From: an uncultured virus (IMG/VR IMGVR_UViG_2651869816_000009)
Taxonomy: Duplodnaviria > Heunggongvirae > Uroviricota > Caudoviricetes
DNA: 64,000 bases
Reading direction: 5' to 3' (one strand)
IMG/VR virus record: IMGVR_UViG_2651869816_000009
The notes under the pieces are model-generated. The model did not search any database and had not been told where the DNA came from. It saw only the letters and a program-made list of their open reading frames with translations. Positions 1 to 64,000 of this stretch are shown in pieces. Positions within the stretch are counted from its first letter, which is position 1. Each line of letters starts with the position of its first letter. The translations under genes were made by a program, and so were the position numbers.

Positions 1-624
1 TTATTGGAACTCTGGGACAACACACACTTTTGCATAAACTCCATTCTTCATTGCAAACTGTTCTAACGTTTTTTGTCTATATTCCGTTAATGTAAAAAAA
101 TGAACAATTGGCACCTTACCATTATACTTCTCCTTATAATAAATAGTAAATTCACCATACCTATTCATTTTCTCACTGTTTACGTTCATCATTTGAGTGC
201 GATCTATTTCAACAGCATTTAAAATTCCTTCTTCGTCTCGAAATTTAACGTCTGGAATAATTGTCTTCTTTTTATCATCTATTTTATAACGTATAGGTGT
301 TTCTATCTGCCAGTCATCCGGACAAAACAGATAGAGCCAAGCTTCATTTCTCATAAGGCTGTGTGCTAATCGAATTGTTGGTACTATTTTTTCTGTATCA
401 TCGAATAGCGCACGCCCTTTTTTATTTAAGTAATATACGTATTCTTTTTTATACACTGTACTATTAACAAAAGAGCCCAAATCCTTTAGTATACGGTTTG
501 CATTTCTTATGCCACCTAAATCATGTATAGCCATTAAATGCCTACGTGTAGCAAATTTCAACTTTCTAATCGAGGTCAGAATCATCATCTGACGATTCAA
601 TTTGATGTGTGTTTGTATGTTCAT
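1..624 (-). CDS. Replication-relaxation (Replic_Relax) family protein
   Basis: N-terminal wHTH-like segment, HSLMRNE and PD...VEIDR motifs; RBS GAGGTGG before ATG at 624; overlaps the FtsK gene. Confidence 0.75.
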   Translation of the reverse strand: MNIQTHIKLNRQMMILTSIRKLKFATRRHLMAIHDLGGIRNANRILKDLGSFVNSTVYKKEYVYYLNKKGRALFDDTEKIVPTIRLAHSLMRNEAWLYLFCPDDWQIETPIRYKIDDKKKTIIPDVKFRDEEGILNAVEIDRTQMMNVNSEKMNRYGEFTIYYKEKYNGKVPIVHFFTLTEYRQKTLEQFAMKNGVYAKVCVVPEFQ

Positions 625-1753
625 GTTTCTCCACCTCATATTGTTTTAGTACATTCCACATCGTTTCATTAGAAATATAAGGTACTTGAATTTCTGTTAA
701 TCTATCCGTTTTAAACAAAGCGCGTCCAGGTATACTTTTAATCGATTCCAATCCACATTCATCTATAACTACTTGAGAAGCTGTTTGCGTCGGTAATCTA
801 AATCCTAGCTTCGCATCTGAATTTTGCTTAACTTGTCGCGGTAATGTATCTCCAGTCGGATATTGTGTACAAAAAATCAACCTAAAACCAAGTGCTCCAC
901 CAATCCTCGCTATATAAGAAAGCATTCTCTGACAAGCAATTAATAACTTTTGTTGCTCTTTGCTCATACTTTTATCCGGGCAAAGTTCAGCACCTTCATC
1001 AACTATGATAAAATGTCGTTCTTTTATATTTGTTTCCACAACGTTTGTATAGTGCCTTTCCTTCATATAGCACATTTTTTCTTCCATCTTTTCAAGAATT
1101 GTATTTAAAACTTGAAACGCTTGAATCGGCTTTTCTGCTATAGATTCAACTTGCTTTAAATTTTGATATGGCCCGAATTCTAATCCACCTTTTAAATCAA
1201 CAATGTATAAATGCGTATGGTCTGATTGTGCTGTAATAAGAGATGTCATTACATTCTTTAAAAATACGGTTTTCCCCATACGTGTTAAACCACCTAAAGT
1301 CATGTGTGGAGTTTTATCAAAATCATGATAAATTAATTCTTCTAAGCTTTGCCCTATAGGTACAAGCCATTTACCTTGTTCGACTAATGTTTCAGACCAT
1401 CTCCACTTATTAGGTATGTCTTTATGAAATACTCGAATGCTTAATTTATAATTATCGTAATGGATTCGAACAGGTTTGTTTAATCCCTCACTCACAACGT
1501 CCTCAACCTTTTGAATAATTTTGCTGGGCATACCTACGGGTAAAGTGTAAATATATGTTGTGCTGCGATCATCATCAATTTGTTTTTGAAACTTAGGATA
1601 ATGCAACTTATCATCCTTTTTAATAGCAATCCCACTCACCTCAAAAAAGACTTGAATTTTCTTTTTATCATCATCTTTTCGTTTGAACTTATCGCTTACT
1701 AATGCATAAGTTAGTGCTGCCGTGGGAACCAGTAGTAACTCCAACATAAACAT
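566..1753 (-). CDS. FtsK/SpoIIIE-family ATPase
   Basis: Walker A GGLTRMGKT, DLKGGLEF, Walker B IIVDE, TQYP motif; N-terminal hydrophobic anchor. Confidence 0.9.
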   Translation of the reverse strand: MFMLELLLVPTAALTYALVSDKFKRKDDDKKKIQVFFEVSGIAIKKDDKLHYPKFQKQIDDDRSTTYIYTLPVGMPSKIIQKVEDVVSEGLNKPVRIHYDNYKLSIRVFHKDIPNKWRWSETLVEQGKWLVPIGQSLEELIYHDFDKTPHMTLGGLTRMGKTVFLKNVMTSLITAQSDHTHLYIVDLKGGLEFGPYQNLKQVESIAEKPIQAFQVLNTILEKMEEKMCYMKERHYTNVVETNIKERHFIIVDEGAELCPDKSMSKEQQKLLIACQRMLSYIARIGGALGFRLIFCTQYPTGDTLPRQVKQNSDAKLGFRLPTQTASQVVIDECGLESIKSIPGRALFKTDRLTEIQVPYISNETMWNVLKQYEVEKHEHTNTHQIESSDDDSDLD

Positions 1754-1862
1754 TTCCCCCTTAAATATCCTATAAGGATATCATTGCACTCTTTTGAAAT
1801 ATAACAGGACAAGCATTTTCTTATACCTTTCCTATTGTCCTGACCTTCCATATTGTATTCCT

Positions 1863-2045
1863 TCATAGAAACATAACTAGAACATAACGTAGAAGGTATA
1901 AGAACGAGCCTGTGAGCGTTGTGTACAAGGTGATACGTGGAAGCCAATGTGGAACACTCTTCCCCATTTTTTCTGCTGCCTTCATCGCGATTACTGACAA
2001 GCCTGTTGCCGTCCAAATGATTACCGCTTCACCTGCAAGAGTCAT
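1863..2045 (-). CDS. Small two-TM membrane protein of the FtsK module
   Basis: 60 aa, two hydrophobic segments, RBS GGAGGAG. Confidence 0.7.
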   Translation of the reverse strand: MTLAGEAVIIWTATGLSVIAMKAAEKMGKSVPHWLPRITLYTTLTGSFLYLLRYVLVMFL

Positions 2046-2047
2046 GT

Positions 2048-2350
2048 TTACTCCTCCTCTTCCTTTTCACGAAAAGAAATACCTTTTCTCGTTAATACGA
2101 CATCATAGCAATCCATTAGGATTTCCCAATTTAAAACGTCTTCTTCCTCACCGTATATATCCTCTTCGATAATCTGGGATAAACTGAAATATCTTTTATA
2201 TTCCTTTTTATTAAACACTTTATGATTTTTCATGTGATTCATAATTGATTCTGTTTCTGATCTGGATCTTGATTCATTGTACATAGACTGTAATTCTTTT
2301 GAAGGATGTAAATATGGAGTTGTATTCAAGTGGTTATACTGCCAACGCAT
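2048..2350 (-). CDS. Hypothetical phage protein (first gene of the FtsK module)
   Basis: 100 aa ORF, RBS GGGGAGG. Confidence 0.7.
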   Translation of the reverse strand: MRWQYNHLNTTPYLHPSKELQSMYNESRSRSETESIMNHMKNHKVFNKKEYKRYFSLSQIIEEDIYGEEEDVLNWEILMDCYDVVLTRKGISFREKEEEE

Positions 2351-2513
2351 GTAATCCTCCCCCTTCTTGGTGTCCTTAGTTCCACTTGGTATTCTTCGTG
2401 GTCTTTATATAGGTATATGAACTAGAAGCAAATACATTGCCTGTCCACCTTAAATTTATTTTTTAAAAGGACAAAAATGATTTCAGACGAATATACATAT
2501 AGGAGGTGGTATA

Positions 2514-2711
2514 ATGCTCCATAGTAATTTGAAACAAATTGTAGATGAGAAAGGGTTAAGATATGGATTCATTGCGAAGAAAGTAGGCATAGCAAATTCC
2601 ACAATGACAAATTTATTACAAGGTGGATCGCCTACGCTTTTAGTAGCAATTAGAATAGCTAAGGTTCTTGAAAAGAAAGTCGAAGATATTTGGTTTGAAG
2701 AAAACATTTAA
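2514..2711 (+). CDS. Cro/C1-type HTH regulator
   Basis: HTH_3-like pattern (FIAKKVGIANSTMTNL...PTLLVAIRIAKVL); RBS AGGAGGT. Confidence 0.85.
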   Translation: MLHSNLKQIVDEKGLRYGFIAKKVGIANSTMTNLLQGGSPTLLVAIRIAKVLEKKVEDIWFEENI

Positions 2712-2720
2712 TACAAGAAG

Positions 2721-2999
2721 GTGGAATCTTTCATGAAAAAAGGACAACAAATTGTATTATGTCCACAGTGTGGAGGAAATAAGGTAAAGAGTCCTGCATT
2801 AGCATTCAAAGAAATGCTTTGGATAGCTGCATTTTCATGCATTACCATTATAGGAATACCTATTGGAATAATTTTATTTTTCGTAGCTTTGAGATTTAAA
2901 TATACAAAAATGAAATTGAAATTCAGATGTGTTGAATGTACACATGAATTTCGAGTTGAAGAGAGTACCTTTAATGAATATATCAAGGCCATTAGTTGA
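2721..2999 (+). CDS. Membrane protein with split zinc ribbon
   Basis: CPQC and CVEC pairs flanking a hydrophobic hairpin. Confidence 0.65.
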   Translation: MESFMKKGQQIVLCPQCGGNKVKSPALAFKEMLWIAAFSCITIIGIPIGIILFFVALRFKYTKMKLKFRCVECTHEFRVEESTFNEYIKAIS

Positions 3000-3047
3000 T
3001 TTCTATTCCCAATAAAAATTTTGTCCATTTATATAGGGGGAACTATT

Positions 3048-3134
3048 ATGAAGGTCATTCGATCTATTTTTAACGCATATCGTATATTCGGTAAAATATT
3101 GAAACCTATATTCCGCGCATTGAATAAGAAATAA
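3048..3134 (+). CDS. 28-aa basic amphipathic peptide (MKVIRSIFNAYRIFGKILKPIFRALNKK)
   Basis: RBS AGGGGG; hairpin terminator at about 3155-3190; below the ORF-track size cutoff. Confidence 0.55.
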   Translation: MKVIRSIFNAYRIFGKILKPIFRALNKK

Positions 3135-3329
3135 ATTTTAAAAATCGTAGAAATAAAAAAAGAGCCGTCAACCGACGGCTCCTTTTGTTTACAAAATTAT
3201 TCTTTTGTTAAAAATCTTATTCTTACAATCCTCCAATTTATTTGGTATGATGCAATTAACTAATAAAGATCCCGTTAACATATAACACACTTCTGCTGTT
3301 TATCAAATTTTCACAAGGAGGATTTTGTC

Positions 3330-3509
3330 ATGAAAACACCAAACGAATCTTTTGTATCCGTTTTAGGAAGATTATCCTTATCATTGGATGTTATATTTTT
3401 CTCCATAGCAACTTTAATTATATTTCTTGTCTCTACATATTTTTATAATCATAAATTCCCAAACCACAGATATCCTGCTTACCTTGAATTCCTTTCCTAT
3501 ATTGCATAA
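3330..3509 (+). CDS. 59-aa membrane protein (moron)
   Basis: RBS AGGAGG, hydrophobic core, terminator at about 3515-3547. Confidence 0.6.
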   Translation: MKTPNESFVSVLGRLSLSLDVIFFSIATLIIFLVSTYFYNHKFPNHRYPAYLEFLSYIA

Positions 3510-3588
3510 AAATCAAAAAATCCGTTTCCTAGTGGAGATGGATTTTTCCTTTTATTAATCAAACTATTCTTTTGTATAGTAATATGTT

Positions 3589-4521
3589 TTACTTTTCAAA
3601 CTTCACATATTCACCAGAAACCCATTGATCGCCGCCAACATTATACCAACCATCTCTATATCCCCATGTTTGATATTTTTCACCTTGGTACACATTTTTC
3701 ACGACGCCATAGTTAGTCCCCGGACCAGTACGAACTCGTAATACATCAGTTGTAATGGTTACTACACCAATACCATCATTTGAAGGTTTAGAAGGTGCCG
3801 GTGCATCTCCTCCTGTATAACGAATGTATGATGGGTCGTTATAAATCCACTGATCGCCACCAAGGTTTAACCATCCGTTTGATTGTCCCCATACTTCGTA
3901 GGACTCACCTTTACCTAATTGACGAATAACCCCGTATCCAGTACCTGGCCCTTTACGAAGATTAATGCCATTCCCTTCAATATATGCAATACCTGTCCCG
4001 TTATTTGCCGGAGGAATAGGTGTAGGAGTTACTTTACCACCTCCATTGTATGCGTTTTGAACTCTTTCAACAAAGCTATTCCAACGTCCTTCTGCTAACA
4101 TACGATGAGGACAGTACTTTCCACTCCATGATTGGTGTGTACGAACTTTATTAATTGGAATATTGTATTGTTTCATGAGTTGAGCTACAATGATAGCTGC
4201 ATTATCTTCCGCTTTATAATATCGATCTCCACCGTTTAAAGAGTAGCAAATTTCAACTCCAATAGATTTACGATTTCCGTTACCACCACCATCACCACAA
4301 TGCCAAGCGTTACGCTCTAAAAGAATTCCTTGTACAGCTTCCTTATCATCTACCGCGATATGAAACGAAACTTGGTTGTCATTGCGAATCATATAAGATA
4401 CTTCATTTTCTGCTGTAGCATCATTATACGTATTATGAACTGTGATAAATTCTGGATTCATTGTATACGGACACTTTGTACCATATTTACTTGGGTCAAC
4501 TAATTTTTTTCTGATTTCCAT
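3589..4521 (-). CDS. Endolysin, N-acetylmuramoyl-L-alanine amidase (Amidase_2 plus two SH3b domains)
   Basis: ITVHNT, AWHCGDG, SIGVEIC and KYCPH motifs; two SH3b-like repeats. Confidence 0.95.
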   Translation of the reverse strand: MEIRKKLVDPSKYGTKCPYTMNPEFITVHNTYNDATAENEVSYMIRNDNQVSFHIAVDDKEAVQGILLERNAWHCGDGGGNGNRKSIGVEICYSLNGGDRYYKAEDNAAIIVAQLMKQYNIPINKVRTHQSWSGKYCPHRMLAEGRWNSFVERVQNAYNGGGKVTPTPIPPANNGTGIAYIEGNGINLRKGPGTGYGVIRQLGKGESYEVWGQSNGWLNLGGDQWIYNDPSYIRYTGGDAPAPSKPSNDGIGVVTITTDVLRVRTGPGTNYGVVKNVYQGEKYQTWGYRDGWYNVGGDQWVSGEYVKFEK

Positions 4522-4946
4522 TATTGAACATCTCCTTTTTTCTCTTCTTGTTTTTGTTTGCCACCTAAAATTTCAACTGCATTTGTTAAAGCTTGTGGAA
4601 GTGGAATACCCATTCGTCCAGCATTTTCTAAAAGTGAAAGTAACTCATTGCCCATAAAGAAGAAAATGGTCGCTTCACGAATTGCGCTGTTACTTCCCAG
4701 TGCTGAATCTAGTTGAGCGGCCGCTCCGACCAAAAGAAAAAGCACCACCTTTTTGGCGATGCCCTTAAAACCAACTTTACTTTTTAATTCTCCGTTATAT
4801 CCTGCTGCAATTATGCCAGTTAAATAATCAATAACTGCCATCGTCACTAAGATTTTCAATGTTGCATCCCATCCTCCCAAGAAATACCCACAAAACCCAC
4901 CAAAACTAGCAATAAAAACCTTTAATACTACATCGATACGATCCAC
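4521..4946 (-). CDS. Phage holin (holin_4_1/TcdE-like)
   Basis: GGWD...DYLTG...KGIAKK...NELLSLLENAGRMG; GTG start with RBS GGAGGG; abuts the endolysin. Confidence 0.9.
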   Translation of the reverse strand: MDRIDVVLKVFIASFGGFCGYFLGGWDATLKILVTMAVIDYLTGIIAAGYNGELKSKVGFKGIAKKVVLFLLVGAAAQLDSALGSNSAIREATIFFFMGNELLSLLENAGRMGIPLPQALTNAVEILGGKQKQEEKKGDVQ

Positions 4947-5021
4947 ACTCTTCCCTCCTTCTTCCAGATAAAAAAAGAGGGACACTTGTCCCTCTTTCAC
5001 AAATACTTTTATATGAACAAC

Positions 5022-5246
5022 CTAAATCCCACCTTTAAGTATCAAACCCAAAACTGCCATAACAATTGCACTAATAACAATTCGTAAAATCCATGTGGTA
5101 TTTAGACTGATTTTTTCTAATTGCTGATTGATGGTAGAAATATCTTTTTCATTTATCGTCGTACGAGTTTCTAAATTACGAATATCTCGCATGATTTCTT
5201 TTTGTTCTGCTTTTAGACTGTCAATTTTCACATATACATCTTCCAT
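5022..5246 (-). CDS. XhlA-like hemolysin/holin accessory protein
   Basis: Coiled coil, NTTWILR motif, C-terminal TM segment. Confidence 0.8.
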   Translation of the reverse strand: MEDVYVKIDSLKAEQKEIMRDIRNLETRTTINEKDISTINQQLEKISLNTTWILRIVISAIVMAVLGLILKGGI

Positions 5247-5398
5247 ATACTCACATCCTTTTTGAAATCTTAATAAGGTAATCTCTATATACTATGAGAC
5301 AACCCTTTTCTGAGTGAATACATGAGTTAACTTTTTTACAAAAGCCCTATTTTATACAAAATACAAAAGCCTGCTTATGCACGCTTAATCTGTAATAT

Positions 5399-6082
5399 CT
5401 AAATTAAAAAGTTCATCGCAATATGAATGATATTTCCATTTTGAACACCATTCAAGAAAATTCCACCATCACTTTTAACTGTAACCTCACAAACTGTTGG
5501 TCCATTGCCATATGCAAGTGCTGGGAAAGCAATACTTTGTACAGGGCGAAATCCAGCCGGAAGGGTTGCAAATACTGCTGTATTTGCTAGATATTTAACT
5601 GATCCAATGACAGATATTTGTTCCCCACTTCTCTTGTACTTTAAAATTCTATCAGGAACATTCTCTACCCCAGTTGTAGGAAGGTTAATCCAACCTGTAT
5701 CATTTGCTTGTCTAATTGTTCCATCTGTTCGAAGTTCTACTCTTTTGGACCAATCCCAAGTATCCCCCTGTTCCTTTGTAGAAGGAGCAAAAATCAGCTC
5801 TCCCTGCGCCCCTTTGTGAATGACTGTCTTATAAGAACGACTTCCCAGCACAATTGCGTTATCAATCTTAAATTCAAGTAATCCATTTATGATGTCGCCA
5901 GCTTTCTTAACAAGGTTTGTATTAGCGGAAACATTAAACGTTTTATTGTTACGATTATAATCCCAAACGCCTTGATTTCCTTTAACATCCCTAATCCCGT
6001 AATAACCATCCCCTGTTTGGTAGAAGTTGAGCTCTTCAACTCCTGCCGTAGAGAATGCTATTTTGTTAGTATTGGCTGTACC
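5399..6082 (-). pseudogene. 5'-truncated tail fibre/baseplate receptor-binding protein
   Basis: Frame open from 6082 with no start (in-frame TAA immediately upstream); NTNLVKKAGD, DTGWINL and FATLPAGFRP tail-fibre motifs. Confidence 0.75.
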
Positions 6083-6378
6083 TTATTGATTTGTATTTTG
6101 ATTATGGTACGTGAAGTTTTATTCTTCTTTCAGCTAACAACCACGACAGACACCATCGGAAAACTTATCAGGTTCTCCTAATTCTGTCTACCTAGGATGT
6201 TGTTAGCTCAAAGAAGAGCAAAAGCTCTCCTTATTAACGGTAACATCCAATCAGTACCATCTGCTGGTTTCGGATTTTATGTGCCGTCATTACGAACCGT
6301 TTAGAAATATAAGAACAACATAGTGAGTTGTGTTTTCCGCCACTTCTCACAATACAAATATATCATGTTAAAAACCAA

Positions 6379-6433
6379 AACGTGTCCGTAAATCGTTCGC
6401 AAATAGTCCGCAGATAGTTCACGAATAGTTCGC
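6379..6433 (-). promoter_or_regulatory. Five 11-bp tandem repeats upstream of a probable late promoter
   Basis: AACGTGTCCGT, AAATCGTTCGC, AAATAGTCCGC, AGATAGTTCAC, GAATAGTTCGC; extended -10-like TGATATATT on the minus strand at 6357-6365. Confidence 0.55.
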
Positions 6434-6439
6434 GTTTTT

Positions 6440-6688
6440 TTATTTTCTTTCTTTCTCTTCAGTTAACAATCTTGGGTTTCTTACTATGACTGACCAATCT
6501 TTACCAGAACTCCAATCAATACCTCCTATTAATTGAATGCCTTTTCCTGCACCGTTAATAATTGGAGTGAAATATTCTCGTCTTGCTTCAGTATTAGCCC
6601 GCAATGTTTCTCGTAAATTCTGCTCCACTTCATCATAAATGACTACACCGCAATTTAACCCATCATTACTTCTTGTGCTTTTTTTCAT
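6440..6688 (-). CDS. Hypothetical phage protein
   Basis: 82 aa ORF with RBS-like AAGAGG. Confidence 0.6.
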   Translation of the reverse strand: MKKSTRSNDGLNCGVVIYDEVEQNLRETLRANTEARREYFTPIINGAGKGIQLIGGIDWSSGKDWSVIVRNPRLLTEEKERK

Positions 6689-6746
6689 CGTTTTTCAGCC
6701 TCTTTTCACATAGTTTTGAATAAATATGTTCTTTAATCCTAGAAAA

Positions 6747-6865
6747 TGAATTAGCTATAACCTGGAGTGTGTTAAATTCATCTGTACGCATTTACCTCAT
6801 ATGTATCAAGCCTTTATGTATTATTACAGAAATGAATTTGACACGTTCAGTTTGTAGCTAATTCA
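6747..6865. repeat. Pair of 33-34 bp lox-like sites in inverted orientation; candidate site for the adjacent recombinase
   Basis: 6747-6780 TGAATTAGCTATAACCTGGAGTGTGTTAAATTCA versus the reverse complement of 6833-6865 TGAATTAGCTACAAACTGAACGTGTCAAATTCA. Confidence 0.7.
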
Positions 6866-6889
6866 AAAATTGATAAAAAAAGAAAGAAA

Positions 6890-7432
6890 TTAGATTTTAA
6901 ATTTCCTTTGATAATCGTTTAATGTATCTTGTTCAATTCCGATATATCTCAATGTTTCTTTTTGCTCTGTATGATTTAGCATTTGTTGTAAAACTGCTAC
7001 ATCTCTAAACTGTTGATAATGATGATATCCGTACGTTTTACGTAAAGAATGTGTCCCGATACGTTCTAATCCAAACTCTTGTGCTGCTTGATTTAATATC
7101 ACATAAGCCATTGCCCTTGTAATCGGTTTGTTTTTTCCATTCCTACTTTTAATCAAATACTCATTTTTAGGTTTCCCTTTCGTATAATCACGAATCGCCT
7201 TCTTTAATTCTGATGGCATCTTAATATCTTTTATTTTTCTTGTTTTCTTTTCACGTATAACAATATTCCAACCTTCTACATCACGAACACGTAGACGCAA
7301 TATATCTGATATCCTAAATCCAGTATTAATACCAAGAAGAAACAGAATGTAGTTTCTTTCATTCTGCTTCTTATAGAATTCTTTTATTTCTTGTATGATT
7401 TCTTTATTTCGAATTGGCTGTACAATGTTCAT
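6890..7432 (-). CDS. Small tyrosine recombinase (catalytic domain only)
   Basis: TGFRISD, HSLRKT, LNH and RYIG catalytic motifs; 180 aa. Confidence 0.92.
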   Translation of the reverse strand: MNIVQPIRNKEIIQEIKEFYKKQNERNYILFLLGINTGFRISDILRLRVRDVEGWNIVIREKKTRKIKDIKMPSELKKAIRDYTKGKPKNEYLIKSRNGKNKPITRAMAYVILNQAAQEFGLERIGTHSLRKTYGYHHYQQFRDVAVLQQMLNHTEQKETLRYIGIEQDTLNDYQRKFKI

Positions 7433-7899
7433 ACTATTTCTACCTCTTCATTTTGCGTCTTTTGTTTAAACACTTCTTTTCGCAAACTGAAAGCCAAACG
7501 TAATAAAGCTTTTCCTTTCACTTTATAATACGTGGTTCTACCTAATCTCACTTCATCCATAATGTCTGGATCGTAACCCTTCTCTTCCTCCATATAATAC
7601 ATATGAATAATCTGTCTTTCTCTTTTGGGTAGCCTGTTGACAGCTCTATGAACCCAATTCATAAATTTATCTCTAGCCATCTCATATTGTACCCTTTCAA
7701 TTGCTATGTTTTCTGTAGAACTGTTGAATTCATTCGTTACAGATGGAGGAACAATTGAATACGATGCGGTTACTTTAGGTAAAATGTCACTTGGCATTTG
7801 AGATAAATACATACGATACTCCTCAAATACTTTTTCAACTTCATTCTTTGTCTCTTCTTCATCTAAAACGGGCATTTTAAATGATAATTGTTTATTCAT
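7429..7899 (-). CDS. ArpU-family late (packaging/lysis) transcriptional regulator
   Basis: Sigma region-4-like C-terminus (AVNRLPKRERQII...TTYYKVKGKALLRLAF); typical position. Confidence 0.85.
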   Translation of the reverse strand: MNKQLSFKMPVLDEEETKNEVEKVFEEYRMYLSQMPSDILPKVTASYSIVPPSVTNEFNSSTENIAIERVQYEMARDKFMNWVHRAVNRLPKRERQIIHMYYMEEEKGYDPDIMDEVRLGRTTYYKVKGKALLRLAFSLRKEVFKQKTQNEEVEIV

Positions 7900-7919
7900 A
7901 TTAAATTCCTCCATTGTTA

Positions 7920-8090
7920 TTATTTTTGTCTTAATGCTCCACGTCTACGCTCGTAACAAGGTCTATGCATCCCCATTAAATCTTCAATGTCACGAGTACT
8001 TAGTTTCTCTTTGCGTTTTTTCTTATTTTTCTTTTTCGTTTGATTGGATTGCTTTTTCCATTCACGTAGCTGATCCTTTAACACCTTCAT
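7920..8090 (-). CDS. 56-aa basic phage protein (MKVLKDQLREWKK...)
   Basis: Read by hand; RBS GGGGAA; directly upstream of arpU. Confidence 0.65.
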   Translation of the reverse strand: MKVLKDQLREWKKQSNQTKKKNKKKRKEKLSTRDIEDLMGMHRPCYERRRGALRQK

Positions 8091-8194
8091 TTCCCCATCT
8101 CCCTTTTCAAAAGAAAAAGGACACCTATTCCTAAAACAGCTTTAATTACTGTTTTAATGAATTGGTGTCCTCTAGTTTTCTAGCCGGACTATAT

Positions 8195-9376
8195 TCAGTT
8201 TACTTCGGTCAAACTTTGTAAATACGCTAATGAATGATCCTTCTTTTTTTCTATATATGCCTCAAAAAATGATAATTCAATATTAAGTAAATAACTTAAA
8301 AATTGTACATCACAATGATATTTCTTTAATAGTTGTTCTAACGTAATTGTTTTCTTATCCAAAACATGTCGGAATATACTTCTTATTTTCCCTGGACGAA
8401 TAATTGGAATTTCACTGTCTAATGGTTCTTTTATTTTATAACCATATCTATGCAATAGAACATTGAAATATCTATATTGTTGATAGCTCATGGCACCAAG
8501 AGAATACGCTCTATACCCCATAGCAGCAAGTGAAACCTTCCATTTTTGTTTCAATTCAATATAGTGATCTGGGTTTGAAATCTTACTAATGTATTGTAAA
8601 TCGCTCATAAATTCTTGTTTGGGCATTAAAAAATTAGATGCAAACATATGGGCCTCTTTCTCAATTTCATTATATTGACTTGTACTTAATTCACCAATAT
8701 CCATTTGATAATGTAATAGTAGATGCCCTAGTTCGTGTGCTAAATCAAAGTTTCTTCTTACTGATGATTTTTTTGTATTACCTAATACGATATATGGCCT
8801 ATCGTAATTCGTCCATGCGCTATATCCATCAATATCAACACCTAATGCCTTTTCCAGAACAAATACACCTTTTTTTTCTAACAAAAACATTAAGTCTTCG
8901 TTATTATCTTGGTTTAGTCCAAATTCCCTACGTGCTTTTAAAGCTATATTTTCAATAATTTCTTTTTTATTATTTTCACTAAAATTATGTTTATTTTTTT
9001 GTTCTATACTGTAACTCCTTACATCTACAACTATGCCCTTAGGATAGCTAACGAATTTTTCCATATAAGTTAGAACTTGTTCTATTTCATTCAGAAAAAT
9101 TTTGTCTGTTCTTTTCTTATACGGAACATTTTTTTCTGATCTATATGCAATATTATTTTCGTTAACAACATCCAATAATTCATCCTTCGTATAAAAAAAC
9201 TTTGTCCTTACATGAAACATAGATTTTAAATCATTAATTTTTTCCAAACTGGGGGATGTATATCCTCTTTCATATTGCCATATGGATTGTTCTGTTACCC
9301 CTAATTTACTAGCTAGATCTTGTCTTGATAATCCATATAGTAAACGCATGTTGGCTAACTTTTCACCAACAAACAT
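8195..9376 (-). CDS. XRE-HTH plus ImmA/IrrE (M78) metallopeptidase; Spr1629/RmrA-like antitoxin
   Basis: N-terminal HTH; RRNFDLAHELGHLLLH zinc motif; EKEAHMFASNFLMP. Confidence 0.85.
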   Translation of the reverse strand: MFVGEKLANMRLLYGLSRQDLASKLGVTEQSIWQYERGYTSPSLEKINDLKSMFHVRTKFFYTKDELLDVVNENNIAYRSEKNVPYKKRTDKIFLNEIEQVLTYMEKFVSYPKGIVVDVRSYSIEQKNKHNFSENNKKEIIENIALKARREFGLNQDNNEDLMFLLEKKGVFVLEKALGVDIDGYSAWTNYDRPYIVLGNTKKSSVRRNFDLAHELGHLLLHYQMDIGELSTSQYNEIEKEAHMFASNFLMPKQEFMSDLQYISKISNPDHYIELKQKWKVSLAAMGYRAYSLGAMSYQQYRYFNVLLHRYGYKIKEPLDSEIPIIRPGKIRSIFRHVLDKKTITLEQLLKKYHCDVQFLSYLLNIELSFFEAYIEKKKDHSLAYLQSLTEVN

Positions 9377-9398
9377 ACATCATTCCTCCTTAAAATAC

Positions 9399-10154
9399 TT
9401 AAATATCACCATCATTCTTTTCCACTGAAATATCCATGAGATCATAACTACCATCCGCAACCTTCTCTTCTGGATCTCTCTCATTTCTAACAGCATCAAA
9501 TTCTTCCGGTAAAAATTCAATGTTAGAAGTTTCAATAAACTTTTTCCAACTGTCTATACGATACATTGTCTTCGTTGCTGGATCAGGTAATATTAATTGA
9601 ATATCCGAAAGCCATTTTGTTTCACTATCAATAGAATATGCAATAATGTAAAATCGTTTAAACTTTTGCTTTAATACTTCTTCTTCAAGCTCTAAATCGG
9701 TTCCCCAAATATTTAATTGTTTTGGTTTAGATTCTATTTTGATCTCTTTCGGTATACGATCTCCGTAAATGGTAACATCATTATTTATTTCTGATAATTT
9801 ATTTATATAGTTTATTTCTTCATCAAATTTATTTTTTGAAGTTGGAATCACATTACTAACCGTTGAAGTGTTTTTTATAATAAACATGACCCTATCATTT
9901 TCATTTTTAAATTGTAAGTATCCCCACGTATAGCCCGCCTTGGCTTTTTTAAAGTTAATTCCTAATTTATCACACTCCATTTTTACATAATGATCAATAT
10001 GATTCCCCTTGACCCATGCATATGCACTACTTACAGTCAATGTCTTGCTTTTTTCTTTCCTTTCAACTAGATATGATTTATACCCCTTTAAAATCCCATC
10101 TACAATACGTTGAATTGTATGCTCCGAAAATTTATACTTTTTCATTCTCTTCAT
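9399..10154 (-). CDS. Spr1630-like putative toxin
   Basis: AYAWVKGNHID and KAGYTWGYL motifs as recalled for the Spr1630 family; immediately upstream of the HTH-M78 gene. Confidence 0.6.
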   Translation of the reverse strand: MKRMKKYKFSEHTIQRIVDGILKGYKSYLVERKEKSKTLTVSSAYAWVKGNHIDHYVKMECDKLGINFKKAKAGYTWGYLQFKNENDRVMFIIKNTSTVSNVIPTSKNKFDEEINYINKLSEINNDVTIYGDRIPKEIKIESKPKQLNIWGTDLELEEEVLKQKFKRFYIIAYSIDSETKWLSDIQLILPDPATKTMYRIDSWKKFIETSNIEFLPEEFDAVRNERDPEEKVADGSYDLMDISVEKNDGDI

Positions 10155-10295
10155 CTCCCTATGTATAATTTGACAAGCCGTCTATTATACATTTTAAACA
10201 AAAGGGGTATTTTTTTAAAGTGTTTTATATTATTATGCATGTAAATTAAACTATTTACTCTTGCAATTTTAATCAAAGGATTATTTTGTTTGGTT

Positions 10296-10505
10296 TTATA
10301 ATGCTCTTTTCTCTCTTAGTAACTGAATGTTATTAATTACAACCGTATGAGCATTGCATTTTTCTTTTAACAGATCCATTAGATCCAGGACATCTTTTCT
10401 ACTATTTAGTTTCGAACGGCTATTGAATAAATACGTGCAATCCGCATTACCGTTTTTTTGGTAATACTTATAAGAAATCAAATATTCAAATCTACGTGGC
10501 CTCAT
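10296..10505 (-). CDS. Hypothetical phage protein
   Basis: ORF with RBS AGGAGAGG. Confidence 0.6.
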   Translation of the reverse strand: MRPRRFEYLISYKYYQKNGNADCTYLFNSRSKLNSRKDVLDLMDLLKEKCNAHTVVINNIQLLREKRAL

Positions 10506-10554
10506 TTTCTTCTTCCTCTCCTGAATGAAACTCAATATTTTGTCAATACTGTAG

Positions 10555-10635
10555 ATGGAGGAATTTTTATATACCCATTAATTCCTTCCTTTCTTTAAGG
10601 GTTGAGCAGTTAGCTTTTGCTAGCTGCTCTTTTAT
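10555..10635 (+). ncRNA. Candidate sRNA unit 1
   Basis: SigG-like TGAATG-N17-AATACT upstream; CU-rich TTCCTTCCTTTC; terminator GAGCAGTTAGCTTTTGCTAGCTGCTC plus T tract. Confidence 0.4.
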
Positions 10636-10671
10636 TTTTTATCACTTTTTTTATAAAGTGACATACTTTGT

Positions 10672-10762
10672 ATTGAACACTTTTCAATACACCTTCATAA
10701 GGCCTGCTTAAATGTTTTAAATTCACTCCGAGAAAGAGCACTGTTCGAAGGTGCTCTTTTTT
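10672..10762 (+). ncRNA. Candidate sRNA unit 2
   Basis: SigK-like AC-N16-CATACTTT (10644-10669); 3' module AATTCACTCCGAGAAAGAGCACTGTTCGAAGGTGCTCTTTT repeated at about 13001-13041. Confidence 0.45.
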
Positions 10763-10809
10763 AATTTTACACATCCGAATATTCCTTAATATTTAACACA
10801 TACTATATA

Positions 10810-10900
10810 TGGGCGATAAGCCAGAACTCTTTTAACCGTCCATGTATTCCTTCACTTCTTATCTGTATCGAGCAGTTAGCTTTTGCTAGCTGCTCTTTTA
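10810..10900 (+). ncRNA. Candidate sRNA unit 3
   Basis: SigE-like TATT-N15-CATACTAT (10780-10806); CATGTATTCCTTC is antisense to an RBS+AUG; same terminator as unit 1. Confidence 0.45.
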
Positions 10901-11053
10901 TTTGCGAACACTTTAGACAAGATTTCATATAATATATCCAGTCCGTTCTTATAACTTAAGCTCGTCAATTTCGTTATAAAAATAGCGTTATATCCTATAA
11001 CTTTTTTCAGGAATCATACATATGTTATATATGAAAAAGTGACTCTGTTTTAT

Positions 11054-11086
11054 AAAAAGGCGGTTGCGGAAACAACCGCCTTTTTA
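11054..11086. terminator. Bidirectional intrinsic terminator
   Basis: AAAAAGGCGGTTGCGGAAACAACCGCCTTTTT. Confidence 0.75.
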
Positions 11087-11106
11087 TTTATGACAAAATG
11101 AAATTT

Positions 11107-11469
11107 TTATTCAATTTCTGCATCTAGACCATCGTCAATTAAGAAGTCACATAGTATATCTAAATCACCACTTGCCACAACCATTTCCCATGCTTCGCCT
11201 TCATAACCATATTCCTCCGCAAGATCATTGACCGCACGATTAAAATCTGTAAAATTAAATTCTCCATAATTAACAACCAAACTTCGAATGTTATCCGGTT
11301 CTTCCGTTTGTTCCGGTTTTAGCTCATCGATTGTTATATCTTTTTCAACTAGCACCTCTTCTTCGACATATCCATCACGAACACGATCAGCTGCTTGTTC
11401 TAATGTTTCCGCCTCTATAATTCCCTCGTACACCTTAGTTTCCGTAAACGTTACAGTAAAAGTTTTCAT
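11107..11469 (-). CDS. Acidic hypothetical protein (cassette)
   Basis: RBS AAGGAGA; bounded by boundary sites at 11094 and 11490. Confidence 0.7.
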   Translation of the reverse strand: MKTFTVTFTETKVYEGIIEAETLEQAADRVRDGYVEEEVLVEKDITIDELKPEQTEEPDNIRSLVVNYGEFNFTDFNRAVNDLAEEYGYEGEAWEMVVASGDLDILCDFLIDDGLDAEIE

Positions 11470-11506
11470 TATCCATTCTCCTTTTCTAATAAAATGAAGT
11501 TTTTGT

Positions 11507-11731
11507 TCAGTTTTCAATTAGTTCAAGCCCGTAACTTAATTTCAAATTACCTAATACATCTAACTCACCTACGTACCATTCTCTTCCTTGCGAATCTTCT
11601 GCAAAGTATTCTTCCGTTTCTTCGTGTAATTTCGCTTCTAGTATTTCGTTCTTTTTAACTTCTGCTATAATTTCATCTAAATCATCAAATTCTTTTGCAT
11701 CCTCTAATACTCTTACTTTAATTGTTTTCAT
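11507..11731 (-). CDS. Hypothetical protein
   Basis: 74 aa ORF coupled to the upstream gene. Confidence 0.7.
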   Translation of the reverse strand: MKTIKVRVLEDAKEFDDLDEIIAEVKKNEILEAKLHEETEEYFAEDSQGREWYVGELDVLGNLKLSYGLELIEN

Positions 11732-12132
11732 TTCTCTTCATCCTTCTTATATTCTCTTAATTTTTCTTGCATTTCATAAATACCAGAATGCACCTTCTTG
11801 ATATCTTGTTTTAACTGTTCCGGAACATCATCCACGAGTGCCAGTACCGTATTTGCCCAACTCATAAATTGAGAAGCATTCCCCATATAAGCTAAAGCTT
11901 GGAAAACATAATCCTCTTCCAATCCCAATGCTTTTAAATTTTCTAGATTCGGCCGATAATCTAATACATTATCTGAAAACCCATTATTAAGTAGCGCTTC
12001 ATTCATTGCGGATTGAATAGCATCAATGCCAAATTCAGAATATGCTTCGAAACATTCACGCACTGATTCTGGAGTCCATCCTTTTTCAACCAGTTCCTTA
12101 CACTTTTCAACCAACTCTTCATATGTTTTCAT
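11728..12132 (-). CDS. Hypothetical protein
   Basis: ORF with RBS AGAGG. Confidence 0.7.
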   Translation of the reverse strand: MKTYEELVEKCKELVEKGWTPESVRECFEAYSEFGIDAIQSAMNEALLNNGFSDNVLDYRPNLENLKALGLEEDYVFQALAYMGNASQFMSWANTVLALVDDVPEQLKQDIKKVHSGIYEMQEKLREYKKDEEK

Positions 12133-12288
12133 GGTTATCATCCTCTTTTTTTAATAAAATAGCGTTTTTGTTATTAAATCCTTTCATTACAATAATGTAA
12201 GGTTTTTGTAATGTTATTCGATAGTTAATTACATCCAAATGTTATTAAATACAGTTGTTACTGAAAAAACATATGGAGGAATTACAAC

Positions 12289-12657
12289 ATGAAAAAATTT
12301 CTTATTATCGCCGCTCTATTTTGTGTGGGACTAGGTGCATTTTTATTTAAGGGCGGAGTTATGGCTGATAGAATTAGTCCATTAGTAAAAACAGATGATT
12401 ATTATACAGTTGTAAAAACTGATGGAAAACATTTAGGTAAAGACTCTATACGTGAAGGTAGTGAAAGCTATGAACACAAATTCACTGGCTACAATGAAGA
12501 TGGTAAAGAGCAAGATATTACAATTAATGTAACTAAAGAACTTCGTCACGATGCTTACTTAAAAGTTATAGCTAAAGGGTCAAACGGAAAAACATGGATG
12601 GAAGTACAACCAAATGAGATTCCAGCAGCCGCTAAAGTAAAATTAGGGCTCAGATAA
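12289..12657 (+). CDS. YxeA/DUF1093-family exported protein (moron)
   Basis: Signal/TM segment; DDYY, GYNEDGKEQ, LRHDAYLK and WMEVQ motifs; own RBS GGAGG and terminator. Confidence 0.75.
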   Translation: MKKFLIIAALFCVGLGAFLFKGGVMADRISPLVKTDDYYTVVKTDGKHLGKDSIREGSESYEHKFTGYNEDGKEQDITINVTKELRHDAYLKVIAKGSNGKTWMEVQPNEIPAAAKVKLGLR

Positions 12658-12806
12658 ACTAATCGTACGCACGCTGTAGTTGGCTTATCCTCTACAGCCT
12701 TTTTAAATTCTGGACTCCTGTACAATCACCTCAAATAAATATTTTATTAATATTTTGATTTGAACATATAGTTGTCAAAATAATCAGTTGAGTGTTAAAA
12801 TACCAT

Positions 12807-12897
12807 AGATTCTCCTTAAGGAGTTATCATGTAATTAAACAAGAGTTTAAAAATTCTCGAATCTTAGCCCCTTGGAGCGCCCTTCAAGGGGCTGAAC
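12807..12897 (+). ncRNA. Candidate sRNA unit (SigA-type)
   Basis: TTGTCA-N18-TAAAAT with extended TG (12772-12801); hairpin TTAGCCCCTTGGAG...TTCAAGGGGCTGA; only an ATG-TAA minigene. Confidence 0.4.
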
Positions 12898-12969
12898 TAA
12901 TTAAAATAACGATTTATTGAGCTTTACACCTTTTTTTATCACCTATCTATATACAAATTCATACCCTAT

Positions 12970-13042
12970 ACAGATAGATGCTTTATCATATAGTTGACTG
13001 AATTCACTCCGGGAAAGAGCACTGTTCGAAGGTGCTCTTTTC
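12970..13042 (+). ncRNA. Candidate sRNA unit paralogous to unit 2
   Basis: ATCAC-N17-CATACCCT SigK-like promoter; 3' 41 nt nearly identical to about 10720-10760. Confidence 0.45.
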
Positions 13043-13148
13043 AATTAAACTAACGTCTTTGTTTAGGTTTCGACTTTCAATACTATTAACACAATCTTTT
13101 ACCTTACATAAGTAATAAAATATTTTTATATTCATAATACGGAAAGGT

Positions 13149-13352
13149 ATGATTAATATGTTTTTTGCAGCTACGCTTATAAATATTTGCGAAATTAATG
13201 AGGATTATCTTATAACTTGTACAATAGATAACCATTCTAAATTTGACTTTGTAATTTCTAAAAGCAAGGTGTATGGTACTCCATTTATAGGTGCACATGT
13301 TTCTGGAGTTTATGATGACAATAAAGAGATAACAAACATCTTTATTGAATAA
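13149..13352 (+). CDS. Hypothetical protein (inverted cassette)
   Basis: 67 aa ORF followed by hairpin ATGACACG...TGTCAT. Confidence 0.45.
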   Translation: MINMFFAATLINICEINEDYLITCTIDNHSKFDFVISKSKVYGTPFIGAHVSGVYDDNKEITNIFIE

Positions 13353-13413
13353 ATGACACGTTTTTTATGTCATTACATATATTTTTGATACCAAATAAGA
13401 ATTTTGTTTAGTT

Positions 13414-13656
13414 TTACTCCTCATCCCAACGCTCAACTCTTCCGCGTGACCAAGACCAAATACCATTCTTCTGCAATGTTTCTAATTCAATTTCTACTGG
13501 AACGTAGTCATCATCTAACTGCTGACTAATAAAGTCCTCGGCTACCTCTTTTGTAGGTAAGAAACAAGCTTCACTTAAATCCATTGCGTCCTCTTCTTTT
13601 ACGAAATCGTAAAATACATCTTCTTCATATTGATAAGCAAGCGCCCAAAATTTCAT
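13414..13656 (-). CDS. Hypothetical protein
   Basis: 80 aa, RBS AGGGAGA. Confidence 0.7.
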   Translation of the reverse strand: MKFWALAYQYEEDVFYDFVKEEDAMDLSEACFLPTKEVAEDFISQQLDDDYVPVEIELETLQKNGIWSWSRGRVERWDEE

Positions 13657-13672
13657 CTCTCATTCTCCCTTT

Positions 13673-13909
13673 CTATCTATCTTCTTTAATAAATGCTATT
13701 TCTTCGATAAAAATATCAATCGGTAGCAGCCAAGAAACGTACTGATTTTTACATCCGTTCCTATTCCATTTGAAAGTTGGGTCTAATCTATTAGGAAACT
13801 TCCCATCAGGCTTTCGTATCGTTGAGATTTTGATATTCTTCATTCTCATAAAATTTTCTTCACCTATTTTTGTCATTTGTCTATTTCTTGTATGTCTCAT
13901 CCGCTTCAT
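13673..13909 (-). CDS. Hypothetical protein
   Basis: 78 aa, RBS GGAGAGG abutting the site at 13917. Confidence 0.6.
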   Translation of the reverse strand: MKRMRHTRNRQMTKIGEENFMRMKNIKISTIRKPDGKFPNRLDPTFKWNRNGCKNQYVSWLLPIDIFIEEIAFIKEDR

Positions 13910-13932
13910 TCCTCTCCAAAATAACTATTTTG

Positions 13933-14535
13933 TTATAAAGTCACTGCTTCTGCTGCAGCTTCATTTTTCTCTAATTGCTCAATTACCATTTGTAACCCTA
14001 ACCAGTAGGCCATAAAACGATATGGTAAAACTTTTCCAAAATCATTAACATCTGATATTGTATCTGAATCCATTGAAGTAGTATGGTATGCATCATATAA
14101 CCAATATTGGTATTCACCTATTGATGAACTCTCATTAATCGCCGACAATATTTTCTCATGCATTTCTTCACCGTCTGATTCTATCTCGTTCATGTCGTTT
14201 TCATCCCAATAATCATTTAATTCTCTTCTAGCTTTTTTATTATCAAAATTCCACCGATCGCCCCTGTGAGCTTGTAATTTACCTGTAAAATAACTAAGGT
14301 TAAATCCTTTAATTTTTTCCAGAGTTGCTGCACATGTTAATGTATAAACCGCCTCGCCAATATCACCCGAAACAAATACATTTGATCCAGACAATACATA
14401 TTTAACGCGGTACATGTTTGTTCCTGGCTCTCCCCATTGAATAACTTGCAATCCTGCTTCGCCATTTATTTCCGCTACATGATTTCCGAACCAATTCTCT
14501 CTAATTTCTTTAGTTGCTTTTTCAATGTATTCCAT
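13933..14535 (-). CDS. Conserved phage protein of unknown function
   Basis: Long ORF with VSGDIGEAVY motif; coupled to the upstream gene. Confidence 0.75.
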   Translation of the reverse strand: MEYIEKATKEIRENWFGNHVAEINGEAGLQVIQWGEPGTNMYRVKYVLSGSNVFVSGDIGEAVYTLTCAATLEKIKGFNLSYFTGKLQAHRGDRWNFDNKKARRELNDYWDENDMNEIESDGEEMHEKILSAINESSSIGEYQYWLYDAYHTTSMDSDTISDVNDFGKVLPYRFMAYWLGLQMVIEQLEKNEAAAEAVTL

Positions 14536-14725
14536 TTTCTGATTCCCCCAGTTTTTTAATTCCATCGTTTACACTTTTTAATTGCTCTTCAAACATTTTT
14601 ATCATTGATCTTCTCATACGTTCGGTGTTAGTAGGATATAAAACGCGATCTTCTATATCCTCGATTTTATCTTCCAATCTCTTCTTCTCTTTATTTAACG
14701 TGTAAAGAGCGTGATTGTATGCCAT
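14522..14725 (-). CDS. Coiled-coil hypothetical protein
   Basis: 67 aa, RBS AAGGGG. Confidence 0.65.
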   Translation of the reverse strand: MAYNHALYTLNKEKKRLEDKIEDIEDRVLYPTNTERMRRSMIKMFEEQLKSVNDGIKKLGESENGIH

Positions 14726-14770
14726 ATCTATTCCCCTTTTTGACTAAAATAACGCTTTTGTTGAGTTTTA

Positions 14771-15466
14771 TTACCAACCAAAATTAGTAGGAACATACAC
14801 TTGTTGTTGTGTTCTAATGATTTGTCTTAAATCATTTTGAGGTGGCATATGATCCGTTTCTGTTACACGAATTAAATATCTCCATTCATGTTTCGTTGCT
14901 TCGATACCACGGTGGATATCAAACCAATCAAACTCAATTGGTGTACATGTAGGAGCTGTAAATACTTCTAATTCTCCTGTTGATACTTTTTCCCTCACTT
15001 GCTGATTCACCATGCTGTATAGCTTTGTATTTGGTTCTTCCGGTACATCTAGCTCTACAGGTTGTCCAATAAATTCTGTTAAACACCCTTCACCTGTAAC
15101 GAGTAAATGGAATCTGCTGTCAGTTAAGTAGTCTTGCGAAAAAATATTAGGAGCTGCTTTTGCTTCTGGTCGTAATTCTTTTCCTCTTGGGACACCATCA
15201 CTATGCCAATTAGGAATCGCTGGACACATGCCAGGCATTAACATATGAACTTTGGTATCTACTACAATGTATTTACGGTCGTGTCGTAAATTCATAGATC
15301 CAATGGCCGCCTTTGTAAGTTCTCCCCCATATTTCAGTGCATCATCTAATGAAGCGTTCCATAATGCTGGTGTATTCTTTAACACTTCAATACTCGGCTG
15401 CTCAATTGCTTTATCGTGACCTATATAAACTGGATTTCTATTGAATTGAAATTTAACTGTTTTCAT
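14771..15466 (-). CDS. Putative 2OG-Fe(II) dioxygenase-fold protein
   Basis: WHSDG (HxD), distal DIHRG (His) and WRYLIRV (Arg). Confidence 0.55.
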   Translation of the reverse strand: MKTVKFQFNRNPVYIGHDKAIEQPSIEVLKNTPALWNASLDDALKYGGELTKAAIGSMNLRHDRKYIVVDTKVHMLMPGMCPAIPNWHSDGVPRGKELRPEAKAAPNIFSQDYLTDSRFHLLVTGEGCLTEFIGQPVELDVPEEPNTKLYSMVNQQVREKVSTGELEVFTAPTCTPIEFDWFDIHRGIEATKHEWRYLIRVTETDHMPPQNDLRQIIRTQQQVYVPTNFGW

Positions 15467-15564
15467 TTTTCTCTCCCCATTTCTTAATAAAATTCAAATT
15501 TTGCACCATTTAATTTACTTTTATTGTATTTATTTATAAAGTCATTACGACTTTACCCTTATAC

Positions 15565-15600
15565 AAAGAGCCATGAGCCTTCACAACTCATGGCTCTTTT
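15565..15600 (+). terminator. Intrinsic terminator within a non-coding cassette
   Basis: AAAGAGCCATGAG-CCTTCACAA-CTCATGGCTCTTTT. Confidence 0.7.
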
Positions 15601-15625
15601 CATTACAAACTCCATAATTCATATT

Positions 15626-16102
15626 TTAAAAGAATGCTAGTTGCCCATCCGGTCTTTCTAACAATGAAACAGATTCCTGTTTTGACGTTTCTTTAACTTC
15701 TTCTGGTACTGCTGCTAATTCTTCAAAATTAGCAAACCAATGTATCGGAAAACATCCACATAATTTTTCGCGTTCTCGATCATGCCAGAAGAAACAATGT
15801 GTACCTTTAGGTTTTATAATGTAATCCTTAAGTGGTTTATGTTTATAGCCTTTTGTTCGCCAAATTAATTGAGCTTTATAGAATTTACTTTCATCTAAAT
15901 TCGGCATATTAATTTGCGGTTCTGATGTCCAAACCTCGTTTTCTACCACTTTAAATCTCTCTACTGGATAACATCCAAAATGCGATTCCTTACGATCGAA
16001 TTTACTGACATAGTAATGATTAGGCTTAGCCGGGAATAAAAAATATTCTTCATTTATTCCTAGTAGAGCTGAATGATCCACATCTATGCACATACCTTTC
16101 AT
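15626..16102 (-). CDS. Conserved B. cereus phage early protein
   Basis: 158 aa with two HFGCY/CGCF-type repeats and GQLAFF C-terminus (beta-clamp-motif-like). Confidence 0.75.
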   Translation of the reverse strand: MKGMCIDVDHSALLGINEEYFLFPAKPNHYYVSKFDRKESHFGCYPVERFKVVENEVWTSEPQINMPNLDESKFYKAQLIWRTKGYKHKPLKDYIIKPKGTHCFFWHDREREKLCGCFPIHWFANFEELAAVPEEVKETSKQESVSLLERPDGQLAFF

Positions 16103-16105
16103 TGC

Positions 16106-16615
16106 TTAATACCCGTTATTCTGACGTTGATGATTTACTTCGTTCTTCTTGTAATAACCTTGCTCAATCTCTTCAAATGTAAATTCTAATTTCTTACCTA
16201 ATCCTAAGTAGGAATATAGCAATTCTTCGTACAACTCCCTATCTTGAGTTGCACGAAATTCCGATACAGCTTCATATACATTGTTGAATTGACTGACTAA
16301 CGAACTTGCAGAAAAAACATTTGCGTTGTGATTTAAAAATTCTGCACTATATTCATTAGGATTAAAGCCAATACCATTGCCTAATGAGGCTATGAAATGT
16401 AAACCGTCAACATATTCCATCAGAATAACTTCTTTTTCACTTGGCCCTTTATTGCTCCAATGCTTAAAGCATCTAGTTTCATTTGCAAGCTCTCCAATTT
16501 CAACCTGTAAAGCAAGAATCATATTGTAAAATAAATTTACTCCTTCTAATCCGTGCTCCTTAACGATTCTTGTATCTAATACCTTTTGCATTCCGAATAT
16601 TTTAATTAAATTCAT
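16106..16615 (-). CDS. Dimeric dUTP diphosphatase
   Basis: EIGELANETRCFKHW, EYVDGLHF and KNEVNHQRQ motifs. Confidence 0.9.
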   Translation of the reverse strand: MNLIKIFGMQKVLDTRIVKEHGLEGVNLFYNMILALQVEIGELANETRCFKHWSNKGPSEKEVILMEYVDGLHFIASLGNGIGFNPNEYSAEFLNHNANVFSASSLVSQFNNVYEAVSEFRATQDRELYEELLYSYLGLGKKLEFTFEEIEQGYYKKNEVNHQRQNNGY

Positions 16616-16634
16616 TTTGATTTCCCCTTCCTAT

Positions 16635-16886
16635 TTAGCAAATCCCTAATCCTATCGGACGATTTTCAATTAAATACTTATCAGCCTGATCTATTACAAG
16701 AAGTGCAACTTCCGCTTGGTGTCTCCTTAACGCTTTTGCCATCCTTGGTAAGCTCATACCTTGACTCCACATTTCACGAAAACGAACTACATCTCTTTCA
16801 TCCCAAATGAAGTTAGCCTCTTCTAAAGCGATGTATACCTTCAAGCGTGATTCCTTCATCGCTTCATGATTTCTTGCGACACTCAT
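16635..16886 (-). CDS. Small HTH-like phage protein
   Basis: FREMWSQGMSLPRMAKALRR. Confidence 0.65.
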   Translation of the reverse strand: MSVARNHEAMKESRLKVYIALEEANFIWDERDVVRFREMWSQGMSLPRMAKALRRHQAEVALLVIDQADKYLIENRPIGLGIC

Positions 16887-16913
16887 AAGCGACCCCACTT
16901 TCTTATTAAATAA

Positions 16914-17078
16914 TTAATCTATCTTTTCATTAGAAGTAGTTTTGACATGGACACCCTTACCGTTCACCCAAATTACGACTTGCTCACCAAAACCGCTTTC
17001 TGGCGGGTTGAATGAAAGGATTTCACCATCTTTTACTACAAGGAGTTTATTACTTGTAACATCGATTTCTTTCTTCAT
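16914..17078 (-). CDS. DUF3954-like small phage protein
   Basis: VVKDG...PPESGFGEQVVIWVNGK. Confidence 0.65.
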   Translation of the reverse strand: MKKEIDVTSNKLLVVKDGEILSFNPPESGFGEQVVIWVNGKGVHVKTTSNEKID

Positions 17079-17098
17079 ATGTCCCTCTCCCTTTTTTC

Positions 17099-17458
17099 TC
17101 ACTTCATGTACTCGACAACATCTGGCTTAAATCCACTTCCTAAGTAAATCCGTACCGGGATTATTTCTTTTTTATCCCTTGCTGCCTTACACAATTCTTC
17201 GGCTGCATCCCAATTAAAAAACTTATCTACAGCTCGTTGAAATCTCCAAATTGCCATTGTATAGTGTTCAAAGATGTCATAACGATCATCTTGTTTAGTT
17301 GTACGTGGTAATTCATCCGTGCATTTAGCGTTCTTGGGAACATGAACGCGTACATCTGCATATGTAACCCGACCAGGTCCCCTCTTTACATTTGCTTTCA
17401 TTACATCGAACTGACAAATTTCTGGTTCTACATCAAAAATATTTAGTTGTTTAGGCAT
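17099..17458 (-). CDS. Conserved phage protein
   Basis: 119 aa ORF in the early operon (MPKQLNIFDV). Confidence 0.7.
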   Translation of the reverse strand: MPKQLNIFDVEPEICQFDVMKANVKRGPGRVTYADVRVHVPKNAKCTDELPRTTKQDDRYDIFEHYTMAIWRFQRAVDKFFNWDAAEELCKAARDKKEIIPVRIYLGSGFKPDVVEYMK

Positions 17459-17729
17459 GTTCCATCACATTCTTTTGAAGGAGGTCCAGTAACTCACTTG
17501 CACCTTTCTTACTCAAAAACATTCGCCCATCTAACAATTCAATGTTGGATTCAGACACTTCGCCAGTTACAAAGCATGATTTTTCTTGTTTTTTCAAAAT
17601 GATGTTTTCTCCATAAATATGAAAGTCTACAGCTGTACCTTCAGCAATCCCCAAAGTTCTGCGTAACTCTACTGGAATTACTACACGCCCTAACTCATCG
17701 ACTTTTCTTACAATACCTGTATTTTTCAT
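17451..17729 (-). CDS. AbrB-family transition-state regulator homolog
   Basis: MKNTGIVRKVDELGRVVIPVELRRTLGI. Confidence 0.92.
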   Translation of the reverse strand: MKNTGIVRKVDELGRVVIPVELRRTLGIAEGTAVDFHIYGENIILKKQEKSCFVTGEVSESNIELLDGRMFLSKKGASELLDLLQKNVMEHA

Positions 17730-17743
17730 CTTTAACTCCCCCC

Positions 17744-18229
17744 TTAATTTGAAACCAGTTCACGAAACATTTCTTCATTTTTTGTATCAAGCGCATAATC
17801 AATAAGTTGGTACTTGATTAATCGGTCAATCTCGGCATGATCTTCTTCATTAAGATATGGCGTTAATGTACAATCATCATTTCCAACTACTTCCAGATAC
17901 AGTTTATTGCCATATTTTCCTGTGAAATTTATTTGAATGTAAATTGTGTCCTCTCTATTCTCTTCAAAATGTTCAAATGTACTGAAACTACTCATAACAA
18001 TTTCATCCCGTTTAAAAAACATGAACTCGTTATCCCCTAATGATTCTTCTGAAATTTTAATTGCATATGCATACGCCTTAGCATCTTCAACAAATTGAAC
18101 TCGCTTTGCGAAATGGTCATATTTATTGAATGTAAATAAAAGTCGATAACCTTCATCACCTTTTACTAAGACGTTCCTTAACAGGAAATCCATGAAAGCT
18201 CGTTTTTTATCAACCGGAACTTTTTTCAT
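17744..18229 (-). CDS. YpiB/ReoY-like protein with IDEAL domain
   Basis: KKRAFMDFLL...VQFVE...IYIQINF...IDYALDTKNEEMFREL. Confidence 0.7.
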   Translation of the reverse strand: MKKVPVDKKRAFMDFLLRNVLVKGDEGYRLLFTFNKYDHFAKRVQFVEDAKAYAYAIKISEESLGDNEFMFFKRDEIVMSSFSTFEHFEENREDTIYIQINFTGKYGNKLYLEVVGNDDCTLTPYLNEEDHAEIDRLIKYQLIDYALDTKNEEMFRELVSN

Positions 18230-18232
18230 ACC

Positions 18233-19312
18233 TTACTCCCCTTTAGTATTTTTATATTTGTTTAAAATCTCATCAAAACGTTTCTGACTATCTTCAAGAT
18301 CATCACTTGGAGTTTGCTGCGGTTGTTGTACTGGTTCATGTTCTTCCTGCTGATGTAACCAATCTGGTACAGCTTCAGTTCGGTTAGCATAACCTTTGCC
18401 AGTACGCTTTTTATTTTTCTTACTCATTTCGAATCTAGTATCTAATGCTACAACATCATTTACTGTTTTTACCTTTGCCTTTTCCCAACTACTTAAAATA
18501 CTTCGGATATACCTCCATTTTGGTACATTTTCATCAATTGCTTTATTAACAGCGTGAGTAATTAATTCATTACCGAATCTATCACAAAACTCACCTAATT
18601 CTTGGATTGCAATTTCACTTAACGGAATACCCTTTTTAAGTAAAAAGTTGTAACTGATTTTAAATTCTTGATCAATTAATTTTTGAGATGAAGTAGCATT
18701 ATCATCATCATTTATATTTGTAGTAATCTCTGTAGTAATATTTGTAGTAATCTCTGTATTTGTCTTACGTTCTAATGTAAGAGGCTCTTCCGTTTCATCG
18801 TAAGAGGGTGTTCCTTTAGAATGTAAGACCCTCTTACTTTCTGATGTAATAGGGCTATTACGTTTCAAAGTAGGAGGGTTGTCATTCCCCCAATACATAA
18901 CGGATATTTTTTGAATCATTTCAGGTATGGGTTCAACATACATAACGTTATTGCACCTTGTCCCATTAACAACAATCGTCCTAAATTCAATTTTTATAAG
19001 ACCACGTTCTTTTAAAAAATCGCACGCTTCTTTCACTTGCCTTTTTGTAAATCCAAACGAATCGGCTAATTGTTGATAGCTTTTTTGGAGCATGTCTGCC
19101 TTGAACTTTTGCTTGTATTGAACTTGATTAGATTCTTCACTTCTTACTTCAGTAGGTTTATACCAATACACGAATTCTCCTAAGACAGTAATTGCAACAA
19201 TATTAGGTTTGCCATTATCTAACGTGAGTGTTTTAAACCATCCATGATCTATTACATTGCCACGAAAATTTATTTGTCCTATTTGTAATACCTTGTTGTT
19301 CATAGCCTTCAC
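18233..19312 (-). CDS. Phage replication initiator with DnaD domain
   Basis: N-terminal wHTH (KSYQQLADSFG); DnaD-like WRYIRSILSSW; internal iterons. Confidence 0.85.
   Translation of the reverse strand: MKAMNNKVLQIGQINFRGNVIDHGWFKTLTLDNGKPNIVAITVLGEFVYWYKPTEVRSEESNQVQYKQKFKADMLQKSYQQLADSFGFTKRQVKEACDFLKERGLIKIEFRTIVVNGTRCNNVMYVEPIPEMIQKISVMYWGNDNPPTLKRNSPITSESKRVLHSKGTPSYDETEEPLTLERKTNTEITTNITTEITTNINDDDNATSSQKLIDQEFKISYNFLLKKGIPLSEIAIQELGEFCDRFGNELITHAVNKAIDENVPKWRYIRSILSSWEKAKVKTVNDVVALDTRFEMSKKNKKRTGKGYANRTEAVPDWLHQQEEHEPVQQPQQTPSDDLEDSQKRFDEILNKYKNTKGE
18700..18880. repeat. Probable replication origin iterons of prophage 1
   Basis: Five about 23-bp-spaced units (e.g. CGTTCTAATGTAAGAGG, CGTTTCATCGTAAGAGG, CGTTTCAAAGTAGGAGG) plus 12-bp TGTAGTAAT-containing repeats. 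Confidence 0.6.
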
Positions 19313-19360
19313 TCCTTTTTATAAAACCAATGTGCTATTTCCCTGTTTTCCGTGGTATAC

Positions 19361-19525
19361 TTATAGCAACTTGTTTTTTCGAAAGGACCCATTGCCGTGG
19401 GCCTTTTTATTTTGTTTCACATCACTCCAAGCCCATTGTTTTATTGGCTCATAAGTGATGTAAAGCAACCATGAACCACATGCGATTAACATTGCAAATA
19501 TGACTAACGATGTTGTATCTTCCAC
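19361..19525 (-). CDS. 54-aa membrane protein
   Basis: GTG start, RBS AGGAGGTG, TM segment. Confidence 0.65.
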   Translation of the reverse strand: MEDTTSLVIFAMLIACGSWLLYITYEPIKQWAWSDVKQNKKAHGNGSFRKNKLL

Positions 19526-19581
19526 TAAATCACCTCCTTATTTATCAAACGGTAATTTTGTTAAAAATCTGAAATTCTATT

Positions 19582-19878
19582 TTAACTACCATTTGTTCTC
19601 GCCTTTTGTACTTCTAACCATGCTTCTAAATCTTTTTGTAAGAAGAGTAACTTGCGCCCTTCTCTGATAACTGGAAATTGCGGATTATTTGCTAATTCAT
19701 ACATTCTGCAAACTGCTATGTTAAGGTAAGCGGCTGCTTCTTTCACTCGCATTACTTTATTTGGTTTTGATTGTTGTCGAAATGAAGCTAAAGCCGCTTG
19801 AATTTCTTCACGGACAACTTCACGAACGGATTCTTTAATGATTTCATCTAACCCCATTTTGTTTAATGTGCTTGTCAT
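19582..19878 (-). CDS. Excisionase-like HTH_17 protein
   Basis: MRVKEAAAYLNI...FPVIREGRKLLF...LEAWL. Confidence 0.8.
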   Translation of the reverse strand: MTSTLNKMGLDEIIKESVREVVREEIQAALASFRQQSKPNKVMRVKEAAAYLNIAVCRMYELANNPQFPVIREGRKLLFLQKDLEAWLEVQKARTNGS

Positions 19879-19989
19879 TTTTGTTCCTCCCTCATAATTT
19901 TTTTGTCTATACACCCCATCGGATATGTAAACCTGCCAAACGCTACAACAAATACAATAATTTCTTTTCTCCTTTTAACCATAGTCTCT

Positions 19990-20320
19990 ACTTAACTATA
20001 AGTTAAGTTGCAGTTAAAAAATTTTGATTTCATCTAGTTTCACTTTAAAAAAATCAGCAATCTTTACAATTAAATCATAATAGGGACGGCGCTGACCGTT
20101 TTCTATATACCAGTAATATACTTCAGTTATACCAATTGCTTCAGCTACATCCTTATACCTATAACCTCGTTCTTCACGTAGCTGTTTTAGAGTCTTCATA
20201 TGCAATTCCTCTCTTCTATTTTTGTTGTTAAACACATAATAACTTAACCTAAGGTTAAGTTCAAGCCTTTTTGAAAAATTGTTGAAAAATTTCCCCTTCC
20301 AACTTAACTGATAGTTAATA
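19990..20320. promoter_or_regulatory. Three palindromic operators ACTTAAC-N5-GTTAA(G/T)
   Basis: 19990-20008, 20242-20260 and 20302-20320, around the cro/cI switch. Confidence 0.7.
20014..20199 (-). CDS. Cro-like HTH regulator
   Basis: LKQLREERGY...VAEAIGIT...IENGQRRP. Confidence 0.85.
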   Translation of the reverse strand: MKTLKQLREERGYRYKDVAEAIGITEVYYWYIENGQRRPYYDLIVKIADFFKVKLDEIKIF

Positions 20321-20399
20321 TATAATGTCAGTGAGGTAATATAAAATAAAATGAGCATGTTATAAAATAATATAAAATAAATTTTAGGGAGCTTGGAAT

Positions 20400-20753
20400 A
20401 TGTTTAATCATGAAAGGTTGAAATTGCTGATTGATAGAAAAGGAATTTCCCAACAACAGTTAGCTGATGCGATTGGTGTTAGCCATGTTTCGGTCTATAA
20501 TTATGTTGAGGGGAAAAAGAAACCGGGTATACGTACACTGCAAAAGATAGCAAATCATTTAAAAGTTACTACTGATTACCTATTAGGAGTATCTGATTCA
20601 CCACATTTAACAGCAGACCAAGATCTACAACTTACAAAAGAAGCCCAAGAAATCCTTCAAATCATTAATGATTTGCCTGAAAAACAACGCAAAAAGGCAT
20701 TGGAACAGTTGGAGATGTTTGTTAATTATGAAAAAACAAAGAAAAATAACTAA
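20400..20753 (+). CDS. CI-like XRE repressor
   Basis: SQQQLADAIGVSH...TTDYLLG; divergent from cro. Confidence 0.88.
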   Translation: MFNHERLKLLIDRKGISQQQLADAIGVSHVSVYNYVEGKKKPGIRTLQKIANHLKVTTDYLLGVSDSPHLTADQDLQLTKEAQEILQIINDLPEKQRKKALEQLEMFVNYEKTKKNN

Positions 20754-20789
20754 TAAAAATAGACTATCAAAATAAAAAGATAGTCTATT

Positions 20790-20924
20790 TTAAATAAATT
20801 TTTTTACTTTTACATTCTTTAAGCACATATTCAATACTTCTTCCTTGCGATTTTTTTTGAATCCTACAAGTAATAAAGCTTTCTTAATTAAGATTAAATT
20901 CTCTACATTTTTCTCATCCTTCAT
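20790..20924 (-). CDS. AimX-position small ORF (44 aa), convergent on cI
   Basis: RBS AAAGGGG; downstream of the aimP terminator; shares the hairpin at 20758-20789 with cI. Confidence 0.5.
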   Translation of the reverse strand: MKDEKNVENLILIKKALLLVGFKKNRKEEVLNMCLKNVKVKKFI

Positions 20925-21084
20925 TAAAGCTTCCCCTTTGCTGATATTTCTGATTTATAAGTTAATTTTAACAACATTCTACCAAATCAAAGCTAAACTA
21001 ACTCAAATTTTAATTATTGAATTTTGGCAAGTATGTGAATTCAATAAAAAAATACGATCTTTCGATCGTATTTTTTACTTTCCT

Positions 21085-21222
21085 TTAGCCTCCTGGCTTA
21101 ATATCAACTTGCATATAAGCTGTTTTGTCAATGCTACTTTTGTTTACTGTTTTATAATCATTTGCTAAACCTGTTGTTACTAGTGATAATACCATGAAAG
21201 ACATCAATAGAATCTTCTTCAA
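21085..21222 (-). CDS. aimP: Arbitrium pre-pro-peptide AimP (MKKILLMSFMVLSLVTTGLANDYKTVNKSSIDKTAYMQVDIKPGG)
   Basis: TTG start, RBS AGGAG, signal peptide, C-terminal xIKPGG, terminator at 21047-21076; overlaps the aimR end. Confidence 0.85.
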   Translation of the reverse strand: MKKILLMSFMVLSLVTTGLANDYKTVNKSSIDKTAYMQVDIKPGG

Positions 21223-22351
21223 AATATCCATCTCCTCGTTCTTTTTTAAAATCAATCATCCACTCAATAACCATAGATTGTTCACCACGTCTATATAACT
21301 CCTTAGCTATTAAGCTGGAAAATAAATAATTGGATTGTGTAAAAAACTCACGTAAACATTTATGTAATTCAATATTGCTTTCTTGAGAAGCAGCTTTAAA
21401 GAATTTTATAAAATCTTCATTTTCTCTTTGATAAAACATTTCTTCCATTTTCATTATAAAATGCATGCTTTTAACGCGGTCACTATCCACTAATTCATAA
21501 TACATTTCTGCCATTTCTAAGTTACATTTAGCCTCAACCTCTAATGGTTTCTCACTTATCATTTTAGCTTCTTTATAACTTTTCTTCAAGGAATTAATGC
21601 ATTGTTCTTTATTTTCCGTCAAGTATGACATTCCTATAGTATACAAAGCATCAGAAAGCATTTTTTTACTGATATTAGCATGTTTAATGATGTATGCATA
21701 ATGCCGCGCTGCTTCCAAGTTATTTAAACGTAAATATGCCGGCCCTAATACTTCGGCAATCCGATGTATATAACACTGCTTTATAAATAATTTTCTTTCA
21801 CCTTTCAACTTCATTATTTGTTTTTCTGTTTCTTGCGCAACTCCTAACATCAAAACAAATTCCTTAGAAAAGTAGTAATTATAACACTTCATTATATTCA
21901 TTAAAATACGCAGGTCCGAATCAGTTGGAAGACCTATTTTTTGCATTTCATCGATTAATTTATCGCCTTGTATTTCATTAATTATATAGTTATACAGTAT
22001 TTGGTAAACCGATACATATTCTTTAATCGTTCCATTTTCATGTTTATATTTTCCTAGAAGTTTTTCTAGAAGTGAAATATTCCTTGTAATTGTTGCATAC
22101 TCAAAGCTTTGTTTTATCGCTTCTGTTTTTTCCAATTTTAAACACCAATCAGACATAACTTTGCGTTGCTCTTCGGCGGAAGTAGTTAATATATAAGAAA
22201 TTTTCAATAATTTACAAAAACCTATTATCCCCTTATTTTTAAATTTCGATATATATTGAATACTTACTCCGAGTAACTCTGCAACATCCGTAAATGTTAA
22301 GTTCTCATCGTCTTCAATCATATTACAAACTTCAATATGTAGCGGTTTCAC
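21158..22351 (-). CDS. aimR: AimR-family arbitrium receptor (HTH plus TPR)
   Basis: 397 aa, N-terminal HTH, helical repeats; between integrase and cI and followed by a secreted peptide. Confidence 0.85.
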   Translation of the reverse strand: MKPLHIEVCNMIEDDENLTFTDVAELLGVSIQYISKFKNKGIIGFCKLLKISYILTTSAEEQRKVMSDWCLKLEKTEAIKQSFEYATITRNISLLEKLLGKYKHENGTIKEYVSVYQILYNYIINEIQGDKLIDEMQKIGLPTDSDLRILMNIMKCYNYYFSKEFVLMLGVAQETEKQIMKLKGERKLFIKQCYIHRIAEVLGPAYLRLNNLEAARHYAYIIKHANISKKMLSDALYTIGMSYLTENKEQCINSLKKSYKEAKMISEKPLEVEAKCNLEMAEMYYELVDSDRVKSMHFIMKMEEMFYQRENEDFIKFFKAASQESNIELHKCLREFFTQSNYLFSSLIAKELYRRGEQSMVIEWMIDFKKERGDGYFEEDSIDVFHGIITSNNRFSK

Positions 22352-22649
22352 ATTAATCCTCCTTCTTAATTTACTCTATAAGCGTATATTATCATAAGTA
22401 AACAAACGTGTATTCTGTTAAGTGATAAATAAAACTTGAGAAATATTTTGAAGAAGATACTTCTGCTAATTCGACATAATTTTAGGAAAATAAAAATAAC
22501 CTTAACGGCTACTTTTATTAATTAATAACAATTTAAATATGATAAAATAAATCCATCGCTGATATGTCCAAACATGTAATTTCCATACCAGCAAAATTAC
22601 AACTAGACTTCTACAACATTATTCAAAACAAAATTAAGGAGTGTTTTAA

Positions 22650-23756
22650 GTGAAAGGACATATTCGAAAAAGAGGAACTAAGTACTGTATCGTTATTGAT
22701 ATCGGTCCTGATCCAGAGACAGGAAAAAGAAGACAAAAGTGGTTTTCTGGGTATACGACAAAAAAAGAAGCACAGGCTGATGTAGCAAAAAAAATTACGG
22801 AGTTGAATGAAGGGAATTTTGTGGAGCCGTCTAAACTCACTTTAAAAGATTATTTGATTCAGTGGTTAGAAATTAAAAAGATGAGTGTAGAAAAGAGTAG
22901 CCTTTCTAGATATCGGTCCAATATAAACAAACATATTATACCTAGTATAGGCATGATTCCACTTCACAAATTAAATGTAATGCACATACAAAAATGTTAT
23001 CAATCTGCACTGAATAATGGCCTAGCAAACAACACTATACTCTTTCTGCACCGAACCCTAAAAGCAGCTATAAATCTAGCTGTAAAACAAAATATTATTT
23101 CTAAAAATCCAGCTACTTTTGCAGTGATACCCAAAAAAGAAAAAAGCTCCATCCAGACTTGGACAGAGGAAGAAGTAAAACAGTTTTTATTACATTCACA
23201 AGAATCACAATATCATATTGGATATCTTCTTGCAATAACTACGGGCATGCGTTTGGGAGAAGTTCTTGGGTTACGTTGGCAAGATGTTGATTTCAATAAC
23301 CATACAGTTACAATTAACCAAACAGTAGGTCATGATAATTTAATTAAACAAAGTGCTAAAACTAATTCTTCAAAGCGCACGATCCCTATTCCTTTACAAG
23401 TAATTGAAGAATTAAAAAAGTGCAAGCTACAAATAAATAAAGATAAATTACGAATCGGTCCAGCCTATCATGATTTAGATTTAATCATTTGTAACAAATT
23501 AGGAAAAGTCACAATAAGAACAACTTTTACTAGACACTTTTACAGGATAATTAAAAATGCTGGGATTAGAAAAATTAAATTTCATGATACAAGACATACA
23601 CACGCAACCCTTTTATTAAAACAAGGGGTTCATCCAAAAGTTGTTAGTGAGCGTTTGGGTCATACTGATATCTCTTTAACTTTAAGGGTGTATTCTCATG
23701 TCTTACCAAATATGCAGGAAGATGCGGTAAAAACATTCGCAAAAAGTATATTTTGA
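22650..23756 (+). CDS. Prophage tyrosine integrase (ICEBs1-like)
   Basis: Arm-binding N-terminus; TGMRLGE, FHDTRHTHAT, RLGH and VYSH motifs. Confidence 0.95.
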   Translation: MKGHIRKRGTKYCIVIDIGPDPETGKRRQKWFSGYTTKKEAQADVAKKITELNEGNFVEPSKLTLKDYLIQWLEIKKMSVEKSSLSRYRSNINKHIIPSIGMIPLHKLNVMHIQKCYQSALNNGLANNTILFLHRTLKAAINLAVKQNIISKNPATFAVIPKKEKSSIQTWTEEEVKQFLLHSQESQYHIGYLLAITTGMRLGEVLGLRWQDVDFNNHTVTINQTVGHDNLIKQSAKTNSSKRTIPIPLQVIEELKKCKLQINKDKLRIGPAYHDLDLIICNKLGKVTIRTTFTRHFYRIIKNAGIRKIKFHDTRHTHATLLLKQGVHPKVVSERLGHTDISLTLRVYSHVLPNMQEDAVKTFAKSIF

Positions 23757-23760
23757 TACT

Positions 23761-23855
23761 AATGTTTGCAAAATGTTTGCAAAATCCTTTAAAAACGGTT
23801 AAAAATGTTGATTTAAAGGGGTTTGTAAGATAAATGTTTCCGAACAGTAAGATCT
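23761..23855. other. att junction of prophage 1 with arm-type repeats
   Basis: AATGTTTGCAA direct repeat at about 23761-23782; permease reading frame runs into phage DNA after ...LDLTV. Confidence 0.6.
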
Positions 23856-24793
23856 AATGCAATCTCTGTAAACCCTTGATTCCGAATCATCACTTGTCTC
23901 ATTGCGTCAGCGCCGTATGTGAGTGGAAATACTTTCCCTAACATTTGTAGCCACTTATTCATAGATTCCATTGGAAACAATCCAGAAAAGAAGATTTGTG
24001 GCACAATAACAAGCGGTATAAATTGAATCATTTGAAATTCATTATTTGCGTATGCCGATAAAAACGTACCTAATGTTAGTGCAGTTAAAGAGAGCATACA
24101 TGTAATAAGTAGCGTTAGCCATATGGAGCCAGCTACGTATAAATCTAAAATATAAACGGAAAAGCTTACGATAATAATGGATTGTATAAAGGCAAAGATT
24201 CCAAAACCAATAATATAACCTGCGACTATTTCCCATCTTCTTACTGGGGTGGATAATAACCTTTCTAGCGTACCACTTAAACGTTCTCTTACGAAAGATA
24301 CACCTGATAATATAAATACAAAGAAAAATGTAAAGAAACCAATTAATACAGGACCAAGCCCATCAAACATCGTAAAGTCTTTAGAGCCATGTAAATAATT
24401 TACTTCAGGTTTCATAATCGATACATCATTCTTCTCTGTGCTTTTTTGCAATACTTGAAGTACAGCACGATTTTTTGACGAATCACTACCTTCCAACAGA
24501 AGTTTCATTTTTCCATTCTCTATTCGAAATACTGCATCTACCTTTTGTTTTTCCAACTCAGAAATCGCCTTTTCCTTACTGTATTCATAAATTGACGCTT
24601 CTTGATTTTTCATCACTTTTACTATTTGAGCGGGCATATCAACAACAGCAATTTGCGGTATATAGTCTTTCTGTGTAAACACTAGTGACAAAAGCCAAAG
24701 TAATAACATCGGCGCTCCAAACATCATTGCTAACGAACGCTTATCTCGAAAAAATTGACGAATAATACGTATAATTACACCAGTAACTCTCAT
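23813..24793 (-). CDS. ABC-2 type permease, last TM segment replaced by phage DNA
   Basis: RERLSGTLERLLSTP, FFSGLFP; ends in a polar tail RKHLSYKPL. Confidence 0.85.
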   Translation of the reverse strand: MRVTGVIIRIIRQFFRDKRSLAMMFGAPMLLLWLLSLVFTQKDYIPQIAVVDMPAQIVKVMKNQEASIYEYSKEKAISELEKQKVDAVFRIENGKMKLLLEGSDSSKNRAVLQVLQKSTEKNDVSIMKPEVNYLHGSKDFTMFDGLGPVLIGFFTFFFVFILSGVSFVRERLSGTLERLLSTPVRRWEIVAGYIIGFGIFAFIQSIIIVSFSVYILDLYVAGSIWLTLLITCMLSLTALTLGTFLSAYANNEFQMIQFIPLVIVPQIFFSGLFPMESMNKWLQMLGKVFPLTYGADAMRQVMIRNQGFTEIALDLTVRKHLSYKPL

Positions 24794-25515
24794 GATGGCA
24801 CCACCTCTTCTAGCAAAAAGACATCTTCAATCCGTCCAGATGACACGCGTTTTTTCAATTCTTCAGTTGTTCCAACCGCAACTAGTTTCCCTTCTCTAAT
24901 TAACCCTAGACGCTCACAAAATTCAGCTTCATCCATAATGTGCGTCGTTACAATAATCGTTGTGCCTTTCTTTTTAAGATCATAAAATTTTTCCCAAATC
25001 GTTTTTCTAAGAAGCGGATCTATCCCCACTGTAGGCTCATCTAAAATTAATATTTCTGGTTCGTGAAGGAGCGCTATTGCTAATGATAAGCGTTTTTTCA
25101 TTCCACCTGAAAATTGTTGTACTTGCTTTTTCATATACTGTGACAATTGTACAAGTTCAAAAACCTCTGCAATTCTTGTCTTTTTACGTTTTCCCTTTAG
25201 TCCATACATCGTTGCTATAAAATCTGCATTTTCATATGCTGACAATTCTTCGTATAATGCATCCGCCTGGGCCATATAACCAATTCTTTTCATTTCATTT
25301 AAATTAGGCATATTAATATTATTAACAAGCACTTCACCTTTCGTTGCCTCATTAATACCTGCAATCATTTTAATGAGCGTTGTTTTCCCCGATCCAGAAG
25401 GTCCAACAAAACCAAAAATTTCTGCTTTTTCAACTTGCAATGAAAGATTGTGTAACACTTCTTTTTTCCCAAAACTTTTTGATACAGTCCGTAAAATAAT
25501 GGAAGGTTGTTGCAC
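24790..25515 (-). CDS. ABC transporter ATP-binding protein
   Basis: GPSGSGKT, FSGGM, ILDEP. Confidence 0.95.
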   Translation of the reverse strand: MQQPSIILRTVSKSFGKKEVLHNLSLQVEKAEIFGFVGPSGSGKTTLIKMIAGINEATKGEVLVNNINMPNLNEMKRIGYMAQADALYEELSAYENADFIATMYGLKGKRKKTRIAEVFELVQLSQYMKKQVQQFSGGMKKRLSLAIALLHEPEILILDEPTVGIDPLLRKTIWEKFYDLKKKGTTIIVTTHIMDEAEFCERLGLIREGKLVAVGTTEELKKRVSSGRIEDVFLLEEVVPS

Positions 25516-25702
25516 GTTTCATCCTCCTTTTCCAATAAAATGAGTGAGTACTCACTTTTATTTTACCCTTGCTTAATTATATGTCAAACTTCATTGATTA
25601 GTATGTATGTTCAATCAACGATATTAAACAATGAAACAGAGTCGACATTAGAATTTCATTTCCTAAAGTCGACTCTGTTTCATTTAAACTATAAATTTCA
25701 CT

Positions 25703-25954
25703 TTACGTTTTTAAATTCATATACTTCCGAATTCTAGCAACATCTAAAGAATATTCAATAACTAATTGCTGTAACGGTAAAATAACTGTGTCAGGATATA
25801 AATGTGCATATTGTAATGTTTCTGCATATTTTTCTAACCTTTTTTCTAAATACTTTATTATTTGATCAGGATGACTTACTAATAAACATTTACAATAATA
25901 ATGTATTTGTTCCTCAATCGCCGTGTATTCTTCAATTTCATATTCTTTATGCAT
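25703..25954 (-). CDS. Hypothetical host protein
   Basis: 83 aa, RBS AAGGGG, terminator at about 25634-25680. Confidence 0.7.
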   Translation of the reverse strand: MHKEYEIEEYTAIEEQIHYYCKCLLVSHPDQIIKYLEKRLEKYAETLQYAHLYPDTVILPLQQLVIEYSLDVARIRKYMNLKT

Positions 25955-26484
25955 GTGTACACCCCTTTAAGTTTTTTACATGAATTACTTATCACAATTT
26001 TCACTCGACAAATTTTAAGTTTTTTGATTATTTACACTATAACAAACAATCAGGGTCAAATTTTGTTACTTTATGTAACGTAGAAAATTTTTAACAAAAT
26101 TGTAATGTTAACTCCTGCAAAATACATAAAATCTCTTTACTCACTTTTGTATAAAAAAATCGTACAGCTTAATTTAACTGCACGACTACAATCTCTGGCC
26201 TATTCAAAATTCTTTGCGGAATGATACTATTTCCTAATCCTCTACTCACTACCATTGATGTAACATGCCCGGTTCTGTTCTAATAGTATCATATAACATT
26301 AAAGCCGAAATTCCTAAGTTAAGGAAATTCGGCTTTTTGAGTTCGCATAAATATCTTAGTTTTAGTTCTATGTACCTTGCAGTTGTAGATCTTAGTACAT
26401 ACCAGTTGTCTATCTATATGTGATGAGTTTTTTATCTTTTTCAATAATCAACTATGTATAAAATATTTAACTTAATTAATCCCC

Positions 26485-27357
26485 TTAATGGATATCATGC
26501 TTTTTAAAGTTACCGCCTTGTACTTCCGCAACATCATATACAGTGACAAAGGCATTTTCATCAATTTCATGAATAAGTTCCTTCATTTTATTCTCTTCTA
26601 AACGACTGATAACACAGCTAACTTCTTTATAAGCTTCTTTCGAAAAGCCACCATACATTTCATTATAGATTGCATTTCTCCCAAGACGTTCCCAAATTGT
26701 ATCTATCATTAATTTAGGTTCTTTTGTAACAATTTTAAATGTTTTAGAGCCACTTAATCCTACTTCAATAATATGAATTACTTTAGAAGCAATAAAGTAC
26801 GCAATCGCTGATAAAATTCCACCCTGAAGACCGAATACTGTTGACACAAAAATAAATACGAACATATTTAAAAACAAGATAAGATCACTTGTGCCAAACG
26901 GTAATCTTCTAGACAACAATACCGCTAACATATCAATTCCATCTAACGCCCCACCATTACGAAGTGCCAATCCCATACCAAAGCCAATAATCACACCACC
27001 AACAACAGTAACTAGCAATGTATCTCCTTCAATAATTGTAGGCACATTATGCATAATCACAGTACCTATTGCAAGTGATACAATACCAATAACTGAATAA
27101 ATTGCAAATCCTCTACCGATTTGTTTATAACCTAACCAAACAAATGGAATATTAATAAATCCAATTAAAAGACCTAATGGCAACCCAAATAACTGAGAAC
27201 TAACGATACTTATACCTGTTACACCACCATCTGAGACATTATTAGGAATAAGTACAGCCTCTAATCCATACGCGGTTATAAATGCTCCAATAACAATTAA
27301 AATTGCTTGCGAGATTCTTTTTAATTTATTAACATTTTTAGTCCTTATACTTCCCAT
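26485..27357 (-). CDS. YitT-family membrane protein (DUF161/DUF2179)
   Basis: DGGVTG, GGALDG and IDENAFV motifs. Confidence 0.9.
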   Translation of the reverse strand: MGSIRTKNVNKLKRISQAILIVIGAFITAYGLEAVLIPNNVSDGGVTGISIVSSQLFGLPLGLLIGFINIPFVWLGYKQIGRGFAIYSVIGIVSLAIGTVIMHNVPTIIEGDTLLVTVVGGVIIGFGMGLALRNGGALDGIDMLAVLLSRRLPFGTSDLILFLNMFVFIFVSTVFGLQGGILSAIAYFIASKVIHIIEVGLSGSKTFKIVTKEPKLMIDTIWERLGRNAIYNEMYGGFSKEAYKEVSCVISRLEENKMKELIHEIDENAFVTVYDVAEVQGGNFKKHDIH

Positions 27358-28049
27358 CTCAATTCCTCATTTCTCACATTTTTCTCTTTTTGTCATTTTA
27401 TAATTACATCAGCTTCTTTAATCTTAGTGTTACACCCTACTATGTAACTTCTCTCAAACTATAACTTCCTATACTTAATCCGAAGGGTATACGGTATATG
27501 TATGGATTCTTATAACTACTAATCATGCGTTACCCTATTAAATACGTTATCCACTTTGCCATTTAAACACCATGAAATTATTGTTAATAGACCGCACACA
27601 GAAACTACTGGCTGTTCCACCTCCCAAGAGTTTAAATTATTTCCGTCCACTTACCTATCACACAGTATCAAAACCGTAGTTCATGAAATCAATTCCATAA
27701 ACATACTGAGTGCTACTTTACAAGTCTCAAAATAGCACTAACTGACCAATATACTCATTCAGTCAATTATAATATACCTAAAACTAAAGAGAAATTCCAT
27801 TAATTAATATTATTTCTCTTTATTAAAACAAGATACATAATGTAGGATTGTTTAAGTTTTTTATAAAATAAGTAAGTTTTATAAACACTCTAGTTTTCAA
27901 TGTTTTTATGATGTGAAAACTATTTAAATTACGCTTAATCGAGAGTAATTTATTCAATATATTCTTTCTTTTCACTCTTGTATTTTATCTTCATTCGTGT
28001 ATTATATGATGCAAGAATCTTCACATAGAAGAAAACTTTTAACAACGAG

Positions 28050-28259
28050 GTGTATCATATGGAGACAAAAAATAATGTTACAATTGGTTCCTACGTACAA
28101 TTTCCCTATCGTAATAACTCCACCTTACAATTAACAGGTTGTGTAGTTAATATCTTACAAAATACGATTGTAGTTGATATTGCTGATATTGCTGAAACAC
28201 ATGCTATTGAAGAAACTAGGCAAGTTGTAAAACATGGTTATTATAAAGTGAAACTTTAA
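28050..28259 (+). CDS. Small YkvS/DUF2187-like protein
   Basis: G-V-N-I-V-D pattern, VVKHGYYK; stop codon lies in the bcr1 end. Confidence 0.6.
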   Translation: MYHMETKNNVTIGSYVQFPYRNNSTLQLTGCVVNILQNTIVVDIADIAETHAIEETRQVVKHGYYKVKL

Positions 28260-28347
28260 TCAGCCCTCACCAATCGGGCTTTTACGGGCAGCAGGGCCCC
28301 ACCTAACTTCTTTTCTTTCGTTGAATTTTGAGGTGGGGTCTTACTGC
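28244..28347 (-). repeat. bcr1 repeat (internally deleted copy)
   Basis: AAAGTGAAACTTTAATCAG...CCCTCACCAATCGGGCTTTTACGGGCAG...CCCACCTAACTTC...AATTTTGAGGTGGGGTCTTACTGC. Confidence 0.8.
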
Positions 28348-28528
28348 ATGGCAAATAGCAAGATTAAAAGATGAAGTAAATCGGTAACATAAAAAAGACA
28401 CTAGTACACACTAGGATCTTTTTTATAGCGTTGTTTTTATAGTATTTTAATTTACAGCCATCATACTAAAAAGAATCGCTTTCCAAGTTCTTATTTTTAA
28501 TGATATTACATAAAGAATTGAGAGATTA

Positions 28529-29467
28529 TTATCTAAGAGCCTTAACTATAACTTTAGTTGCCTCTGCAATGAGTTGATTATCATAGGTTGCCTCTTTCTC
28601 ATCTTTACTAGATAAAATTACGATGATAATTGGTGCTCTATTTGGAGGCCAAACGATAGCAATATCATTTCTTGTCCCGTAACTACCAGCACCTGATTTA
28701 TCTCCAACTACCCAGTCAGTTGGTACGCCTGCACGAATAAGTTTGTCCCCTGTAGCATTTCCTTTCATCCACTCTGTAAGAATTTTACGTTTTTCAGCTG
28801 GAAGTGCATTTCCGACCGTAAAAGCTTTAAGATTCATAGCAATAGCTTTCGCTGTACTAGTGTCACGAATGTCTCCTGGAATAGCTTCGTTTAATTCTGT
28901 TTCAAAGCGATCAGACATAGTAATCCGATCCCCCATATGCCTAAGCGCTTTTTCATATCCTTTAGGTCCGCCTATTTTATTAAATAAAATGTTCCCTGCA
29001 GTATTATCACTTGAACGAACAGCAGCCTCAGCAATTTCTCCTAGTTTCATTCCAGTATCTACATGTTTCTCTGTAACAGGTGAATAATCCACTAAGTCTT
29101 CTTTCGTAAATGTAATTACTTCATTTAATGTATCAATTGAGTTTTGCTGTAGTAATACTCCTGCTGCTAAAGCCTTGTAGGTTGATGCGAAGGCAAATCT
29201 TTCGTTAGATCGATAAGAGATTGTTTGATTTGTACCAGTATCAATCGCATATACACCTACTCGAGCATCAAATTTTTTCTCAAGTTGTGAGAACTCTTTA
29301 TGCGTCGCCTGATTTTTATGTTTCACTTGTCCAGTCTTTTCTTTCGCTTCAACTTGCAGTGCCCCTCCTGTAAAAGCTTCTAGGCTTGTAATACTTAAAC
29401 CTAATATACCAACGCATATTCCTATTTTTAGCATCCTCTTATTTTTCAAAATCATCATTCCTTCCAA
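28529..29467 (-). CDS. bla1: Class A beta-lactamase I
   Basis: STYK, SDN, E166 loop (DRFETELN) and DKSG motifs; signal peptide. Confidence 0.95.
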   Translation of the reverse strand: MEGMMILKNKRMLKIGICVGILGLSITSLEAFTGGALQVEAKEKTGQVKHKNQATHKEFSQLEKKFDARVGVYAIDTGTNQTISYRSNERFAFASTYKALAAGVLLQQNSIDTLNEVITFTKEDLVDYSPVTEKHVDTGMKLGEIAEAAVRSSDNTAGNILFNKIGGPKGYEKALRHMGDRITMSDRFETELNEAIPGDIRDTSTAKAIAMNLKAFTVGNALPAEKRKILTEWMKGNATGDKLIRAGVPTDWVVGDKSGAGSYGTRNDIAIVWPPNRAPIIIVILSSKDEKEATYDNQLIAEATKVIVKALR

Positions 29468-29498
29468 ATTTTTAGCACCTTTTTATACGTACACATAA

Positions 29499-29528
29499 TA
29501 GACAATCACCGAACCAAATTTGTTCCAC
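29499..29528 (-). promoter_or_regulatory. ECF (SigP-type) promoter of bla1
   Basis: GTGGAACAAA...GTCTA on the minus strand. Confidence 0.55.
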
Positions 29529-29673
29529 AAACTAAAAAAATTATAGCTAGTATGAGAGTTATTAACAAAATAAGAGATAGTAGCTACGACGCCTCTATCT
29601 CTTATTTCATATTTCATTTTTTTACTTATAAATGGCTTTATATGAACAGGGTCTCTTCCCTGAGAAAAGTACT

Positions 29674-31065
29674 CTAATTTTGCTTAGAACTACCTGTACT
29701 AGTAGTTTCACCATGTATACGTTGCTGTTTCAAATCAAAGTATGCATCTAATACTTCCTTTCCAATTATAGAATTAATTCCATTTTTATCATCATGAAGC
29801 CATGGAACTACTACGGAAAATGCTACTTCTGGATTATCATATGGAGCATATCCAACTAACGTTAAGTTGTAACATTCCATACGTTCTCCTTTTGCATTTC
29901 TACCAATCGGGTCATCTCCACCATATACAGTTTGGGCTGTTCCTGTCTTTCCTGCTGGTTTATATGGCGCGTTTTTGAAATATTTCACGCCAGTTCCATC
30001 ACCTTCTTGGAATACCCATCTAAACCCTTCTTTTATCCGATCAATATGTTCTTTCTTCATATCAATTCGATTTAATACGACAGGCTCTATGGAACGTATA
30101 ACTTTGCCAACCTCTTCTTTTATTGATTGTTCTCGTATTTCTTGTACAATTTGAGGTTGCATTCTATAACCACCATTCGCAATCGTTGAAATATATTGCG
30201 CTAATTGCAACGGCGTATACGTATCATACTGACCGATAGAAAAATCTAGTAAAAACCCAGGTTGACTATCTACTTTTCTCGTTTGTCCAATTATTTCATT
30301 CGGTAAATCAATACCTGTTGGGACACCTAAACCAAATTGCTTGAAATAATAGCGCATCGTATCAAATGCTCCTTGTTTAATATCCAATGAGCCATTTGGT
30401 ACGTAATTGACCCCCGCAATTTTTAAAGCTGTCTGGAACATGTATACATTCGAAGATACTTGTAAAGCCCGTAAATCATTAATATTACCAAATCCGGATA
30501 CATTCCACGATTTCTTAGCTTGTGTACCTTTAAATTTCATCGGCGCGTCATAAAATTGATCTCCTGGATGTATTGCCCCTGTCTCATATCCAGTTAATAA
30601 AGTAGCACCTTTTACAGCTGACCCTAGCTCATACGAAGTTGTCATGTTTCCTAATGCCAAATCCTCAACCTCTATTTTCCCTTCTTTTTCTACAATCTTT
30701 TTGCCTGCCATCGATAAAATTTGTCCGTTATTTGGATTCGTCATGACAACAAAAGCTCGATCGAGCAGTGGCTCTGAACTCTTAAAAGCTCTCAAGTTTT
30801 TTTCTATACTTTCTTCCACTTTCTTTTGTAATTCCATATCAATCGTTAATGTTAAACTATTACCACTTTTTCCTTTAGAGATTATTTCTGTGCTAACAAT
30901 GTTTCCTAATTTATCAGTAATATTTTTTACTTCTTCTTTTGTGCCGTGTAATACATCTTCATATCGTTGTTCAATATAACTTTTTCCAACACGATCATTA
31001 CGGTTATATCCACGTACTAAATAAGAATCTAAATTTTCTTTCGGTAATCCTTCTTCACTACTAAG
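29674..31065 (-). pseudogene. 3' part of a class B penicillin-binding protein gene split by prophage 2
   Basis: SAVK, SSN and KTGT motifs and partial dimerization domain (GKSYIEQRYE); no membrane anchor; apparent ATG at 31095 lies in a phage terminator. Confidence 0.85.
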
Positions 31066-31114
31066 TGTTATATTAACCCAAAAAAGAGCCTTCATTATGA
31101 AGACTCTTTTTCTT

Positions 31115-31924
31115 TTATTTAAATGATCCCCAATAATCTACACGTTTTCCGTTTGCGCTCTCACCAGTTGCCATGTAACCATATGTTCCATTTGCTCGTG
31201 GTTGTCTGATCCAAACGTGACCATCTAACTCAATGCCGTATCCATCATATGAAACTGATTGACCTTTTGAAAGAGTCGCGATCAACGGCGCGTTACTAAA
31301 TGGAGCCGTACGCAAATTGATAGTTGTATTCAATGTAAATGTTCCGCGCTCTTTAGTAAACCAACTAGAATCATATTGTCCAGATGGTAGTTGTGGTTCG
31401 GGTTGTGGAATCGGAGTTGGTGGCACGTAATCGCCAGAAACTAATTGTTGTTTAAACCATCCTACACGGCCCTCGGCTAGCATACGATGTGGACAATATT
31501 TTCCGTTTCGTTCTTGGTGTGTTTTAACGCGTTCGATCGGAATGTTAAATTGATCCATTAACTGTCTAATAACAATGATTGCATTTCGTACAGCTTGTTC
31601 ATAACGCGGGCCACCAGATTTTGAATAACAGATTTCAACGCCGATTGAATGGCGGTTACCGCGTCCGTTTGCGCCGTCTCCAGCGTGCCATGCATTGCGG
31701 TTGAATGGAATTAATTGAATTGCTTCTTTATCATCTACAGCAATGTGAAAACTTGTACCTTGTGAGTTGTTAGCTACGTTGTTACGTTCGTTTATAGCTG
31801 GTGCATCATTATAAGTATTATGGAAAGTAATTTCCGTTGGTGTCATCGGATTAGGACACAATAATTCATATTTATATTCTGGTACTAACATTTGTTTGAT
31901 TTGCATGTAATCAACCTCTCTCAT
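31115..31924 (-). CDS. Endolysin (Amidase_2 plus SH3_5)
   Basis: ITFHNT, AWHAGDG, KYCPH; C-terminal YDGY...HVWI...YWGSFK. Confidence 0.93.
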   Translation of the reverse strand: MREVDYMQIKQMLVPEYKYELLCPNPMTPTEITFHNTYNDAPAINERNNVANNSQGTSFHIAVDDKEAIQLIPFNRNAWHAGDGANGRGNRHSIGVEICYSKSGGPRYEQAVRNAIIVIRQLMDQFNIPIERVKTHQERNGKYCPHRMLAEGRVGWFKQQLVSGDYVPPTPIPQPEPQLPSGQYDSSWFTKERGTFTLNTTINLRTAPFSNAPLIATLSKGQSVSYDGYGIELDGHVWIRQPRANGTYGYMATGESANGKRVDYWGSFK

Positions 31925-31964
31925 ATTGTTTAATAGAATTGGATTTTAGCGCATTGATATTGAA

Positions 31965-32252
31965 TCAATGCACCTCGTCCACTTCTCTTTCTTTCGTTTT
32001 AATTTGTAATATATGTTTAATCTCGCCAATATCTCGAATTGATTCGGCTTGTTGTTTCATAATATCTTGATTATCTCTAATGACTGTTACATATTCTTTT
32101 TCTCGTTCGACACCTCTTTCGATAGTGCTTTCTAACTTTTCCTCCCTTATCTCGTTACGCTTTAAAACATAGCGGAAAAGCCAGGCGAACCCACCGATAC
32201 ACAAGCCGACAACACCACCGCTTGCAAGTTGCTCCATGATGAAATTTTCCAT
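31965..32252 (-). CDS. BhlA/UviB-like holin
   Basis: N-terminal TM, YVLKRNEIREEK, coiled coil. Confidence 0.75.
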   Translation of the reverse strand: MENFIMEQLASGGVVGLCIGGFAWLFRYVLKRNEIREEKLESTIERGVEREKEYVTVIRDNQDIMKQQAESIRDIGEIKHILQIKTKEREVDEVH

Positions 32253-32261
32253 TTTAGTTTC

Positions 32262-35200
32262 TCATTCCTTTCCTAGTAATTCTAACACTTGTTCCAACTT
32301 AGTTTCTAGATTGGAAATTCTATCGTTTTGAGTTTTGATAGTGTCATTTTGAGTTTCTATAACTCTTTCAGCCACTATTAAACGGCGGTTAATGTTTTGA
32401 GTTGCGTCAATGTGTATCGCTGAAATGGCGTACATATCCATTGCGTCACCTTTAGGGACTTGGAATACTGGGTCTGTCTTCTCAACAATGAAACCGTAAC
32501 TAATATTTATGTCAGCATAAGTCGGTACTGGTGATCCTGGTTCTCTGTTGGCTCTCATTTCATACAATCTTTCAATCTCTGTTTTCATATAGAATGATTT
32601 CAGATCAAGGGCCATAATCTTTTCTAAAGAATCAAATTTAACATCTTTGACACCTGTTTTTAATTTGCCTTGTGATACCTGGCTTATACGACCATAGTGT
32701 TTTACGTCCCTTACTTCCAGGTCACGGAATGCTGTACCGTTATAATTTTTAACTTGCATGTTACCAGTGTATCCAGAAACATTAGAAGACCTTAATACAA
32801 TATCAGTACCGAATTTAATGTCAGCGTCGTTCGGATTGTTTACATTGAATGTAATACCAGCATGATTAGAGCCGTTCTTGCCAAACTCAAACGTACCGTT
32901 TCCAGATTTGTACCATTGTGTATTATTAGATTTAACCCATACTTGATGATGTGCCATTACATCAAAGTTGTATGTAGATGTGAAATTGATATTGCTGGCG
33001 CCGTCTGTCCAGTTTGTAAGAAAATCGAATGGGCCGTTTGTTTCAAATCTCATATGTGTGTTGCTTCTAAATTGCATATTACCCCAACAATGGTGCAATA
33101 AATGTCCACCGTCGCGCTGGAATTCGATAGATGCGTTCATTAATAGATTTCCGTTTTCTGTACGATGAACCATACCTATGCGACCAAACGATTTCCCGTA
33201 ATCATTACCGCCTGGCGTTGTTTGGTGGAATACCATAGCCCCTAATAAATCACCTACAGAACCCTTACCAAGTACAACGGTAGGTTGCACATCATTACCA
33301 GTATCATAAAAACCGTAGTACATGCGGTTAACGCCTTTGTCATACAAATTGATATGCTGTTCATTCAATTCAACCCATCTTTGTTTTCCAGACGGCGCTG
33401 TTTTGATGCGTACACCTTCTAAAACAGACCCTTTAATATGTTGGGCCGTAACAAAACCGATCAAATTAATTCGTCTAGCTTCGATCGAAATTGTTTCTTT
33501 AGACATGTTGATCTTTGAAATAATATCATTCTCTTTTACTGATAGACTGATATTTCTTTCGTTCACTAGAATTTTAGATTCTAACGTTTTTACGTGCGAT
33601 TCTTTGGCAAATGTTCCATCGGCTTCTTGTTTCGTGTATACCTTGTTCGCGTCAGCTTTTATTTCAATTCCTTCTTTGTTCGCCTTGATCTCTCTGTTGA
33701 TCTGGGTAACAACTTTGTTAAACTCTTCTGTTGCGATACGAGTTGCAATATCTTCTCTTAAAGCATCAACGTCAGCAATGTCAGCAGGGTTAACCTGGAA
33801 TTCACTAGCAACCTTACCACGCTGTAACATAGGCATACCGACACGCAAACGGCCATTCCTTTGAACATAGTATCTCCATGTTACATTTACTGTTGTAGCT
33901 TCTGTTTTCATGGTTAATTCCGCTCTTTGCCATGTTTGTTGTGCTTTTAATTGGATTCTATCTGTTTTTATTCTTGTTCCAGCGCTGTTCCATTGTTCTA
34001 ACTCCATGTAAGCGCCGTTATCAATTGATCCAGGGTTATCAGTAGCGAACCAACATGAACCAACAAAATCTTCACCACCTTGACACGGGTATCTATTAGA
34101 AATAGCACCTTGCCAATCATCAGCAGTTCGCCCCGTTTTATCGCTCCAGAATGTATTGAAAGACCTGTACTTAGAATCTGTAATCGTTGTCCCTGGTGTA
34201 ACTCCAAAATAAGGTGTCTTCAGACCTGTTTTTAAATCGGCGTTACGTAAAACATTTGTCATGCCAACACCAGCAACATAATCTTCTACCTGTTTAGATG
34301 TCATTTTTGCGCTTATTTCGTCAGACAATTGTTTCATTTGTGTTTCTGAACTTGTGATCTGTTGGCCATGTTTAGTTGTTAACTCTGTAAGGTTTTTCAC
34401 GTTTGACTTAATCCCGTCAGCGTCTTTCGTGATCTCTGTCACTTTCTGATTGAATGACGTTTCTTTCACTCCGTCTTCTGGTGAAGGCGCAAACGATTTT
34501 GGCATTGATCCTTTTAACACGGATACATTTTTGAAGTAGCACTCACTACCATCAGCAGAACGATCGCCATAAACATACAAACTAAAACCTTTTTTCATTT
34601 CTGATTTATCATGTAATTTCATTGTTGCATGAACACGAACCCACTTTTTAACAGGGTTGATCGTCAATTCTGGCGTACCCCCACTATGAAAGCCCATTGA
34701 ATTGTTACCCTCGATGAAGTGGTGTAATCCTACCGCTATTTTGTTGTTCGCCGTTTCTGTCCAAACATCTAAGGCGACTGTGTATGTATCACCTGGCTGG
34801 AAATCGTTTCGGAAACTAGCTGGCATCTCTTGTGGCATTCCGAGCCACCTTTTAGCCATTCCAAATTGACCATTTTTGTTAATGACAGCAACTACAGGAT
34901 AACCGAACTTTTTATCATTAACGTGCATGTGATAACCCTTTGTAGGGTTTGTTGTTCCAGCATTATAACCAGGCGACCAATTGCCAGCGCGCAAATTACC
35001 GTTTAGGGCCTTGTCCCACTGTAGGCCATCATCAGCCCAATAGTGCGTAAAGTCCCCGTTACGTACATAGTTACGATCACCAGCGTCATTAACGATAGAT
35101 TCCGTTTTCTCAATACGTTCTTTTACGCCGTTGAAACTTTGTTCTAATTCATAAGTTGACTTTGAAAAGTCTGTAGGTATTGATCCTTTTTCAAGTTTTG

Positions 35201-37622
35201 CTTTTTTCATACGCAATCTTTTACCTACAGAATTTGCGTTTCTAGCAAACCTTATTCTTAATCCCCAGCCTGTGGCTTTCGGATCAATTTTAAACGTCCA
35301 TGACTCACGCTTCCATGCACTTGATGCGGGTATCCCTTTTTGCACATTCTCATTCCATACACCGTTGATAAATTGAAATAATAAAAAGTCAACTTGATAA
35401 TCATTTTGCATATCAATAGATATAGTCATATCTGTATCTTTTTCAAAGTCACCCATTTTTGTGTTATCTAAATGGAATTGATAGAAAGAGTCAGTATGAT
35501 CCGAACATTCTAATACAATGTATTCACCAGGCTGTACGATGAATTTAGCTTTATTTACTTGAGCACCGCCGATCATACCAATTGTTTGTGGTTTTTCGTT
35601 TGGGCCTGTATTAATCAGCCAATTTTCAACACCAACCGTGCGCGCTTCTACTTTTTCTAGTTTAGTAGAAATTTTGCCAGCCTCTTCTTTTATTTCGGAT
35701 GTTTCTTTTTTTAGTTCACTAATTCCAGTCCCTAGACTGTCTGTGTCTTTTTCAACTTTCTGGATCAACTTTTTATTTCCGTCCACTGTACTCTCTAAAG
35801 TATTTAGTTTTTGAGATTGCCCACTTAAACTTTTGTTCACTTCAGAAATAGAATTTGAGATACCATTGATCGACTGTTGTTGTTTAACTGTCGTTTCTTT
35901 TAATTCACTATCTGTTTTCTTTAGTTGTGATACCTCTTGTGTGAACCCATCCAAGGTTTTTCCGATCAATACTATGTTTTCCTCTATCTTAGACGCGTCA
36001 CCTTTGATTTGTCGAATACTTTCTTGCGTGCCCTTGTCATTCTCTACTAATTCTTTTGTGATCCTGTCAAGGGACTCTTGTGAGCCTTTAAGCGTTCCGA
36101 ATTCTTTTTCTAGTTCGCCAGCTTTTTTCTCCATGTTTTGTACATCTTTGTTTAATTGATTTGTCGTAGCTTGTACATCTTTTTGTACCTGGTCACGAAT
36201 TTGTTTTTCTAGTCCGCTAAAATCTTCATTAACATTTTCCCATTTACCACCACGGTATATTTTAAGGATTCCAGGTTTTCCGTTTGAAGTGTCCAACCAC
36301 AAAGACTTTCCTTCTCTTAATCCTTCTGTTGGCGGGTTTGGCCCGTCGTGGATCGTTACAGAATTTTGAGTAACCATTTCTTCTAACTTTTCTGTTATCT
36401 CTGTTACACGTTGATTAGTTTCGACAACTTCAGTTATTTTCTTTTCTTGTTCCTGTACAAGTTTATTAAGTTGATCTAATAGAGGTTTACCCGCCTTATT
36501 TTCAAGTAATCCTTGCACACGGTTATACATTTTTCGCATTTCAGCGTCATAGTCAACGATCTCGTGATATTCACCAAATGTATAACTATTTCTATCTGGG
36601 TTACTGTTCGACTCCTTACCGCCAATCGCTCGCGCTTCTAAATACAATGCAGGTGTAAACGCCGTGTCTTTAATGCCGATTGTGTCACCCTTCATGATCA
36701 ATTCATGACGTAAGCCAAACACTTCGGCAATGTCAATCGCGTCTACTTCATATCCGACTGAAGAATTCTTTCTTTTCTCCATTTCGGTTTTCATAAGAGT
36801 CATAAGACGTTTTGCGTCAATTTCTCCTTCTGTTTCTGGTTGATAGAAACCGTATTTATGTTGACCGTTCTCACTCCAGCGCTGAAATGCTTCATTATCA
36901 ACAATGTAAGGAGCGCCGTTGTTGATGCCCTCAATTGTGATCACCTCGTTATCTTGACCGCGTGCGAAACCTAATAATGCAGTGCAGATATTCTTTGTGT
37001 GTTCAATACGTGTAACGTTGATTAAGTCTTTACCTAGTTCAACCTCTTTGCGAGTGACACGACCAACCTTTTCGATTAAATCAACATACCAGCCAGTGAT
37101 AGTTGATCCCTCAACCTCTACACGATATTGCAACTCTTTGTTAAATAAAGTTGCCGTTTTCTTTAATAGAGTTAGAGGATCGGTGAACTCGTCTAATGTC
37201 ATTGTTCTAAATGATGCATAATCAATGTTGCCTGGTTGCCATTTAGTTCCTTTAGTTGCTAGCGCTACATATTGATGTGCTGTAAGACCTTCTAACTTTT
37301 GCGGACGTATAAATCCAGCCTTCCTTAACCCTGTCCATGATCCGACCGCCCTAACTGTGATAGAACGATCTTTTGCCGTTTTTTCAACTTCGTCTTCAAT
37401 AGTGTATGGAATTACATTTCCTTGTCGATCCTGGCGCAATACCAGGTTTTGTTGTTGTAACGTCACTGATTGGCGCGTCCCGTCAAAGACTTTGAATTCT
37501 AGAATGTCAACATTGTTTTTTAATTCCCATTCTCGCACATCATCCCAATAGTCTTGATCCTGGAATGTAGCCACGATGGATTGTGTTTTAAAGTCTATTA
37601 TGTGCAGTTCTGTATTTTGCAT
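32262..37622 (-). CDS. Tail spike/Tal fusion protein with CBM-like repeats and C-terminal chaperone
   Basis: Prophage tail endopeptidase-like N-terminus, coiled coil, three CBM-like modules (KLEKGSIPTDF-type ends), Peptidase_S74-like end. Confidence 0.85.
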   Translation of the reverse strand: MQNTELHIIDFKTQSIVATFQDQDYWDDVREWELKNNVDILEFKVFDGTRQSVTLQQQNLVLRQDRQGNVIPYTIEDEVEKTAKDRSITVRAVGSWTGLRKAGFIRPQKLEGLTAHQYVALATKGTKWQPGNIDYASFRTMTLDEFTDPLTLLKKTATLFNKELQYRVEVEGSTITGWYVDLIEKVGRVTRKEVELGKDLINVTRIEHTKNICTALLGFARGQDNEVITIEGINNGAPYIVDNEAFQRWSENGQHKYGFYQPETEGEIDAKRLMTLMKTEMEKRKNSSVGYEVDAIDIAEVFGLRHELIMKGDTIGIKDTAFTPALYLEARAIGGKESNSNPDRNSYTFGEYHEIVDYDAEMRKMYNRVQGLLENKAGKPLLDQLNKLVQEQEKKITEVVETNQRVTEITEKLEEMVTQNSVTIHDGPNPPTEGLREGKSLWLDTSNGKPGILKIYRGGKWENVNEDFSGLEKQIRDQVQKDVQATTNQLNKDVQNMEKKAGELEKEFGTLKGSQESLDRITKELVENDKGTQESIRQIKGDASKIEENIVLIGKTLDGFTQEVSQLKKTDSELKETTVKQQQSINGISNSISEVNKSLSGQSQKLNTLESTVDGNKKLIQKVEKDTDSLGTGISELKKETSEIKEEAGKISTKLEKVEARTVGVENWLINTGPNEKPQTIGMIGGAQVNKAKFIVQPGEYIVLECSDHTDSFYQFHLDNTKMGDFEKDTDMTISIDMQNDYQVDFLLFQFINGVWNENVQKGIPASSAWKRESWTFKIDPKATGWGLRIRFARNANSVGKRLRMKKAKLEKGSIPTDFSKSTYELEQSFNGVKERIEKTESIVNDAGDRNYVRNGDFTHYWADDGLQWDKALNGNLRAGNWSPGYNAGTTNPTKGYHMHVNDKKFGYPVVAVINKNGQFGMAKRWLGMPQEMPASFRNDFQPGDTYTVALDVWTETANNKIAVGLHHFIEGNNSMGFHSGGTPELTINPVKKWVRVHATMKLHDKSEMKKGFSLYVYGDRSADGSECYFKNVSVLKGSMPKSFAPSPEDGVKETSFNQKVTEITKDADGIKSNVKNLTELTTKHGQQITSSETQMKQLSDEISAKMTSKQVEDYVAGVGMTNVLRNADLKTGLKTPYFGVTPGTTITDSKYRSFNTFWSDKTGRTADDWQGAISNRYPCQGGEDFVGSCWFATDNPGSIDNGAYMELEQWNSAGTRIKTDRIQLKAQQTWQRAELTMKTEATTVNVTWRYYVQRNGRLRVGMPMLQRGKVASEFQVNPADIADVDALREDIATRIATEEFNKVVTQINREIKANKEGIEIKADANKVYTKQEADGTFAKESHVKTLESKILVNERNISLSVKENDIISKINMSKETISIEARRINLIGFVTAQHIKGSVLEGVRIKTAPSGKQRWVELNEQHINLYDKGVNRMYYGFYDTGNDVQPTVVLGKGSVGDLLGAMVFHQTTPGGNDYGKSFGRIGMVHRTENGNLLMNASIEFQRDGGHLLHHCWGNMQFRSNTHMRFETNGPFDFLTNWTDGASNINFTSTYNFDVMAHHQVWVKSNNTQWYKSGNGTFEFGKNGSNHAGITFNVNNPNDADIKFGTDIVLRSSNVSGYTGNMQVKNYNGTAFRDLEVRDVKHYGRISQVSQGKLKTGVKDVKFDSLEKIMALDLKSFYMKTEIERLYEMRANREPGSPVPTYADINISYGFIVEKTDPVFQVPKGDAMDMYAISAIHIDATQNINRRLIVAERVIETQNDTIKTQNDRISNLETKLEQVLELLGKE

Positions 37623-37625
37623 TTA

Positions 37626-39140
37626 TTATCTGTACCTCTCTCTATATGTTACTTTTCCCTTTATGTCTGGTGGCATAATTGAAAGTCTGTTTTCACCTCT
37701 TATGATCTTAGGGAATGAACTAAAAATATCTTTAGCGGAAATAGCGTCCGTTCCGTTGATTGTAACAAGTGAACGCTCTGTATCTATTATAACTTTGTCG
37801 CCAATGTCCAGCAAAAAAGGCTTCCCGCCGTTTGGCACTTTGTTGACCTTCCAAATTTTAAGATCGTCAATTCTCATGAGATCGACTGGCGCATTATCTT
37901 GCCAACGTTGAATACCTATAGCTACCTGGGCCACTCTTCTTCCCGTTACTGTCATAGGATTATTTTCATCATCAGTAAAGTATTGCACCGCGCTAGCATC
38001 GTCTATTTCTGTTCCGCTTCTGAATCTAGCAAAGTATACAGACCACGTTCTACCCCGTCTAGCGATTGATATACGACCGTAAAAATTGTTGAAAGCAGTA
38101 TTGCCGTTACCGCCAGAATCAAACATTTTCCTAGTGTTATTCGGTTGACTTTTGTTTCCAATAACAGCATAACCGTGTGTTCTCTCTACAGTCCAATAAA
38201 GATCGTTCATGTTAATGTCGGCGACAAGTTCGCCCTGTTCATCTAGTAAGAACAATGAAATGCGCCCCATTTCATAGAAGTTTTTAGCTTTCAGCGTCAC
38301 ATATGCTTCAACTTTAAAGTCAGTAAGCGGGCCACCTGGTATTGATCGTTTTAGGATGGGGCCTGTAAATGATCTGTCTTTCGGTGGGCCAAAATCTTCA
38401 ACTTCAAATGCGTATCGCCCTTCATTCACTTTAAATTTACCTGTGCTTTCCATTCCTGGTACTGTTTTACCCGCGTCAGTCCATCCGACTAAATTATTCA
38501 TTTCATCCCATAACACGCGCTCATTTTCTTGTACTGGCTTATCTTCAATTGACATAGGTTGACCAATGCGGAAATACTGGCGTTCGTTAGGGTATTTTCC
38601 AAACCATACATCAAGGTTTGTCGCTGGTTTCGTCATTTCTAATTCAATGATCGGCTTTGCTTCTATAGTGCCTTTATTTGTGAAATATGCGTTTTGTTCC
38701 GACGATGAATCTTGTTTGAATTCTACATTTTGTGTTTTTCCTAATTTGTAGGGCATAGGGCATATAAATTTCAAAACACCTTGTCCAATATCGACTAATT
38801 GGTTTGGATCAAGTTCATCATCAATAACAGCTAAATAAGTACGTTCTTTTTCATCATCGAAAATTAATTCGGCTGGTTGATCTGTATAAAGCCAATCGGC
38901 CAATTCTTCTTTTAATTTTTCGCCTTGTTCCGATGTCTCATAAATAAATGCTACAGGTATTAAAATTTCTCTCATTTTCGTTTCTGTACGCAATAAACGA
39001 CCGCCAGGGTAATGCGGTACTTCTAAGAATGTTCGTTCAATAGGGGCCCATGCAGGACGTTTAACGCCCTGTAATGGAATCACCTTGTCATTTCTTTTTC
39101 CGTTAAAACTAAAGAATGCTAATTTATCAAAACACTTCAT
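37626..39140 (-). CDS. Distal tail (Dit) protein
   Basis: FSFNG...ELIFDDE...FICPMPY...YRERY. Confidence 0.85.
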   Translation of the reverse strand: MKCFDKLAFFSFNGKRNDKVIPLQGVKRPAWAPIERTFLEVPHYPGGRLLRTETKMREILIPVAFIYETSEQGEKLKEELADWLYTDQPAELIFDDEKERTYLAVIDDELDPNQLVDIGQGVLKFICPMPYKLGKTQNVEFKQDSSSEQNAYFTNKGTIEAKPIIELEMTKPATNLDVWFGKYPNERQYFRIGQPMSIEDKPVQENERVLWDEMNNLVGWTDAGKTVPGMESTGKFKVNEGRYAFEVEDFGPPKDRSFTGPILKRSIPGGPLTDFKVEAYVTLKAKNFYEMGRISLFLLDEQGELVADINMNDLYWTVERTHGYAVIGNKSQPNNTRKMFDSGGNGNTAFNNFYGRISIARRGRTWSVYFARFRSGTEIDDASAVQYFTDDENNPMTVTGRRVAQVAIGIQRWQDNAPVDLMRIDDLKIWKVNKVPNGGKPFLLDIGDKVIIDTERSLVTINGTDAISAKDIFSSFPKIIRGENRLSIMPPDIKGKVTYRERYR

Positions 39141-39151
39141 TCTTTCACCTC

Positions 39152-41995
39152 TTAAAATAGTTTTCTAGTTTCTTTCTTTCTAGTGTTTACGCGTTCTACA
39201 GTGTCGGCCACTAATTCACCTACAACTTTTCCGTCCATTTCAACTTTAGCAGTCAAATGAATATCTTGATCTTTGCCACCTGTACCGCCTAACGATTCCG
39301 CTACACCGTTTCCGATCTTCTGGAATACATCGTCATTTAATGGCATGATCGCTTCATCGTAGCCTTTAGCGTCACCGATTTTAACCATACGTTCCATACC
39401 TGGTTTAAATACACCGCCTTTTGCGAAACCGCCAACACTAGCGGATACAGCCATACTACGGCCACCACCAGATGCAGGAGCAGGAGCAGAAAAACCTAGA
39501 GCACCAGCGACAGCACCACCAACAGCCTTTGCAGAATCCGCTATACCACTTATGAAACCTTTCACTTTATCTACAGCTTTTCCAATCCATCCGACAACTT
39601 TATCAACAATCTTCCAAGCGTCTTCAAATGGCCCGCCTATAGCTTTTGTTACAACTTTGAACACTGTACCTATTGTGTTAACAGTACCCTGGAAAAATGA
39701 TAACAGGCCGTTTAAAACACCGTCAGCAACATTCACTATCGTATCCCATGTTTGTTGGAAGAATGTAACTATTGAATTCCAGACACCTTCCCAATTTCCA
39801 GTGATCAAGTTTAAAACAAGTGATATTATTAATTGTATCGCGTTCATTACCGTTTCGATAATACCACGAATTACAGGAAAAACAGTTGTTATAATGCCCA
39901 GAATAACGTTTAGTGCTGTTTGGAATACTACCGAAATTACACCCCAAATAACTTCAGTTATCTGTTTTATCGCCTGGTTGTTGTTATCCCAGAATGATTT
40001 CACACGACCGATTACCGATGTTACAACAGAATTCACCTGGTTTACTATAGTTGTTACATATGGAGAAATAGCACCCCAAACAGCATTAGTAACCTGTAAA
40101 ATGCCATCCCAGCACATAGATATGAATGATCCGATAGGGCCGATAAGAGACATTACACCGCTAGCTAGGTTTGTTACAATACTGATAACACCCGTTACAA
40201 CGTCAGCTATTGTTTGTTGAGTTTCTGGCGTTAGCCCAATCTTTTCCGCTATCTTGCTAGCTTCTCCCCAATCACCCGTAACCAGGGCCATGATCAAATC
40301 AATACCCTGTTTAACACCTTCAATAACAGCCATTGCCATTTCTTGCGCTTCTGGAGATAGCCCCATTTGTGTGAAAATCTCTTTTGCACTATTCGGGACA
40401 CCTTGACCAGACTTTGCATTCCATAAATCAACAAAGGCAGTACCTAAAGTTTGCAAAGGCCCCATGATCCCCTCAATTACAGCAGACCATTGCGCTTCCT
40501 TCTCCTGAGCCATTTGCACGGCTTCAGCGCGCTTTTGCATTATCACTTCAGCTTCTCGCATTTGTTGGTCGTATTGCTCTTGTGTGATCAATCCCGCGTC
40601 AAGTTGCTGGGCCAATTCTTGTTCTTTAGTCGCTAACATACCTTTTGCAGTTAGGTTTTCTTCCATAAGTTGTTTTGCGTCAGCTAACTTTTGATCATAT
40701 TGTTCTTGATTAATGATCCCTTGTTTCAATTCATTACCCAAAATTAATTCTTCCATTGCTAACTGGTTTTTTGTACCCGCCAGCAATTGCGTTGCTTCTA
40801 CAGCTTGTCCAGTTGGATCAAGATAGTTTGTGATTCCTTCGATAAGTCCAGTTGTTCCATTTGTTGCGCTCATTAAGGCTGGTGTCATTTGGTCATATAA
40901 AACCAATCCCAGGTTTGATGCACTTGACATCATATTTTTAGTTGCCCCATCAAGGTTGTTAGACATGACTTTGGCCATCATATCAGCAGACCCGCTTGAC
41001 ATATCCATGTAACGTTTTAATCTATCAAATTCCGCTGTACCACCTTTAATAACTGGCAACCATGCAGAAAAGGCTTCTTGTCCAAAAATAGCTTTTGCAG
41101 AAACGATTTGTTGTTCTTGTGATAAATTGCTGAAACCTTTTGATAAGTCGCCGACGATATCACGTATATTTCTCATTGATCCATCAGTATTAGTTGTCGA
41201 AACCCCCAACGCGTCAAGGGCTTTACTCGCTTCTTTAGGTGGCCCAGCTAAACGAGATAAACCAGCACGCAAAGCAGTACCCGCCATTGATCCTTTTGTA
41301 CCAGCGTTAGCAAATTCCCCCAGGATAACGTTTGTTTCTGATAAGTCCATACCAAACGCGTTTGCAACTGGCGCAACATATTTCATTGCTTCCCCTAATT
41401 GATCAATACTTGTATTTGTTTTTGACTGTGTAACCGCGAATAAATCAGACGCTTTTCCAGCTTCGTTCGCTTGCATGCTAAAACCAGTCATCGTATCGGT
41501 TACAATATCGGTTGCCCGTCCTAATTCCATGTTTCCAGCCGTGGCCATGTTCAATAGTGGGCCGATCGCGCTAATCTGTTGACTAGCATTCCAACCAGCT
41601 AAAGACATAAATTCGAAACCTTCAGCAACTTCAGTGGAACTATAGCGGGTTGACTTACCTAATTCGCGGGCTTTTGCGGTTAATTCTCCCATTTCATGGC
41701 CAGATGATCCACTAATAGACTGTACTTTACTCATTTGTTTTTCAAATGACATACCTTCTTTTACAGCGCCGACCAATCCAGTTGCTAAACCTAAAGAAGC
41801 GCCAGCAACTCCAGCAAGGCCTATACCCATTGCTACAGCGCTAGCGCCAACCATGCCAAATGTTTTGTTAACAGGATTAAAGCCATTAGAGATAGATTGA
41901 GAGGCTTTTCGCCCCTCGTTCTCACTCCTTCTTAGGCCGTTCCTGTATTCAGTATCTTTTAAACCTAGCGTTCCGAATATCTTGAATACTTCCAA
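39152..41995 (-). CDS. Tail tape measure protein (TP901 family)
   Basis: FEKQMSKV, GTKGSMAGTALR, periodic W/F repeats. Confidence 0.92.
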   Translation of the reverse strand: MEVFKIFGTLGLKDTEYRNGLRRSENEGRKASQSISNGFNPVNKTFGMVGASAVAMGIGLAGVAGASLGLATGLVGAVKEGMSFEKQMSKVQSISGSSGHEMGELTAKARELGKSTRYSSTEVAEGFEFMSLAGWNASQQISAIGPLLNMATAGNMELGRATDIVTDTMTGFSMQANEAGKASDLFAVTQSKTNTSIDQLGEAMKYVAPVANAFGMDLSETNVILGEFANAGTKGSMAGTALRAGLSRLAGPPKEASKALDALGVSTTNTDGSMRNIRDIVGDLSKGFSNLSQEQQIVSAKAIFGQEAFSAWLPVIKGGTAEFDRLKRYMDMSSGSADMMAKVMSNNLDGATKNMMSSASNLGLVLYDQMTPALMSATNGTTGLIEGITNYLDPTGQAVEATQLLAGTKNQLAMEELILGNELKQGIINQEQYDQKLADAKQLMEENLTAKGMLATKEQELAQQLDAGLITQEQYDQQMREAEVIMQKRAEAVQMAQEKEAQWSAVIEGIMGPLQTLGTAFVDLWNAKSGQGVPNSAKEIFTQMGLSPEAQEMAMAVIEGVKQGIDLIMALVTGDWGEASKIAEKIGLTPETQQTIADVVTGVISIVTNLASGVMSLIGPIGSFISMCWDGILQVTNAVWGAISPYVTTIVNQVNSVVTSVIGRVKSFWDNNNQAIKQITEVIWGVISVVFQTALNVILGIITTVFPVIRGIIETVMNAIQLIISLVLNLITGNWEGVWNSIVTFFQQTWDTIVNVADGVLNGLLSFFQGTVNTIGTVFKVVTKAIGGPFEDAWKIVDKVVGWIGKAVDKVKGFISGIADSAKAVGGAVAGALGFSAPAPASGGGRSMAVSASVGGFAKGGVFKPGMERMVKIGDAKGYDEAIMPLNDDVFQKIGNGVAESLGGTGGKDQDIHLTAKVEMDGKVVGELVADTVERVNTRKKETRKLF

Positions 41996-41997
41996 CC

Positions 41998-42270
41998 TTA
42001 TTCCCTCCTAAACTGTTTACTTAATTCGCGCGCATTTGCCATGACTTGTTCAACAGGTAGACTTTCTTTCTTATTTTGGTTACCTCCATCGTGGTAACCT
42101 GTTTCAATTAAGTAATCACTAAATGACTTATCACGGAAAGGATTATTTATATAAGCGTCCCAGCGCATATCGTATTCAATGGCCTTGTCCGTTACAGTCA
42201 TATATAAATCTATTAAGAAACTCCAGGGAAGTTCTAACACATCTTTTAACGATCCGTAACGTTTGGCCAT
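41998..42270 (-). CDS. Tail assembly chaperone, GT-like part
   Basis: Position before the tape measure gene; -1 frame relative to the upstream gene. Confidence 0.65.
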   Translation of the reverse strand: MAKRYGSLKDVLELPWSFLIDLYMTVTDKAIEYDMRWDAYINNPFRDKSFSDYLIETGYHDGGNQNKKESLPVEQVMANARELSKQFRRE

Positions 42271-42290
42271 GCGATCAATAATAGTGCCTA

Positions 42291-42710
42291 TTACATGCTT
42301 AGGTTCGTCACGGATTTCATAAAAGCCGAAATACCACCAACACGCTTAAATGCATTGAATACAATGTCAAAATCTGATCCGCATAACTCTTTCATTTCAC
42401 CTTTAGGAAGGTTTGACATACCCGACATAAGGTTGAACATTGCTTCAGCATCTTCACCCATCATCATTAGAATTTTGTTGTTTAACAGCATTGCAAAGTT
42501 GAACATACTTGAATTCTCTTTATCAGTTAACTTTTTCCCTTCAGCTTGCTTTCGTGCACTTTTAAAGAAGTTATCAACGTCACTTGCAGGTACGTCACCT
42601 AATAATTGATGTTTACCAGCTAAACCAGCAATAACCATGCGTTGCATTGCGTTAGGCTCTTTCATAGTGTATTTATTACCGTTTAATAGTTCGAATTGTA
42701 CTGATTCCAT
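42291..42710 (-). CDS. Tail assembly chaperone, G-like
   Basis: Position after the major tail gene. Confidence 0.7.
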   Translation of the reverse strand: MESVQFELLNGNKYTMKEPNAMQRMVIAGLAGKHQLLGDVPASDVDNFFKSARKQAEGKKLTDKENSSMFNFAMLLNNKILMMMGEDAEAMFNLMSGMSNLPKGEMKELCGSDFDIVFNAFKRVGGISAFMKSVTNLSM

Positions 42711-42775
42711 TTATATAACATCCTTCCGAGATAAGTATTTTAGTATTTAGAAAGAGGGCCGAAACCCTCTGTTAT

Positions 42776-43441
42776 TTATTCTTCGATCTTTTCAGCGTCT
42801 ATAAATACGCGTGCATGATTTTTTTCAAAGTTTGGCCCGCACTTACCGTCTGGCTCAAAGATTTCAATTTCAAATGGTGGCGTCATTGGATCGTTTGGAT
42901 CGTTATGTCCTGTGAATTCCACCTCTGGAGCAACTTCAGCTTCACTGAATACAGCTTCAAAACCAGATGTAGGCAACGCGTTAAACATCGTGATTCGATA
43001 AACATTACCGTCATTACTTCGACCAATTACAGTAATGTCATCAATGTAAACATCATCCCCACAAGCGTTCATAAGGTTTTCGTTTCCGCGAATGATCACA
43101 CCCTTACCTTTTACTTTTCCTGGCTCTGTTCCATCTTGTGTGTACTCTTGAATTTGAGCATTTAACAAGAAGTGTTTGATTAAATCTTTTCTGATCCACT
43201 CCAGGAAGCCCGCTTTCATCTTTGTTTCTGATTCAGATACATATTGTAGGCCTTTCACCTTACCGCGCACACCGCGTGCTTTAATAGCCTCTAAAGAAGG
43301 TGCGTAAGTAAATGACAAGTCACCTTGTGTAGCGCCTACGTCGATCATTTTTTCTTCGCCTTGTTTCCAGTTAAAGAAAACACCTGTACCAGATCCCAAT
43401 ACAATGTTTTCTGGCGTGAATTTATTAAATTGTGCAATCAT
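42776..43441 (-). CDS. Major tail protein
   Basis: VGATQG motif, position, followed by terminator AGAGGGTTTCGGCCCTCT. Confidence 0.8.
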   Translation of the reverse strand: MIAQFNKFTPENIVLGSGTGVFFNWKQGEEKMIDVGATQGDLSFTYAPSLEAIKARGVRGKVKGLQYVSESETKMKAGFLEWIRKDLIKHFLLNAQIQEYTQDGTEPGKVKGKGVIIRGNENLMNACGDDVYIDDITVIGRSNDGNVYRITMFNALPTSGFEAVFSEAEVAPEVEFTGHNDPNDPMTPPFEIEIFEPDGKCGPNFEKNHARVFIDAEKIEE

Positions 43442-43459
43442 GCTTTGTCACCTCATAGA

Positions 43460-43861
43460 TTATTTTGTGTCGTGTCCCGACGTTCTATATTTAACTAGGC
43501 TGAATCTAACTTCTTTACACCTCATTTCGAGATCATCAACGGGAAGATTCATTCTAGATATAAAATCAGTTTGGATCGTTAGCGGTTTACATGCATTGAT
43601 CAATGTACGATTTACAACCGCGTCATAGATTTCCTGGCTCGCAATGTCCAGTTTTTTGAAGTGTTCTGAAACACCCCATATATTTACAGTTACCGTAAAC
43701 TTTTCACTATACTTACTCATAGTAGCGTCACTTTGCAGATCGAATACCATGTAAGGCAGTTGTATGTTTTCGCCTACAGCTTCCTCATAATGCACATCAA
43801 TTCCGAGTGGATCAGCAATGTTCCACAACAATTCATTGACGTACTCAACAACCTGGATCAT
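43460..43861 (-). CDS. Tail completion/terminator protein
   Basis: LPYMVF motif, synteny. Confidence 0.7.
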   Translation of the reverse strand: MIQVVEYVNELLWNIADPLGIDVHYEEAVGENIQLPYMVFDLQSDATMSKYSEKFTVTVNIWGVSEHFKKLDIASQEIYDAVVNRTLINACKPLTIQTDFISRMNLPVDDLEMRCKEVRFSLVKYRTSGHDTK

Positions 43862-44283
43862 TTACCCATGCCACCCTTCATTGTTTGCGCAATAATTTGT
43901 TTTACTTGGCCTTTCGAACTCTCTCCAGCTTTACGCATGGCCCGTGTTCCCTTTTTACCGCGTGTAACATACCATTTACCTGTGGTTTTATCCTTGTACT
44001 TCCACGGTGTTTTTCGGCCGTTTTTCTCGGAATAAATACCCGTTCCGAATTCTTCATATATTAAATTGTCATCGTTCCCGCCCACAATTGCCTGTAAGTT
44101 TTGACCTTCACCAGTTACTTTACTTGTAATTGTTCTGGCAGTTGCGCCACTCTTTTTCCTGGTGTTTATCTTCGCTTGTGCTTCAATATGTTTGATCGCT
44201 CTTTGAAGGGCCACTTTTTGCAATTGTGCCGTTCTTCTTTCACATTCAGCGCGTCTTGATATGAATTCGCCCATTATGACCAC
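43858..44283 (-). CDS. HK97-gp10-like neck protein
   Basis: YEEFGTG motif. Confidence 0.8.
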   Translation of the reverse strand: MVIMGEFISRRAECERRTAQLQKVALQRAIKHIEAQAKINTRKKSGATARTITSKVTGEGQNLQAIVGGNDDNLIYEEFGTGIYSEKNGRKTPWKYKDKTTGKWYVTRGKKGTRAMRKAGESSKGQVKQIIAQTMKGGMGK

Positions 44284-44606
44284 ACATCCAGCGCGACCTC
44301 TATATGATCGTTAGAGTTATAAGGGTTTGACGCTTTAGTTACACGGTACTCTTTCCCATCTTGTATAACCTTATCGCCAGCCCTTACATCAATAACGGAA
44401 CAATACATAATAGCGTCAGTTGAGTTAACAATGCGATCCTGTTTAAAGCCCGCTGGTGATCCTGTTACCAATTCATCAACAATGGCTACAACCTCATTAA
44501 TCTTCTTAAATTCGCCTTTGTCATACGGGTTTTTCTTGTCCCGTTCGCCTTTACGCTGTATTTCCGTAGGTTTGCCGTGTTTGGCCAGTAATCCCGCGAT
44601 ACGCAT
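44274..44606 (-). CDS. Head closure/stopper protein
   Basis: GDKV...YRV...HIEV, synteny. Confidence 0.7.
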   Translation of the reverse strand: MRIAGLLAKHGKPTEIQRKGERDKKNPYDKGEFKKINEVVAIVDELVTGSPAGFKQDRIVNSTDAIMYCSVIDVRAGDKVIQDGKEYRVTKASNPYNSNDHIEVALDVWS

Positions 44607-44609
44607 TTG

Positions 44610-44975
44610 TTACCTTCCTTCTGGCCTACGTCCGCGAATACGCACACTTGGTGTTCTCATTCGCCTTGATAGCCCTGTTAATAATGTTTTGGGATAAATA
44701 CCTTCTGGCCCGTATTGAACGCGGTACGATCCCATTTGCTCACTTACAACGTCAGCACCTTCGCCAGATAAGTGATAAGTTATTAATCTAAACGCTACAA
44801 CCTCATAAGATTTAGGGAATTCACGCCCTTCAGCTTCAAAATCAACGCCAGTATAACCGACGATAAATTCTGTCACTACAGGGATAAGAATGTCTTCAAT
44901 GTATTCCTTTTGCATGGCCGTATACTCTTTTTGAGTAGATTTAGCGTAACGATCAAAAGTAGTTATCATTTTCAT
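44610..44975 (-). CDS. Head-tail connector
   Basis: SEQMGSYRVQY motif. Confidence 0.75.
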   Translation of the reverse strand: MKMITTFDRYAKSTQKEYTAMQKEYIEDILIPVVTEFIVGYTGVDFEAEGREFPKSYEVVAFRLITYHLSGEGADVVSEQMGSYRVQYGPEGIYPKTLLTGLSRRMRTPSVRIRGRRPEGR

Positions 44976-45011
44976 GTGTTAATCTCTAAAAAAGAGAGGG
45001 CCGAAACCCTC

Positions 45012-45848
45012 TTAATTTTTAGCAGTAGCCTTTTCAACTTTTCCAGCGTGTGCATAGATTGCGTTTTTCTTCATGTCTAACACGAATGCATCATAGTAGA
45101 AACGGCCCTCTACTAACGTTCCAGAAATTCCTGGTGGATCAAGGTGTACTTTTGTTTCAGCCAATTTAACAGGCGCAACAGTTGCCGACTTATGAGTGAT
45201 AATGAATTCTTGACCATTCATAAATGACTTTGGTGTTTTGATGATAGCAACGCCGTCTACCTCACCGACTTGACCTTTTAAAAGGATTGTTCCTTGTGCT
45301 AGATCACTAGCTTTCGTGTAGTTATCGTCTAGCTTTAATTTATTGATAAATGTAGGTGTCGCATGACACACGCGGTTTTCTGGTACAAAGTGATCATCCA
45401 ATGTTTCTTGCCCAGCTAGGAAGGATTCATAAGCATTTGTCTTAGTGATAGCACCGTCTACTTTTGTTCCAGCACCTTCAGACATAACTTTTAAGCGGTA
45501 TGTTTCGATTTCTGGAATAACAACTTCACGCATTTGACGCGCGATCGCTGGCGCAACCTTTACTTCACTTTCTTCCTCGTTCATTTTGTCCATTGTGAAT
45601 GTGAATGAACGGTCTTTTTTCATGATTTCTTCCTGTAGATCGTTTCCTAATTCATCAGCTTGACCATATCGACCTTGACCAGATCGCTTATAATCATTCA
45701 TTTCTACAGTTTGAACAGATGTAATTTTGATCCCTTTTGCTCCAGTGAATTCATAATCCTGGTTTGTTGATGCAGTCGTGACAGCAGACGGCGCGAAACG
45801 CTCGTCAACTAAAGGTGAAAACTTTTCAGTAAGATTTAATGTAGTCAT
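45012..45848 (-). CDS. Major capsid protein
   Basis: GQVGEVDGV, GTLVEGRFYYDAFVL; follows the scaffold gene; same terminator as the major tail gene. Confidence 0.88.
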   Translation of the reverse strand: MTTLNLTEKFSPLVDERFAPSAVTTASTNQDYEFTGAKGIKITSVQTVEMNDYKRSGQGRYGQADELGNDLQEEIMKKDRSFTFTMDKMNEEESEVKVAPAIARQMREVVIPEIETYRLKVMSEGAGTKVDGAITKTNAYESFLAGQETLDDHFVPENRVCHATPTFINKLKLDDNYTKASDLAQGTILLKGQVGEVDGVAIIKTPKSFMNGQEFIITHKSATVAPVKLAETKVHLDPPGISGTLVEGRFYYDAFVLDMKKNAIYAHAGKVEKATAKN

Positions 45849-45924
45849 TTCGTAAATCCTCTCTCTTTGTTTAATAGTATTGGAATTGCTTTTATAATGA
45901 CTTCAATTCCATCGGTCACAATCC

Positions 45925-46551
45925 TTATTGCCATTCTTTCATGAAAGCGTCACGGATCGGATCACTACCGCCTTTTTCGCCAGCGTCTTTCGATCCACCA
46001 GGTGTTTTATCAGCTAAGTTACTTTTAACGCGCTTAGTTAATTCACCGTCAAGATTTGCTTTGAATGCTTCTACATTCTTTGCAATATCTTCTTCAGTGT
46101 CGCCGAGCACGTTCATAGCAAAGCCAGCACCAAAACCAGCTTCCGCTAACTTGGCAACGGCAACGTCTTTCATTTTAAGTTTGTGGGCCGTTTGCTTCTC
46201 CTGGTCACGCTCTGTTTTGATCTGGCGCATTTCGTCCATTAATGTTTCCACTTCTGTTTTATTCTTTTCACCGAATTCCTTTTCGGCACTTTCGCGGGCT
46301 TTTCGTTGTTCCTCTTTTCGGATTTTACCCGCAACGCGATTTACTTCAGCTTGAATTTGCGCTTCCACTTGCTCTTTAGTAAATGTTTCTGGTGTTCCTC
46401 CACCGTCTCCAGCAGGATCATCACCTTCACCGCCTTCACCTTCACCGCCTTCACCTTCGCCACCTTCAGAAAAGAATTGTAGGCCGTGTTTAATATCACT
46501 TAATCGAATAGCAGGTTTTACAATACCTGTGCTTACTAATACTTTTTTCAT
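45925..46551 (-). CDS. Capsid scaffolding protein (DUF4355-like)
   Basis: LQFFSE motif, GEGEG repeats, TFTKEQV, coiled coil. Confidence 0.85.
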   Translation of the reverse strand: MKKVLVSTGIVKPAIRLSDIKHGLQFFSEGGEGEGGEGEGGEGDDPAGDGGGTPETFTKEQVEAQIQAEVNRVAGKIRKEEQRKARESAEKEFGEKNKTEVETLMDEMRQIKTERDQEKQTAHKLKMKDVAVAKLAEAGFGAGFAMNVLGDTEEDIAKNVEAFKANLDGELTKRVKSNLADKTPGGSKDAGEKGGSDPIRDAFMKEWQ

Positions 46552-46651
46552 TTATTACCTCCTGGTTTAAAGTCGCCAGTGACTATAAAGTTATTACTAA
46601 ACCTTAGTTTTCTGTGTCTAAGTCCACGTTTATTATATAAAATTTATATAG

Positions 46652-46852
46652 TTACAGACTTTTTAAAATCAGTTCTGTAACCTTCTTTAATGACTCTCTT
46701 CGTTGTCGTGGTGTCGTGTCATCCGTCACCGCGTTTAGGATCGGCATTTTTTCATCTAGTAGCGTTTGGTCAACTTCTTGACTAGCTGAACCTAACACCC
46801 CTAATAGAGCGCCTACTAAACTTACTTTGTCTTGCTGTTCTAAACCTTTCAT
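46652..46852 (-). CDS. Hypothetical head-region protein
   Basis: 66 aa ORF. Confidence 0.6.
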   Translation of the reverse strand: MKGLEQQDKVSLVGALLGVLGSASQEVDQTLLDEKMPILNAVTDDTTPRQRRESLKKVTELILKSL

Positions 46853-46860
46853 TCTATCAC

Positions 46861-47886
46861 CTACTTTGGTTGAAATAGTTTCTCATATTGTTTATATGTC
46901 ATTTCCACACCTTCAGTTTCCACGCTCTTTCCGTTCTTATCTCGTACCATACGTGTATTTGCGTATCTAATACCTTCAAAATATGGTATAGCCAGTGTAC
47001 GGCATCTTGCGTGTAATGGAGGGTAGTTGCTTCCTGGGCTTGCATCGGCCGTTATATAAATCTTTCCAGTGTCTAACGATCGACAGCGTTGTGAAGTCCT
47101 GGCATCAAATGTTACATGTAGTTTGTATTTATCAATGTCAGCTTCTTCATAACTGTCTAACGTGGCCTTTCCGTAGAAATAGGCCTGTTCTGTATAGATC
47201 ATAGTAATAGCGTTACGCAACGGTGCTTTCATTTTCTCGGCAAACCGTACGGCTATTTCATCAGCATGTAGGCCCTGTAAAACGCCTTGTGTCATTTCAC
47301 CGCGCAAATGGAATAATAGTATTCTCTTATTCTCCCATAAACGATCACTGAATTGGTTACCACTCCAGGGGTAACTTAACACACTTTTGATCATCTTGTC
47401 ATTAAGTTCGTACACCTTACTTTGTATACCATGCCTGTAAAAGTCGTATTTATTACTGATTAAAGTGTCCTTAAACGTTGATGTAAATAGGTTGCAAAGG
47501 CTTTTTTCTTCTGTCAACGCTATTTTCCCTAACTTGATTAGCATTTCACTTTGTACAGCTTCTAATCTACTAAGTTTTTTCATGTCCAGGTGGGCTTTCA
47601 CATCCTGGGCAATGTTCGGCGCTATGATCTGATCACTATTCTGTAATTCATTCAGAAACTCCACTAAACTAATACGCCTGTCATGTTTCTCGCGCTTATT
47701 AAGAGCCTTGACCAACTCGCTATAGTCAAAACCCTTTCGCGATAGATGGGCCCGCATTTCGGCCGTTACTTCCTTTTCAGCGCGTGCGAATGATTGACGC
47801 ATACGCTTTTCTAGTTTCTCGGCTTCAATGTATCCTTTCGCTTCCTGGGCTTCAGCGCGTTTGGCCCAATACATTTCACTATTCAT
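46861..47886 (-). CDS. Minor capsid/head morphogenesis protein (SPP1 gp7-like)
   Basis: YWAKR, FSDRLW, DARTSQRC, PPLHARCR. Confidence 0.9.
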   Translation of the reverse strand: MNSEMYWAKRAEAQEAKGYIEAEKLEKRMRQSFARAEKEVTAEMRAHLSRKGFDYSELVKALNKREKHDRRISLVEFLNELQNSDQIIAPNIAQDVKAHLDMKKLSRLEAVQSEMLIKLGKIALTEEKSLCNLFTSTFKDTLISNKYDFYRHGIQSKVYELNDKMIKSVLSYPWSGNQFSDRLWENKRILLFHLRGEMTQGVLQGLHADEIAVRFAEKMKAPLRNAITMIYTEQAYFYGKATLDSYEEADIDKYKLHVTFDARTSQRCRSLDTGKIYITADASPGSNYPPLHARCRTLAIPYFEGIRYANTRMVRDKNGKSVETEGVEMTYKQYEKLFQPK

Positions 47887-47889
47887 GAT

Positions 47890-49362
47890 CTACTTTCCTT
47901 TTCCTGGCGTTTGATCTTCGTCACCGTCAGAAAGTTGTCGCTCTTGTGTAGCATCGTTCTTTCCTTGTTCTTCCACGTTATCATTTTCCCCACTGAAAGT
48001 ATCTTTGTACGAGTCATACTCTTCTTCCTCCTGTTCTTTCTTCATTTCTATTAAGTGTTCAATGTCTTGTACAGCAGATAGATATTGATAGATAAACTTA
48101 TCTGGTAGTCCAGCTTGACGCAATTTCACAACAAGATCAGCTTCTTCTAAATAATTAGCTGGTAAGTTAGGTGTAAATTGGATTTTGACGTCTTTTAATC
48201 CAAACTCTTTTGATCCTGGCAACTTATCAAGGTATCCTTTGATGATCCCTAATTGATCTGTTAGCGCACGGTTAAACATACGCTCTTTTTGCCCGCGTAC
48301 TTGCTCCAGGGCCAACAATTTATATTTAATAGCGATCCCAGACAAGTTACCGCCAAATTCTTTATCATTCATGTTTGGAACGAATGTATATTTGTGTATA
48401 TCGTTCTCTACACGGGTTTTCATGTTCTCGTTAAACGTGTCATTGATCTGTTTTACAAGCCATTCAGCATCCCCGTTTTCATCTAACAGCATTACTTTAT
48501 CTTCTTTTAGGCTGTTTATATCATCCTGGTTTGTTTCGTTCATGTTAACCAGCTTTAGGATCGCGTCAGTGAAGTCAGATAAGTCTTCCATTGATCCAGA
48601 TTGCAGATCGTTATACGCGTCAATAGTTGGTAGAATATCTTCATAGTCTCCTAATTCAAACTTATTGTTCTGTATCTTAATAACTGGAATACGTGGGTTT
48701 CCGTCTTCGTCTACAATGTTGTGTACCTGTTCTTCTTCCTGGCTCATGTTCTCAATGGAAATGTCCAGGATTTCGTTTAATGGTTGTCCTAAAATCTTTC
48801 CTTCATACACAAACGAGTATTTAATGTATTGCACCTTGTCATAGATCGTCATTTCTACCTTGATTTCATTATCTTTCGTTACTGTCTCACTAAAACGAAT
48901 AACGTCTGTGATCTTAGGTTTAATAGAGTCGTCATAGATCGCAATTGTATGGCGCGGATCAATGTCTTTATAGTTCAGTTCTCCAGATTCATCGTGATAG
49001 AACAAGCGGAATGCACGGCCATAAATAGACATATCAAGGGCATTATCATAATCCACTGTTTGCCCGTCATTTTCATCCATAATGTCAAGTGCTGGCTCTA
49101 ATGCTTCAGTTTCCGTTGTGTTATACGTTACTGGCATTCCCATGAAATAACCCGTGCTGATCGTTGCTGTATACTTAGGGAAGTTGTGAACGATCCTAAA
49201 CGTCTTGTTACCGTTCTTCCTATCTTTCTTATTCTTTATTTCATGATGTCCCATGTAGTATTTGTATAGTTTTTGTAGGGCCAAATATCCCTTACTATTC
49301 CCAACTCCTTCTTTGATACGAAAATCAAAGTAAAATTCTTTCGCTTCATCAAATGTAAGCAT
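47890..49362 (-). CDS. Portal protein (SPP1 gp6-like)
   Basis: YYMGHH, GYFMGMPV, GNLSGIAIKYK. Confidence 0.93.
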   Translation of the reverse strand: MLTFDEAKEFYFDFRIKEGVGNSKGYLALQKLYKYYMGHHEIKNKKDRKNGNKTFRIVHNFPKYTATISTGYFMGMPVTYNTTETEALEPALDIMDENDGQTVDYDNALDMSIYGRAFRLFYHDESGELNYKDIDPRHTIAIYDDSIKPKITDVIRFSETVTKDNEIKVEMTIYDKVQYIKYSFVYEGKILGQPLNEILDISIENMSQEEEQVHNIVDEDGNPRIPVIKIQNNKFELGDYEDILPTIDAYNDLQSGSMEDLSDFTDAILKLVNMNETNQDDINSLKEDKVMLLDENGDAEWLVKQINDTFNENMKTRVENDIHKYTFVPNMNDKEFGGNLSGIAIKYKLLALEQVRGQKERMFNRALTDQLGIIKGYLDKLPGSKEFGLKDVKIQFTPNLPANYLEEADLVVKLRQAGLPDKFIYQYLSAVQDIEHLIEMKKEQEEEEYDSYKDTFSGENDNVEEQGKNDATQERQLSDGDEDQTPGKGK

Positions 49363-49376
49363 GTTATCAATCCTTT

Positions 49377-50696
49377 CTAGAATCCTAATTGTGATCGGCT
49401 CATACTTCTTACTTTGCCTTGTTTCTTCATGTCCTTCTCCATTGCATAACGCACCATATCAATTGTGTGATTATCTTTATCTTGTAAACGTGGTCTAGGG
49501 TTGCCGTCCTTATCCGTTTCCCAATCAGCGTTTTCAAACTCACTCAATGTATTAGGGCAACGTTTCGGATCAATAACGATCGCGTATAGATCGCCCAGCC
49601 ATTCCGTGCCGTACTCAACACTATCTGGCCCTTTCTTAGCACCCTTCACCTTTCTTATATCGTGTTCGTTCTTTAATTCAGCAATAGACTTCGGCTCGGC
49701 ACTATCACACGTTATTTCTATATCTTGATAGCCTTTTTTCTTGATCCATTCAGCTAACTTCCTATTTGATATTTGCACTCCATACAATTCATCGAATATG
49801 TATAACGTGTTCTTCTTTCTATCAAAATGCATACGGCCAAACGCTAGCGGATCAGTAGCATAACCAAAATCAATCCCTTGACGTATGTTATCGAATTGAC
49901 TGATCTGTTCGTCTGTTATTTCAGCACTAACAATGTTATCGAATGGTACAACGCCAGACCCTATTGCTTCGCCGAGATATTCCCAGCGATACTTTAGCGG
50001 GTTCATTTCCTTTTCAATTTCAGCTTCTTCATAGAATGCCTTTGTTAAATGTTTGTTATCTAAATACGTTGAATGGTTTACATGTGTGTTATCTGGTATG
50101 AATGAACTGTTATATTTCTTGTTCAGCCAGTGAGCGCGTCTTTTAGGCGGGTTATAGCTGTAGAAGAATGTATATTCATAGTTTGGTAGTTCTGGCCTAT
50201 GCTCTGGCTTGATCTCAAACTCACCACGTAATATTGATTTCTCAATGATAGATATTTCTTCTTCTTTTCTAAACTCGCCGATCTCTTCCACCCATAAACC
50301 CATGATTGGAAACTTAGCATCTTTAATAGACTTGATCCGTTCTGGTTCTTCACATCCGAGAAAATATATCTTATTCCCTCTGGGCTTGTACTCGATCACC
50401 AGGCGTGACGGTATGCAACGGAATAAATGAGCAATACCTAATATCTCCATTGCTTCTTTTAGCTGTTCAAATACCGATCTAACAACTGTATTCTGTACTT
50501 TGCGCAATACCAGCCAACTGATCGGATATTCCATAATGTCCATTAGTATGCGGAATGGTATGAAGTAGCTTTTACCAGACGCACGGCCACCCTTTAACAC
50601 ATAACGTAAACAGTCGCGCATTTCAGATAGATAATAAACTTTACGAAAACGCGGGCTGATCACGTTTCGCATATCTATATGAACGTTGTTACTCAT
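49377..50696 (-). CDS. terL: Terminase large subunit (PBSX family)
   Basis: KGGRASGKS, WVEE, GIDFGY, DSAEP, DNHTIDMVRY. Confidence 0.95.
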   Translation of the reverse strand: MSNNVHIDMRNVISPRFRKVYYLSEMRDCLRYVLKGGRASGKSYFIPFRILMDIMEYPISWLVLRKVQNTVVRSVFEQLKEAMEILGIAHLFRCIPSRLVIEYKPRGNKIYFLGCEEPERIKSIKDAKFPIMGLWVEEIGEFRKEEEISIIEKSILRGEFEIKPEHRPELPNYEYTFFYSYNPPKRRAHWLNKKYNSSFIPDNTHVNHSTYLDNKHLTKAFYEEAEIEKEMNPLKYRWEYLGEAIGSGVVPFDNIVSAEITDEQISQFDNIRQGIDFGYATDPLAFGRMHFDRKKNTLYIFDELYGVQISNRKLAEWIKKKGYQDIEITCDSAEPKSIAELKNEHDIRKVKGAKKGPDSVEYGTEWLGDLYAIVIDPKRCPNTLSEFENADWETDKDGNPRPRLQDKDNHTIDMVRYAMEKDMKKQGKVRSMSRSQLGF

Positions 50697-50960
50697 TCGA
50701 CCACCCCAAACACCCATAAAATGAAGTATAGGGCCGATAGAATGATGAATATATCAAACATACTCATTTCCTTCTTTTCCTCTCACACCTGTTTAATAGG
50801 GCCATCGGTATTGTTACCATTGATAACATCAAGATAGATACAGCAATACCTTGCCAGGCTTCTAACGTAGACATAACTTATCACTCCCATACCACTTCAT
50901 AGGATATAAAACACGGCCAATTCTGAAATACTCAATTCCGCTTTTCGTTGTTCCATACAT
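50693..50960 (-). CDS. Three coupled tiny ORFs (32, 36 and 24 aa) between terS and terL
   Basis: 50862-50960, 50764-50874 and 50693-50767; overlapping starts and stops; two are hydrophobic. Confidence 0.5.
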
Positions 50961-51448
50961 CAGCATTCACACTCCCTATAATGTTTGTTACAGTCTGGGC
51001 ATGTATCACCAATTGATCCATTGATCGTAACGTTTGCTGTTGTCTCATTTTCCTGGCGTTCGATCCATAACCTATGACGTTTACCTAACTGAATTCCCGC
51101 ATTGATTCGTTCGCCTATTGACGGCTCTATTGTTGAGATAACTTGTTCACCCATACCAACACCGCGTAACGTCTTTCCTGTAGCTTCTCCACGCATTACA
51201 GATGTTAGAAACTCTAATACTTCATTTCCGTCCGCAATGCGCTTAGAATCAACGTCAGACATCCGAGAATCAATATAAGACGAAACATTAACATTCTTTA
51301 ACAAACGAGAACTACCAGCCGATACTATAGAATCACTTTTACAATCGTAACCAGCCCTTCTATATGCTTCAGTTGCATTTCCCGTTTCTATGAAATAATC
51401 AGCAAATCTTTTTTGCCTTTCATTTAACCCATGATTCATTCTTTCCAC
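50960..51448 (-). CDS. terS: Terminase small subunit
   Basis: LNERQKRFADYF...NATEAYRRAGY, EVLEFLTSVMRGE, LGKRH. Confidence 0.93.
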   Translation of the reverse strand: MERMNHGLNERQKRFADYFIETGNATEAYRRAGYDCKSDSIVSAGSSRLLKNVNVSSYIDSRMSDVDSKRIADGNEVLEFLTSVMRGEATGKTLRGVGMGEQVISTIEPSIGERINAGIQLGKRHRLWIERQENETTANVTINGSIGDTCPDCNKHYRECEC

Positions 51449-51536
51449 CTTCCTTAATTGGTTACTACGATCGTAGTTACTCTATGATTATACCATAAAT
51501 GTTTAATAGTTTTGGATCAAGAAAAAAGAGACTGTA

Positions 51537-51875
51537 TTAATAGTCTCTTAATCGTTGCACGATATTTAATTCTACATAGTCGATAGAATCACGAGGAATG
51601 CTTACAACATTACCACTACCCGTCATGCCGTGGATCGTGTCAGCCATGTCAGTTTCATCATCTTTCATTTCTTTATAAATCATCTCTTCAGTGATTGTAA
51701 CACCTTGTTCTTTTTCGAATTCCGTGATGTCTTCATACAACATAACAGCGCGCCCGCTTTTTAAATGTACTTGCATTTGAATTTCTCGAATGTGTGTATG
51801 ATTGTCTCCAGGTTTCTTTTCTACCTCTGGTTGATCAACCGTTTCTTTTACCTTGTTTTCATTTTTATTTTCCAT
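51537..51875 (-). CDS. Hypothetical protein
   Basis: ORF; likely start MENK with RBS AAGGAAA. Confidence 0.65.
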   Translation of the reverse strand: MENKNENKVKETVDQPEVEKKPGDNHTHIREIQMQVHLKSGRAVMLYEDITEFEKEQGVTITEEMIYKEMKDDETDMADTIHGMTGSGNVVSIPRDSIDYVELNIVQRLRDY

Positions 51876-52131
51876 TTTCCTTTTCCTCCTTATATAGCTT
51901 CTTATAACCCTTATCAATGTTATGAATGCCTAACAGTGTGCCAACAACGAATAATAACCAATGATACCAGGCGTTCCCGTTCACTACAGTTTGCCAGGCG
52001 CTACCGAAAATGATTAAACCGCATACCTTTTGTAACCAGCCGTTTTTAATATCAATTGTCACACTGATCTTAACGTCTTTCCAAAATGCTTTAGTGAACA
52101 ATGGTTTTAACTTTTTCAACTTCTCTTTCAT
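51865..52131 (-). CDS. Hypothetical membrane protein
   Basis: Two TM segments, RBS AGAGGTG. Confidence 0.65.
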   Translation of the reverse strand: MKEKLKKLKPLFTKAFWKDVKISVTIDIKNGWLQKVCGLIIFGSAWQTVVNGNAWYHWLLFVVGTLLGIHNIDKGYKKLYKEEKENGK

Positions 52132-52164
52132 GTTGTCACCTCTTTTATTTTTTGCTCTTATAGA

Positions 52165-53577
52165 AGAAAAACAAGACTGGCGAAAGTCTTGTTCTCAACT
52201 TGTAACTATAAAAGAAATGGTTTAGTAGGGACTTGAACCCTATCAGACCCGTTTTAAAGGCTCTGTTATACCAGATAGCTAAACCATGATTCCCAGCGAT
52301 CAACGCCAGGATCATTTTTATTCTCCTTAGAGTCGGATATACTTTAGATCGTTATCATCCGTTTCTATCCATTTTGTGTGTGACATGATCGCCTAGTTAT
52401 CAGTTAGAATCATGTTTTATTAAACTATCGTATGTTTGATAATAACCTTTGATAGTTATTTACCGTTATAGGACGGTATCACCTGTTAGTAGAACAATAA
52501 TTACCCACCAATGCAAGTGAGTTTCTATTGTTATTTGTTTTGTGTTTATAATAGTGTCCAGGTATCTGAAAACAGCTATTAAGAGGTTTCCACACCTCAT
52601 AAGACGTACAAGGTAAAAAGGAGGTTGGGCCATGCCTAGCCCAATGTATAATCAAAAATTCCAACGGGGATAAAAATGTTATACAAAAACCTTATACGCC
52701 TTATGAGATCATGAAGTCCATTAGTAAAACGATTTGTGAGTTACCCTATAGACTTCATTTACCTCATATATGTGTTTGTGTCTCAATAAGTTTGTATATG
52801 TCCGAAAGGATCATAAAACAAGCTATTCAGTTGTATTGGTTTCCTTTAGTTTTCCATCTATGGAGAAGTTTTAAGACTCCTTATTCAGTCTGGTTTTCTG
52901 TACGTGTGTTTTCCATCACTTGAATTTTCGAGACTTTATTGTCATTTGTTACATGATGTTATTTCGCAAAAATACTACACTTTTTACTATGATCTACTTT
53001 TAACAGTAGATAAAAAATAGTAGTAACGGTTTTAACCGTCCCTTTAAAGATAGAAGTAACACTTATGACCTTTCGATCTGGCTTTCTACCCTTAAAGGGA
53101 AGGACAAAACGGTTGTCCAACCCCACCAACAAGGAGTATCTAACAATGAACAAGTAACCTATCATCTTCACAATGATCTGGAGGTAACCAGCCTCCTTTA
53201 AAGGCACAAACGAGAAGAACGTGTGTGAGTTAGCAAGGTTAATATATATAGCAATTGGAGGTGAACATATATTAAAAACTCGCTTATGCCCTTAAAGGAA
53301 GATGTCTCTTCCCTCGATTCATTTAAACAGCTTTCACCGTTCCCATTGATTCGATCCATTTCAGAAAACAAGAATTTTACGTATAGACATAGACTTTGAG
53401 CAATTATGAAATTAGATGTTGTTAGCGTATGTGTGAGCAATTACTAACAGTAAGGCGTTTTAACAAGGTTACGAAAACAAACGATGTTAAATGTAGAATA
53501 TTTTCTCTTGTATATCGAATACAAAATTTAATATGTTCTGGTTTTCCGACCAGGTAAGAGAGCGTGTGTCCCTCTTA
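52165..53577 (-). ncRNA. Candidate large structured non-coding transcript (about 1.4 kb)
   Basis: SigA promoter at 53583-53611, many hairpins, no RBS-supported ORF, terminator at about 52165-52195. Confidence 0.55.
52218..52285 (-). tRNA. tRNA-like element (non-canonical, D stem missing)
   Basis: GGTTTAG/CTAAACC acceptor stem plus A; T arm TAGGG-TTCAAGT-CCCTA; irregular anticodon arm. Confidence 0.5.
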
Positions 53578-53582
53578 CAATT

Positions 53583-53611
53583 ACTATAGTAACACCTCTA
53601 ATTCTATTCAA
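53583..53611 (-). promoter_or_regulatory. SigA promoter TTGAAT-N17-TATAGT
   Basis: Near-consensus hexamers with 17-nt spacer. Confidence 0.7.
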
Positions 53612-53700
53612 CAAGAATTGTATACTTTTAGATATTGTTTTTTATAAAGTTGGTTTTAAATTATCAGATAGTTTATTTTGACAATAAAAAAGAGCCCTTG

Positions 53701-53940
53701 TTATAAGGACTCGACAACTTCATTATATGTTCTTTGTTCATGGTATAGCCTAGCTTCAACGTTAACGGGATTTAAACCGTATCTATTAGCAAAACCTACT
53801 ATCAGTTTCTCTATATCATCCTCAATCAATACATAACCTTCTTTAGATGGTAATTCATAAGTGTAGTGTTCGTAGATTACCAATAGATCACGATATTCAT
53901 TTTCCCTCTCGTTTTGTTTAATAGTTTTAGATTCATTCAT
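53701..53940 (-). CDS. Hypothetical protein
   Basis: 79 aa, RBS AAGGAG. Confidence 0.55.
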   Translation of the reverse strand: MNESKTIKQNERENEYRDLLVIYEHYTYELPSKEGYVLIEDDIEKLIVGFANRYGLNPVNVEARLYHEQRTYNEVVESL

Positions 53941-54241
53941 GTTATTAATCTCCTTTTGGGTTTATGGTTTTAGTTTTCTTTCGATTTATTTATAAATGGA
54001 CTTATCCATTAAGGCCAAAACATCAGCGGTTTTTCTTTTAAAATCATTTAACTTCCTTATTATATATATCACGAATATTTTCAATAGTAAAATAATATTT
54101 TTTATACATAGCCTTGAACCCTTGATAACTCTACATTCTTACTTTGTATCACACACTTGACAAGATTTTTGGAATAATATAACAAACGTTGATTCTATGC
54201 ATTGTGTCAAATTGACACGATCGAATAGGTCAAATTAGTAA

Positions 54242-54517
54242 TCACGTTCTCAACCCATACAAAACTTCTCCACAATAGACATCACAAAACCCGTATTTCA
54301 TTTGATAATCGTTTCTGGCTTCTAGTTGTTTATTGCATTGTTCGCACCACCTAGCAACCCTAGTAAACTTATATCGTGGCCCGCGTTTCATCTTTGACCA
54401 GTATTTATCTTTCTCTAACATTTCTTGTAACCAGGATTCCATTTCCTTTTTATCCTTCATAGATGGTTTATACTGATCTTTAGGTAACACTTTTTTGATC
54501 TGTCTCATTACCAGCAC
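54242..54517 (-). CDS. Hypothetical zinc-finger-like protein
   Basis: CEQC...FCDVYC. Confidence 0.6.
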   Translation of the reverse strand: MLVMRQIKKVLPKDQYKPSMKDKKEMESWLQEMLEKDKYWSKMKRGPRYKFTRVARWCEQCNKQLEARNDYQMKYGFCDVYCGEVLYGLRT

Positions 54518-54651
54518 CCCTTATGCGTTTGAAATATACTATAGATCGTGATCTTCTTATCCCTCTGGTCCATCGGTTTGCAACATACTAAACATTTGAT
54601 CTGATACCCTTTAGTGAAATAACGTTTAATTCTTTTCTTTCTATTCATTTT

Positions 54652-54846
54652 CTATCTCCTCCAGATCGCTTTCTTTTTCTCTGTCATCGTCAAGGGCTTG
54701 TCCTCATTATGGTATAACCTTCTAAACTCTCTAAAAGTCTTCTCCATGTCCCAGGACTCTATTTCCTCTCGCCGTCGCCAACCTAACTTTGATTCTATAT
54801 ATCTTCTCATTCCTTCTACATGCCGTTGATCATAGTAATTCATCAA
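54652..54846 (-). CDS. Hypothetical protein
   Basis: 64 aa, in a run of coupled small ORFs. Confidence 0.55.
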   Translation of the reverse strand: MMNYYDQRHVEGMRRYIESKLGWRRREEIESWDMEKTFREFRRLYHNEDKPLTMTEKKKAIWRR

Positions 54847-55283
54847 TTCACTTCCCTGTAATGAACCTTGTCACAACGATTGCACTTAAATTTTTGTTCT
54901 GTTATGCCGTTGATCGTCAATGATCCTTTATAATCCCAATTATGACAACCAAACAAATAATTACATATAAAACGTTTGATACACGCTATCACGCTTCTTC
55001 CACCTCCAGTATAGCTAAAGGTTTATAATTCAAAGCAACATGCATTTCCGCGCTGTGCGCTGTTTTAGCTAGTATTTCAACGCTGTCTTCTCCTTGATCA
55101 GTTAAAAAAGTTACCTTCCATAATAAATCCATTAACGTAACACCTTCTTTGCAAACTCTTTGTTAACTGTATCCATGCGCTTATTTAAACTTCTTACAAG
55201 ATCACTTAAATTCAATTTACCTTCCCTATGTTGCTGTAGTAATGATTCCATCATACTAAGTTGACCGTATACTTTATTTTCAT

Positions 55284-55883
55284 TCACGAATAATCCCACA
55301 CTTTCGCTTTTTTGTTGTAGATCGCCACCACTAATTGAATTCCATACTTCACTTCAAATAAATGCTTTCTCAAACTGAAATCTCGTGGTATGGCCATTTT
55401 GCTTCCTTTTACATCAAAGGCCACTTTTCCGACTCCTGTTATATCGCACACCAGATCAGGCGTGTATGACTTCTTTCTAACCTTCCTTTTCCCAGCCTGG
55501 TTAACAATGCTGGCGATCTCGTACCCGTCTAATAGATGATACGTTTTGTGCAACTCAATATTTGATACGTGTTTTGTATTCGACATCATGATATAAAAGT
55601 CGCGTTCTGTCATAGAATCAAACTTGTGACCGTCATATTCCACTTTGACAGCATTGACTTTCTTTCTCGGCTTCTTCTTTGTCTTGAACATACCTTCTAT
55701 GTCATATTCTTTTTTAAGCCACTTAACAGCCGTAGCCTTTGTTCCAGCAACGCCCTTTAAAGTTTCGTTTCCGTCCTCGTTTATTATGTAATATCTATAG
55801 GACAACACGTTTTTCTTAATGCACTCTCTCACCTCAAAGGTAAGAGAGCCCGTTTTATTCATCCAAACTTTATTCAATCTCAT
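55284..55883 (-). CDS. DUF1064 family PD-(D/E)XK nuclease
   Basis: DGHKFDS...E, YTPD...DVKG. Confidence 0.8.
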   Translation of the reverse strand: MRLNKVWMNKTGSLTFEVRECIKKNVLSYRYYIINEDGNETLKGVAGTKATAVKWLKKEYDIEGMFKTKKKPRKKVNAVKVEYDGHKFDSMTERDFYIMMSNTKHVSNIELHKTYHLLDGYEIASIVNQAGKRKVRKKSYTPDLVCDITGVGKVAFDVKGSKMAIPRDFSLRKHLFEVKYGIQLVVAIYNKKAKVWDYS

Positions 55884-56136
55884 TTAACGCGCGCTCCTTT
55901 ATTTCTTCAGCTATCGCGCCCATTCTGTCATGATCCATTTCTTCATACGGCGCATGTTTTAATCTCCATAATTCAAACTCTAATTCTACGATGGTTTTAT
56001 CTTTAATATCTTTATTCGCCATCTTTCATGATCCTTTCAGCCTTTTCTAGCAAGATCATACCGCCAGCAACTACAGGCGTAATAACCGCGGTTGAAACAA
56101 CTAAGTAATAAACGAATTCACCTAATAAATATGTCA

Positions 56137-56370
56137 TCATGCTTCTTCCTCCTTGATCCATTCTCCATTGATTCTTAATAGCTTAGTATTTTCATAAATA
56201 CCTTCTAAATCTTTTCTTCTATTCACATTGTTTTCAGCGATCCTTTCAACTGTTTCGCGAGCACGCCTTACAAGATCAATGTATTCCAGTTCCAATCTTT
56301 CGTTTTGTTTTTCGTAGTTTTCAACTTCTCTTTTGGTAACTACAATTCTAGCTTCTGGCCACTTTTTCAT
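56137..56370 (-). CDS. Hypothetical coiled-coil protein
   Basis: Coupled ORF. Confidence 0.6.
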   Translation of the reverse strand: MKKWPEARIVVTKREVENYEKQNERLELEYIDLVRRARETVERIAENNVNRRKDLEGIYENTKLLRINGEWIKEEEA

Positions 56371-56579
56371 ATCGCCCTTTCCTCCCTCATGATCTCGAAC
56401 AACTTATCTTCTTCTTGCTTGATGAATTTGTTTTGTTCGTCCAACTCTCTTTCTAGCTTCTTTAACGCTACAGCCGTGCATCCTCCTTGCTTTTTGCTTC
56501 TGATCCTCCATTCTTGATTGGATCGGATCGCATACCATTCTCCAAGGTTTCTGATCAATGTTTCTTTCACTTGTAACAA
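56367..56579 (-). CDS. Hypothetical protein
   Basis: Coupled ORF. Confidence 0.6.
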   Translation of the reverse strand: MLQVKETLIRNLGEWYAIRSNQEWRIRSKKQGGCTAVALKKLERELDEQNKFIKQEEDKLFEIMREERAI

Positions 56580-56767
56580 CCCCTTTTTATCATTTCATTA
56601 ACAATAAGTTTATTCCATTTTCCAGAATTGTTTAATAGATATGGATTTACAGCCGTTGAACAATCGTTAAATTTAATCTTTCCGTACTGTAGCAAAGATT
56701 CAATAACAATTATAAGCGACATAACTCTATCGTTCTTAGCTTCCATATACATTTCTTTTACCGTCAT
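56567..56767 (-). CDS. Hypothetical protein
   Basis: Coupled to the helicase gene. Confidence 0.6.
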   Translation of the reverse strand: MTVKEMYMEAKNDRVMSLIIVIESLLQYGKIKFNDCSTAVNPYLLNNSGKWNKLIVNEMIKRGCYK

Positions 56768-58098
56768 TCCTTTTCGACCTCTATAAACCTATTTGTCGGC
56801 CCGTGGAAAATCATGTTGTATGTACCTGGCTGTGATTGTCTCGCTTTAGCAACTATTATTTCAACGTCCTGGAATTCGTTTTTTCGCGCTTCTGGATCAT
56901 AATAGTCTTCTCTATGCGGGAATATAATTACATCGGCCACCTGTTCAATTTCACCCGTTTCGCGAATGTCAGACATTGCGGGCCTTTTGTCTTCCCTGTT
57001 TGTATTGCCACGGTTTAACTGTACTAATAGAATGATAGGCACTTTCAAACGAACGGCCAACTCTTTCAACTCTCGTACAATGTGCGCAAACCTTGTTTTA
57101 TCTTCATTCATGCCCTCACCTTCTACTTTAACGTGTGATATGTGGTCAATCATGAATACACATTTTTTAGTAGGGTTTTCTTTAACGGTTTTTCTGATCT
57201 CAGCTTTGATCAAACGCAAATCTTTTTCTTCGCTGATCTCTAAAGGCATATTACTTAATTCACCAACAGCGACAGTATATTTCGCATAAGATTCTCCTGG
57301 TTTGCCTGTTCGCCTATCAAGTATAGGGAAAAACTTGTTAGGGTTTCGCATTGATCCGACAGGAAGGTGTGATTGACCAGCGATCCAACGATCAATACAC
57401 TGGAATCCTGGCATTTCACAACTGAAATACTTCCCGTGGTACTCGTTTTCTAAATCCCTTGACGCTCCATTTCTCATACTATCGAGTGTCAGGGCCGTTT
57501 TACCCATACCAGGACGACCACCAACAATGATCAAGTCGCCGTCTTGCCAACCGTCTGTAAAGTTGTTCATTCCGTCCCAGCCAGTATCGACACCGCTTAT
57601 ACCTTCACTTTTCATATTAGCGTGTGTATTAACCCTATTGGAAAGCATATCCTGGAAAGTTTCTCTGTTCACAACCTTTTCTTCACTAATCTTTGTAACG
57701 TTGTTTAGAAGTGTTTCTGACGCGTGTGAACTGTTCCTATCTTCAGTAGCCTTTAAAAACTCTGACGCATGTTTTCTCATTTCCTCTACTTCGATAAAAT
57801 CAAACATTTTCTTTTCATAGAAACTAAAGTTTGACTTGTTTGATCCGTATGACATAACACTCATTAAATGATCCATGTCCAATTGACTATGATCAATAAT
57901 CATTTTAGGGCTTACATCTATTTCTTTATCAGATAATTTACAGATAGTTTCGAATAACTCTCTATTCTTTGCTGATAAAAAGTGTTTTTTAGAAAGCCTA
58001 CATTCATCTATCAATGTATTATCTTCAATCATTGCTTCCAGTACACTTATTTCCATTTCTGTATGGTTGTTGTATTTCGCTAATGCATTATTACCCAT
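56764..58098 (-). CDS. Replicative DNA helicase (DnaB family)
   Basis: GGRPGMGKT, FSCEM, IDH, QLNR, DIRETGEIEQVAD. Confidence 0.95.
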   Translation of the reverse strand: MGNNALAKYNNHTEMEISVLEAMIEDNTLIDECRLSKKHFLSAKNRELFETICKLSDKEIDVSPKMIIDHSQLDMDHLMSVMSYGSNKSNFSFYEKKMFDFIEVEEMRKHASEFLKATEDRNSSHASETLLNNVTKISEEKVVNRETFQDMLSNRVNTHANMKSEGISGVDTGWDGMNNFTDGWQDGDLIIVGGRPGMGKTALTLDSMRNGASRDLENEYHGKYFSCEMPGFQCIDRWIAGQSHLPVGSMRNPNKFFPILDRRTGKPGESYAKYTVAVGELSNMPLEISEEKDLRLIKAEIRKTVKENPTKKCVFMIDHISHVKVEGEGMNEDKTRFAHIVRELKELAVRLKVPIILLVQLNRGNTNREDKRPAMSDIRETGEIEQVADVIIFPHREDYYDPEARKNEFQDVEIIVAKARQSQPGTYNMIFHGPTNRFIEVEKE

Positions 58099-58135
58099 TG
58101 TTGTAATCTCCTTTCTAATAGATCGCTAGACGCTT

Positions 58136-58336
58136 TTAAAAGCGCCTTTCGTTTCTGTAGTTACAAGCGTCTACATCTGTATTGATCCTTGTAATGTCTA
58201 GCACCAGGCCAACAAATAAGAAATTCAATGTAAACATTTTAACTAATCCTGTAGCCCACTGGCCCACATAAAACTTATGCGCTCCAAATGTTCCAAATAA
58301 TGCCCATAAAATCCACGCTGTACTTTTCTTTTTCAT
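58136..58336 (-). CDS. TM2/NINE domain membrane protein
   Basis: KSTAWILW...FGAHKFYVG. Confidence 0.8.
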   Translation of the reverse strand: MKKKSTAWILWALFGTFGAHKFYVGQWATGLVKMFTLNFLFVGLVLDITRINTDVDACNYRNERRF

Positions 58337-58712
58337 AATTCGTTACCTCCGATTGTATGTATATATCAATACTTATTGTTAAATAGTGTGTATATACATG
58401 TCAACCGAACTTTAAAATTACCGATATTTCAGTTTTTTGATTCTCTCTTTGTTTAATAGAACAGGATTTATAGGTATGTAATACAGTAACTCATGATGTA
58501 TACAACCATGAAACAAAACGCTATTATACCAGATGCCGTCACAAACGCTTCTTTTGCTTCAGCTTTATTCATTGTCAATAACCTCCTGTATGTCTATTAC
58601 CCTTTCATAAGTACAAGCTAACATTTCACATTCGATGTATAAATCACCATCAAGTCTAGCGTTTATAAGACCTCCACACTCTGGGCATGTATTTTCAGTT
58701 GTTTCCCACATA

Positions 58713-58919
58713 TCAATAACCCTCCATTCGTTTTAAACATGTTTCTGGGCTTGTTCTCATTGTGTTTTCATCAAGACGCCACTCTACCATGTTTATAACT
58801 CGGCTCGGCCCTGTTGCATAATTCTGGATTGTTTGGAAACGTCTTATAACAGTACCTTCCTTTTGATCGTAAATGTTGCGCACCTTATCACCGTTATTAA
58901 ACTTGAATTTATTAAACAT
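58713..58919 (-). CDS. Hypothetical SH3-like protein
   Basis: KFNNGDKV...GTV. Confidence 0.55.
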   Translation of the reverse strand: MFNKFKFNNGDKVRNIYDQKEGTVIRRFQTIQNYATGPSRVINMVEWRLDENTMRTSPETCLKRMEGY

Positions 58920-59193
58920 TCGCCGTCACCTCCAGATCGCACGGCATGCATAGCGGGCCATCTTCGTATGATTCACAATGACACTTGATACATTCTTTCG
59001 GTACATCCTGGTGTGAAATAATGCTGTATTTCATGTTTTCTGGCACATTAACTCTTTCGAACTGTTTATCTAGCATGATGCACCAATCAATAAATCCGTA
59101 GATACAAGCAACGCTTTTCGCGTCACTCATATCATAATATGTATTTTTACCTGTTAATAGGTCGCGTTGTTTAATGAAAATTTCTTCTCTCAT
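58912..59193 (-). CDS. Hypothetical protein with Cys cluster
   Basis: CIKC...CMPC; RBS GGAGGT. Confidence 0.6.
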   Translation of the reverse strand: MREEIFIKQRDLLTGKNTYYDMSDAKSVACIYGFIDWCIMLDKQFERVNVPENMKYSIISHQDVPKECIKCHCESYEDGPLCMPCDLEVTANV

Positions 59194-59361
59194 TACTTCG
59201 TACCTCCAATTAATTGTTTAATAGTTTTGGATAACAGCTTTTCTTCGTCCATAACTGTTACAACCTTTGATGGCCGTGTCCCTTTGACACTTATTACTTT
59301 ACAACTATTTTTATATTTTGTAAAGATTTATTTATAAATTGTTTAATAAAATTGGATAATG

Positions 59362-60036
59362 TTATTCTCCTTTCCAATTTCTCATGTAGTTTATAGCTTC
59401 TTCAAAGTCTTTTTCTAGAATATCTTTATAACTAGCAACCCCGTAACGATCCTTCAAACGTCTGTGCGCTTTCGAGAATAGCTGTCTTTTAGTAAAACGA
59501 CCGTGACTAGTTCCGTTGTTCCATAAGTGGCGCACCGTGGCTTCTACAGTGTTTTGCATAATTCTCTGTTGTTGATAGTCAATGGTGATCTTTGTTTCTA
59601 TCTTTGTTTCCAGGACGTCCACACGCTCATTAAGTTCTATAGCACCGCGCATAAGTAGTTGCTGAATTTCACCTATAGCCGTTTTCGGTTGCTCCTGTTG
59701 CTGGCTCTTGATGTATTCTTCCATTTTGTTAAACTCCGAAATATATTTAAGTTTGAATTCCAGGGCCTTTTTACCAGTGAAGCCCATAACCAACATTGTG
59801 AAACCTTCTTTAGTTAAATTGAATTTAGGATACCATTGTTTATTTTGTTCATGCTGGTAAGGGGTCTCCTCAAAATATTGCACACCCTTTTCACCTATTT
59901 CTTTCATGCTCTCAATGATATTTACGATATCACGAAAAACATTATCATGACGCTTTCCGAATACTTCAGCCACCGTTAAACTATCTGTTACTACCTCATT
60001 GTTATTGTTTACGAATACTAATTGTGCGTTTGTCAT
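59362..60036 (-). CDS. Rha-family antirepressor with ORF6C domain
   Basis: TDSLTVAEVFGKRHDNVFRDI, GFTGKKALEFKLKYI, YGVASYKDI. Confidence 0.9.
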   Translation of the reverse strand: MTNAQLVFVNNNNEVVTDSLTVAEVFGKRHDNVFRDIVNIIESMKEIGEKGVQYFEETPYQHEQNKQWYPKFNLTKEGFTMLVMGFTGKKALEFKLKYISEFNKMEEYIKSQQQEQPKTAIGEIQQLLMRGAIELNERVDVLETKIETKITIDYQQQRIMQNTVEATVRHLWNNGTSHGRFTKRQLFSKAHRRLKDRYGVASYKDILEKDFEEAINYMRNWKGE

Positions 60037-60097
60037 AATAAAATCTCTCCATTCAATGTTTATTTTTGTTTAATAATTCTGGATAATTTAATGAATT

Positions 60098-60952
60098 TTA
60101 GAAAGGTAATACAATATCTTCAGATTTAGGACGTTCTTTTTTTACTTCGTCCATACGTCTGTATTCAAGGTATCTTTCATCGTTTAGAAACCCTTCTGGA
60201 TACTTAATGTACTTTTGGTCTGTACCTTTAGTTAAACACTCTTTAGCGTACTGTATGACACCGTAAAGTATAACGTCATGATTATGGTGTTTATTCTCTA
60301 CAGCATTTTTATATATTGTATAACATTTAGGTTTGTTTCTCTTTTTAGGATAGTGTTTCCATACTTCTTCAAACTCTGGAGAATATACTATTTTGTTATT
60401 CTTCTTCGGAACTTCCACAGCGTCAGCGACCTTCTTTGTTGTAGTCTCTGGTATTCTCTGTGTAGTCTCTGGTATTCTCTGTGTAGTCTCTGGTATTGTT
60501 AGTGTCATATTGACACGTTGCATTGATTCATTTTGATGCTTTGGATCGGGCCATTCTGACACGTTGCATTGATTCATTTTGACACTTTCCATTGATTCAT
60601 TTTGACACGATGCATAGGTTAAACGTTCGTAGTCGATCGAATACCATTTTGTGCGATCAAAACCCTTTTTATTATAGTTGCCTGTCAATAAGTAACCTTC
60701 CTTTTCTAGCTTATTAAACATTCTTTTCATAGTGCTTAGTGACCACCAGGAAAACTGATCATTCCATTTCTCGGCTGTATTATAAACCCACACACGGCCG
60801 TCATAATTATGATTGCTTTTTTCTAGCCAATAGTGTATTTGTTGCAACACTATAGCTTCATTTAGACCGATCTGTTTTGCTAATGCTGGTTTAAAGATCA
60901 TTGTATCGGTTGAACTTAATAAGTTTGTTTGCATCGTTGTTGCGCCCTCCAT
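60098..60952 (-). CDS. Phage replication initiator
   Basis: IGLNEAIVLQQIHYW, DRTKWYSIDY, FEEVWKHYPKK. Confidence 0.88.
   Translation of the reverse strand: MEGATTMQTNLLSSTDTMIFKPALAKQIGLNEAIVLQQIHYWLEKSNHNYDGRVWVYNTAEKWNDQFSWWSLSTMKRMFNKLEKEGYLLTGNYNKKGFDRTKWYSIDYERLTYASCQNESMESVKMNQCNVSEWPDPKHQNESMQRVNMTLTIPETTQRIPETTQRIPETTTKKVADAVEVPKKNNKIVYSPEFEEVWKHYPKKRNKPKCYTIYKNAVENKHHNHDVILYGVIQYAKECLTKGTDQKYIKYPEGFLNDERYLEYRRMDEVKKERPKSEDIVLPF
60440..60615. repeat. Origin iterons of prophage 2
   Basis: Three 21-bp TGTAGTCTCTGGTATT(CTCTG) units; TGACACGTTGCATTGATTCATTTTGA twice plus variants. Confidence 0.75.
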
Positions 60953-61539
60953 TAAATAGGTTTAACAGTTTTATAGATTTTATAACCTTCTCTTTTCTTG
61001 CTGTTCTTCCCTTTGTTGTTACCTTTGACGAATGTTAAATACCCGTCTTTGTTTAGTCTAACTAACATTTTTCTTATACCAGATTCCGAGATAGTTTCAT
61101 TGCATTCTTCAGCTATTATTTCCACCAATTCAGATTCATGTAAATCTATCGTTTCCGATCCGAACAACCTAACCAACATGTTATGAACATATTTCAGTTT
61201 GATTCCATCATTTATTAAATAATCATGTTCAATAAATTTGTCTGGTTCGTGATATTCTTTGTTAATCTCAAACACTGGCTTGATCCTTTTTGCTCCATTA
61301 CCTTTGTAAAACTTTCCGTAACCATACATTTCTAATGATCTAATTGTATTCAGTAAATGCAACCTGTTCTTCATGAATCCATTTTCTACTTCTGGGAACA
61401 TTTCGCCGTATACTATTTCTATCTTTCTACTATCTTGTTTAATTGCGATCTCCTGGAATCTTTGTAATAAAATAGCTGTACTAATGTTATATGTTTCGTT
61501 TGCTACTTCTGTACTAAACCATAATTTGTTGTTATTCAT
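60952..61539 (-). CDS. Hypothetical protein, wHTH-like
   Basis: ISESGIRKMLVRLNKDGYL. Confidence 0.6.
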   Translation of the reverse strand: MNNNKLWFSTEVANETYNISTAILLQRFQEIAIKQDSRKIEIVYGEMFPEVENGFMKNRLHLLNTIRSLEMYGYGKFYKGNGAKRIKPVFEINKEYHEPDKFIEHDYLINDGIKLKYVHNMLVRLFGSETIDLHESELVEIIAEECNETISESGIRKMLVRLNKDGYLTFVKGNNKGKNSKKREGYKIYKTVKPI

Positions 61540-61541
61540 AA

Positions 61542-62075
61542 TTACTTATCTCCTTTGTATTTGTATCTAATTTGCTTCCCGTTTCCTTTACCTACTCCAG
61601 TGCGTTCATTATCCCTTCTTCTTTCAAGAATTCCTTTCCTTACCATTCCATTTAACATAACGTTTCCAGTGTCTTTGTTGAAAATTCCAGATGTTTCATA
61701 CATGAATTTGTTTGTTGCCCAACCGCCGTGATCTTCCAGAATTGTGCGGGCCAAAAACATTTTTGGATTAAATCGTTTATCACCAGGTTTAATATAGAAA
61801 TATTGATCGGCTGTTTTAACCTTCTTTTTAAGCTGTACAATTTGAGTGTTACCGCGTTTCTTCGTCTCCAGGTAACCAAAACTTACTAACTCCCTAAACG
61901 CTTCTTTCATAGTTTCATAAGATAACTGTAATTCTTCGATAGCTTCATCAATATCAAATGTAACAACTTTATTTTCTTCTAAGAATGAAATGTCATTCAC
62001 ATACTCCAGGATAACCGCTGGCGTCATTCCGAGTTTATTCGCGTGTTCAATATTGAAATGAATAATTTTGTTCAT
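61542..62075 (-). CDS. Hypothetical protein, wHTH-like
   Basis: LSYETMKEAFRELVSFGYL. Confidence 0.6.
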   Translation of the reverse strand: MNKIIHFNIEHANKLGMTPAVILEYVNDISFLEENKVVTFDIDEAIEELQLSYETMKEAFRELVSFGYLETKKRGNTQIVQLKKKVKTADQYFYIKPGDKRFNPKMFLARTILEDHGGWATNKFMYETSGIFNKDTGNVMLNGMVRKGILERRRDNERTGVGKGNGKQIRYKYKGDK

Positions 62076-62103
62076 TGTTATTATCTCCCTTTGTTTAATA
62101 GAA

Positions 62104-62418
62104 TTAGATTCTTTTCATTAATGCTTCGAAATACATATTCTCTTTGAATGCTAATGTATCTCTGTAAGGCCTTCTTAAACTCCCTGGTTCTTGCCGTGTG
62201 CATGACTTTGGCCTTTCTTCATCATCTACTTCTACAACCATATAGATCGGCTCTACAAAGTCATAACCACGGTTTAAAAGTTCGTCAGTTTGATCTATCA
62301 AAGTAAATAGATTGTATGACTTCTTTGCGAATGGTTTTGTTTTGTCGCTTTCCTTACCAAAAGAGAAGTTATTTCTTAAACGTTTGCGCGTTATTACCTT
62401 CATGTACTTTAGGTTCAT
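62104..62418 (-). CDS. Hypothetical protein
   Basis: 104 aa ORF. Confidence 0.6.
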   Translation of the reverse strand: MNLKYMKVITRKRLRNNFSFGKESDKTKPFAKKSYNLFTLIDQTDELLNRGYDFVEPIYMVVEVDDEERPKSCTRQEPGSLRRPYRDTLAFKENMYFEALMKRI

Positions 62419-62422
62419 TTGT

Positions 62423-63118
62423 TTATGCTCCCTGTTCCTCTAGTATTTTTTTAGCTTGTTCTAATAGACTAGGATCATTAGTGTAGCTGGTCCAGCCGAC
62501 AATACGTTTTGAAAGTGATCCGTCAATTGCTTTAACATCACAATTCTTTTGTTTTGCTAGTGCGAATTTTTTAGCCGTTACAATCTTCTTCAATTTATCA
62601 ACTTCATTATTTCTTGATCCCTGGTTTGTCTTTTCAGCTAAAGTTTTTGGGCCACCTTCAGCACCTTCTGGAATATCTTCGCCAGCGTATACATATAACC
62701 CCAGGCCGTGTAACGCGATAGCTTTAACTAAACAACGTTTCTGGTTTTTGTTTATTTCGAACGCGTTCGGATTTGCTATAGGTTTGTTTCTATGATCCAA
62801 TACAGGTAACATTTCCGTTTCTGTGTGACCGTGGATCGTCACCGATACTTGAACAAAGAAACCGTTAGGCGTTTTTAAATATGGCACTTGAACATCAATA
62901 TTTCCTTCATACGGGAAGTAATGAACGTGTTGTTTGGCCCGTGGATCAATTTTCTTTGTTTCAGCCCAGGCCCAGGCCCACGAAAGATAAGATAAACCGT
63001 TTTTCTTTTCTAACTTATCGTTTACATTAAGGGCAAACATTCGCTTAAAATGATTTACTTCTTCTTCAGTAACTTCAATTTGATCTGGCGCAACTTCAGT
63101 ATTTTTAGTTTCTGTCAT
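62423..63118 (-). CDS. Sak/DUF1071 single-strand annealing protein
   Basis: LSYLSWAWAW, LPVLDHRN, KRCLVKAIALHGLGLYVYAGED. Confidence 0.9.
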   Translation of the reverse strand: MTETKNTEVAPDQIEVTEEEVNHFKRMFALNVNDKLEKKNGLSYLSWAWAWAETKKIDPRAKQHVHYFPYEGNIDVQVPYLKTPNGFFVQVSVTIHGHTETEMLPVLDHRNKPIANPNAFEINKNQKRCLVKAIALHGLGLYVYAGEDIPEGAEGGPKTLAEKTNQGSRNNEVDKLKKIVTAKKFALAKQKNCDVKAIDGSLSKRIVGWTSYTNDPSLLEQAKKILEEQGA

Positions 63119-63308
63119 TCTTCTTTTCCTCCAGTTTGATCTTTTTATTCATATCATGAATACATGCCATTAACCATTTTATTTCCTTGTTTATCGCTAT
63201 GCTTGCAAGGTTTGTGTACCTTGTTTCTAGTTTAGGTAATGCAACTAATTCTTTTAAGCCGTCCATACATTGTTGGCGGTCTTCTTTTACAGCTTCTAAA
63301 TACGTCAT
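63105..63308 (-). CDS. Hypothetical protein
   Basis: 67 aa ORF. Confidence 0.6.
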   Translation of the reverse strand: MTYLEAVKEDRQQCMDGLKELVALPKLETRYTNLASIAINKEIKWLMACIHDMNKKIKLEEKKNDRN

Positions 63309-63318
63309 ATGATCACCC

Positions 63319-63804
63319 CTATTTGATTGATAATGATTTCGTTCTATGAGTTGTTACGCCCTCTACAATAATTCCTTTTTGTACCGCTTTTAATAGATTC
63401 GTTTTGTCTAACGATGGTTTACCAGGTTTGTAATACATTTCTGGAATAAATGCTTCTGAATGCACCAGCAACGATTCTTTGTTATTTCTAATGCTGATTG
63501 TCATTAGATCGGTTTCAATCTTTTTATTATCAGTTGCTTCCATGCTATCCATTAAGTATTGTTTTAAGCGTGTAACAGCCTTTTCAGTTTTCTTTCTACG
63601 TTCAGCAAGGCGCACTTCTTCAGCTTTGATAACTTCACACATGTTTTCCATGTTCTTGATTACATGAACGATTCCCAGGGCCTTTTGCTCAATCGCTTCG
63701 TCCAGCGCTTCTAATGTATCTGTAAACATTTCCTGGTTGTCTTCTGTAATATGTTGCTGTAATTCAAGGTAACTTCCTGTTAATGAATATAATGATGTTG
63801 TCAT
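63319..63804 (-). CDS. Siphovirus Gp157 family protein
   Basis: SLYSLT...DTLEAL...IKAEEVRL...LKQYL. Confidence 0.88.
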   Translation of the reverse strand: MTTSLYSLTGSYLELQQHITEDNQEMFTDTLEALDEAIEQKALGIVHVIKNMENMCEVIKAEEVRLAERRKKTEKAVTRLKQYLMDSMEATDNKKIETDLMTISIRNNKESLLVHSEAFIPEMYYKPGKPSLDKTNLLKAVQKGIIVEGVTTHRTKSLSIK

Positions 63805-63818
63805 AATAAAATCTCTCC

Positions 63819-63998
63819 TTAGAATTCAATAAATTTATTTGGTTTTCCAGTGATTGTTGATAACACAAGGTGTAAATTTATTTCTTCAGACTTCGCAATA
63901 TGATTGTAACCATGCGCGGTTTCGTTGTTCTGTAATGCTTCAATACGTTGTGTTATTTGTCTTTCAGCTAGATCAAAGCGCGCTTGCATTGCTTGTTT
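63819..63998 (-). CDS. Partial hypothetical protein (5' end outside window)
   Basis: Open frame ending ...NKFIEF-stop. Confidence 0.5.
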   Translation of the reverse strand, partial: KQAMQARFDLAERQITQRIEALQNNETAHGYNHIAKSEEINLHLVLSTITGKPNKFIEF

Positions 63999-64000
63999 TT

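What the first reader, a model, noticed from the sequence alone, without database searches (positions are those of the whole stretch)
10274..15628. Integron-like cassette array: a 15-16 bp quasi-palindrome marks most unit boundaries in the prophage accessory region
Seen in sequence, motif YAAAN-N5/6-TTTTR: 10274 CAAAG-GATTA-TTTTG, 10527 GAAAC-TCAATA-TTTTG, 10978 AAAAA-TAGCGT-TATAT (degenerate), 11094 CAAAA-TGAAAT-TTTTA, 11490 TAAAA-TGAAGT-TTTTG, 12155 TAAAA-TAGCGT-TTTTG, 12732 CAAAT-AAATA-TTTTA, 12902 TAAAA-TAACG-ATTTA, 13046 TAAAC-TAACGT-CTTTG, 13392 CAAAT-AAGAA-TTTTG, 13917 CAAAA-TAACTA-TTTTG, 14745 TAAAA-TAACGC-TTTTG, 15488 TAAAA-TTCAAA-TTTTG, 15613 CATAA-TTCATA-TTTTA. Stop codons overlap or nearly abut one arm (11107, 11507, 13933, 15626), and the next RBS sits within about 10 nt of the other arm. 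Units are promoterless 1-2 gene cassettes, inverted morons with their own signals, or non-coding units. Sites flanking one unit often share the spacer (TGAAAT/TGAAGT, TAACG/TAACGT, TTCAAA/TTCATA), as expected for site-specific insertion. I saw no such sites between the core genes from 15626 to 19312. Established: inverted arms around a 5-7 bp overlap is tyrosine-recombinase core-site architecture, and Tn916-type enzymes tolerate mismatched overlaps. Inference: a phage gene-capture and shuffling system. The enzyme is unknown; candidates are the 180-aa recombinase at 6890-7432, the integrase, or a trans-acting one. Caveat: the motif is AT-rich and low in information.
Basis: partly seen in the sequence, partly recalled or inferred. 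Interest (0 to 1): 0.88.

Follow-up and report, generated by a model that had tools for sequence, protein, structure and literature searches.

The report
Addressed gene-swap slots in Bacillus phages
Viruses of Bacillus cereus-group bacteria carry a row of short look-alike DNA signposts, each with its own six-letter address in a fixed order, and they trade the genes between matching signposts, which gives very different viruses one shared plug-in gene library.

Summary
The motif is real: on the transcribed strand it reads AAYAAAA-N6-TTTK. A matrix built from other phages finds 11 sites in the window's accessory region against 0.24 expected. It does not behave like an integron. The 6-bp spacers are slot addresses in a fixed order (TTTGAA, GCGTTA, TAGTTA, TTCTTA, TCCTTA, TCTTTA, TCGTTA, ACGCTA, ACTTCA, ATTTCA, TAATCC). 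The order holds for 1558 of 1587 site pairs, and for 1164 of 1202 in held-out contigs. Slot contents vary widely (368 unit types among 469 units).

Homology between phages ends at the edges of the 13-bp core, and 262 of 340 junction pairs share the spacer. The known gamma/W-beta island swap is bounded by two such sites. The adjacent 180-aa recombinase is not needed in cis and has a different conserved element of its own.

Best reading: spacer-matched cassette exchange between co-resident phages, working like Acinetobacter pdif modules, by a trans-acting tyrosine recombinase (host XerD is the lead candidate). The enzyme is not identified and nothing was tested at the bench. This scan had noted part of it before on other DNA (e1-1956286), as a shared gene-junction leader.

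The parts
15609..15633 (-). Decayed first site (TATGAA where relatives have TTTGAA); end of the conserved core
   Evidence: 2.3 bits; alignments with relatives begin at 15610-15616
15484..15508 (-). Slot site TTTGAA (address 1). The non-coding unit 15509-15608 with a terminator lies between two TTTGAA-like sites
   Evidence: 11.5 bits; TCTGAA>TTTGAA unit in 3 relatives; terminator 15568-15589
14771..15466 (-). Cassette gene, 231 aa, unknown function (phrog_1843), slot TTTGAA>GCGTTA
   Evidence: Phage TP21T matches window 14745-15484 alone; L029 matches 14770-15484
14741..14765 (-). Slot site GCGTTA (address 2)
   Evidence: 22.5 bits; alignment end 14762 in L001
13933..14725 (-). Two-gene cassette (67 aa and 210 aa, phrog_5051), slot GCGTTA>TAGTTA
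   Evidence: L027 matches 13918-14549
13913..13937 (-). Slot site TAGTTA (address 3)
   Evidence: 23.4 bits; alignment ends 13918/13939; shared with other contigs of the same runs
13414..13909 (-). Two-gene cassette (78 aa and 80 aa), slot TAGTTA>TTCTTA
13387..13411 (-). Slot site TTCTTA (address 4)
   Evidence: 22.6 bits; alignment ends 13410/13414
13149..13352 (+). Inverted 67-aa cassette gene between TTCTTA and ACGTTA
   Evidence: L047 and L062 match 13084-13414
13042..13066 (-). Variant site ACGTTA
   Evidence: 10.5 bits; L042 matches 12932-13049
12898..12922 (-). Slot site TCGTTA (address 7) with a damaged left arm; non-coding units on both sides
   Evidence: -1.9 bits; alignment ends 12915/12933; L037 matches 12742-12915
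12727..12751 (-). Variant site TATTTA
   Evidence: 13.6 bits
12289..12657 (+). Inverted YxeA/DUF1093 cassette gene, 122 aa
12151..12175 (-). Slot site ACGCTA (address 8)
   Evidence: 19.1 bits
11507..12141 (-). Two-gene cassette (137 aa and 74 aa), slot ACGCTA>ACTTCA; the internal gene junction near 11726 is a breakpoint without a site
11486..11510 (-). Slot site ACTTCA (address 9)
   Evidence: 26.7 bits
11107..11517 (-). Cassette gene for an acidic protein, slot ACTTCA>ATTTCA
   Evidence: L008 matches 11087-11507; SpaA1 and BceA1 match 11095-11523
11090..11114 (-). Slot site ATTTCA (address 10)
   Evidence: 19.4 bits; alignment end 11110 in L007
10269..10293 (-). Slot site TAATCC (address 11, last canonical site)
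   Evidence: 21.5 bits; commonest spacer, 65 hits in 70 loci
10195..10219 (-).
   Evidence: 14.6 bits; L016 alignment ends at 10226
8195..10154 (-). RosmerTA (RmrT/RmrA) toxin-antitoxin defence pair, cargo after the last site
   Evidence: PADLOC and NCBIfam hits; shared with L016 and L019
7429..7914 (-). ArpU late activator; fixed downstream flank in this phage type
   Evidence: TIGR01637
6890..7432 (-). 180-aa catalytic-domain-only tyrosine recombinase; not required in cis for the array
6745..6865 (-). Conserved inverted-repeat element following the 180-aa recombinase, unlike the slot motif; probably its own site (coordinates approximate)
   Evidence: Conserved in most relatives and in two other genera, no inverted central segment seen
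19541..19565 (-). Isolated site TTACCG in the early region
   Evidence: 19.2 bits; TTACCG/TTATCT/TTATCG in 9 relatives
5335..5359 (-). Site TAGGGC between the tail remnant and the lysis genes
   Evidence: in some phages a 319-aa tyrosine recombinase gene follows this site type
3555..3579 (-). Site GAATAG just after the endolysin gene
   Evidence: also in W-beta, SpaA1 and IEBH
3308..3332 (-). Site TCCTCC, post-lysis accessory region
   Evidence: 17.7 bits
3188..3212 (-). Site GAATAA, post-lysis accessory region
   Evidence: 20.1 bits

Best explanation
An ordered array of heterospecific recombination sites, in effect natural recombinase-mediated cassette exchange. Each site has two inverted arms common to all sites and a 6-bp spacer specific to its slot. 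When two phage genomes share a cell (prophage with prophage, or with an incoming phage, or with an array left on a plasmid), a crossover at one pair of same-spacer sites and a second crossover at another pair swap everything between them. Different spacers stop neighbouring sites from deleting each other and keep the register; occasional one-mismatch events give deletions, duplications and moves to the next slot. Shown by comparison: sites, order, breakpoints confined to the core, spacer matching, independence from the phage's own 180-aa recombinase. Inferred: catalysis by a tyrosine recombinase acting in trans through a cointegrate. My split of the 0.65: host XerD alone or with XerC 0.3; the phage 319-aa recombinase found beside a tail-end site 0.15; another host or phage enzyme, including 180-aa types, 0.2.
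For: Order: 1558 of 1587 pairs (shuffled 57%, max 61%), 55 of 64 loci fully ordered; held-out contigs 1164 of 1202 pairs. Contents differ, e.g. 46 types among 50 ATTTCA>TAATCC units, and no consensus extends beyond the arms. In pairs sharing one side, identity drops to the unrelated-site baseline directly outside core positions 0-12, with no longer homology tails than baseline (p 0.07-0.62). Spacers match in 262 of 340 junction pairs (random 7.8%), and 38 of the other 78 differ by one base (random 7.8%). 276 of 457 array-internal breakpoints lie at sites vs 62 by chance. The median perfect tract between same-spacer sites is 16 bp, under the 23-27 bp (Red-beta) and 31-34 bp (RecA) minimum quoted in PMC3945230. 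Gamma and W-beta are 100% identical in the compared stretch except a block from the TTTGAA site to the TAGTTA site, the 1360/2823-bp swap described in PMC4113786. The left arm read inward matches the host dif XerD arm at about 7 of 9 positions. pdif modules exchange this way (PMC13141974).
Against: No enzyme identified, and no circle, cointegrate or back-joint seen (contigs only, cannot show rare forms). The sites replace the inner TTAT/ATAA of dif sites by TTTT/AAAA, and the matrix scores true dif-like sites of the same hosts at -18 to -34 bits. 181 of 457 breakpoints are not at sites, and the Fah deletion is not. Only 35 of 66 close whole-unit pairs keep both spacers. W-beta, IEBH and phBC6A51 arrays are partly out of order. 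The gamma left junction shares 21 bp with the donor-like locus L012, near the Red-beta minimum. Pairs are not phylogenetically independent, and the matrix was trained on breakpoints of the first locus set.
Confidence: 0.65

Rival explanations
1. Boundary-sequence model. The motif is kept for another reason (binding site of a regulator or nucleoid protein, or an RNA signal at gene junctions) and serves only as micro-homology for RecA-independent annealing, template switching or a phage annealing protein. Same-spacer sites recombine because they give the longest match, which also preserves order.
For: It predicts fixed order and spacer matching without a dedicated enzyme. The sites overlap stop codons and precede RBSs. 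No recombinase gene is common to all array-bearing phages. The gamma left junction has 21 shared bases.
Against: No excess homology beyond the core at junctions; median shared tract 16 bp, below published minima. The arms are palindromic and common to all 11 slots, which micro-homology does not need. 146 of 469 units hold no called gene and 66 only inverted genes, so an RNA signal is unlikely. phi105-like phages, mosaic in the same region, break at RBS/ATG without such a motif. No annealing-protein family among the window's early genes scanned.
Confidence: 0.25
2. Integron-like capture: single cassettes excise as circles and insert at a site, driven by the adjacent 180-aa recombinase or the integrase.
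For: 7 of 469 units have the same spacer on both sides, and the window's 15509-15608 unit sits between two TTTGAA-like sites. The recombinase gene lies near the array in 27 of 58 motif-selected contigs.
Against: Fixed order; no circle-specific arm pairing; arrays in phages without the enzyme, and the enzyme without arrays; a separate conserved element beside the enzyme; integron-integrase models score far below cut-off.
Confidence: 0.07
3. The sites are inherited relics of an ancestral array and no longer direct recombination; breakpoints look site-bound only because selection removes others.
For: Some sites are decayed (12902, 15613), and arrays survive on plasmids and chromosomes without phage genes.
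Against: Spacers are nearly invariant across phages sharing 0-4 kb of DNA with the window's prophage. The recent gamma swap ends at sites. Selection cannot explain breakpoints confined to 13 bp beside non-coding units.
Confidence: 0.03

Closest known systems
pdif (dif) modules of Acinetobacter Rep_3/OrfX plasmids, XerC/XerD (PMC13141974, passages read)
   Same: Arms around a 6-bp spacer; modules with genes, or empty, between sites; crossover in the site; identical or one-mismatch spacers needed; single modules replaced through cointegrate formation and resolution.
   Different: pdif sites keep the TTAT/ATAA inner arms and alternate C/D and D/C, with inversions and shuffling. Here the inner arms are TTTT/AAAA, both arms look alike, all sites point one way, about 11 spacers form a fixed address series, and the carriers are temperate phages of several genera.
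Integrons (IntI, attI, attC) (recalled)
   Same: Arrays of mostly promoterless one- or two-gene units, stop codon often inside the site, a very large cassette pool.
   Different: No integron integrase, no attC hairpins, no reordering, no growth at one end; units are replaced in register.
Tn916/Tn1549 ends and targets (PMC5871717, passages read)
   Same: AT-rich arms around 5-7 bp.
   Different: Opposite polarity (TTTT-n6-AAAA) and independent of spacer homology.
PeSL cassettes of T4-type phages (PMC2839356, abstract and outline only) and lambdoid boundary sequences (recalled)
   Same: Repeated intergenic elements at which accessory genes are exchanged between phages.
   Different: PeSLs are promoter-terminator units; here the shared element is a 13-20 bp core with slot-specific spacers and no stem-loop.
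Engineered recombinase-mediated cassette exchange with heterospecific lox/FRT sites (recalled)
   Same: Common arms; different spacers make sites mutually incompatible and give in-register exchange.
   Different: Natural, about 11 addresses in series, enzyme unknown.

Membership tests
Integron | Integron integrase (IntI) beside the array | tested here: not met
   TIGR02249 41 and 72 bits vs cut-off 265 for the two window recombinases; arrays in phages lacking both
Integron | attC sites: long imperfect hairpins, one per cassette | tested here: not met
   Conservation limited to about 25 bp with a 6-bp spacer; no circle-specific arm pairing
Integron | Excision and reinsertion that reorder cassettes | tested here: not met
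   98% and 97% of site pairs in one order
dif/pdif module system | Two arms around a 6-bp spacer | tested here: met
dif/pdif module system | XerC and XerD arms with inner ATAA/TTAT | tested here: not met
   Inner arms are AAAA/TTT at 91-99%; host dif and pdif-like sites score -18 to -34 bits
dif/pdif module system | Alternating C/D and D/C orientation | tested here: not met
   All typed spacers read on one strand
dif/pdif module system | Crossover in the site, needing identical or one-mismatch spacers | tested here: met
   300 of 340 junction pairs within one mismatch; step profile; comparative evidence only
dif/pdif module system | Dependence on host XerC/XerD | not testable with these tools
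   XerC- and XerD-like genes present in 4 of 4 hosts searched
Tn916-like element | TTTT-n6-AAAA polarity and homology-independent crossover region | tested here: not met
PeSL-type regulatory cassette | Promoter plus terminator stem-loop as the repeated unit | tested here: not met
   Promoter-like sites not enriched (20 vs 26 in shuffles); the terminator-like sites found lie inside units, not at slot sites

The most novel reading that the evidence does not exclude
B. cereus-group phages of at least six genera, plus array remnants on plasmids and chromosomes, share a universal addressed socket system. About 11 heterospecific Xer-like sites in fixed order, with further addresses around the lysis module, are recombined by a host Xer-type enzyme working on symmetric variant arms. 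The whole phage community thereby draws on one library of more than a thousand cassettes without encoding the enzyme.
Probability: 0.35. Interest if true: 0.95.

Novelty: new variant of a known kind. Interest (0 to 1): 0.87.

Why it matters
Phage mosaicism is usually ascribed to illegitimate or relaxed homologous recombination followed by selection. Here a phage community appears to have a dedicated, addressed exchange code, and this can be tested directly with short synthetic sites. It gives a sequence-level account of the gamma phage's acquisition of its fosfomycin-resistance island. It also explains how spore-surface collagen-like genes, DNA methylases, Abi-alpha and Mrr-like genes move among B. 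cereus-group prophages. The sites delimit a large, mostly unannotated gene pool: 61 of 100 long cargo proteins had no Pfam hit, and Chao1 gives about 1400 unit types. A natural set of about 11 orthogonal sites would also interest genome engineers.

Tried and rejected
No whole genome is held for the window, so co-resident prophages were seen only through run contigs. Those showed 20-35-nt matches at sites but no back-joints; contigs cannot show absence.

The 180-aa recombinase as cis enzyme was rejected. Inversion of the segment in its own downstream element was not seen in the loci printed. The host 321-aa Xer-like paralogue appears to lack the first catalytic Arg by eye and was dropped. The 319-aa phage recombinase is in only 7 of 104 genomes and is not followed by a second site. 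A de novo palindrome screen of three non-cereus phages carrying its homologues failed on both positive controls, so it says nothing. A gene shared by all array-bearing phages was sought among nine genomes; only structural, lysis, dUTPase, HTH and one ~70-aa family recurred. ComK boxes (AAAA-N5-TTTT, recalled) differ in spacing and were not pursued.

Ten literature searches returned no description of this array. The library lacks most subscription journals; the original gamma/W-beta and Cherry genome papers were not read, and no supplements were opened. Ten near-duplicate loci and those with under 1 kb upstream were dropped before counts (70 of 85 sequences kept). Pfam was run on the 100 longest of 166 cargo ORFs and PADLOC on the 50 longest; two of the 100 are core genes caught by a stray upstream site.


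Full report
Setting. The window holds a B. cereus-group prophage, by its matches to named phages. It is transcribed on the minus strand: integrase 22650-23756, AimR-like regulator, replication and dUTPase core 15626-19312, accessory region, RosmerTA pair, ArpU, a 180-aa tyrosine recombinase, a tail remnant and lysis genes. Head and most tail genes are not present between 5851 and 6890, so it looks defective (inference).

The observation. The listed strings are present. I collected related loci by ArpU and by the recombinase, kept 69 non-redundant ones, and trained a matrix on their mutual breakpoints without the window. Consensus on the transcribed strand: (T/C)TWAAYAAAA-N6-TTT(T/G)R. It finds 11 sites in window 10190-15640 against 0.235 expected. 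Alignments of the window with relatives end at the sites, including around non-coding units such as 12742-12915 and 12932-13049.

The spacers are addresses. Across the loci the spacers recur in one order: TTTGAA, GCGTTA, TAGTTA, TTCTTA, TCCTTA, TCTTTA, TCGTTA, ACGCTA, ACTTCA, ATTTCA, TAATCC. 1558 of 1587 pairs follow the majority order (shuffled 57%), and 55 of 64 loci are fully ordered. A second set of 58 viral contigs, picked only by one 22-nt site, gave 1434 concordant and 44 discordant pairs, 50 of 58 fully ordered; the 49 not in the first set gave 1164 and 38. The window carries 9 of the 11 in order. Contents are diverse: 368 clusters among 469 units, Chao1 about 1400. Exceptions include repeated runs of the series (L047, L042, L228, IEBH) and partly scrambled arrays (W-beta, phBC6A51).

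The crossover is in the core. For site pairs sharing the upstream unit only (115 pairs without TTTGAA), identity is 75-100% up to position +12 and 62, 66, 51, 43, 32, 32% at +13 to +18, against a baseline of 57, 65, 47, 46, 47, 36%. For pairs sharing the downstream unit (149), identity at -1, -3, -4, -5 is 66, 78, 32, 52% against 60, 72, 33, 56%. Perfect-match tails at junctions are no longer than baseline. Of 340 junction pairs, 262 share the spacer, 38 differ by one base and 40 by more; random pairs share it 7.8% of the time. 276 of 457 array-internal breakpoints lie at sites against 62 by chance; 181 do not. These pairs are not independent, and this set trained the matrix.

A documented event. 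Gamma and W-beta are 100% identical over the compared stretch except for one block (1361 vs 2823 bp) that runs from the TTTGAA site to the first base of the TAGTTA core. PMC4113786 (passages) describes this 1360/2823-bp replacement as the acquisition of the fosfomycin-resistance island. The resistance gene sits in the GCGTTA>TAGTTA slot. A prophage locus carrying the same block (L012) shares 21 bp with W-beta at the left junction. Among nine Wbetavirus-like records most array breakpoints fall at sites; the Fah deletion does not. In four sequencing runs holding this prophage, other contigs share 20-35-nt stretches at the window's sites in the same order.

Which enzyme. Ordered or partly ordered arrays occur in SpaA1, phi4J1, W-beta and z1a (whole records; z1a has only two strong sites), IEBH (50,000 of 53,104 bp), TP21T (49,901 of 51,949) and phBC6A51 (45,000 of 61,395). 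None has a tblastn hit to the 180-aa enzyme. Conversely phi105, 28 phi105-like loci found through ArpU, and three non-cereus genomes with the enzyme lack the array. The enzyme has a conserved inverted-repeat element right after its gene, unlike the slot motif. So the catalyst, if there is one, acts in trans. The left arm read inward (TTTTGTTWA) resembles the XerD arm of the host's probable dif site (TTATGTTAA, L207:497; reference dif sites in PMC3025954, passages), but with the inner A changed in both arms. True dif-like sites of these hosts keep it and score far below zero on the slot matrix. A second candidate is a 319-aa phage tyrosine recombinase encoded about 70 bp after the tail-end site in some phages; it is in 7 of 104 genomes and may be cargo.

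Extent. A strict multi-spacer pattern matched 88 of 105 genomes in the family: 357 matches vs 15 controls in the first 70 rows, and 29 vs 7 in the last 35 (genus labels not given). Arrays occur in four named B. cereus sensu lato species and also on large plasmid-sized contigs and chromosomes without nearby phage genes. Further addresses flank the lysis module in part of the phages: GAATAG after the endolysin (20 hits among 81 sequences) and TAGGGC/TACGGC before the holin (10 hits); many of these loci have none. Cargo among the 100 longest of 166 proteins: 9 collagen-like, 8 DNA methylases, 4 YopX, 2 Abi-alpha, 2 Mrr-like, 1 glyoxalase/Fos-type; 61 had no Pfam hit.

Mechanism and rivals. The best model is spacer-matched double exchange through a cointegrate, as described for pdif modules (PMC13141974, passages). 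The main rival is micro-homology at a motif kept for another purpose. It also predicts order, but the shared tract (median 16 bp, 95th percentile 25) is mostly under the minima quoted in PMC3945230 (passages), no homology tails appear, and it does not explain common palindromic arms. Integron-like insertion fits at most a few units (7 of 469).

Relation to known work. It fails membership of integrons, pdif modules, Tn916 and PeSLs on tested features, while working like pdif exchange and engineered cassette exchange. Ten searches of the held library found no description of it; subscription papers and supplements could hold one. The few lines shown do not mention ordered spacers, the core-confined crossover or the enzyme tests. 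It pointed me to the PeSL paper (abstract and outline only).

Verdict. The feature is real and the slot-exchange behaviour is well supported (about 0.9). Site-specific catalysis is likely (0.65). The enzyme is open.

Noticed in passing
L208, L209, L210, L219, L220 (G001, G003 small contigs): True dif-like sites (XerC-type arm, 6 bp, TTATGT arm) in several copies, some as pairs 77 bp apart, around small genes on small plasmid-like contigs: apparent pdif modules in the B. cereus group, distinct from the phage slot sites.
   Followed up: partly
window 6745-6865: Conserved ~120-bp inverted-repeat element after the 180-aa recombinase gene, varying with the enzyme across genera; probably the site of this widespread uncharacterised recombinase.
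   Followed up: partly
window 8195-10154: RosmerTA anti-phage toxin-antitoxin pair carried after the last slot site.
   Followed up: partly
L318:1592-2560; L150:19125-20084: 319-aa tyrosine recombinase between tail and holin genes, with homologues in Enterococcus, Staphylococcus and Lactobacillus phages of 75-93 kb; function unknown.
   Followed up: partly
L393, L394, L395, L396, L400: Slot arrays on large plasmid-sized contigs and chromosomes without adjacent phage genes, often holding collagen-like genes; possible cassette reservoirs.
   Followed up: partly
L398:2467: A single site with spacer TATTTA recurs once per genome in many hosts; in the one copy fetched it lies at a gene end in chromosomal DNA.
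   Followed up: no
window 10604-10633, 10870-10900, 10722-10760, 13002-13040: Two terminator-like elements each occur twice inside different units; they break assemblies and may give site-independent exchanges.
   Followed up: no
L188, L211, L212; L214-L218: Hosts carry a chromosomal 179-aa relative of the 180-aa recombinase, and 313-323-aa Xer-like paralogues that seem to lack a catalytic Arg.
   Followed up: partly
window 5399-6688: Head and most tail genes are missing between the recombinase and a tail-gene remnant, so the prophage looks defective while its array is intact.
   Followed up: no
window 28529-29467: Class A beta-lactamase-like ORF in host DNA, recognised by eye from the translation.
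   Followed up: no
L410+L411 (Enterococcus phage nattely): TATA-N7-TATA occurs 37 times vs 5.5 expected; probably a promoter motif.
   Followed up: no

What the first reader, a model, noticed from the sequence alone, without database searches (positions are those of the whole stretch)
52165..53611. About 1.4 kb highly structured non-coding transcription unit upstream of the packaging genes of prophage 2
Seen: near-consensus SigA promoter (TTGAAT-N17-TATAGT), a 5' hairpin GUAAGAGGG/CUCUCUUAC, then about 1.4 kb without an RBS-supported ORF in an otherwise tightly packed genome, ending at a terminator (about 52165-52195). The minus strand has many stems: AACGGUGAAAGCUGUU, UCCCUUUAAGGGUAGAA.../...UUCUAUCUUUAAAGGGA, GACGGUUAAAACCGUU, AUGAAGUC/GACUUCAU, UUGGGCUAGGCAUGGCCCAA, UACCGUCCUAUAACGGUA. 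A 9-bp long-range pair CUGUUAGUA (53442-53450) with UACUAACAG (52483-52491) could close a domain of about 960 nt. Established: large phage ncRNAs such as GOLLD and ROOL occur in Firmicutes prophages next to tRNAs. I cannot assign this one to a family. Inference: a new large ncRNA or a polycistronic sRNA precursor.
Basis: partly seen in the sequence, partly recalled or inferred. Interest (0 to 1): 0.8.

Follow-up and report, generated by a model that had tools for sequence, protein, structure and literature searches.

The report
Large structured phage RNA gene
A temperate phage of the Bacillus cereus group carries a 1.4-kb gene that seems to make a large, intricately folded RNA with tRNA-like parts instead of a protein, a rare kind of bacterial RNA whose job is still unknown.

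Summary
The observation mostly holds. On the minus strand, 53611-52163 is a self-contained unit: a sigma-A-type promoter, a 5' hairpin, about 1.4 kb with no conserved ORF, and a conserved intrinsic terminator. It lies between the replication genes and terS of a TP21-L-like (Lwoffvirus) prophage.

- **Rfam:** no family matches, including GOLLD, ROOL, OLE and introns.
- **Relatives:** 12 distinct sequences were collected, from 7 phage records and IMG/VR contigs, at 62-98% identity.
- **Structure:** consensus folds give 22 of 71 and 27 of 103 pairs with compensatory changes. No shuffle of 500 reached this, and slid controls gave 2-7. A structure derived from 8 sequences stays 65-82% paired in 4 held-out relatives, against 41-50% when slid.
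- **Coding:** no ORF on the transcript strand is conserved.
- **Transcription:** contigs from two RNA-library runs of one sample span the whole unit.
- **tRNA-like modules:** the RNA ends in one or two modules with defective anticodon arms. Some relatives carry another inside a hairpin loop.

Best reading: a new family of large structured phage RNA, probably cut at its tRNA-like modules. The function is unproven, and the family is narrow.

The parts
53583..53611 (-). Sigma-A-type promoter, TTGAAT-17-TATAGT. The promoter and about 40 nt upstream of the -35 are nearly invariant in the 4 Lwoffvirus sequences aligned there.
   Evidence: 9 of 12 consensus positions. (alignment A1); the L021-L023 clade has TTGTTA-18-TACAAT at the same place, read by eye.
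53554..53578 (-). 5'-terminal hairpin at or near the transcript start. The outer 6 bp, GUAAGA/UCUUAC, are kept in all clades while the interior differs.
   Evidence: folds of the window and L021. (alignment). RNA-library contigs end at 53566-53568.
53538..53553 (-). Hairpin with the invariant apical sequence UCGGAAAAC. The stem CUGG/CCAG becomes GCG/CGC in L021-L023.
53197..53296 (-). Hairpin 1. A long stem (14-18 bp) encloses a roughly 60-nt apical part.
   Evidence: z -7.9. helix 8: 14 pairs, 4 with changes on both sides, 100% of cells paired in 12 sequences.
53256..53267 (-). UGUUCACCUCCA, a segment at the apex of hairpin 1 whose core UUCACCUCCA is invariant in all 12 sequences. It contains a CCUCC core complementary to Shine-Dalgarno sequences.
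   Evidence: invariant columns. (predicted unpaired loop). CCTCC occurs 3 times against 0.38 expected.
53180..53196 (-). Hairpin GGAGG-CUGGUUA-CCUCC. In L021-L023 a different sequence forms a hairpin at the same place.
   Evidence: helix 9: 5 pairs, 2 with changes on both sides.
53040..53099 (-). Hairpin 2, a paralogue of hairpin 1 (15-nt direct repeat of the 5' arms). In TP21-L, L011 and L021 its loop carries an insert of about 90-100 nt with a tRNA-type T arm.
   Evidence: z -4.3. helix 12: 14 pairs, 5 with changes on both sides, 100% paired. (repeat D1). (the insert).
52790..53020 (-). Variable middle. It includes a 121-nt stretch (52833-52953) missing in L006, L008, proCM3 and in the run variants, and segments replaced outright in the TP21-L and KLEB30 types.
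   Evidence: (joint 52832/52954 in X1, X2 and X3).
52711..52758 (-). Hairpin AUGAAGUC.../...GACUUCAU. The stem is kept while the interior is swapped or deleted.
   Evidence: helix 2: 7 pairs, 4 with changes on both sides.
52594..52709 (-). An 18-bp long helix (52709-52690 with 52613-52594). It encloses a GC-rich hairpin (52643-52626) and a second conserved CCUCC segment, ACCUCCUUUUU (52625-52615).
   Evidence: Helix 3: 18 pairs, 5 with changes on both sides, 100% paired. Helix 5: 7 pairs, 3 with changes on both sides, 100% paired.
52290..52480 (-). Highly conserved 3' domain of small hairpins. The apparent SD sequence AAGGAG forms a 3-bp hairpin, CUC-UAAG-GAG, that changes to GUC-UACG-GAC in L021-L023.
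   Evidence: helices 8-14.
52218..52285 (-). tRNA-like element. It has a 7-8-bp acceptor stem and a T arm with a UUCAAGU loop, but no D stem and an aberrant anticodon arm with an 8-nt loop.
   Evidence: tRNA model 16.6 bits against a cut-off of 29; mascRNA-menRNA model 23.9 against 42.5. (fold, z -2.8). (ARAGORN finds none).
52194..52215 (-). The 22-mer UCUUUUAUAGUUACAAGUUGAG, identical in 11 of 12 sequences (one substitution in L006). It is predicted to pair with UAAC...UGAUAACUA (about 52407-52391), closing the 3' domain.
   Evidence: helices 10-11: 11 pairs, 7 never vary, 3 vary on one side only, 1 has a single unpaired cell, so the pairing itself is untested by covariation.
52163..52193 (-). 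Intrinsic terminator: 9-12-bp stem, UUCGCC loop, U-tract.
   Evidence: helix 17: 12 pairs, 2 with changes on both sides, 4 one-sided, 99.3% paired.
51865..52131 (-). First downstream ORF (88 aa). It starts about 30 nt after the terminator with no room for its own promoter. It sits in a variable cargo slot and is not part of the RNA.
   Evidence: phrog_17341, unknown function; in X2 a different 765-nt segment replaces 51532-52103. L022 and L023 have no ORF of 60 aa or more here.

Best explanation
This is the gene of a large (about 1.4 kb; 1.3-1.5 kb in the relatives) structured non-coding RNA. It belongs to a previously undescribed family found so far only in TP21-L-like temperate siphoviruses (Lwoffvirus and a sister group) of the Bacillus cereus group.

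Shown here: it is a transcription unit of its own, with a sigma-A-type promoter, a 5'-terminal hairpin, a chain of conserved helices and an intrinsic terminator. It sits between the early/replication genes and the packaging genes. Its ends are conserved and its middle is variable.

Also shown: it always ends in one or two tRNA-like modules that lack a working anticodon arm. Some members carry a further insert with a tRNA-type T arm in the loop of a long hairpin.

Inferred mechanism:
1. The host RNA polymerase makes the RNA.
2. The 5' hairpin and the 3' structures protect its ends.
3. RNase P and RNase Z cut at the tRNA-like modules, which act as punctuation. This releases a stable body of about 1.25 kb plus small tRNA-like RNAs.
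4. An insert inside a hairpin loop can be excised while the stem still holds the two halves together.
5. The body then acts in trans as a folded RNA, in the manner of the phage-borne GOLLD and ROOL RNAs. Two conserved CCUCC-containing segments (one predicted to be an exposed loop) and repeated CUCACA motifs are the candidate contact sites.

What the RNA acts on is not known.
For: **Unit and context.** Promoter and terminators. Flanking genes: DnaB, DUF1064, TerS and TerL.

**Not a known RNA.** The 64-kb window gives 0 Rfam matches at gathering score. All 7 matches at E up to 10 in 51900-53900 fall below their cut-offs, and none is GOLLD, ROOL, OLE or an intron.

**Family.** 7 of 50,697 phage records match at 88-96% identity. 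IMG/VR loci L020-L023 match at 62-76%.

**Structure.**
- Minus-strand folding z-scores reach -7.9 and are weaker on the plus strand.
- 3' block: 27 of 103 pairs have changes on both sides, against 15.7 +/- 2.3 in shuffles (0 of 500 reach it) and 3-7 when slid. 97.9% of cells are paired.
- 5' block: 22 of 71 pairs, against 11.9 +/- 2.2 (0 of 500) and 2-5 when slid.
- Held-out test: 389 pairs predicted from the 8 Lwoffvirus sequences are 82% paired in L020 and 65-66% paired in L021-L023. Slid controls give 41-50%.
- Many conserved G-U pairs exist only on the minus strand.

**Not coding.** None of the 8 transcript-strand ORFs of 20 aa or more has an SD, and none is intact in all 7 relatives. The SD-led 56-codon frame is broken by a 4-nt indel.

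**RNA evidence.** In two RNA-library runs of one sample, contigs cover the unit. A 2102-nt contig runs from 53568 to 52058 and continues beyond. Contigs of both runs end at 53566-53568 with no loose end, while the probably-DNA run X2 continues through the promoter.

**tRNA-like modules.** (45.6 bits in KLEB30; 24.3 bits in L021). ARAGORN calls none.

**A separate late promoter.** terS has its own promoter-like TGGTATAAT with a palindrome after a second terminator, so the RNA unit need not be the late leader (read by eye).
Against: - Only 12 distinct sequences in about four lineages are available. Most double changes come from one clade of three sequences, so independent events are few.
- The tested structures were derived from the same alignments by RNAalifold, which favours covariation.
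- In the held-out clade a third of the predicted pairs fail, so much of the full fold is uncertain or misaligned.
- The RNA evidence consists of assembled contigs from one sample. It shows no strand, no ends and no level, and DNA in the library cannot be excluded.
- No processing site was observed. Cutting by RNase P/Z is inferred from shape alone, and the window's tRNA-like element scores only 16.6 bits.
- The contig that spans the RNA also crosses the terminator into the downstream genes, as a leader would.
- No extended target for the conserved CACCUCC loop exists in the window.
- The family is narrow: absent from 185,579 representative genomes by two exact patterns and from plasmids.
Confidence: 0.6

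Rival explanations
1. It is a long cis-acting leader. The promoter at 53611 drives the downstream accessory ORFs, and perhaps the late genes. The 1.4 kb of structure and its terminator set how much transcription gets through, by attenuation or antitermination, as the short terminated late leader of lambdoid phages does. The hairpin with the invariant UCGGAAAAC apex would be the site where an antitermination factor loads.
For: - The 88-aa ORF begins about 30 nt after the terminator, with no room for a promoter of its own.
- A 2102-nt contig in an RNA library runs across the terminator and 710 nt further.
- Terminator-like sites are enriched: 6 found against 1.2 +/- 1.2 expected in 51500-54300.
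- The unit sits just where late regulation is expected, and the early operon ends in its own terminator at 53712-53692.
Against: - In L022 and L023 no ORF of 60 aa or more lies between the RNA and terS, yet the RNA is kept.
- terS has its own promoter-like TGGTATAAT behind a second terminator.
- The cargo downstream is variable while the RNA is constant.
- tRNA-like modules would invite cleavage that severs a leader from its message.
- A leader does not need 1.4 kb of conserved helices.
- No antiterminator-like protein was recognised nearby.
- The gene just upstream is not the same in all clades.
Confidence: 0.2
2. It is a polycistronic precursor. The primary transcript is only a carrier, cut into several independent small RNAs: tRNA-like RNAs and hairpin sRNAs. 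On this view the region is a decayed or repurposed phage tRNA array.
For: - There are one to three tRNA-like modules per member, at two different positions.
- The architecture is modular, with whole segments swapped or deleted between phages.
- Many hairpins are self-contained.
Against: - tRNA-like modules make up less than 15% of the length.
- None is called by ARAGORN, and all have defective anticodon arms.
- Helices spanning 100 nt or more are conserved without a broken pair, which suggests a larger fold.
- An assembled contig spans the whole unit, although contigs cannot show processing.
Confidence: 0.12
3. It works as DNA: an origin, a packaging accessory site or an operator array. The repeated CACAC and CTTTAAAG motifs would be protein-binding sites.
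For: - CACAC occurs 7 times against 1.15 expected (0 of 300 shuffles reach it). CTTTAA occurs 5 times against 1.1.
- The region is close to the packaging genes.
Against: - Compensatory changes keep the pairing, not the sequence.
- Conserved G-U pairs and stronger folding on the minus strand alone point to RNA.
- The unit has its own promoter and terminator.
- The CTTTAA motifs are simply the arms of hairpins 1 and 2.
Confidence: 0.04
4. It is a cluster of small protein genes, as the deposited annotations have it: gp51-gp54 in TP21-L, ORF33 in proCM3, gp55-gp56 in KLEB30-3S.
For: The GenBank records annotate ORFs of 40-71 codons inside the region. One window ORF has a good SD sequence.
Against: - The annotated ORFs differ in place and strand between records.
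- No transcript-strand ORF is intact in all relatives, and frames are broken by indels.
- Five ORFs tested have no Pfam family.
Confidence: 0.03

Closest known systems
GOLLD RNA (Rfam family; Weinberg 2009. Passages of PMC5737381 and of bioRxiv 10.1101/2024.12.08.627333 were read)
   Same: Both are large structured RNAs encoded in prophages of Firmicutes and associated with tRNAs. In GOLLD the tRNAs sometimes sit inside a linker region of the RNA. Conservation is uneven along the length in both, and both have no known function.
   Different: There is no match to the Rfam model even at E up to 10. This RNA is longer: about 1.4 kb, against "many exceeding 800 nt". Here both ends are conserved and the middle varies, whereas GOLLD has a conserved 3' region and a variable 5' region. 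The linked elements here are defective tRNA look-alikes, not tRNAs. Oligomer or cage formation is untested.
ROOL RNA (Rfam family; PMC5737381, passages read)
   Same: Both are large, ornate, phage-associated and often near tRNAs. Both lack a known protein partner or function.
   Different: There is no Rfam match. ROOL averages 581 nt, spans several phyla and has multistem junctions and pseudoknots. This family is confined to one group of Bacillus phages, and no pseudoknot has been shown.
MALAT1 / MEN-beta with their 3' tRNA-like mascRNA (Rfam RF01684). The biology is recalled, not read here.
   Same: A long non-coding RNA ends in a tRNA-like element with a reduced anticodon arm. The window's element matches that model end to end (23.9 bits). 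In that system RNase P makes the 3' end of the long RNA.
   Different: That system is eukaryotic and unrelated. The score is below the cut-off of 42.5. This is a resemblance of shape and a lead for the mechanism, not homology.
Immunity RNAs of phages P1/P7 (C4) and P4 (CI), cut out of longer transcripts by RNase P. Recalled, not read here.
   Same: They are phage regulatory RNAs matured from a longer precursor by tRNA-processing enzymes, and they act by pairing with phage messages.
   Different: Those RNAs are about 70-80 nt. No target complementary to the conserved loops was found in the window.
Late-operon leader of lambdoid phages: a constitutive promoter, a short terminated RNA and antitermination. 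Recalled, not read here.
   Same: The position between early and late genes is the same, as is a strong promoter followed by a terminator. In Shiga-toxin phages tRNA genes lie in that leader.
   Different: This RNA is about 7 times longer, with conserved structure. terS has its own promoter-like site. No antiterminator was recognised.
Listeria sRNA rliI (Rfam RF01487)
   Same: The TP21-L copy matches the full model over hairpin 1 (33.5 bits, E 1e-6).
   Different: The score is below the cut-off of 45. The window's own copy gives no match at E up to 10. The match rests on a long AU-rich hairpin and on a variable segment, so it is probably likeness of shape only.

Membership tests
GOLLD RNA | Match to the Rfam covariance model | tested here: not met
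   0 matches at gathering score in the window. It is not among the 7 matches at E up to 10 in 51900-53900, nor in relatives.
GOLLD RNA | Large RNA in prophages, next to or containing tRNAs | tested here: inconclusive
   The prophage context and size are met. The associated elements are tRNA-like, not tRNAs: ARAGORN finds 0, and tRNA-model scores are 16.6-45.6 bits.
GOLLD RNA | Universally conserved 3' region, less conserved 5' region | tested here: not met
   Both the 5' roughly 230 nt and the 3' roughly 330 nt are conserved, and the middle varies.
GOLLD / ROOL RNA | Self-assembly into homo-oligomeric cages | not testable with these tools
   This needs native gels, SEC-MALS or cryo-EM.
ROOL RNA | Match to the Rfam covariance model | tested here: not met
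tRNA | Cloverleaf with anticodon arm, recognised by ARAGORN or by Rfam RF00005 at 29 bits or more | tested here: not met
   Window element 52218-52285: ARAGORN finds none; 16.6 bits. The fold lacks a D stem and has an 8-nt loop in a mismatched anticodon arm. Only the extra element of KLEB30 passes (45.6 bits), and its anticodon loop region is 18 nt.
rliI sRNA (RF01487) | Rfam score of 45 bits or more | tested here: not met
   33.5 bits in TP21-L. No match in the window at E up to 10.
Type III toxin-antitoxin antitoxin RNA | Tandem direct repeats of about 34-36 nt, then a terminator, then a toxin gene | tested here: not met
   0 tandem repeats at score 30 or more and only short two-copy direct repeats. 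The downstream ORFs are variable, or absent in L022 and L023.
Late-operon leader with antitermination | The only promoter available to the late genes, with late genes directly behind its terminator | tested here: inconclusive
   There is no promoter room before the 88-aa ORF. However, a second terminator and a promoter-like TGGTATAAT precede terS (the promoter was read by eye).
Protein-coding small-ORF cluster | ORFs conserved in frame with ribosome-binding sites | tested here: not met
   0 of 8 transcript-strand ORFs of 20 aa or more have an SD or are intact in all 7 relatives. The one SD-led frame is broken by a 4-nt indel.

The most novel reading that the evidence does not exclude
This is a new class of giant ornate phage RNA, larger than GOLLD. 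It works as one folded particle whose tRNA-like inserts are cut out by RNase P/Z while long stems hold the pieces together, as in fragmented rRNAs. It is made from the prophage in lysogens, and through its conserved CCUCC segments and CUCACA motifs it binds ribosomes or messenger RNAs, or self-assembles as GOLLD and ROOL do, to the phage's benefit.
Probability: 0.3. Interest if true: 0.85.

Novelty: new variant of a known kind. Interest (0 to 1): 0.7.

Why it matters
Bacterial non-coding RNAs above 500 nt with conserved structure are very few: rRNAs, group II introns, GOLLD, ROOL, OLE and a handful more. Each has opened new biochemistry. This candidate is about 1.4 kb. It sits in cultivable, inducible phages (TP21-L, BMBtp2, proCM3, KLEB30-3S) of a genetically tractable host group, so it can be deleted, mapped and purified directly. 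That has been hard for GOLLD and ROOL.

Its built-in tRNA look-alikes offer a testable link between large phage RNAs and the tRNA-processing machinery. That could explain why such RNAs are so often found beside tRNAs.

It also corrects the annotation of at least five published phage genomes, which call small hypothetical proteins in this stretch.

Tried and rejected
- **Window genome.** No genome is held for this window, so searches of relatives' genomes were not possible.
- **Pattern scans.** Two exact-pattern scans of 185,579 representative genomes found nothing. Plasmids gave no match. The metagenome scan returned 1 locus, the same contig name-length as an IMG/VR one. A blastn search with the divergent clade found only the same 7 phage records.
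- **Scan notebook.** The three look-ups found nothing.
- **Whole-transcript shuffle test.** The 1736-column alignment was too long for the consensus-fold tool. It was folded in a script and in two blocks instead.
Rejected: chance level and not conserved.
- **rliI.** Rejected as likeness of shape.
- **A conserved protein partner upstream.** Rejected. The 79-aa gene is replaced by an unrelated, HTH-looking 80-aa gene in L021 and L023.
- **A specific target for the conserved loops.** The full complement of the CACCUCC loop (up to 2 mismatches) and of the CCUCCUUUUU segment (up to 1 mismatch) occurs nowhere else in the window in a meaningful place. The window may not hold the whole prophage, and it holds no host targets.
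- **A second copy, or an analogous RNA, in the other prophage of the window.** None was found.
- **An internal promoter in the near-invariant 22-mer (it holds TATAGT).** No -35 or TG extension is present. Judged by eye and left open.
- **Reads.** No contig of X1 or X3 covers 53618-53818 or 51608-52009. The first gap fits a start at the predicted promoter, and the second is a replaced segment. A part without cover proves nothing, and contig depths cannot rank genes. The higher depth figures on the RNA (11-113) than on the neighbours (1-12) in X1 and X3 are therefore not used as evidence.
- **Soil metatranscriptome.** Run X4 holds three short pieces at depth 2-3.5, which says nothing on expression.
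- **Literature.** Searches for TP21-L, Lwoffvirus, BMBtp2/proCM3, prophage plus tRNA-like plus noncoding RNA, and structured noncoding RNA plus Bacillus cereus found no description of this RNA. A term search of the TP21-L paper for gp51, gp55, tRNA, intergenic, noncoding and cos gave 0 hits. The proCM3 paper itself was not found in the library.
Full report
**1. What is there**

Read on the minus strand, the stretch runs as follows:
- A terminator closes the upstream 79-codon gene (53712-53692).
- A promoter-like site TTGAAT-17-TATAGT lies at 53611-53583 (9 of 12 consensus positions). Promoter-like sites as such are not enriched in the region: 3 were found against 11.7 +/- 3.5 in shuffles.
- A hairpin starts within a few bases of the expected start (53578-53554).
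- About 1.4 kb follows without a convincing gene.
- A stem-loop with a U-tract lies at 52193-52163.
- An 88-codon ORF starts only about 30 nt later (52131).

The surroundings are a unidirectional phage module: DnaB-like helicase 58098-56764, DUF1064 55883-55284, small ORFs, this region, two small ORFs, TerS 51448-50960 and TerL 50717-49377.

The DNA is 88-96% identical to 7 records of five Bacillus cereus-group phages of the genus Lwoffvirus: TP21-L, BMBtp2, proCM3, BMBtpLA3 and KLEB30-3S. Their depositors annotated differing small hypothetical ORFs here, or nothing.

**2. Is it more than chance?**

In 200-nt windows the minus strand folds 1.6 to 7.9 standard deviations better than dinucleotide shuffles in 13 of the 15 windows starting at 52100-53500. 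The windows starting at 52800 and 53300 are near 0. Most flanking coding windows lie between -1.7 and +2.9, apart from 51100-51599 just before terS. The plus strand is consistently weaker.

Single hairpins reach z -7.9 (hairpin 1) and -4.3 (hairpin 2).

286 of 300 shuffles have at least one such distant 9-mer complement. In relatives the partner is deleted or mismatched.

**3. Not a known RNA, not coding**

Rfam 15 gives no match at gathering score in the whole window. At E up to 10 over 51900-53900 there are 7 matches, all below their cut-offs, and none is GOLLD, ROOL, OLE or an intron. ARAGORN finds no tRNA in the window or in any relative.

Of the 8 transcript-strand ORFs of 20 or more codons, none has a Shine-Dalgarno sequence and none is intact in all 7 Lwoffvirus relatives.

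One 56-codon frame (52315-52145) does follow AAGGAG. A 4-nt indel truncates it to 10 codons in TP21-L, L011, L008 and L020. In the distant clade the AUG is gone, while the AAGGAG turns out to be one arm of a covarying 3-bp hairpin (CUC-UAAG-GAG changing to GUC-UACG-GAC).

There are no tandem repeats.

**4. The family**

No genome is held for the window. Collection scans gave these results:
- Nothing in plasmids.
- Nothing in 185,579 representative genomes with two exact patterns.
- 6 and 9 IMG/VR contigs.
- One metagenome contig.

A search with TerS brought four IMG/VR prophage contigs with TerS only 76-77% identical (L020-L023). Their upstream DNA is homologous to the region along its length, at 75% (L020) and 62-70% (L021-L023).

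This makes 12 distinct sequences in about four lineages (for the first eight). The ends are conserved and the middle (about 53020-52790) is a mosaic of deletions and replacements.

In L022 and L023 no ORF of 60 codons or more lies between the element and terS. The upstream gene is unrelated in L021 and L023. So the RNA region is the constant and its neighbours vary.

**5. Conserved structure**

*Consensus folds of the 12 sequences*

| Block | Pairs with changes on both sides | Shuffled | Slid | Cells paired |
|---|---|---|---|---|
| 5' block | 22 of 71 | 11.9 +/- 2.2; 0 of 500 reach it | 2-5 | 98.4% |
| 3' block | 27 of 103 | 15.7 +/- 2.3; 0 of 500 reach it | 3-7 | 97.9% |

*Best helices*

| Helix | Window coordinates | Pairs | Both-sides changes | Paired |
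|---|---|---|---|---|
| Hairpin 1 | 53296-53197 | 14 | 4 | 100% |
| Hairpin 2 | 53099-53040 | 14 | 5 | 100% |
| Long helix | 52709-52690 with 52613-52594 | 18 | 5 | 100% |
| Inner hairpin | 52643-52626 | 7 | 3 | 100% |
| Terminator | 52193-52163 | 12 | 2 | 99.3% |

These structures were derived from the same alignments, so I also ran a held-out test. The fold predicted from the 8 Lwoffvirus sequences alone has 391 pairs, of which 22 covary against 1-5 when slid. Applied to the four unseen relatives, its 389 mappable pairs are 82% paired in L020 and 65-66% paired in L021-L023. Slid controls give 41-50%.

The core helices are therefore real. A third of the detailed fold is either wrong or lost in alignment of the variable parts.

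Many conserved pairs are G-U, which exist only in a minus-strand RNA.

The 5' hairpin and the next hairpin (invariant apex UCGGAAAAC) are kept in both clades with different stems.

**6. tRNA-like modules**

- The window RNA ends in a 68-nt element (52285-52218). It has a 7-8-bp acceptor stem and a textbook T arm, but no D stem and a mismatched anticodon arm with an 8-nt loop. It scores 16.6 bits on the tRNA model and matches the model of the mascRNA tRNA-like RNA end to end at 23.9 bits.
- KLEB30, L020, L021 and L023 carry a second type right behind or instead of it. It scores 45.6 bits in KLEB30 and 24.3 in L021, and its anticodon loop region is swollen to 18-19 nt.
- L021 and L023 have a mini-cloverleaf with a 2-bp anticodon arm.
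- TP21-L, L011 and L021 carry a further insert of about 90-100 nt with a GGGUUCGA(A/U)UCC T arm in the loop of hairpin 2. This one is judged by eye only: the tRNA model does not report it at E up to 1.

A near-invariant 22-mer and the terminator follow the last module in every member.

**7. Is it transcribed?**

Of 24 listed public runs, 20 hold at least part of the stretch and 13 are on record as RNA, from 18 studies. Four were laid.

Two RNA-library runs of one sample (X1, X3) have contigs over the whole unit:
- A 2102-nt contig runs from 53568 to 52058 and 710 nt further into that strain's different downstream genes. It skips 52833-52953, as several relatives do.
- The contigs of both runs end at 53566-53568, 8-10 nt inside the expected transcript start, with no loose end.
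- The contig of X2 (probably DNA, 37 kb) runs on through the promoter.

This is one study and it is assembled contigs. It fits the predicted start, but it shows neither strand nor ends, and it does not exclude DNA in the library.

**8. How it most likely works**

*Shown:* an autonomous promoter-to-terminator unit; conserved helices; no conserved ORF; tRNA-like modules at fixed places; conserved segments, namely UGUUCACCUCCA at the apex of hairpin 1 (predicted unpaired) and ACCUCCUUUUU inside the long helix. CCTCC occurs 3 times against 0.38 expected and CACAC 7 times against 1.15.

*Inferred:*
- The RNA is made by host sigma-A polymerase.
- Its 5' hairpin guards it against 5' exonuclease, as 5' stem-loops do in Bacillus subtilis (recalled).
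- The tRNA look-alikes, useless for decoding, are recognition marks for RNase P and RNase Z. These enzymes trim the 3' end and excise the hairpin-2 insert while the 15-bp stem keeps the halves together.
- That an insert is tolerated exactly in a loop argues that the fold, not the continuity of the chain, is what selection keeps. This favours an RNA acting as a folded particle.

I put about 0.85 on "a real, transcribed, structured non-coding RNA family" and about 0.6 on the trans-acting, processed-RNA reading as a whole.

The main rival (0.2) is a cis-acting leader for the variable accessory ORFs or the late genes.
- For it: there is no promoter room before the 88-codon ORF, and a contig crosses the terminator.
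- Against it: members exist with nothing to lead, and a second terminator (51549-51526) and a promoter-like TGGTATAAT with a palindrome stand directly before terS (by eye).

The two readings are not exclusive.

**9. Comparison with what is known**

In kind it resembles GOLLD and ROOL: large, phage-borne, tRNA-associated and of unknown function. GOLLD sometimes has tRNAs in a linker (passages read). It is not a member of either family. The models do not match, and the pattern of conservation differs.

The tRNA-like 3' end recalls MALAT1/mascRNA, and the RNase P-matured immunity RNAs of P1 and P4 (recalled). Those are leads for the mechanism, not relatives.

I found no description of this RNA in the held literature.

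**10. Verdict**

This is a well-supported new family of large structured phage RNA, narrow in distribution, with an open function. It sits in phages that can be grown and engineered, so the open questions are directly testable.

Noticed in passing
L003 3948-4028 (phage vB_BceS_KLEB30-3S, record about 36099-36179): A tRNA-like gene passes the Rfam tRNA cut-off (45.6 bits against 29). The record and its announcement state that the phage has no tRNA genes. ARAGORN also misses it, because the anticodon loop region is 18 nt long.
   Followed up: partly
window 51449-51549, minus strand: Directly before terS lies a terminator (51549-51526). After it comes a promoter-like extended -10, TGGTATAAT, followed at once by the palindrome GTAACTACGATCGTAGTAAC. 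The promoter-like site is conserved in the window, L016 and L020, but not clearly in L021-L023. It is a candidate late promoter with an operator or a 5' hairpin.
   Followed up: partly
window 51532-52131, minus strand: The two ORFs between the RNA and terS (88 aa with two hydrophobic stretches; 126 aa) have no known family. The segment is replaced by other genes in relatives: a 765-nt unlike segment in run X2, different ORFs in KLEB30-3S, and no ORF of 60 aa or more in L022 and L023. It looks like a variable accessory-gene slot fed by read-through of the RNA's terminator.
   Followed up: partly
L001 2877-3114 (TP21-L): There is a full-length match to the Listeria sRNA rliI model (33.5 bits, cut-off 45, E 1e-6) over hairpin 1. 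The window's own near-identical copy gives none. It is probably likeness of shape.
   Followed up: partly
window 52165-53576, minus strand: CACAC occurs 7 times against 1.15 expected (0 of 300 shuffles reach it). Three occurrences, in the form CUCACA(C)A, are conserved across clades in unpaired stretches. No known binding partner comes to mind.
   Followed up: partly
L001, L002, L003 (GenBank records EU887664, KF296717, MT136606): The small hypothetical proteins annotated inside the region are probably not genes. They are gp51-gp54 in TP21-L, ORF33 on the opposite strand in proCM3, and gp55-gp56 in KLEB30-3S. They differ in place and strand between records and are not conserved in frame.
   Followed up: yes
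L021 2350-2592 and L023 2633-2875: In these two relatives the gene just upstream of the RNA promoter is an unrelated 80-aa protein that looks like a small helix-turn-helix DNA-binding protein. It replaces the 79-aa phrog_18177 protein of the window.
   Followed up: no
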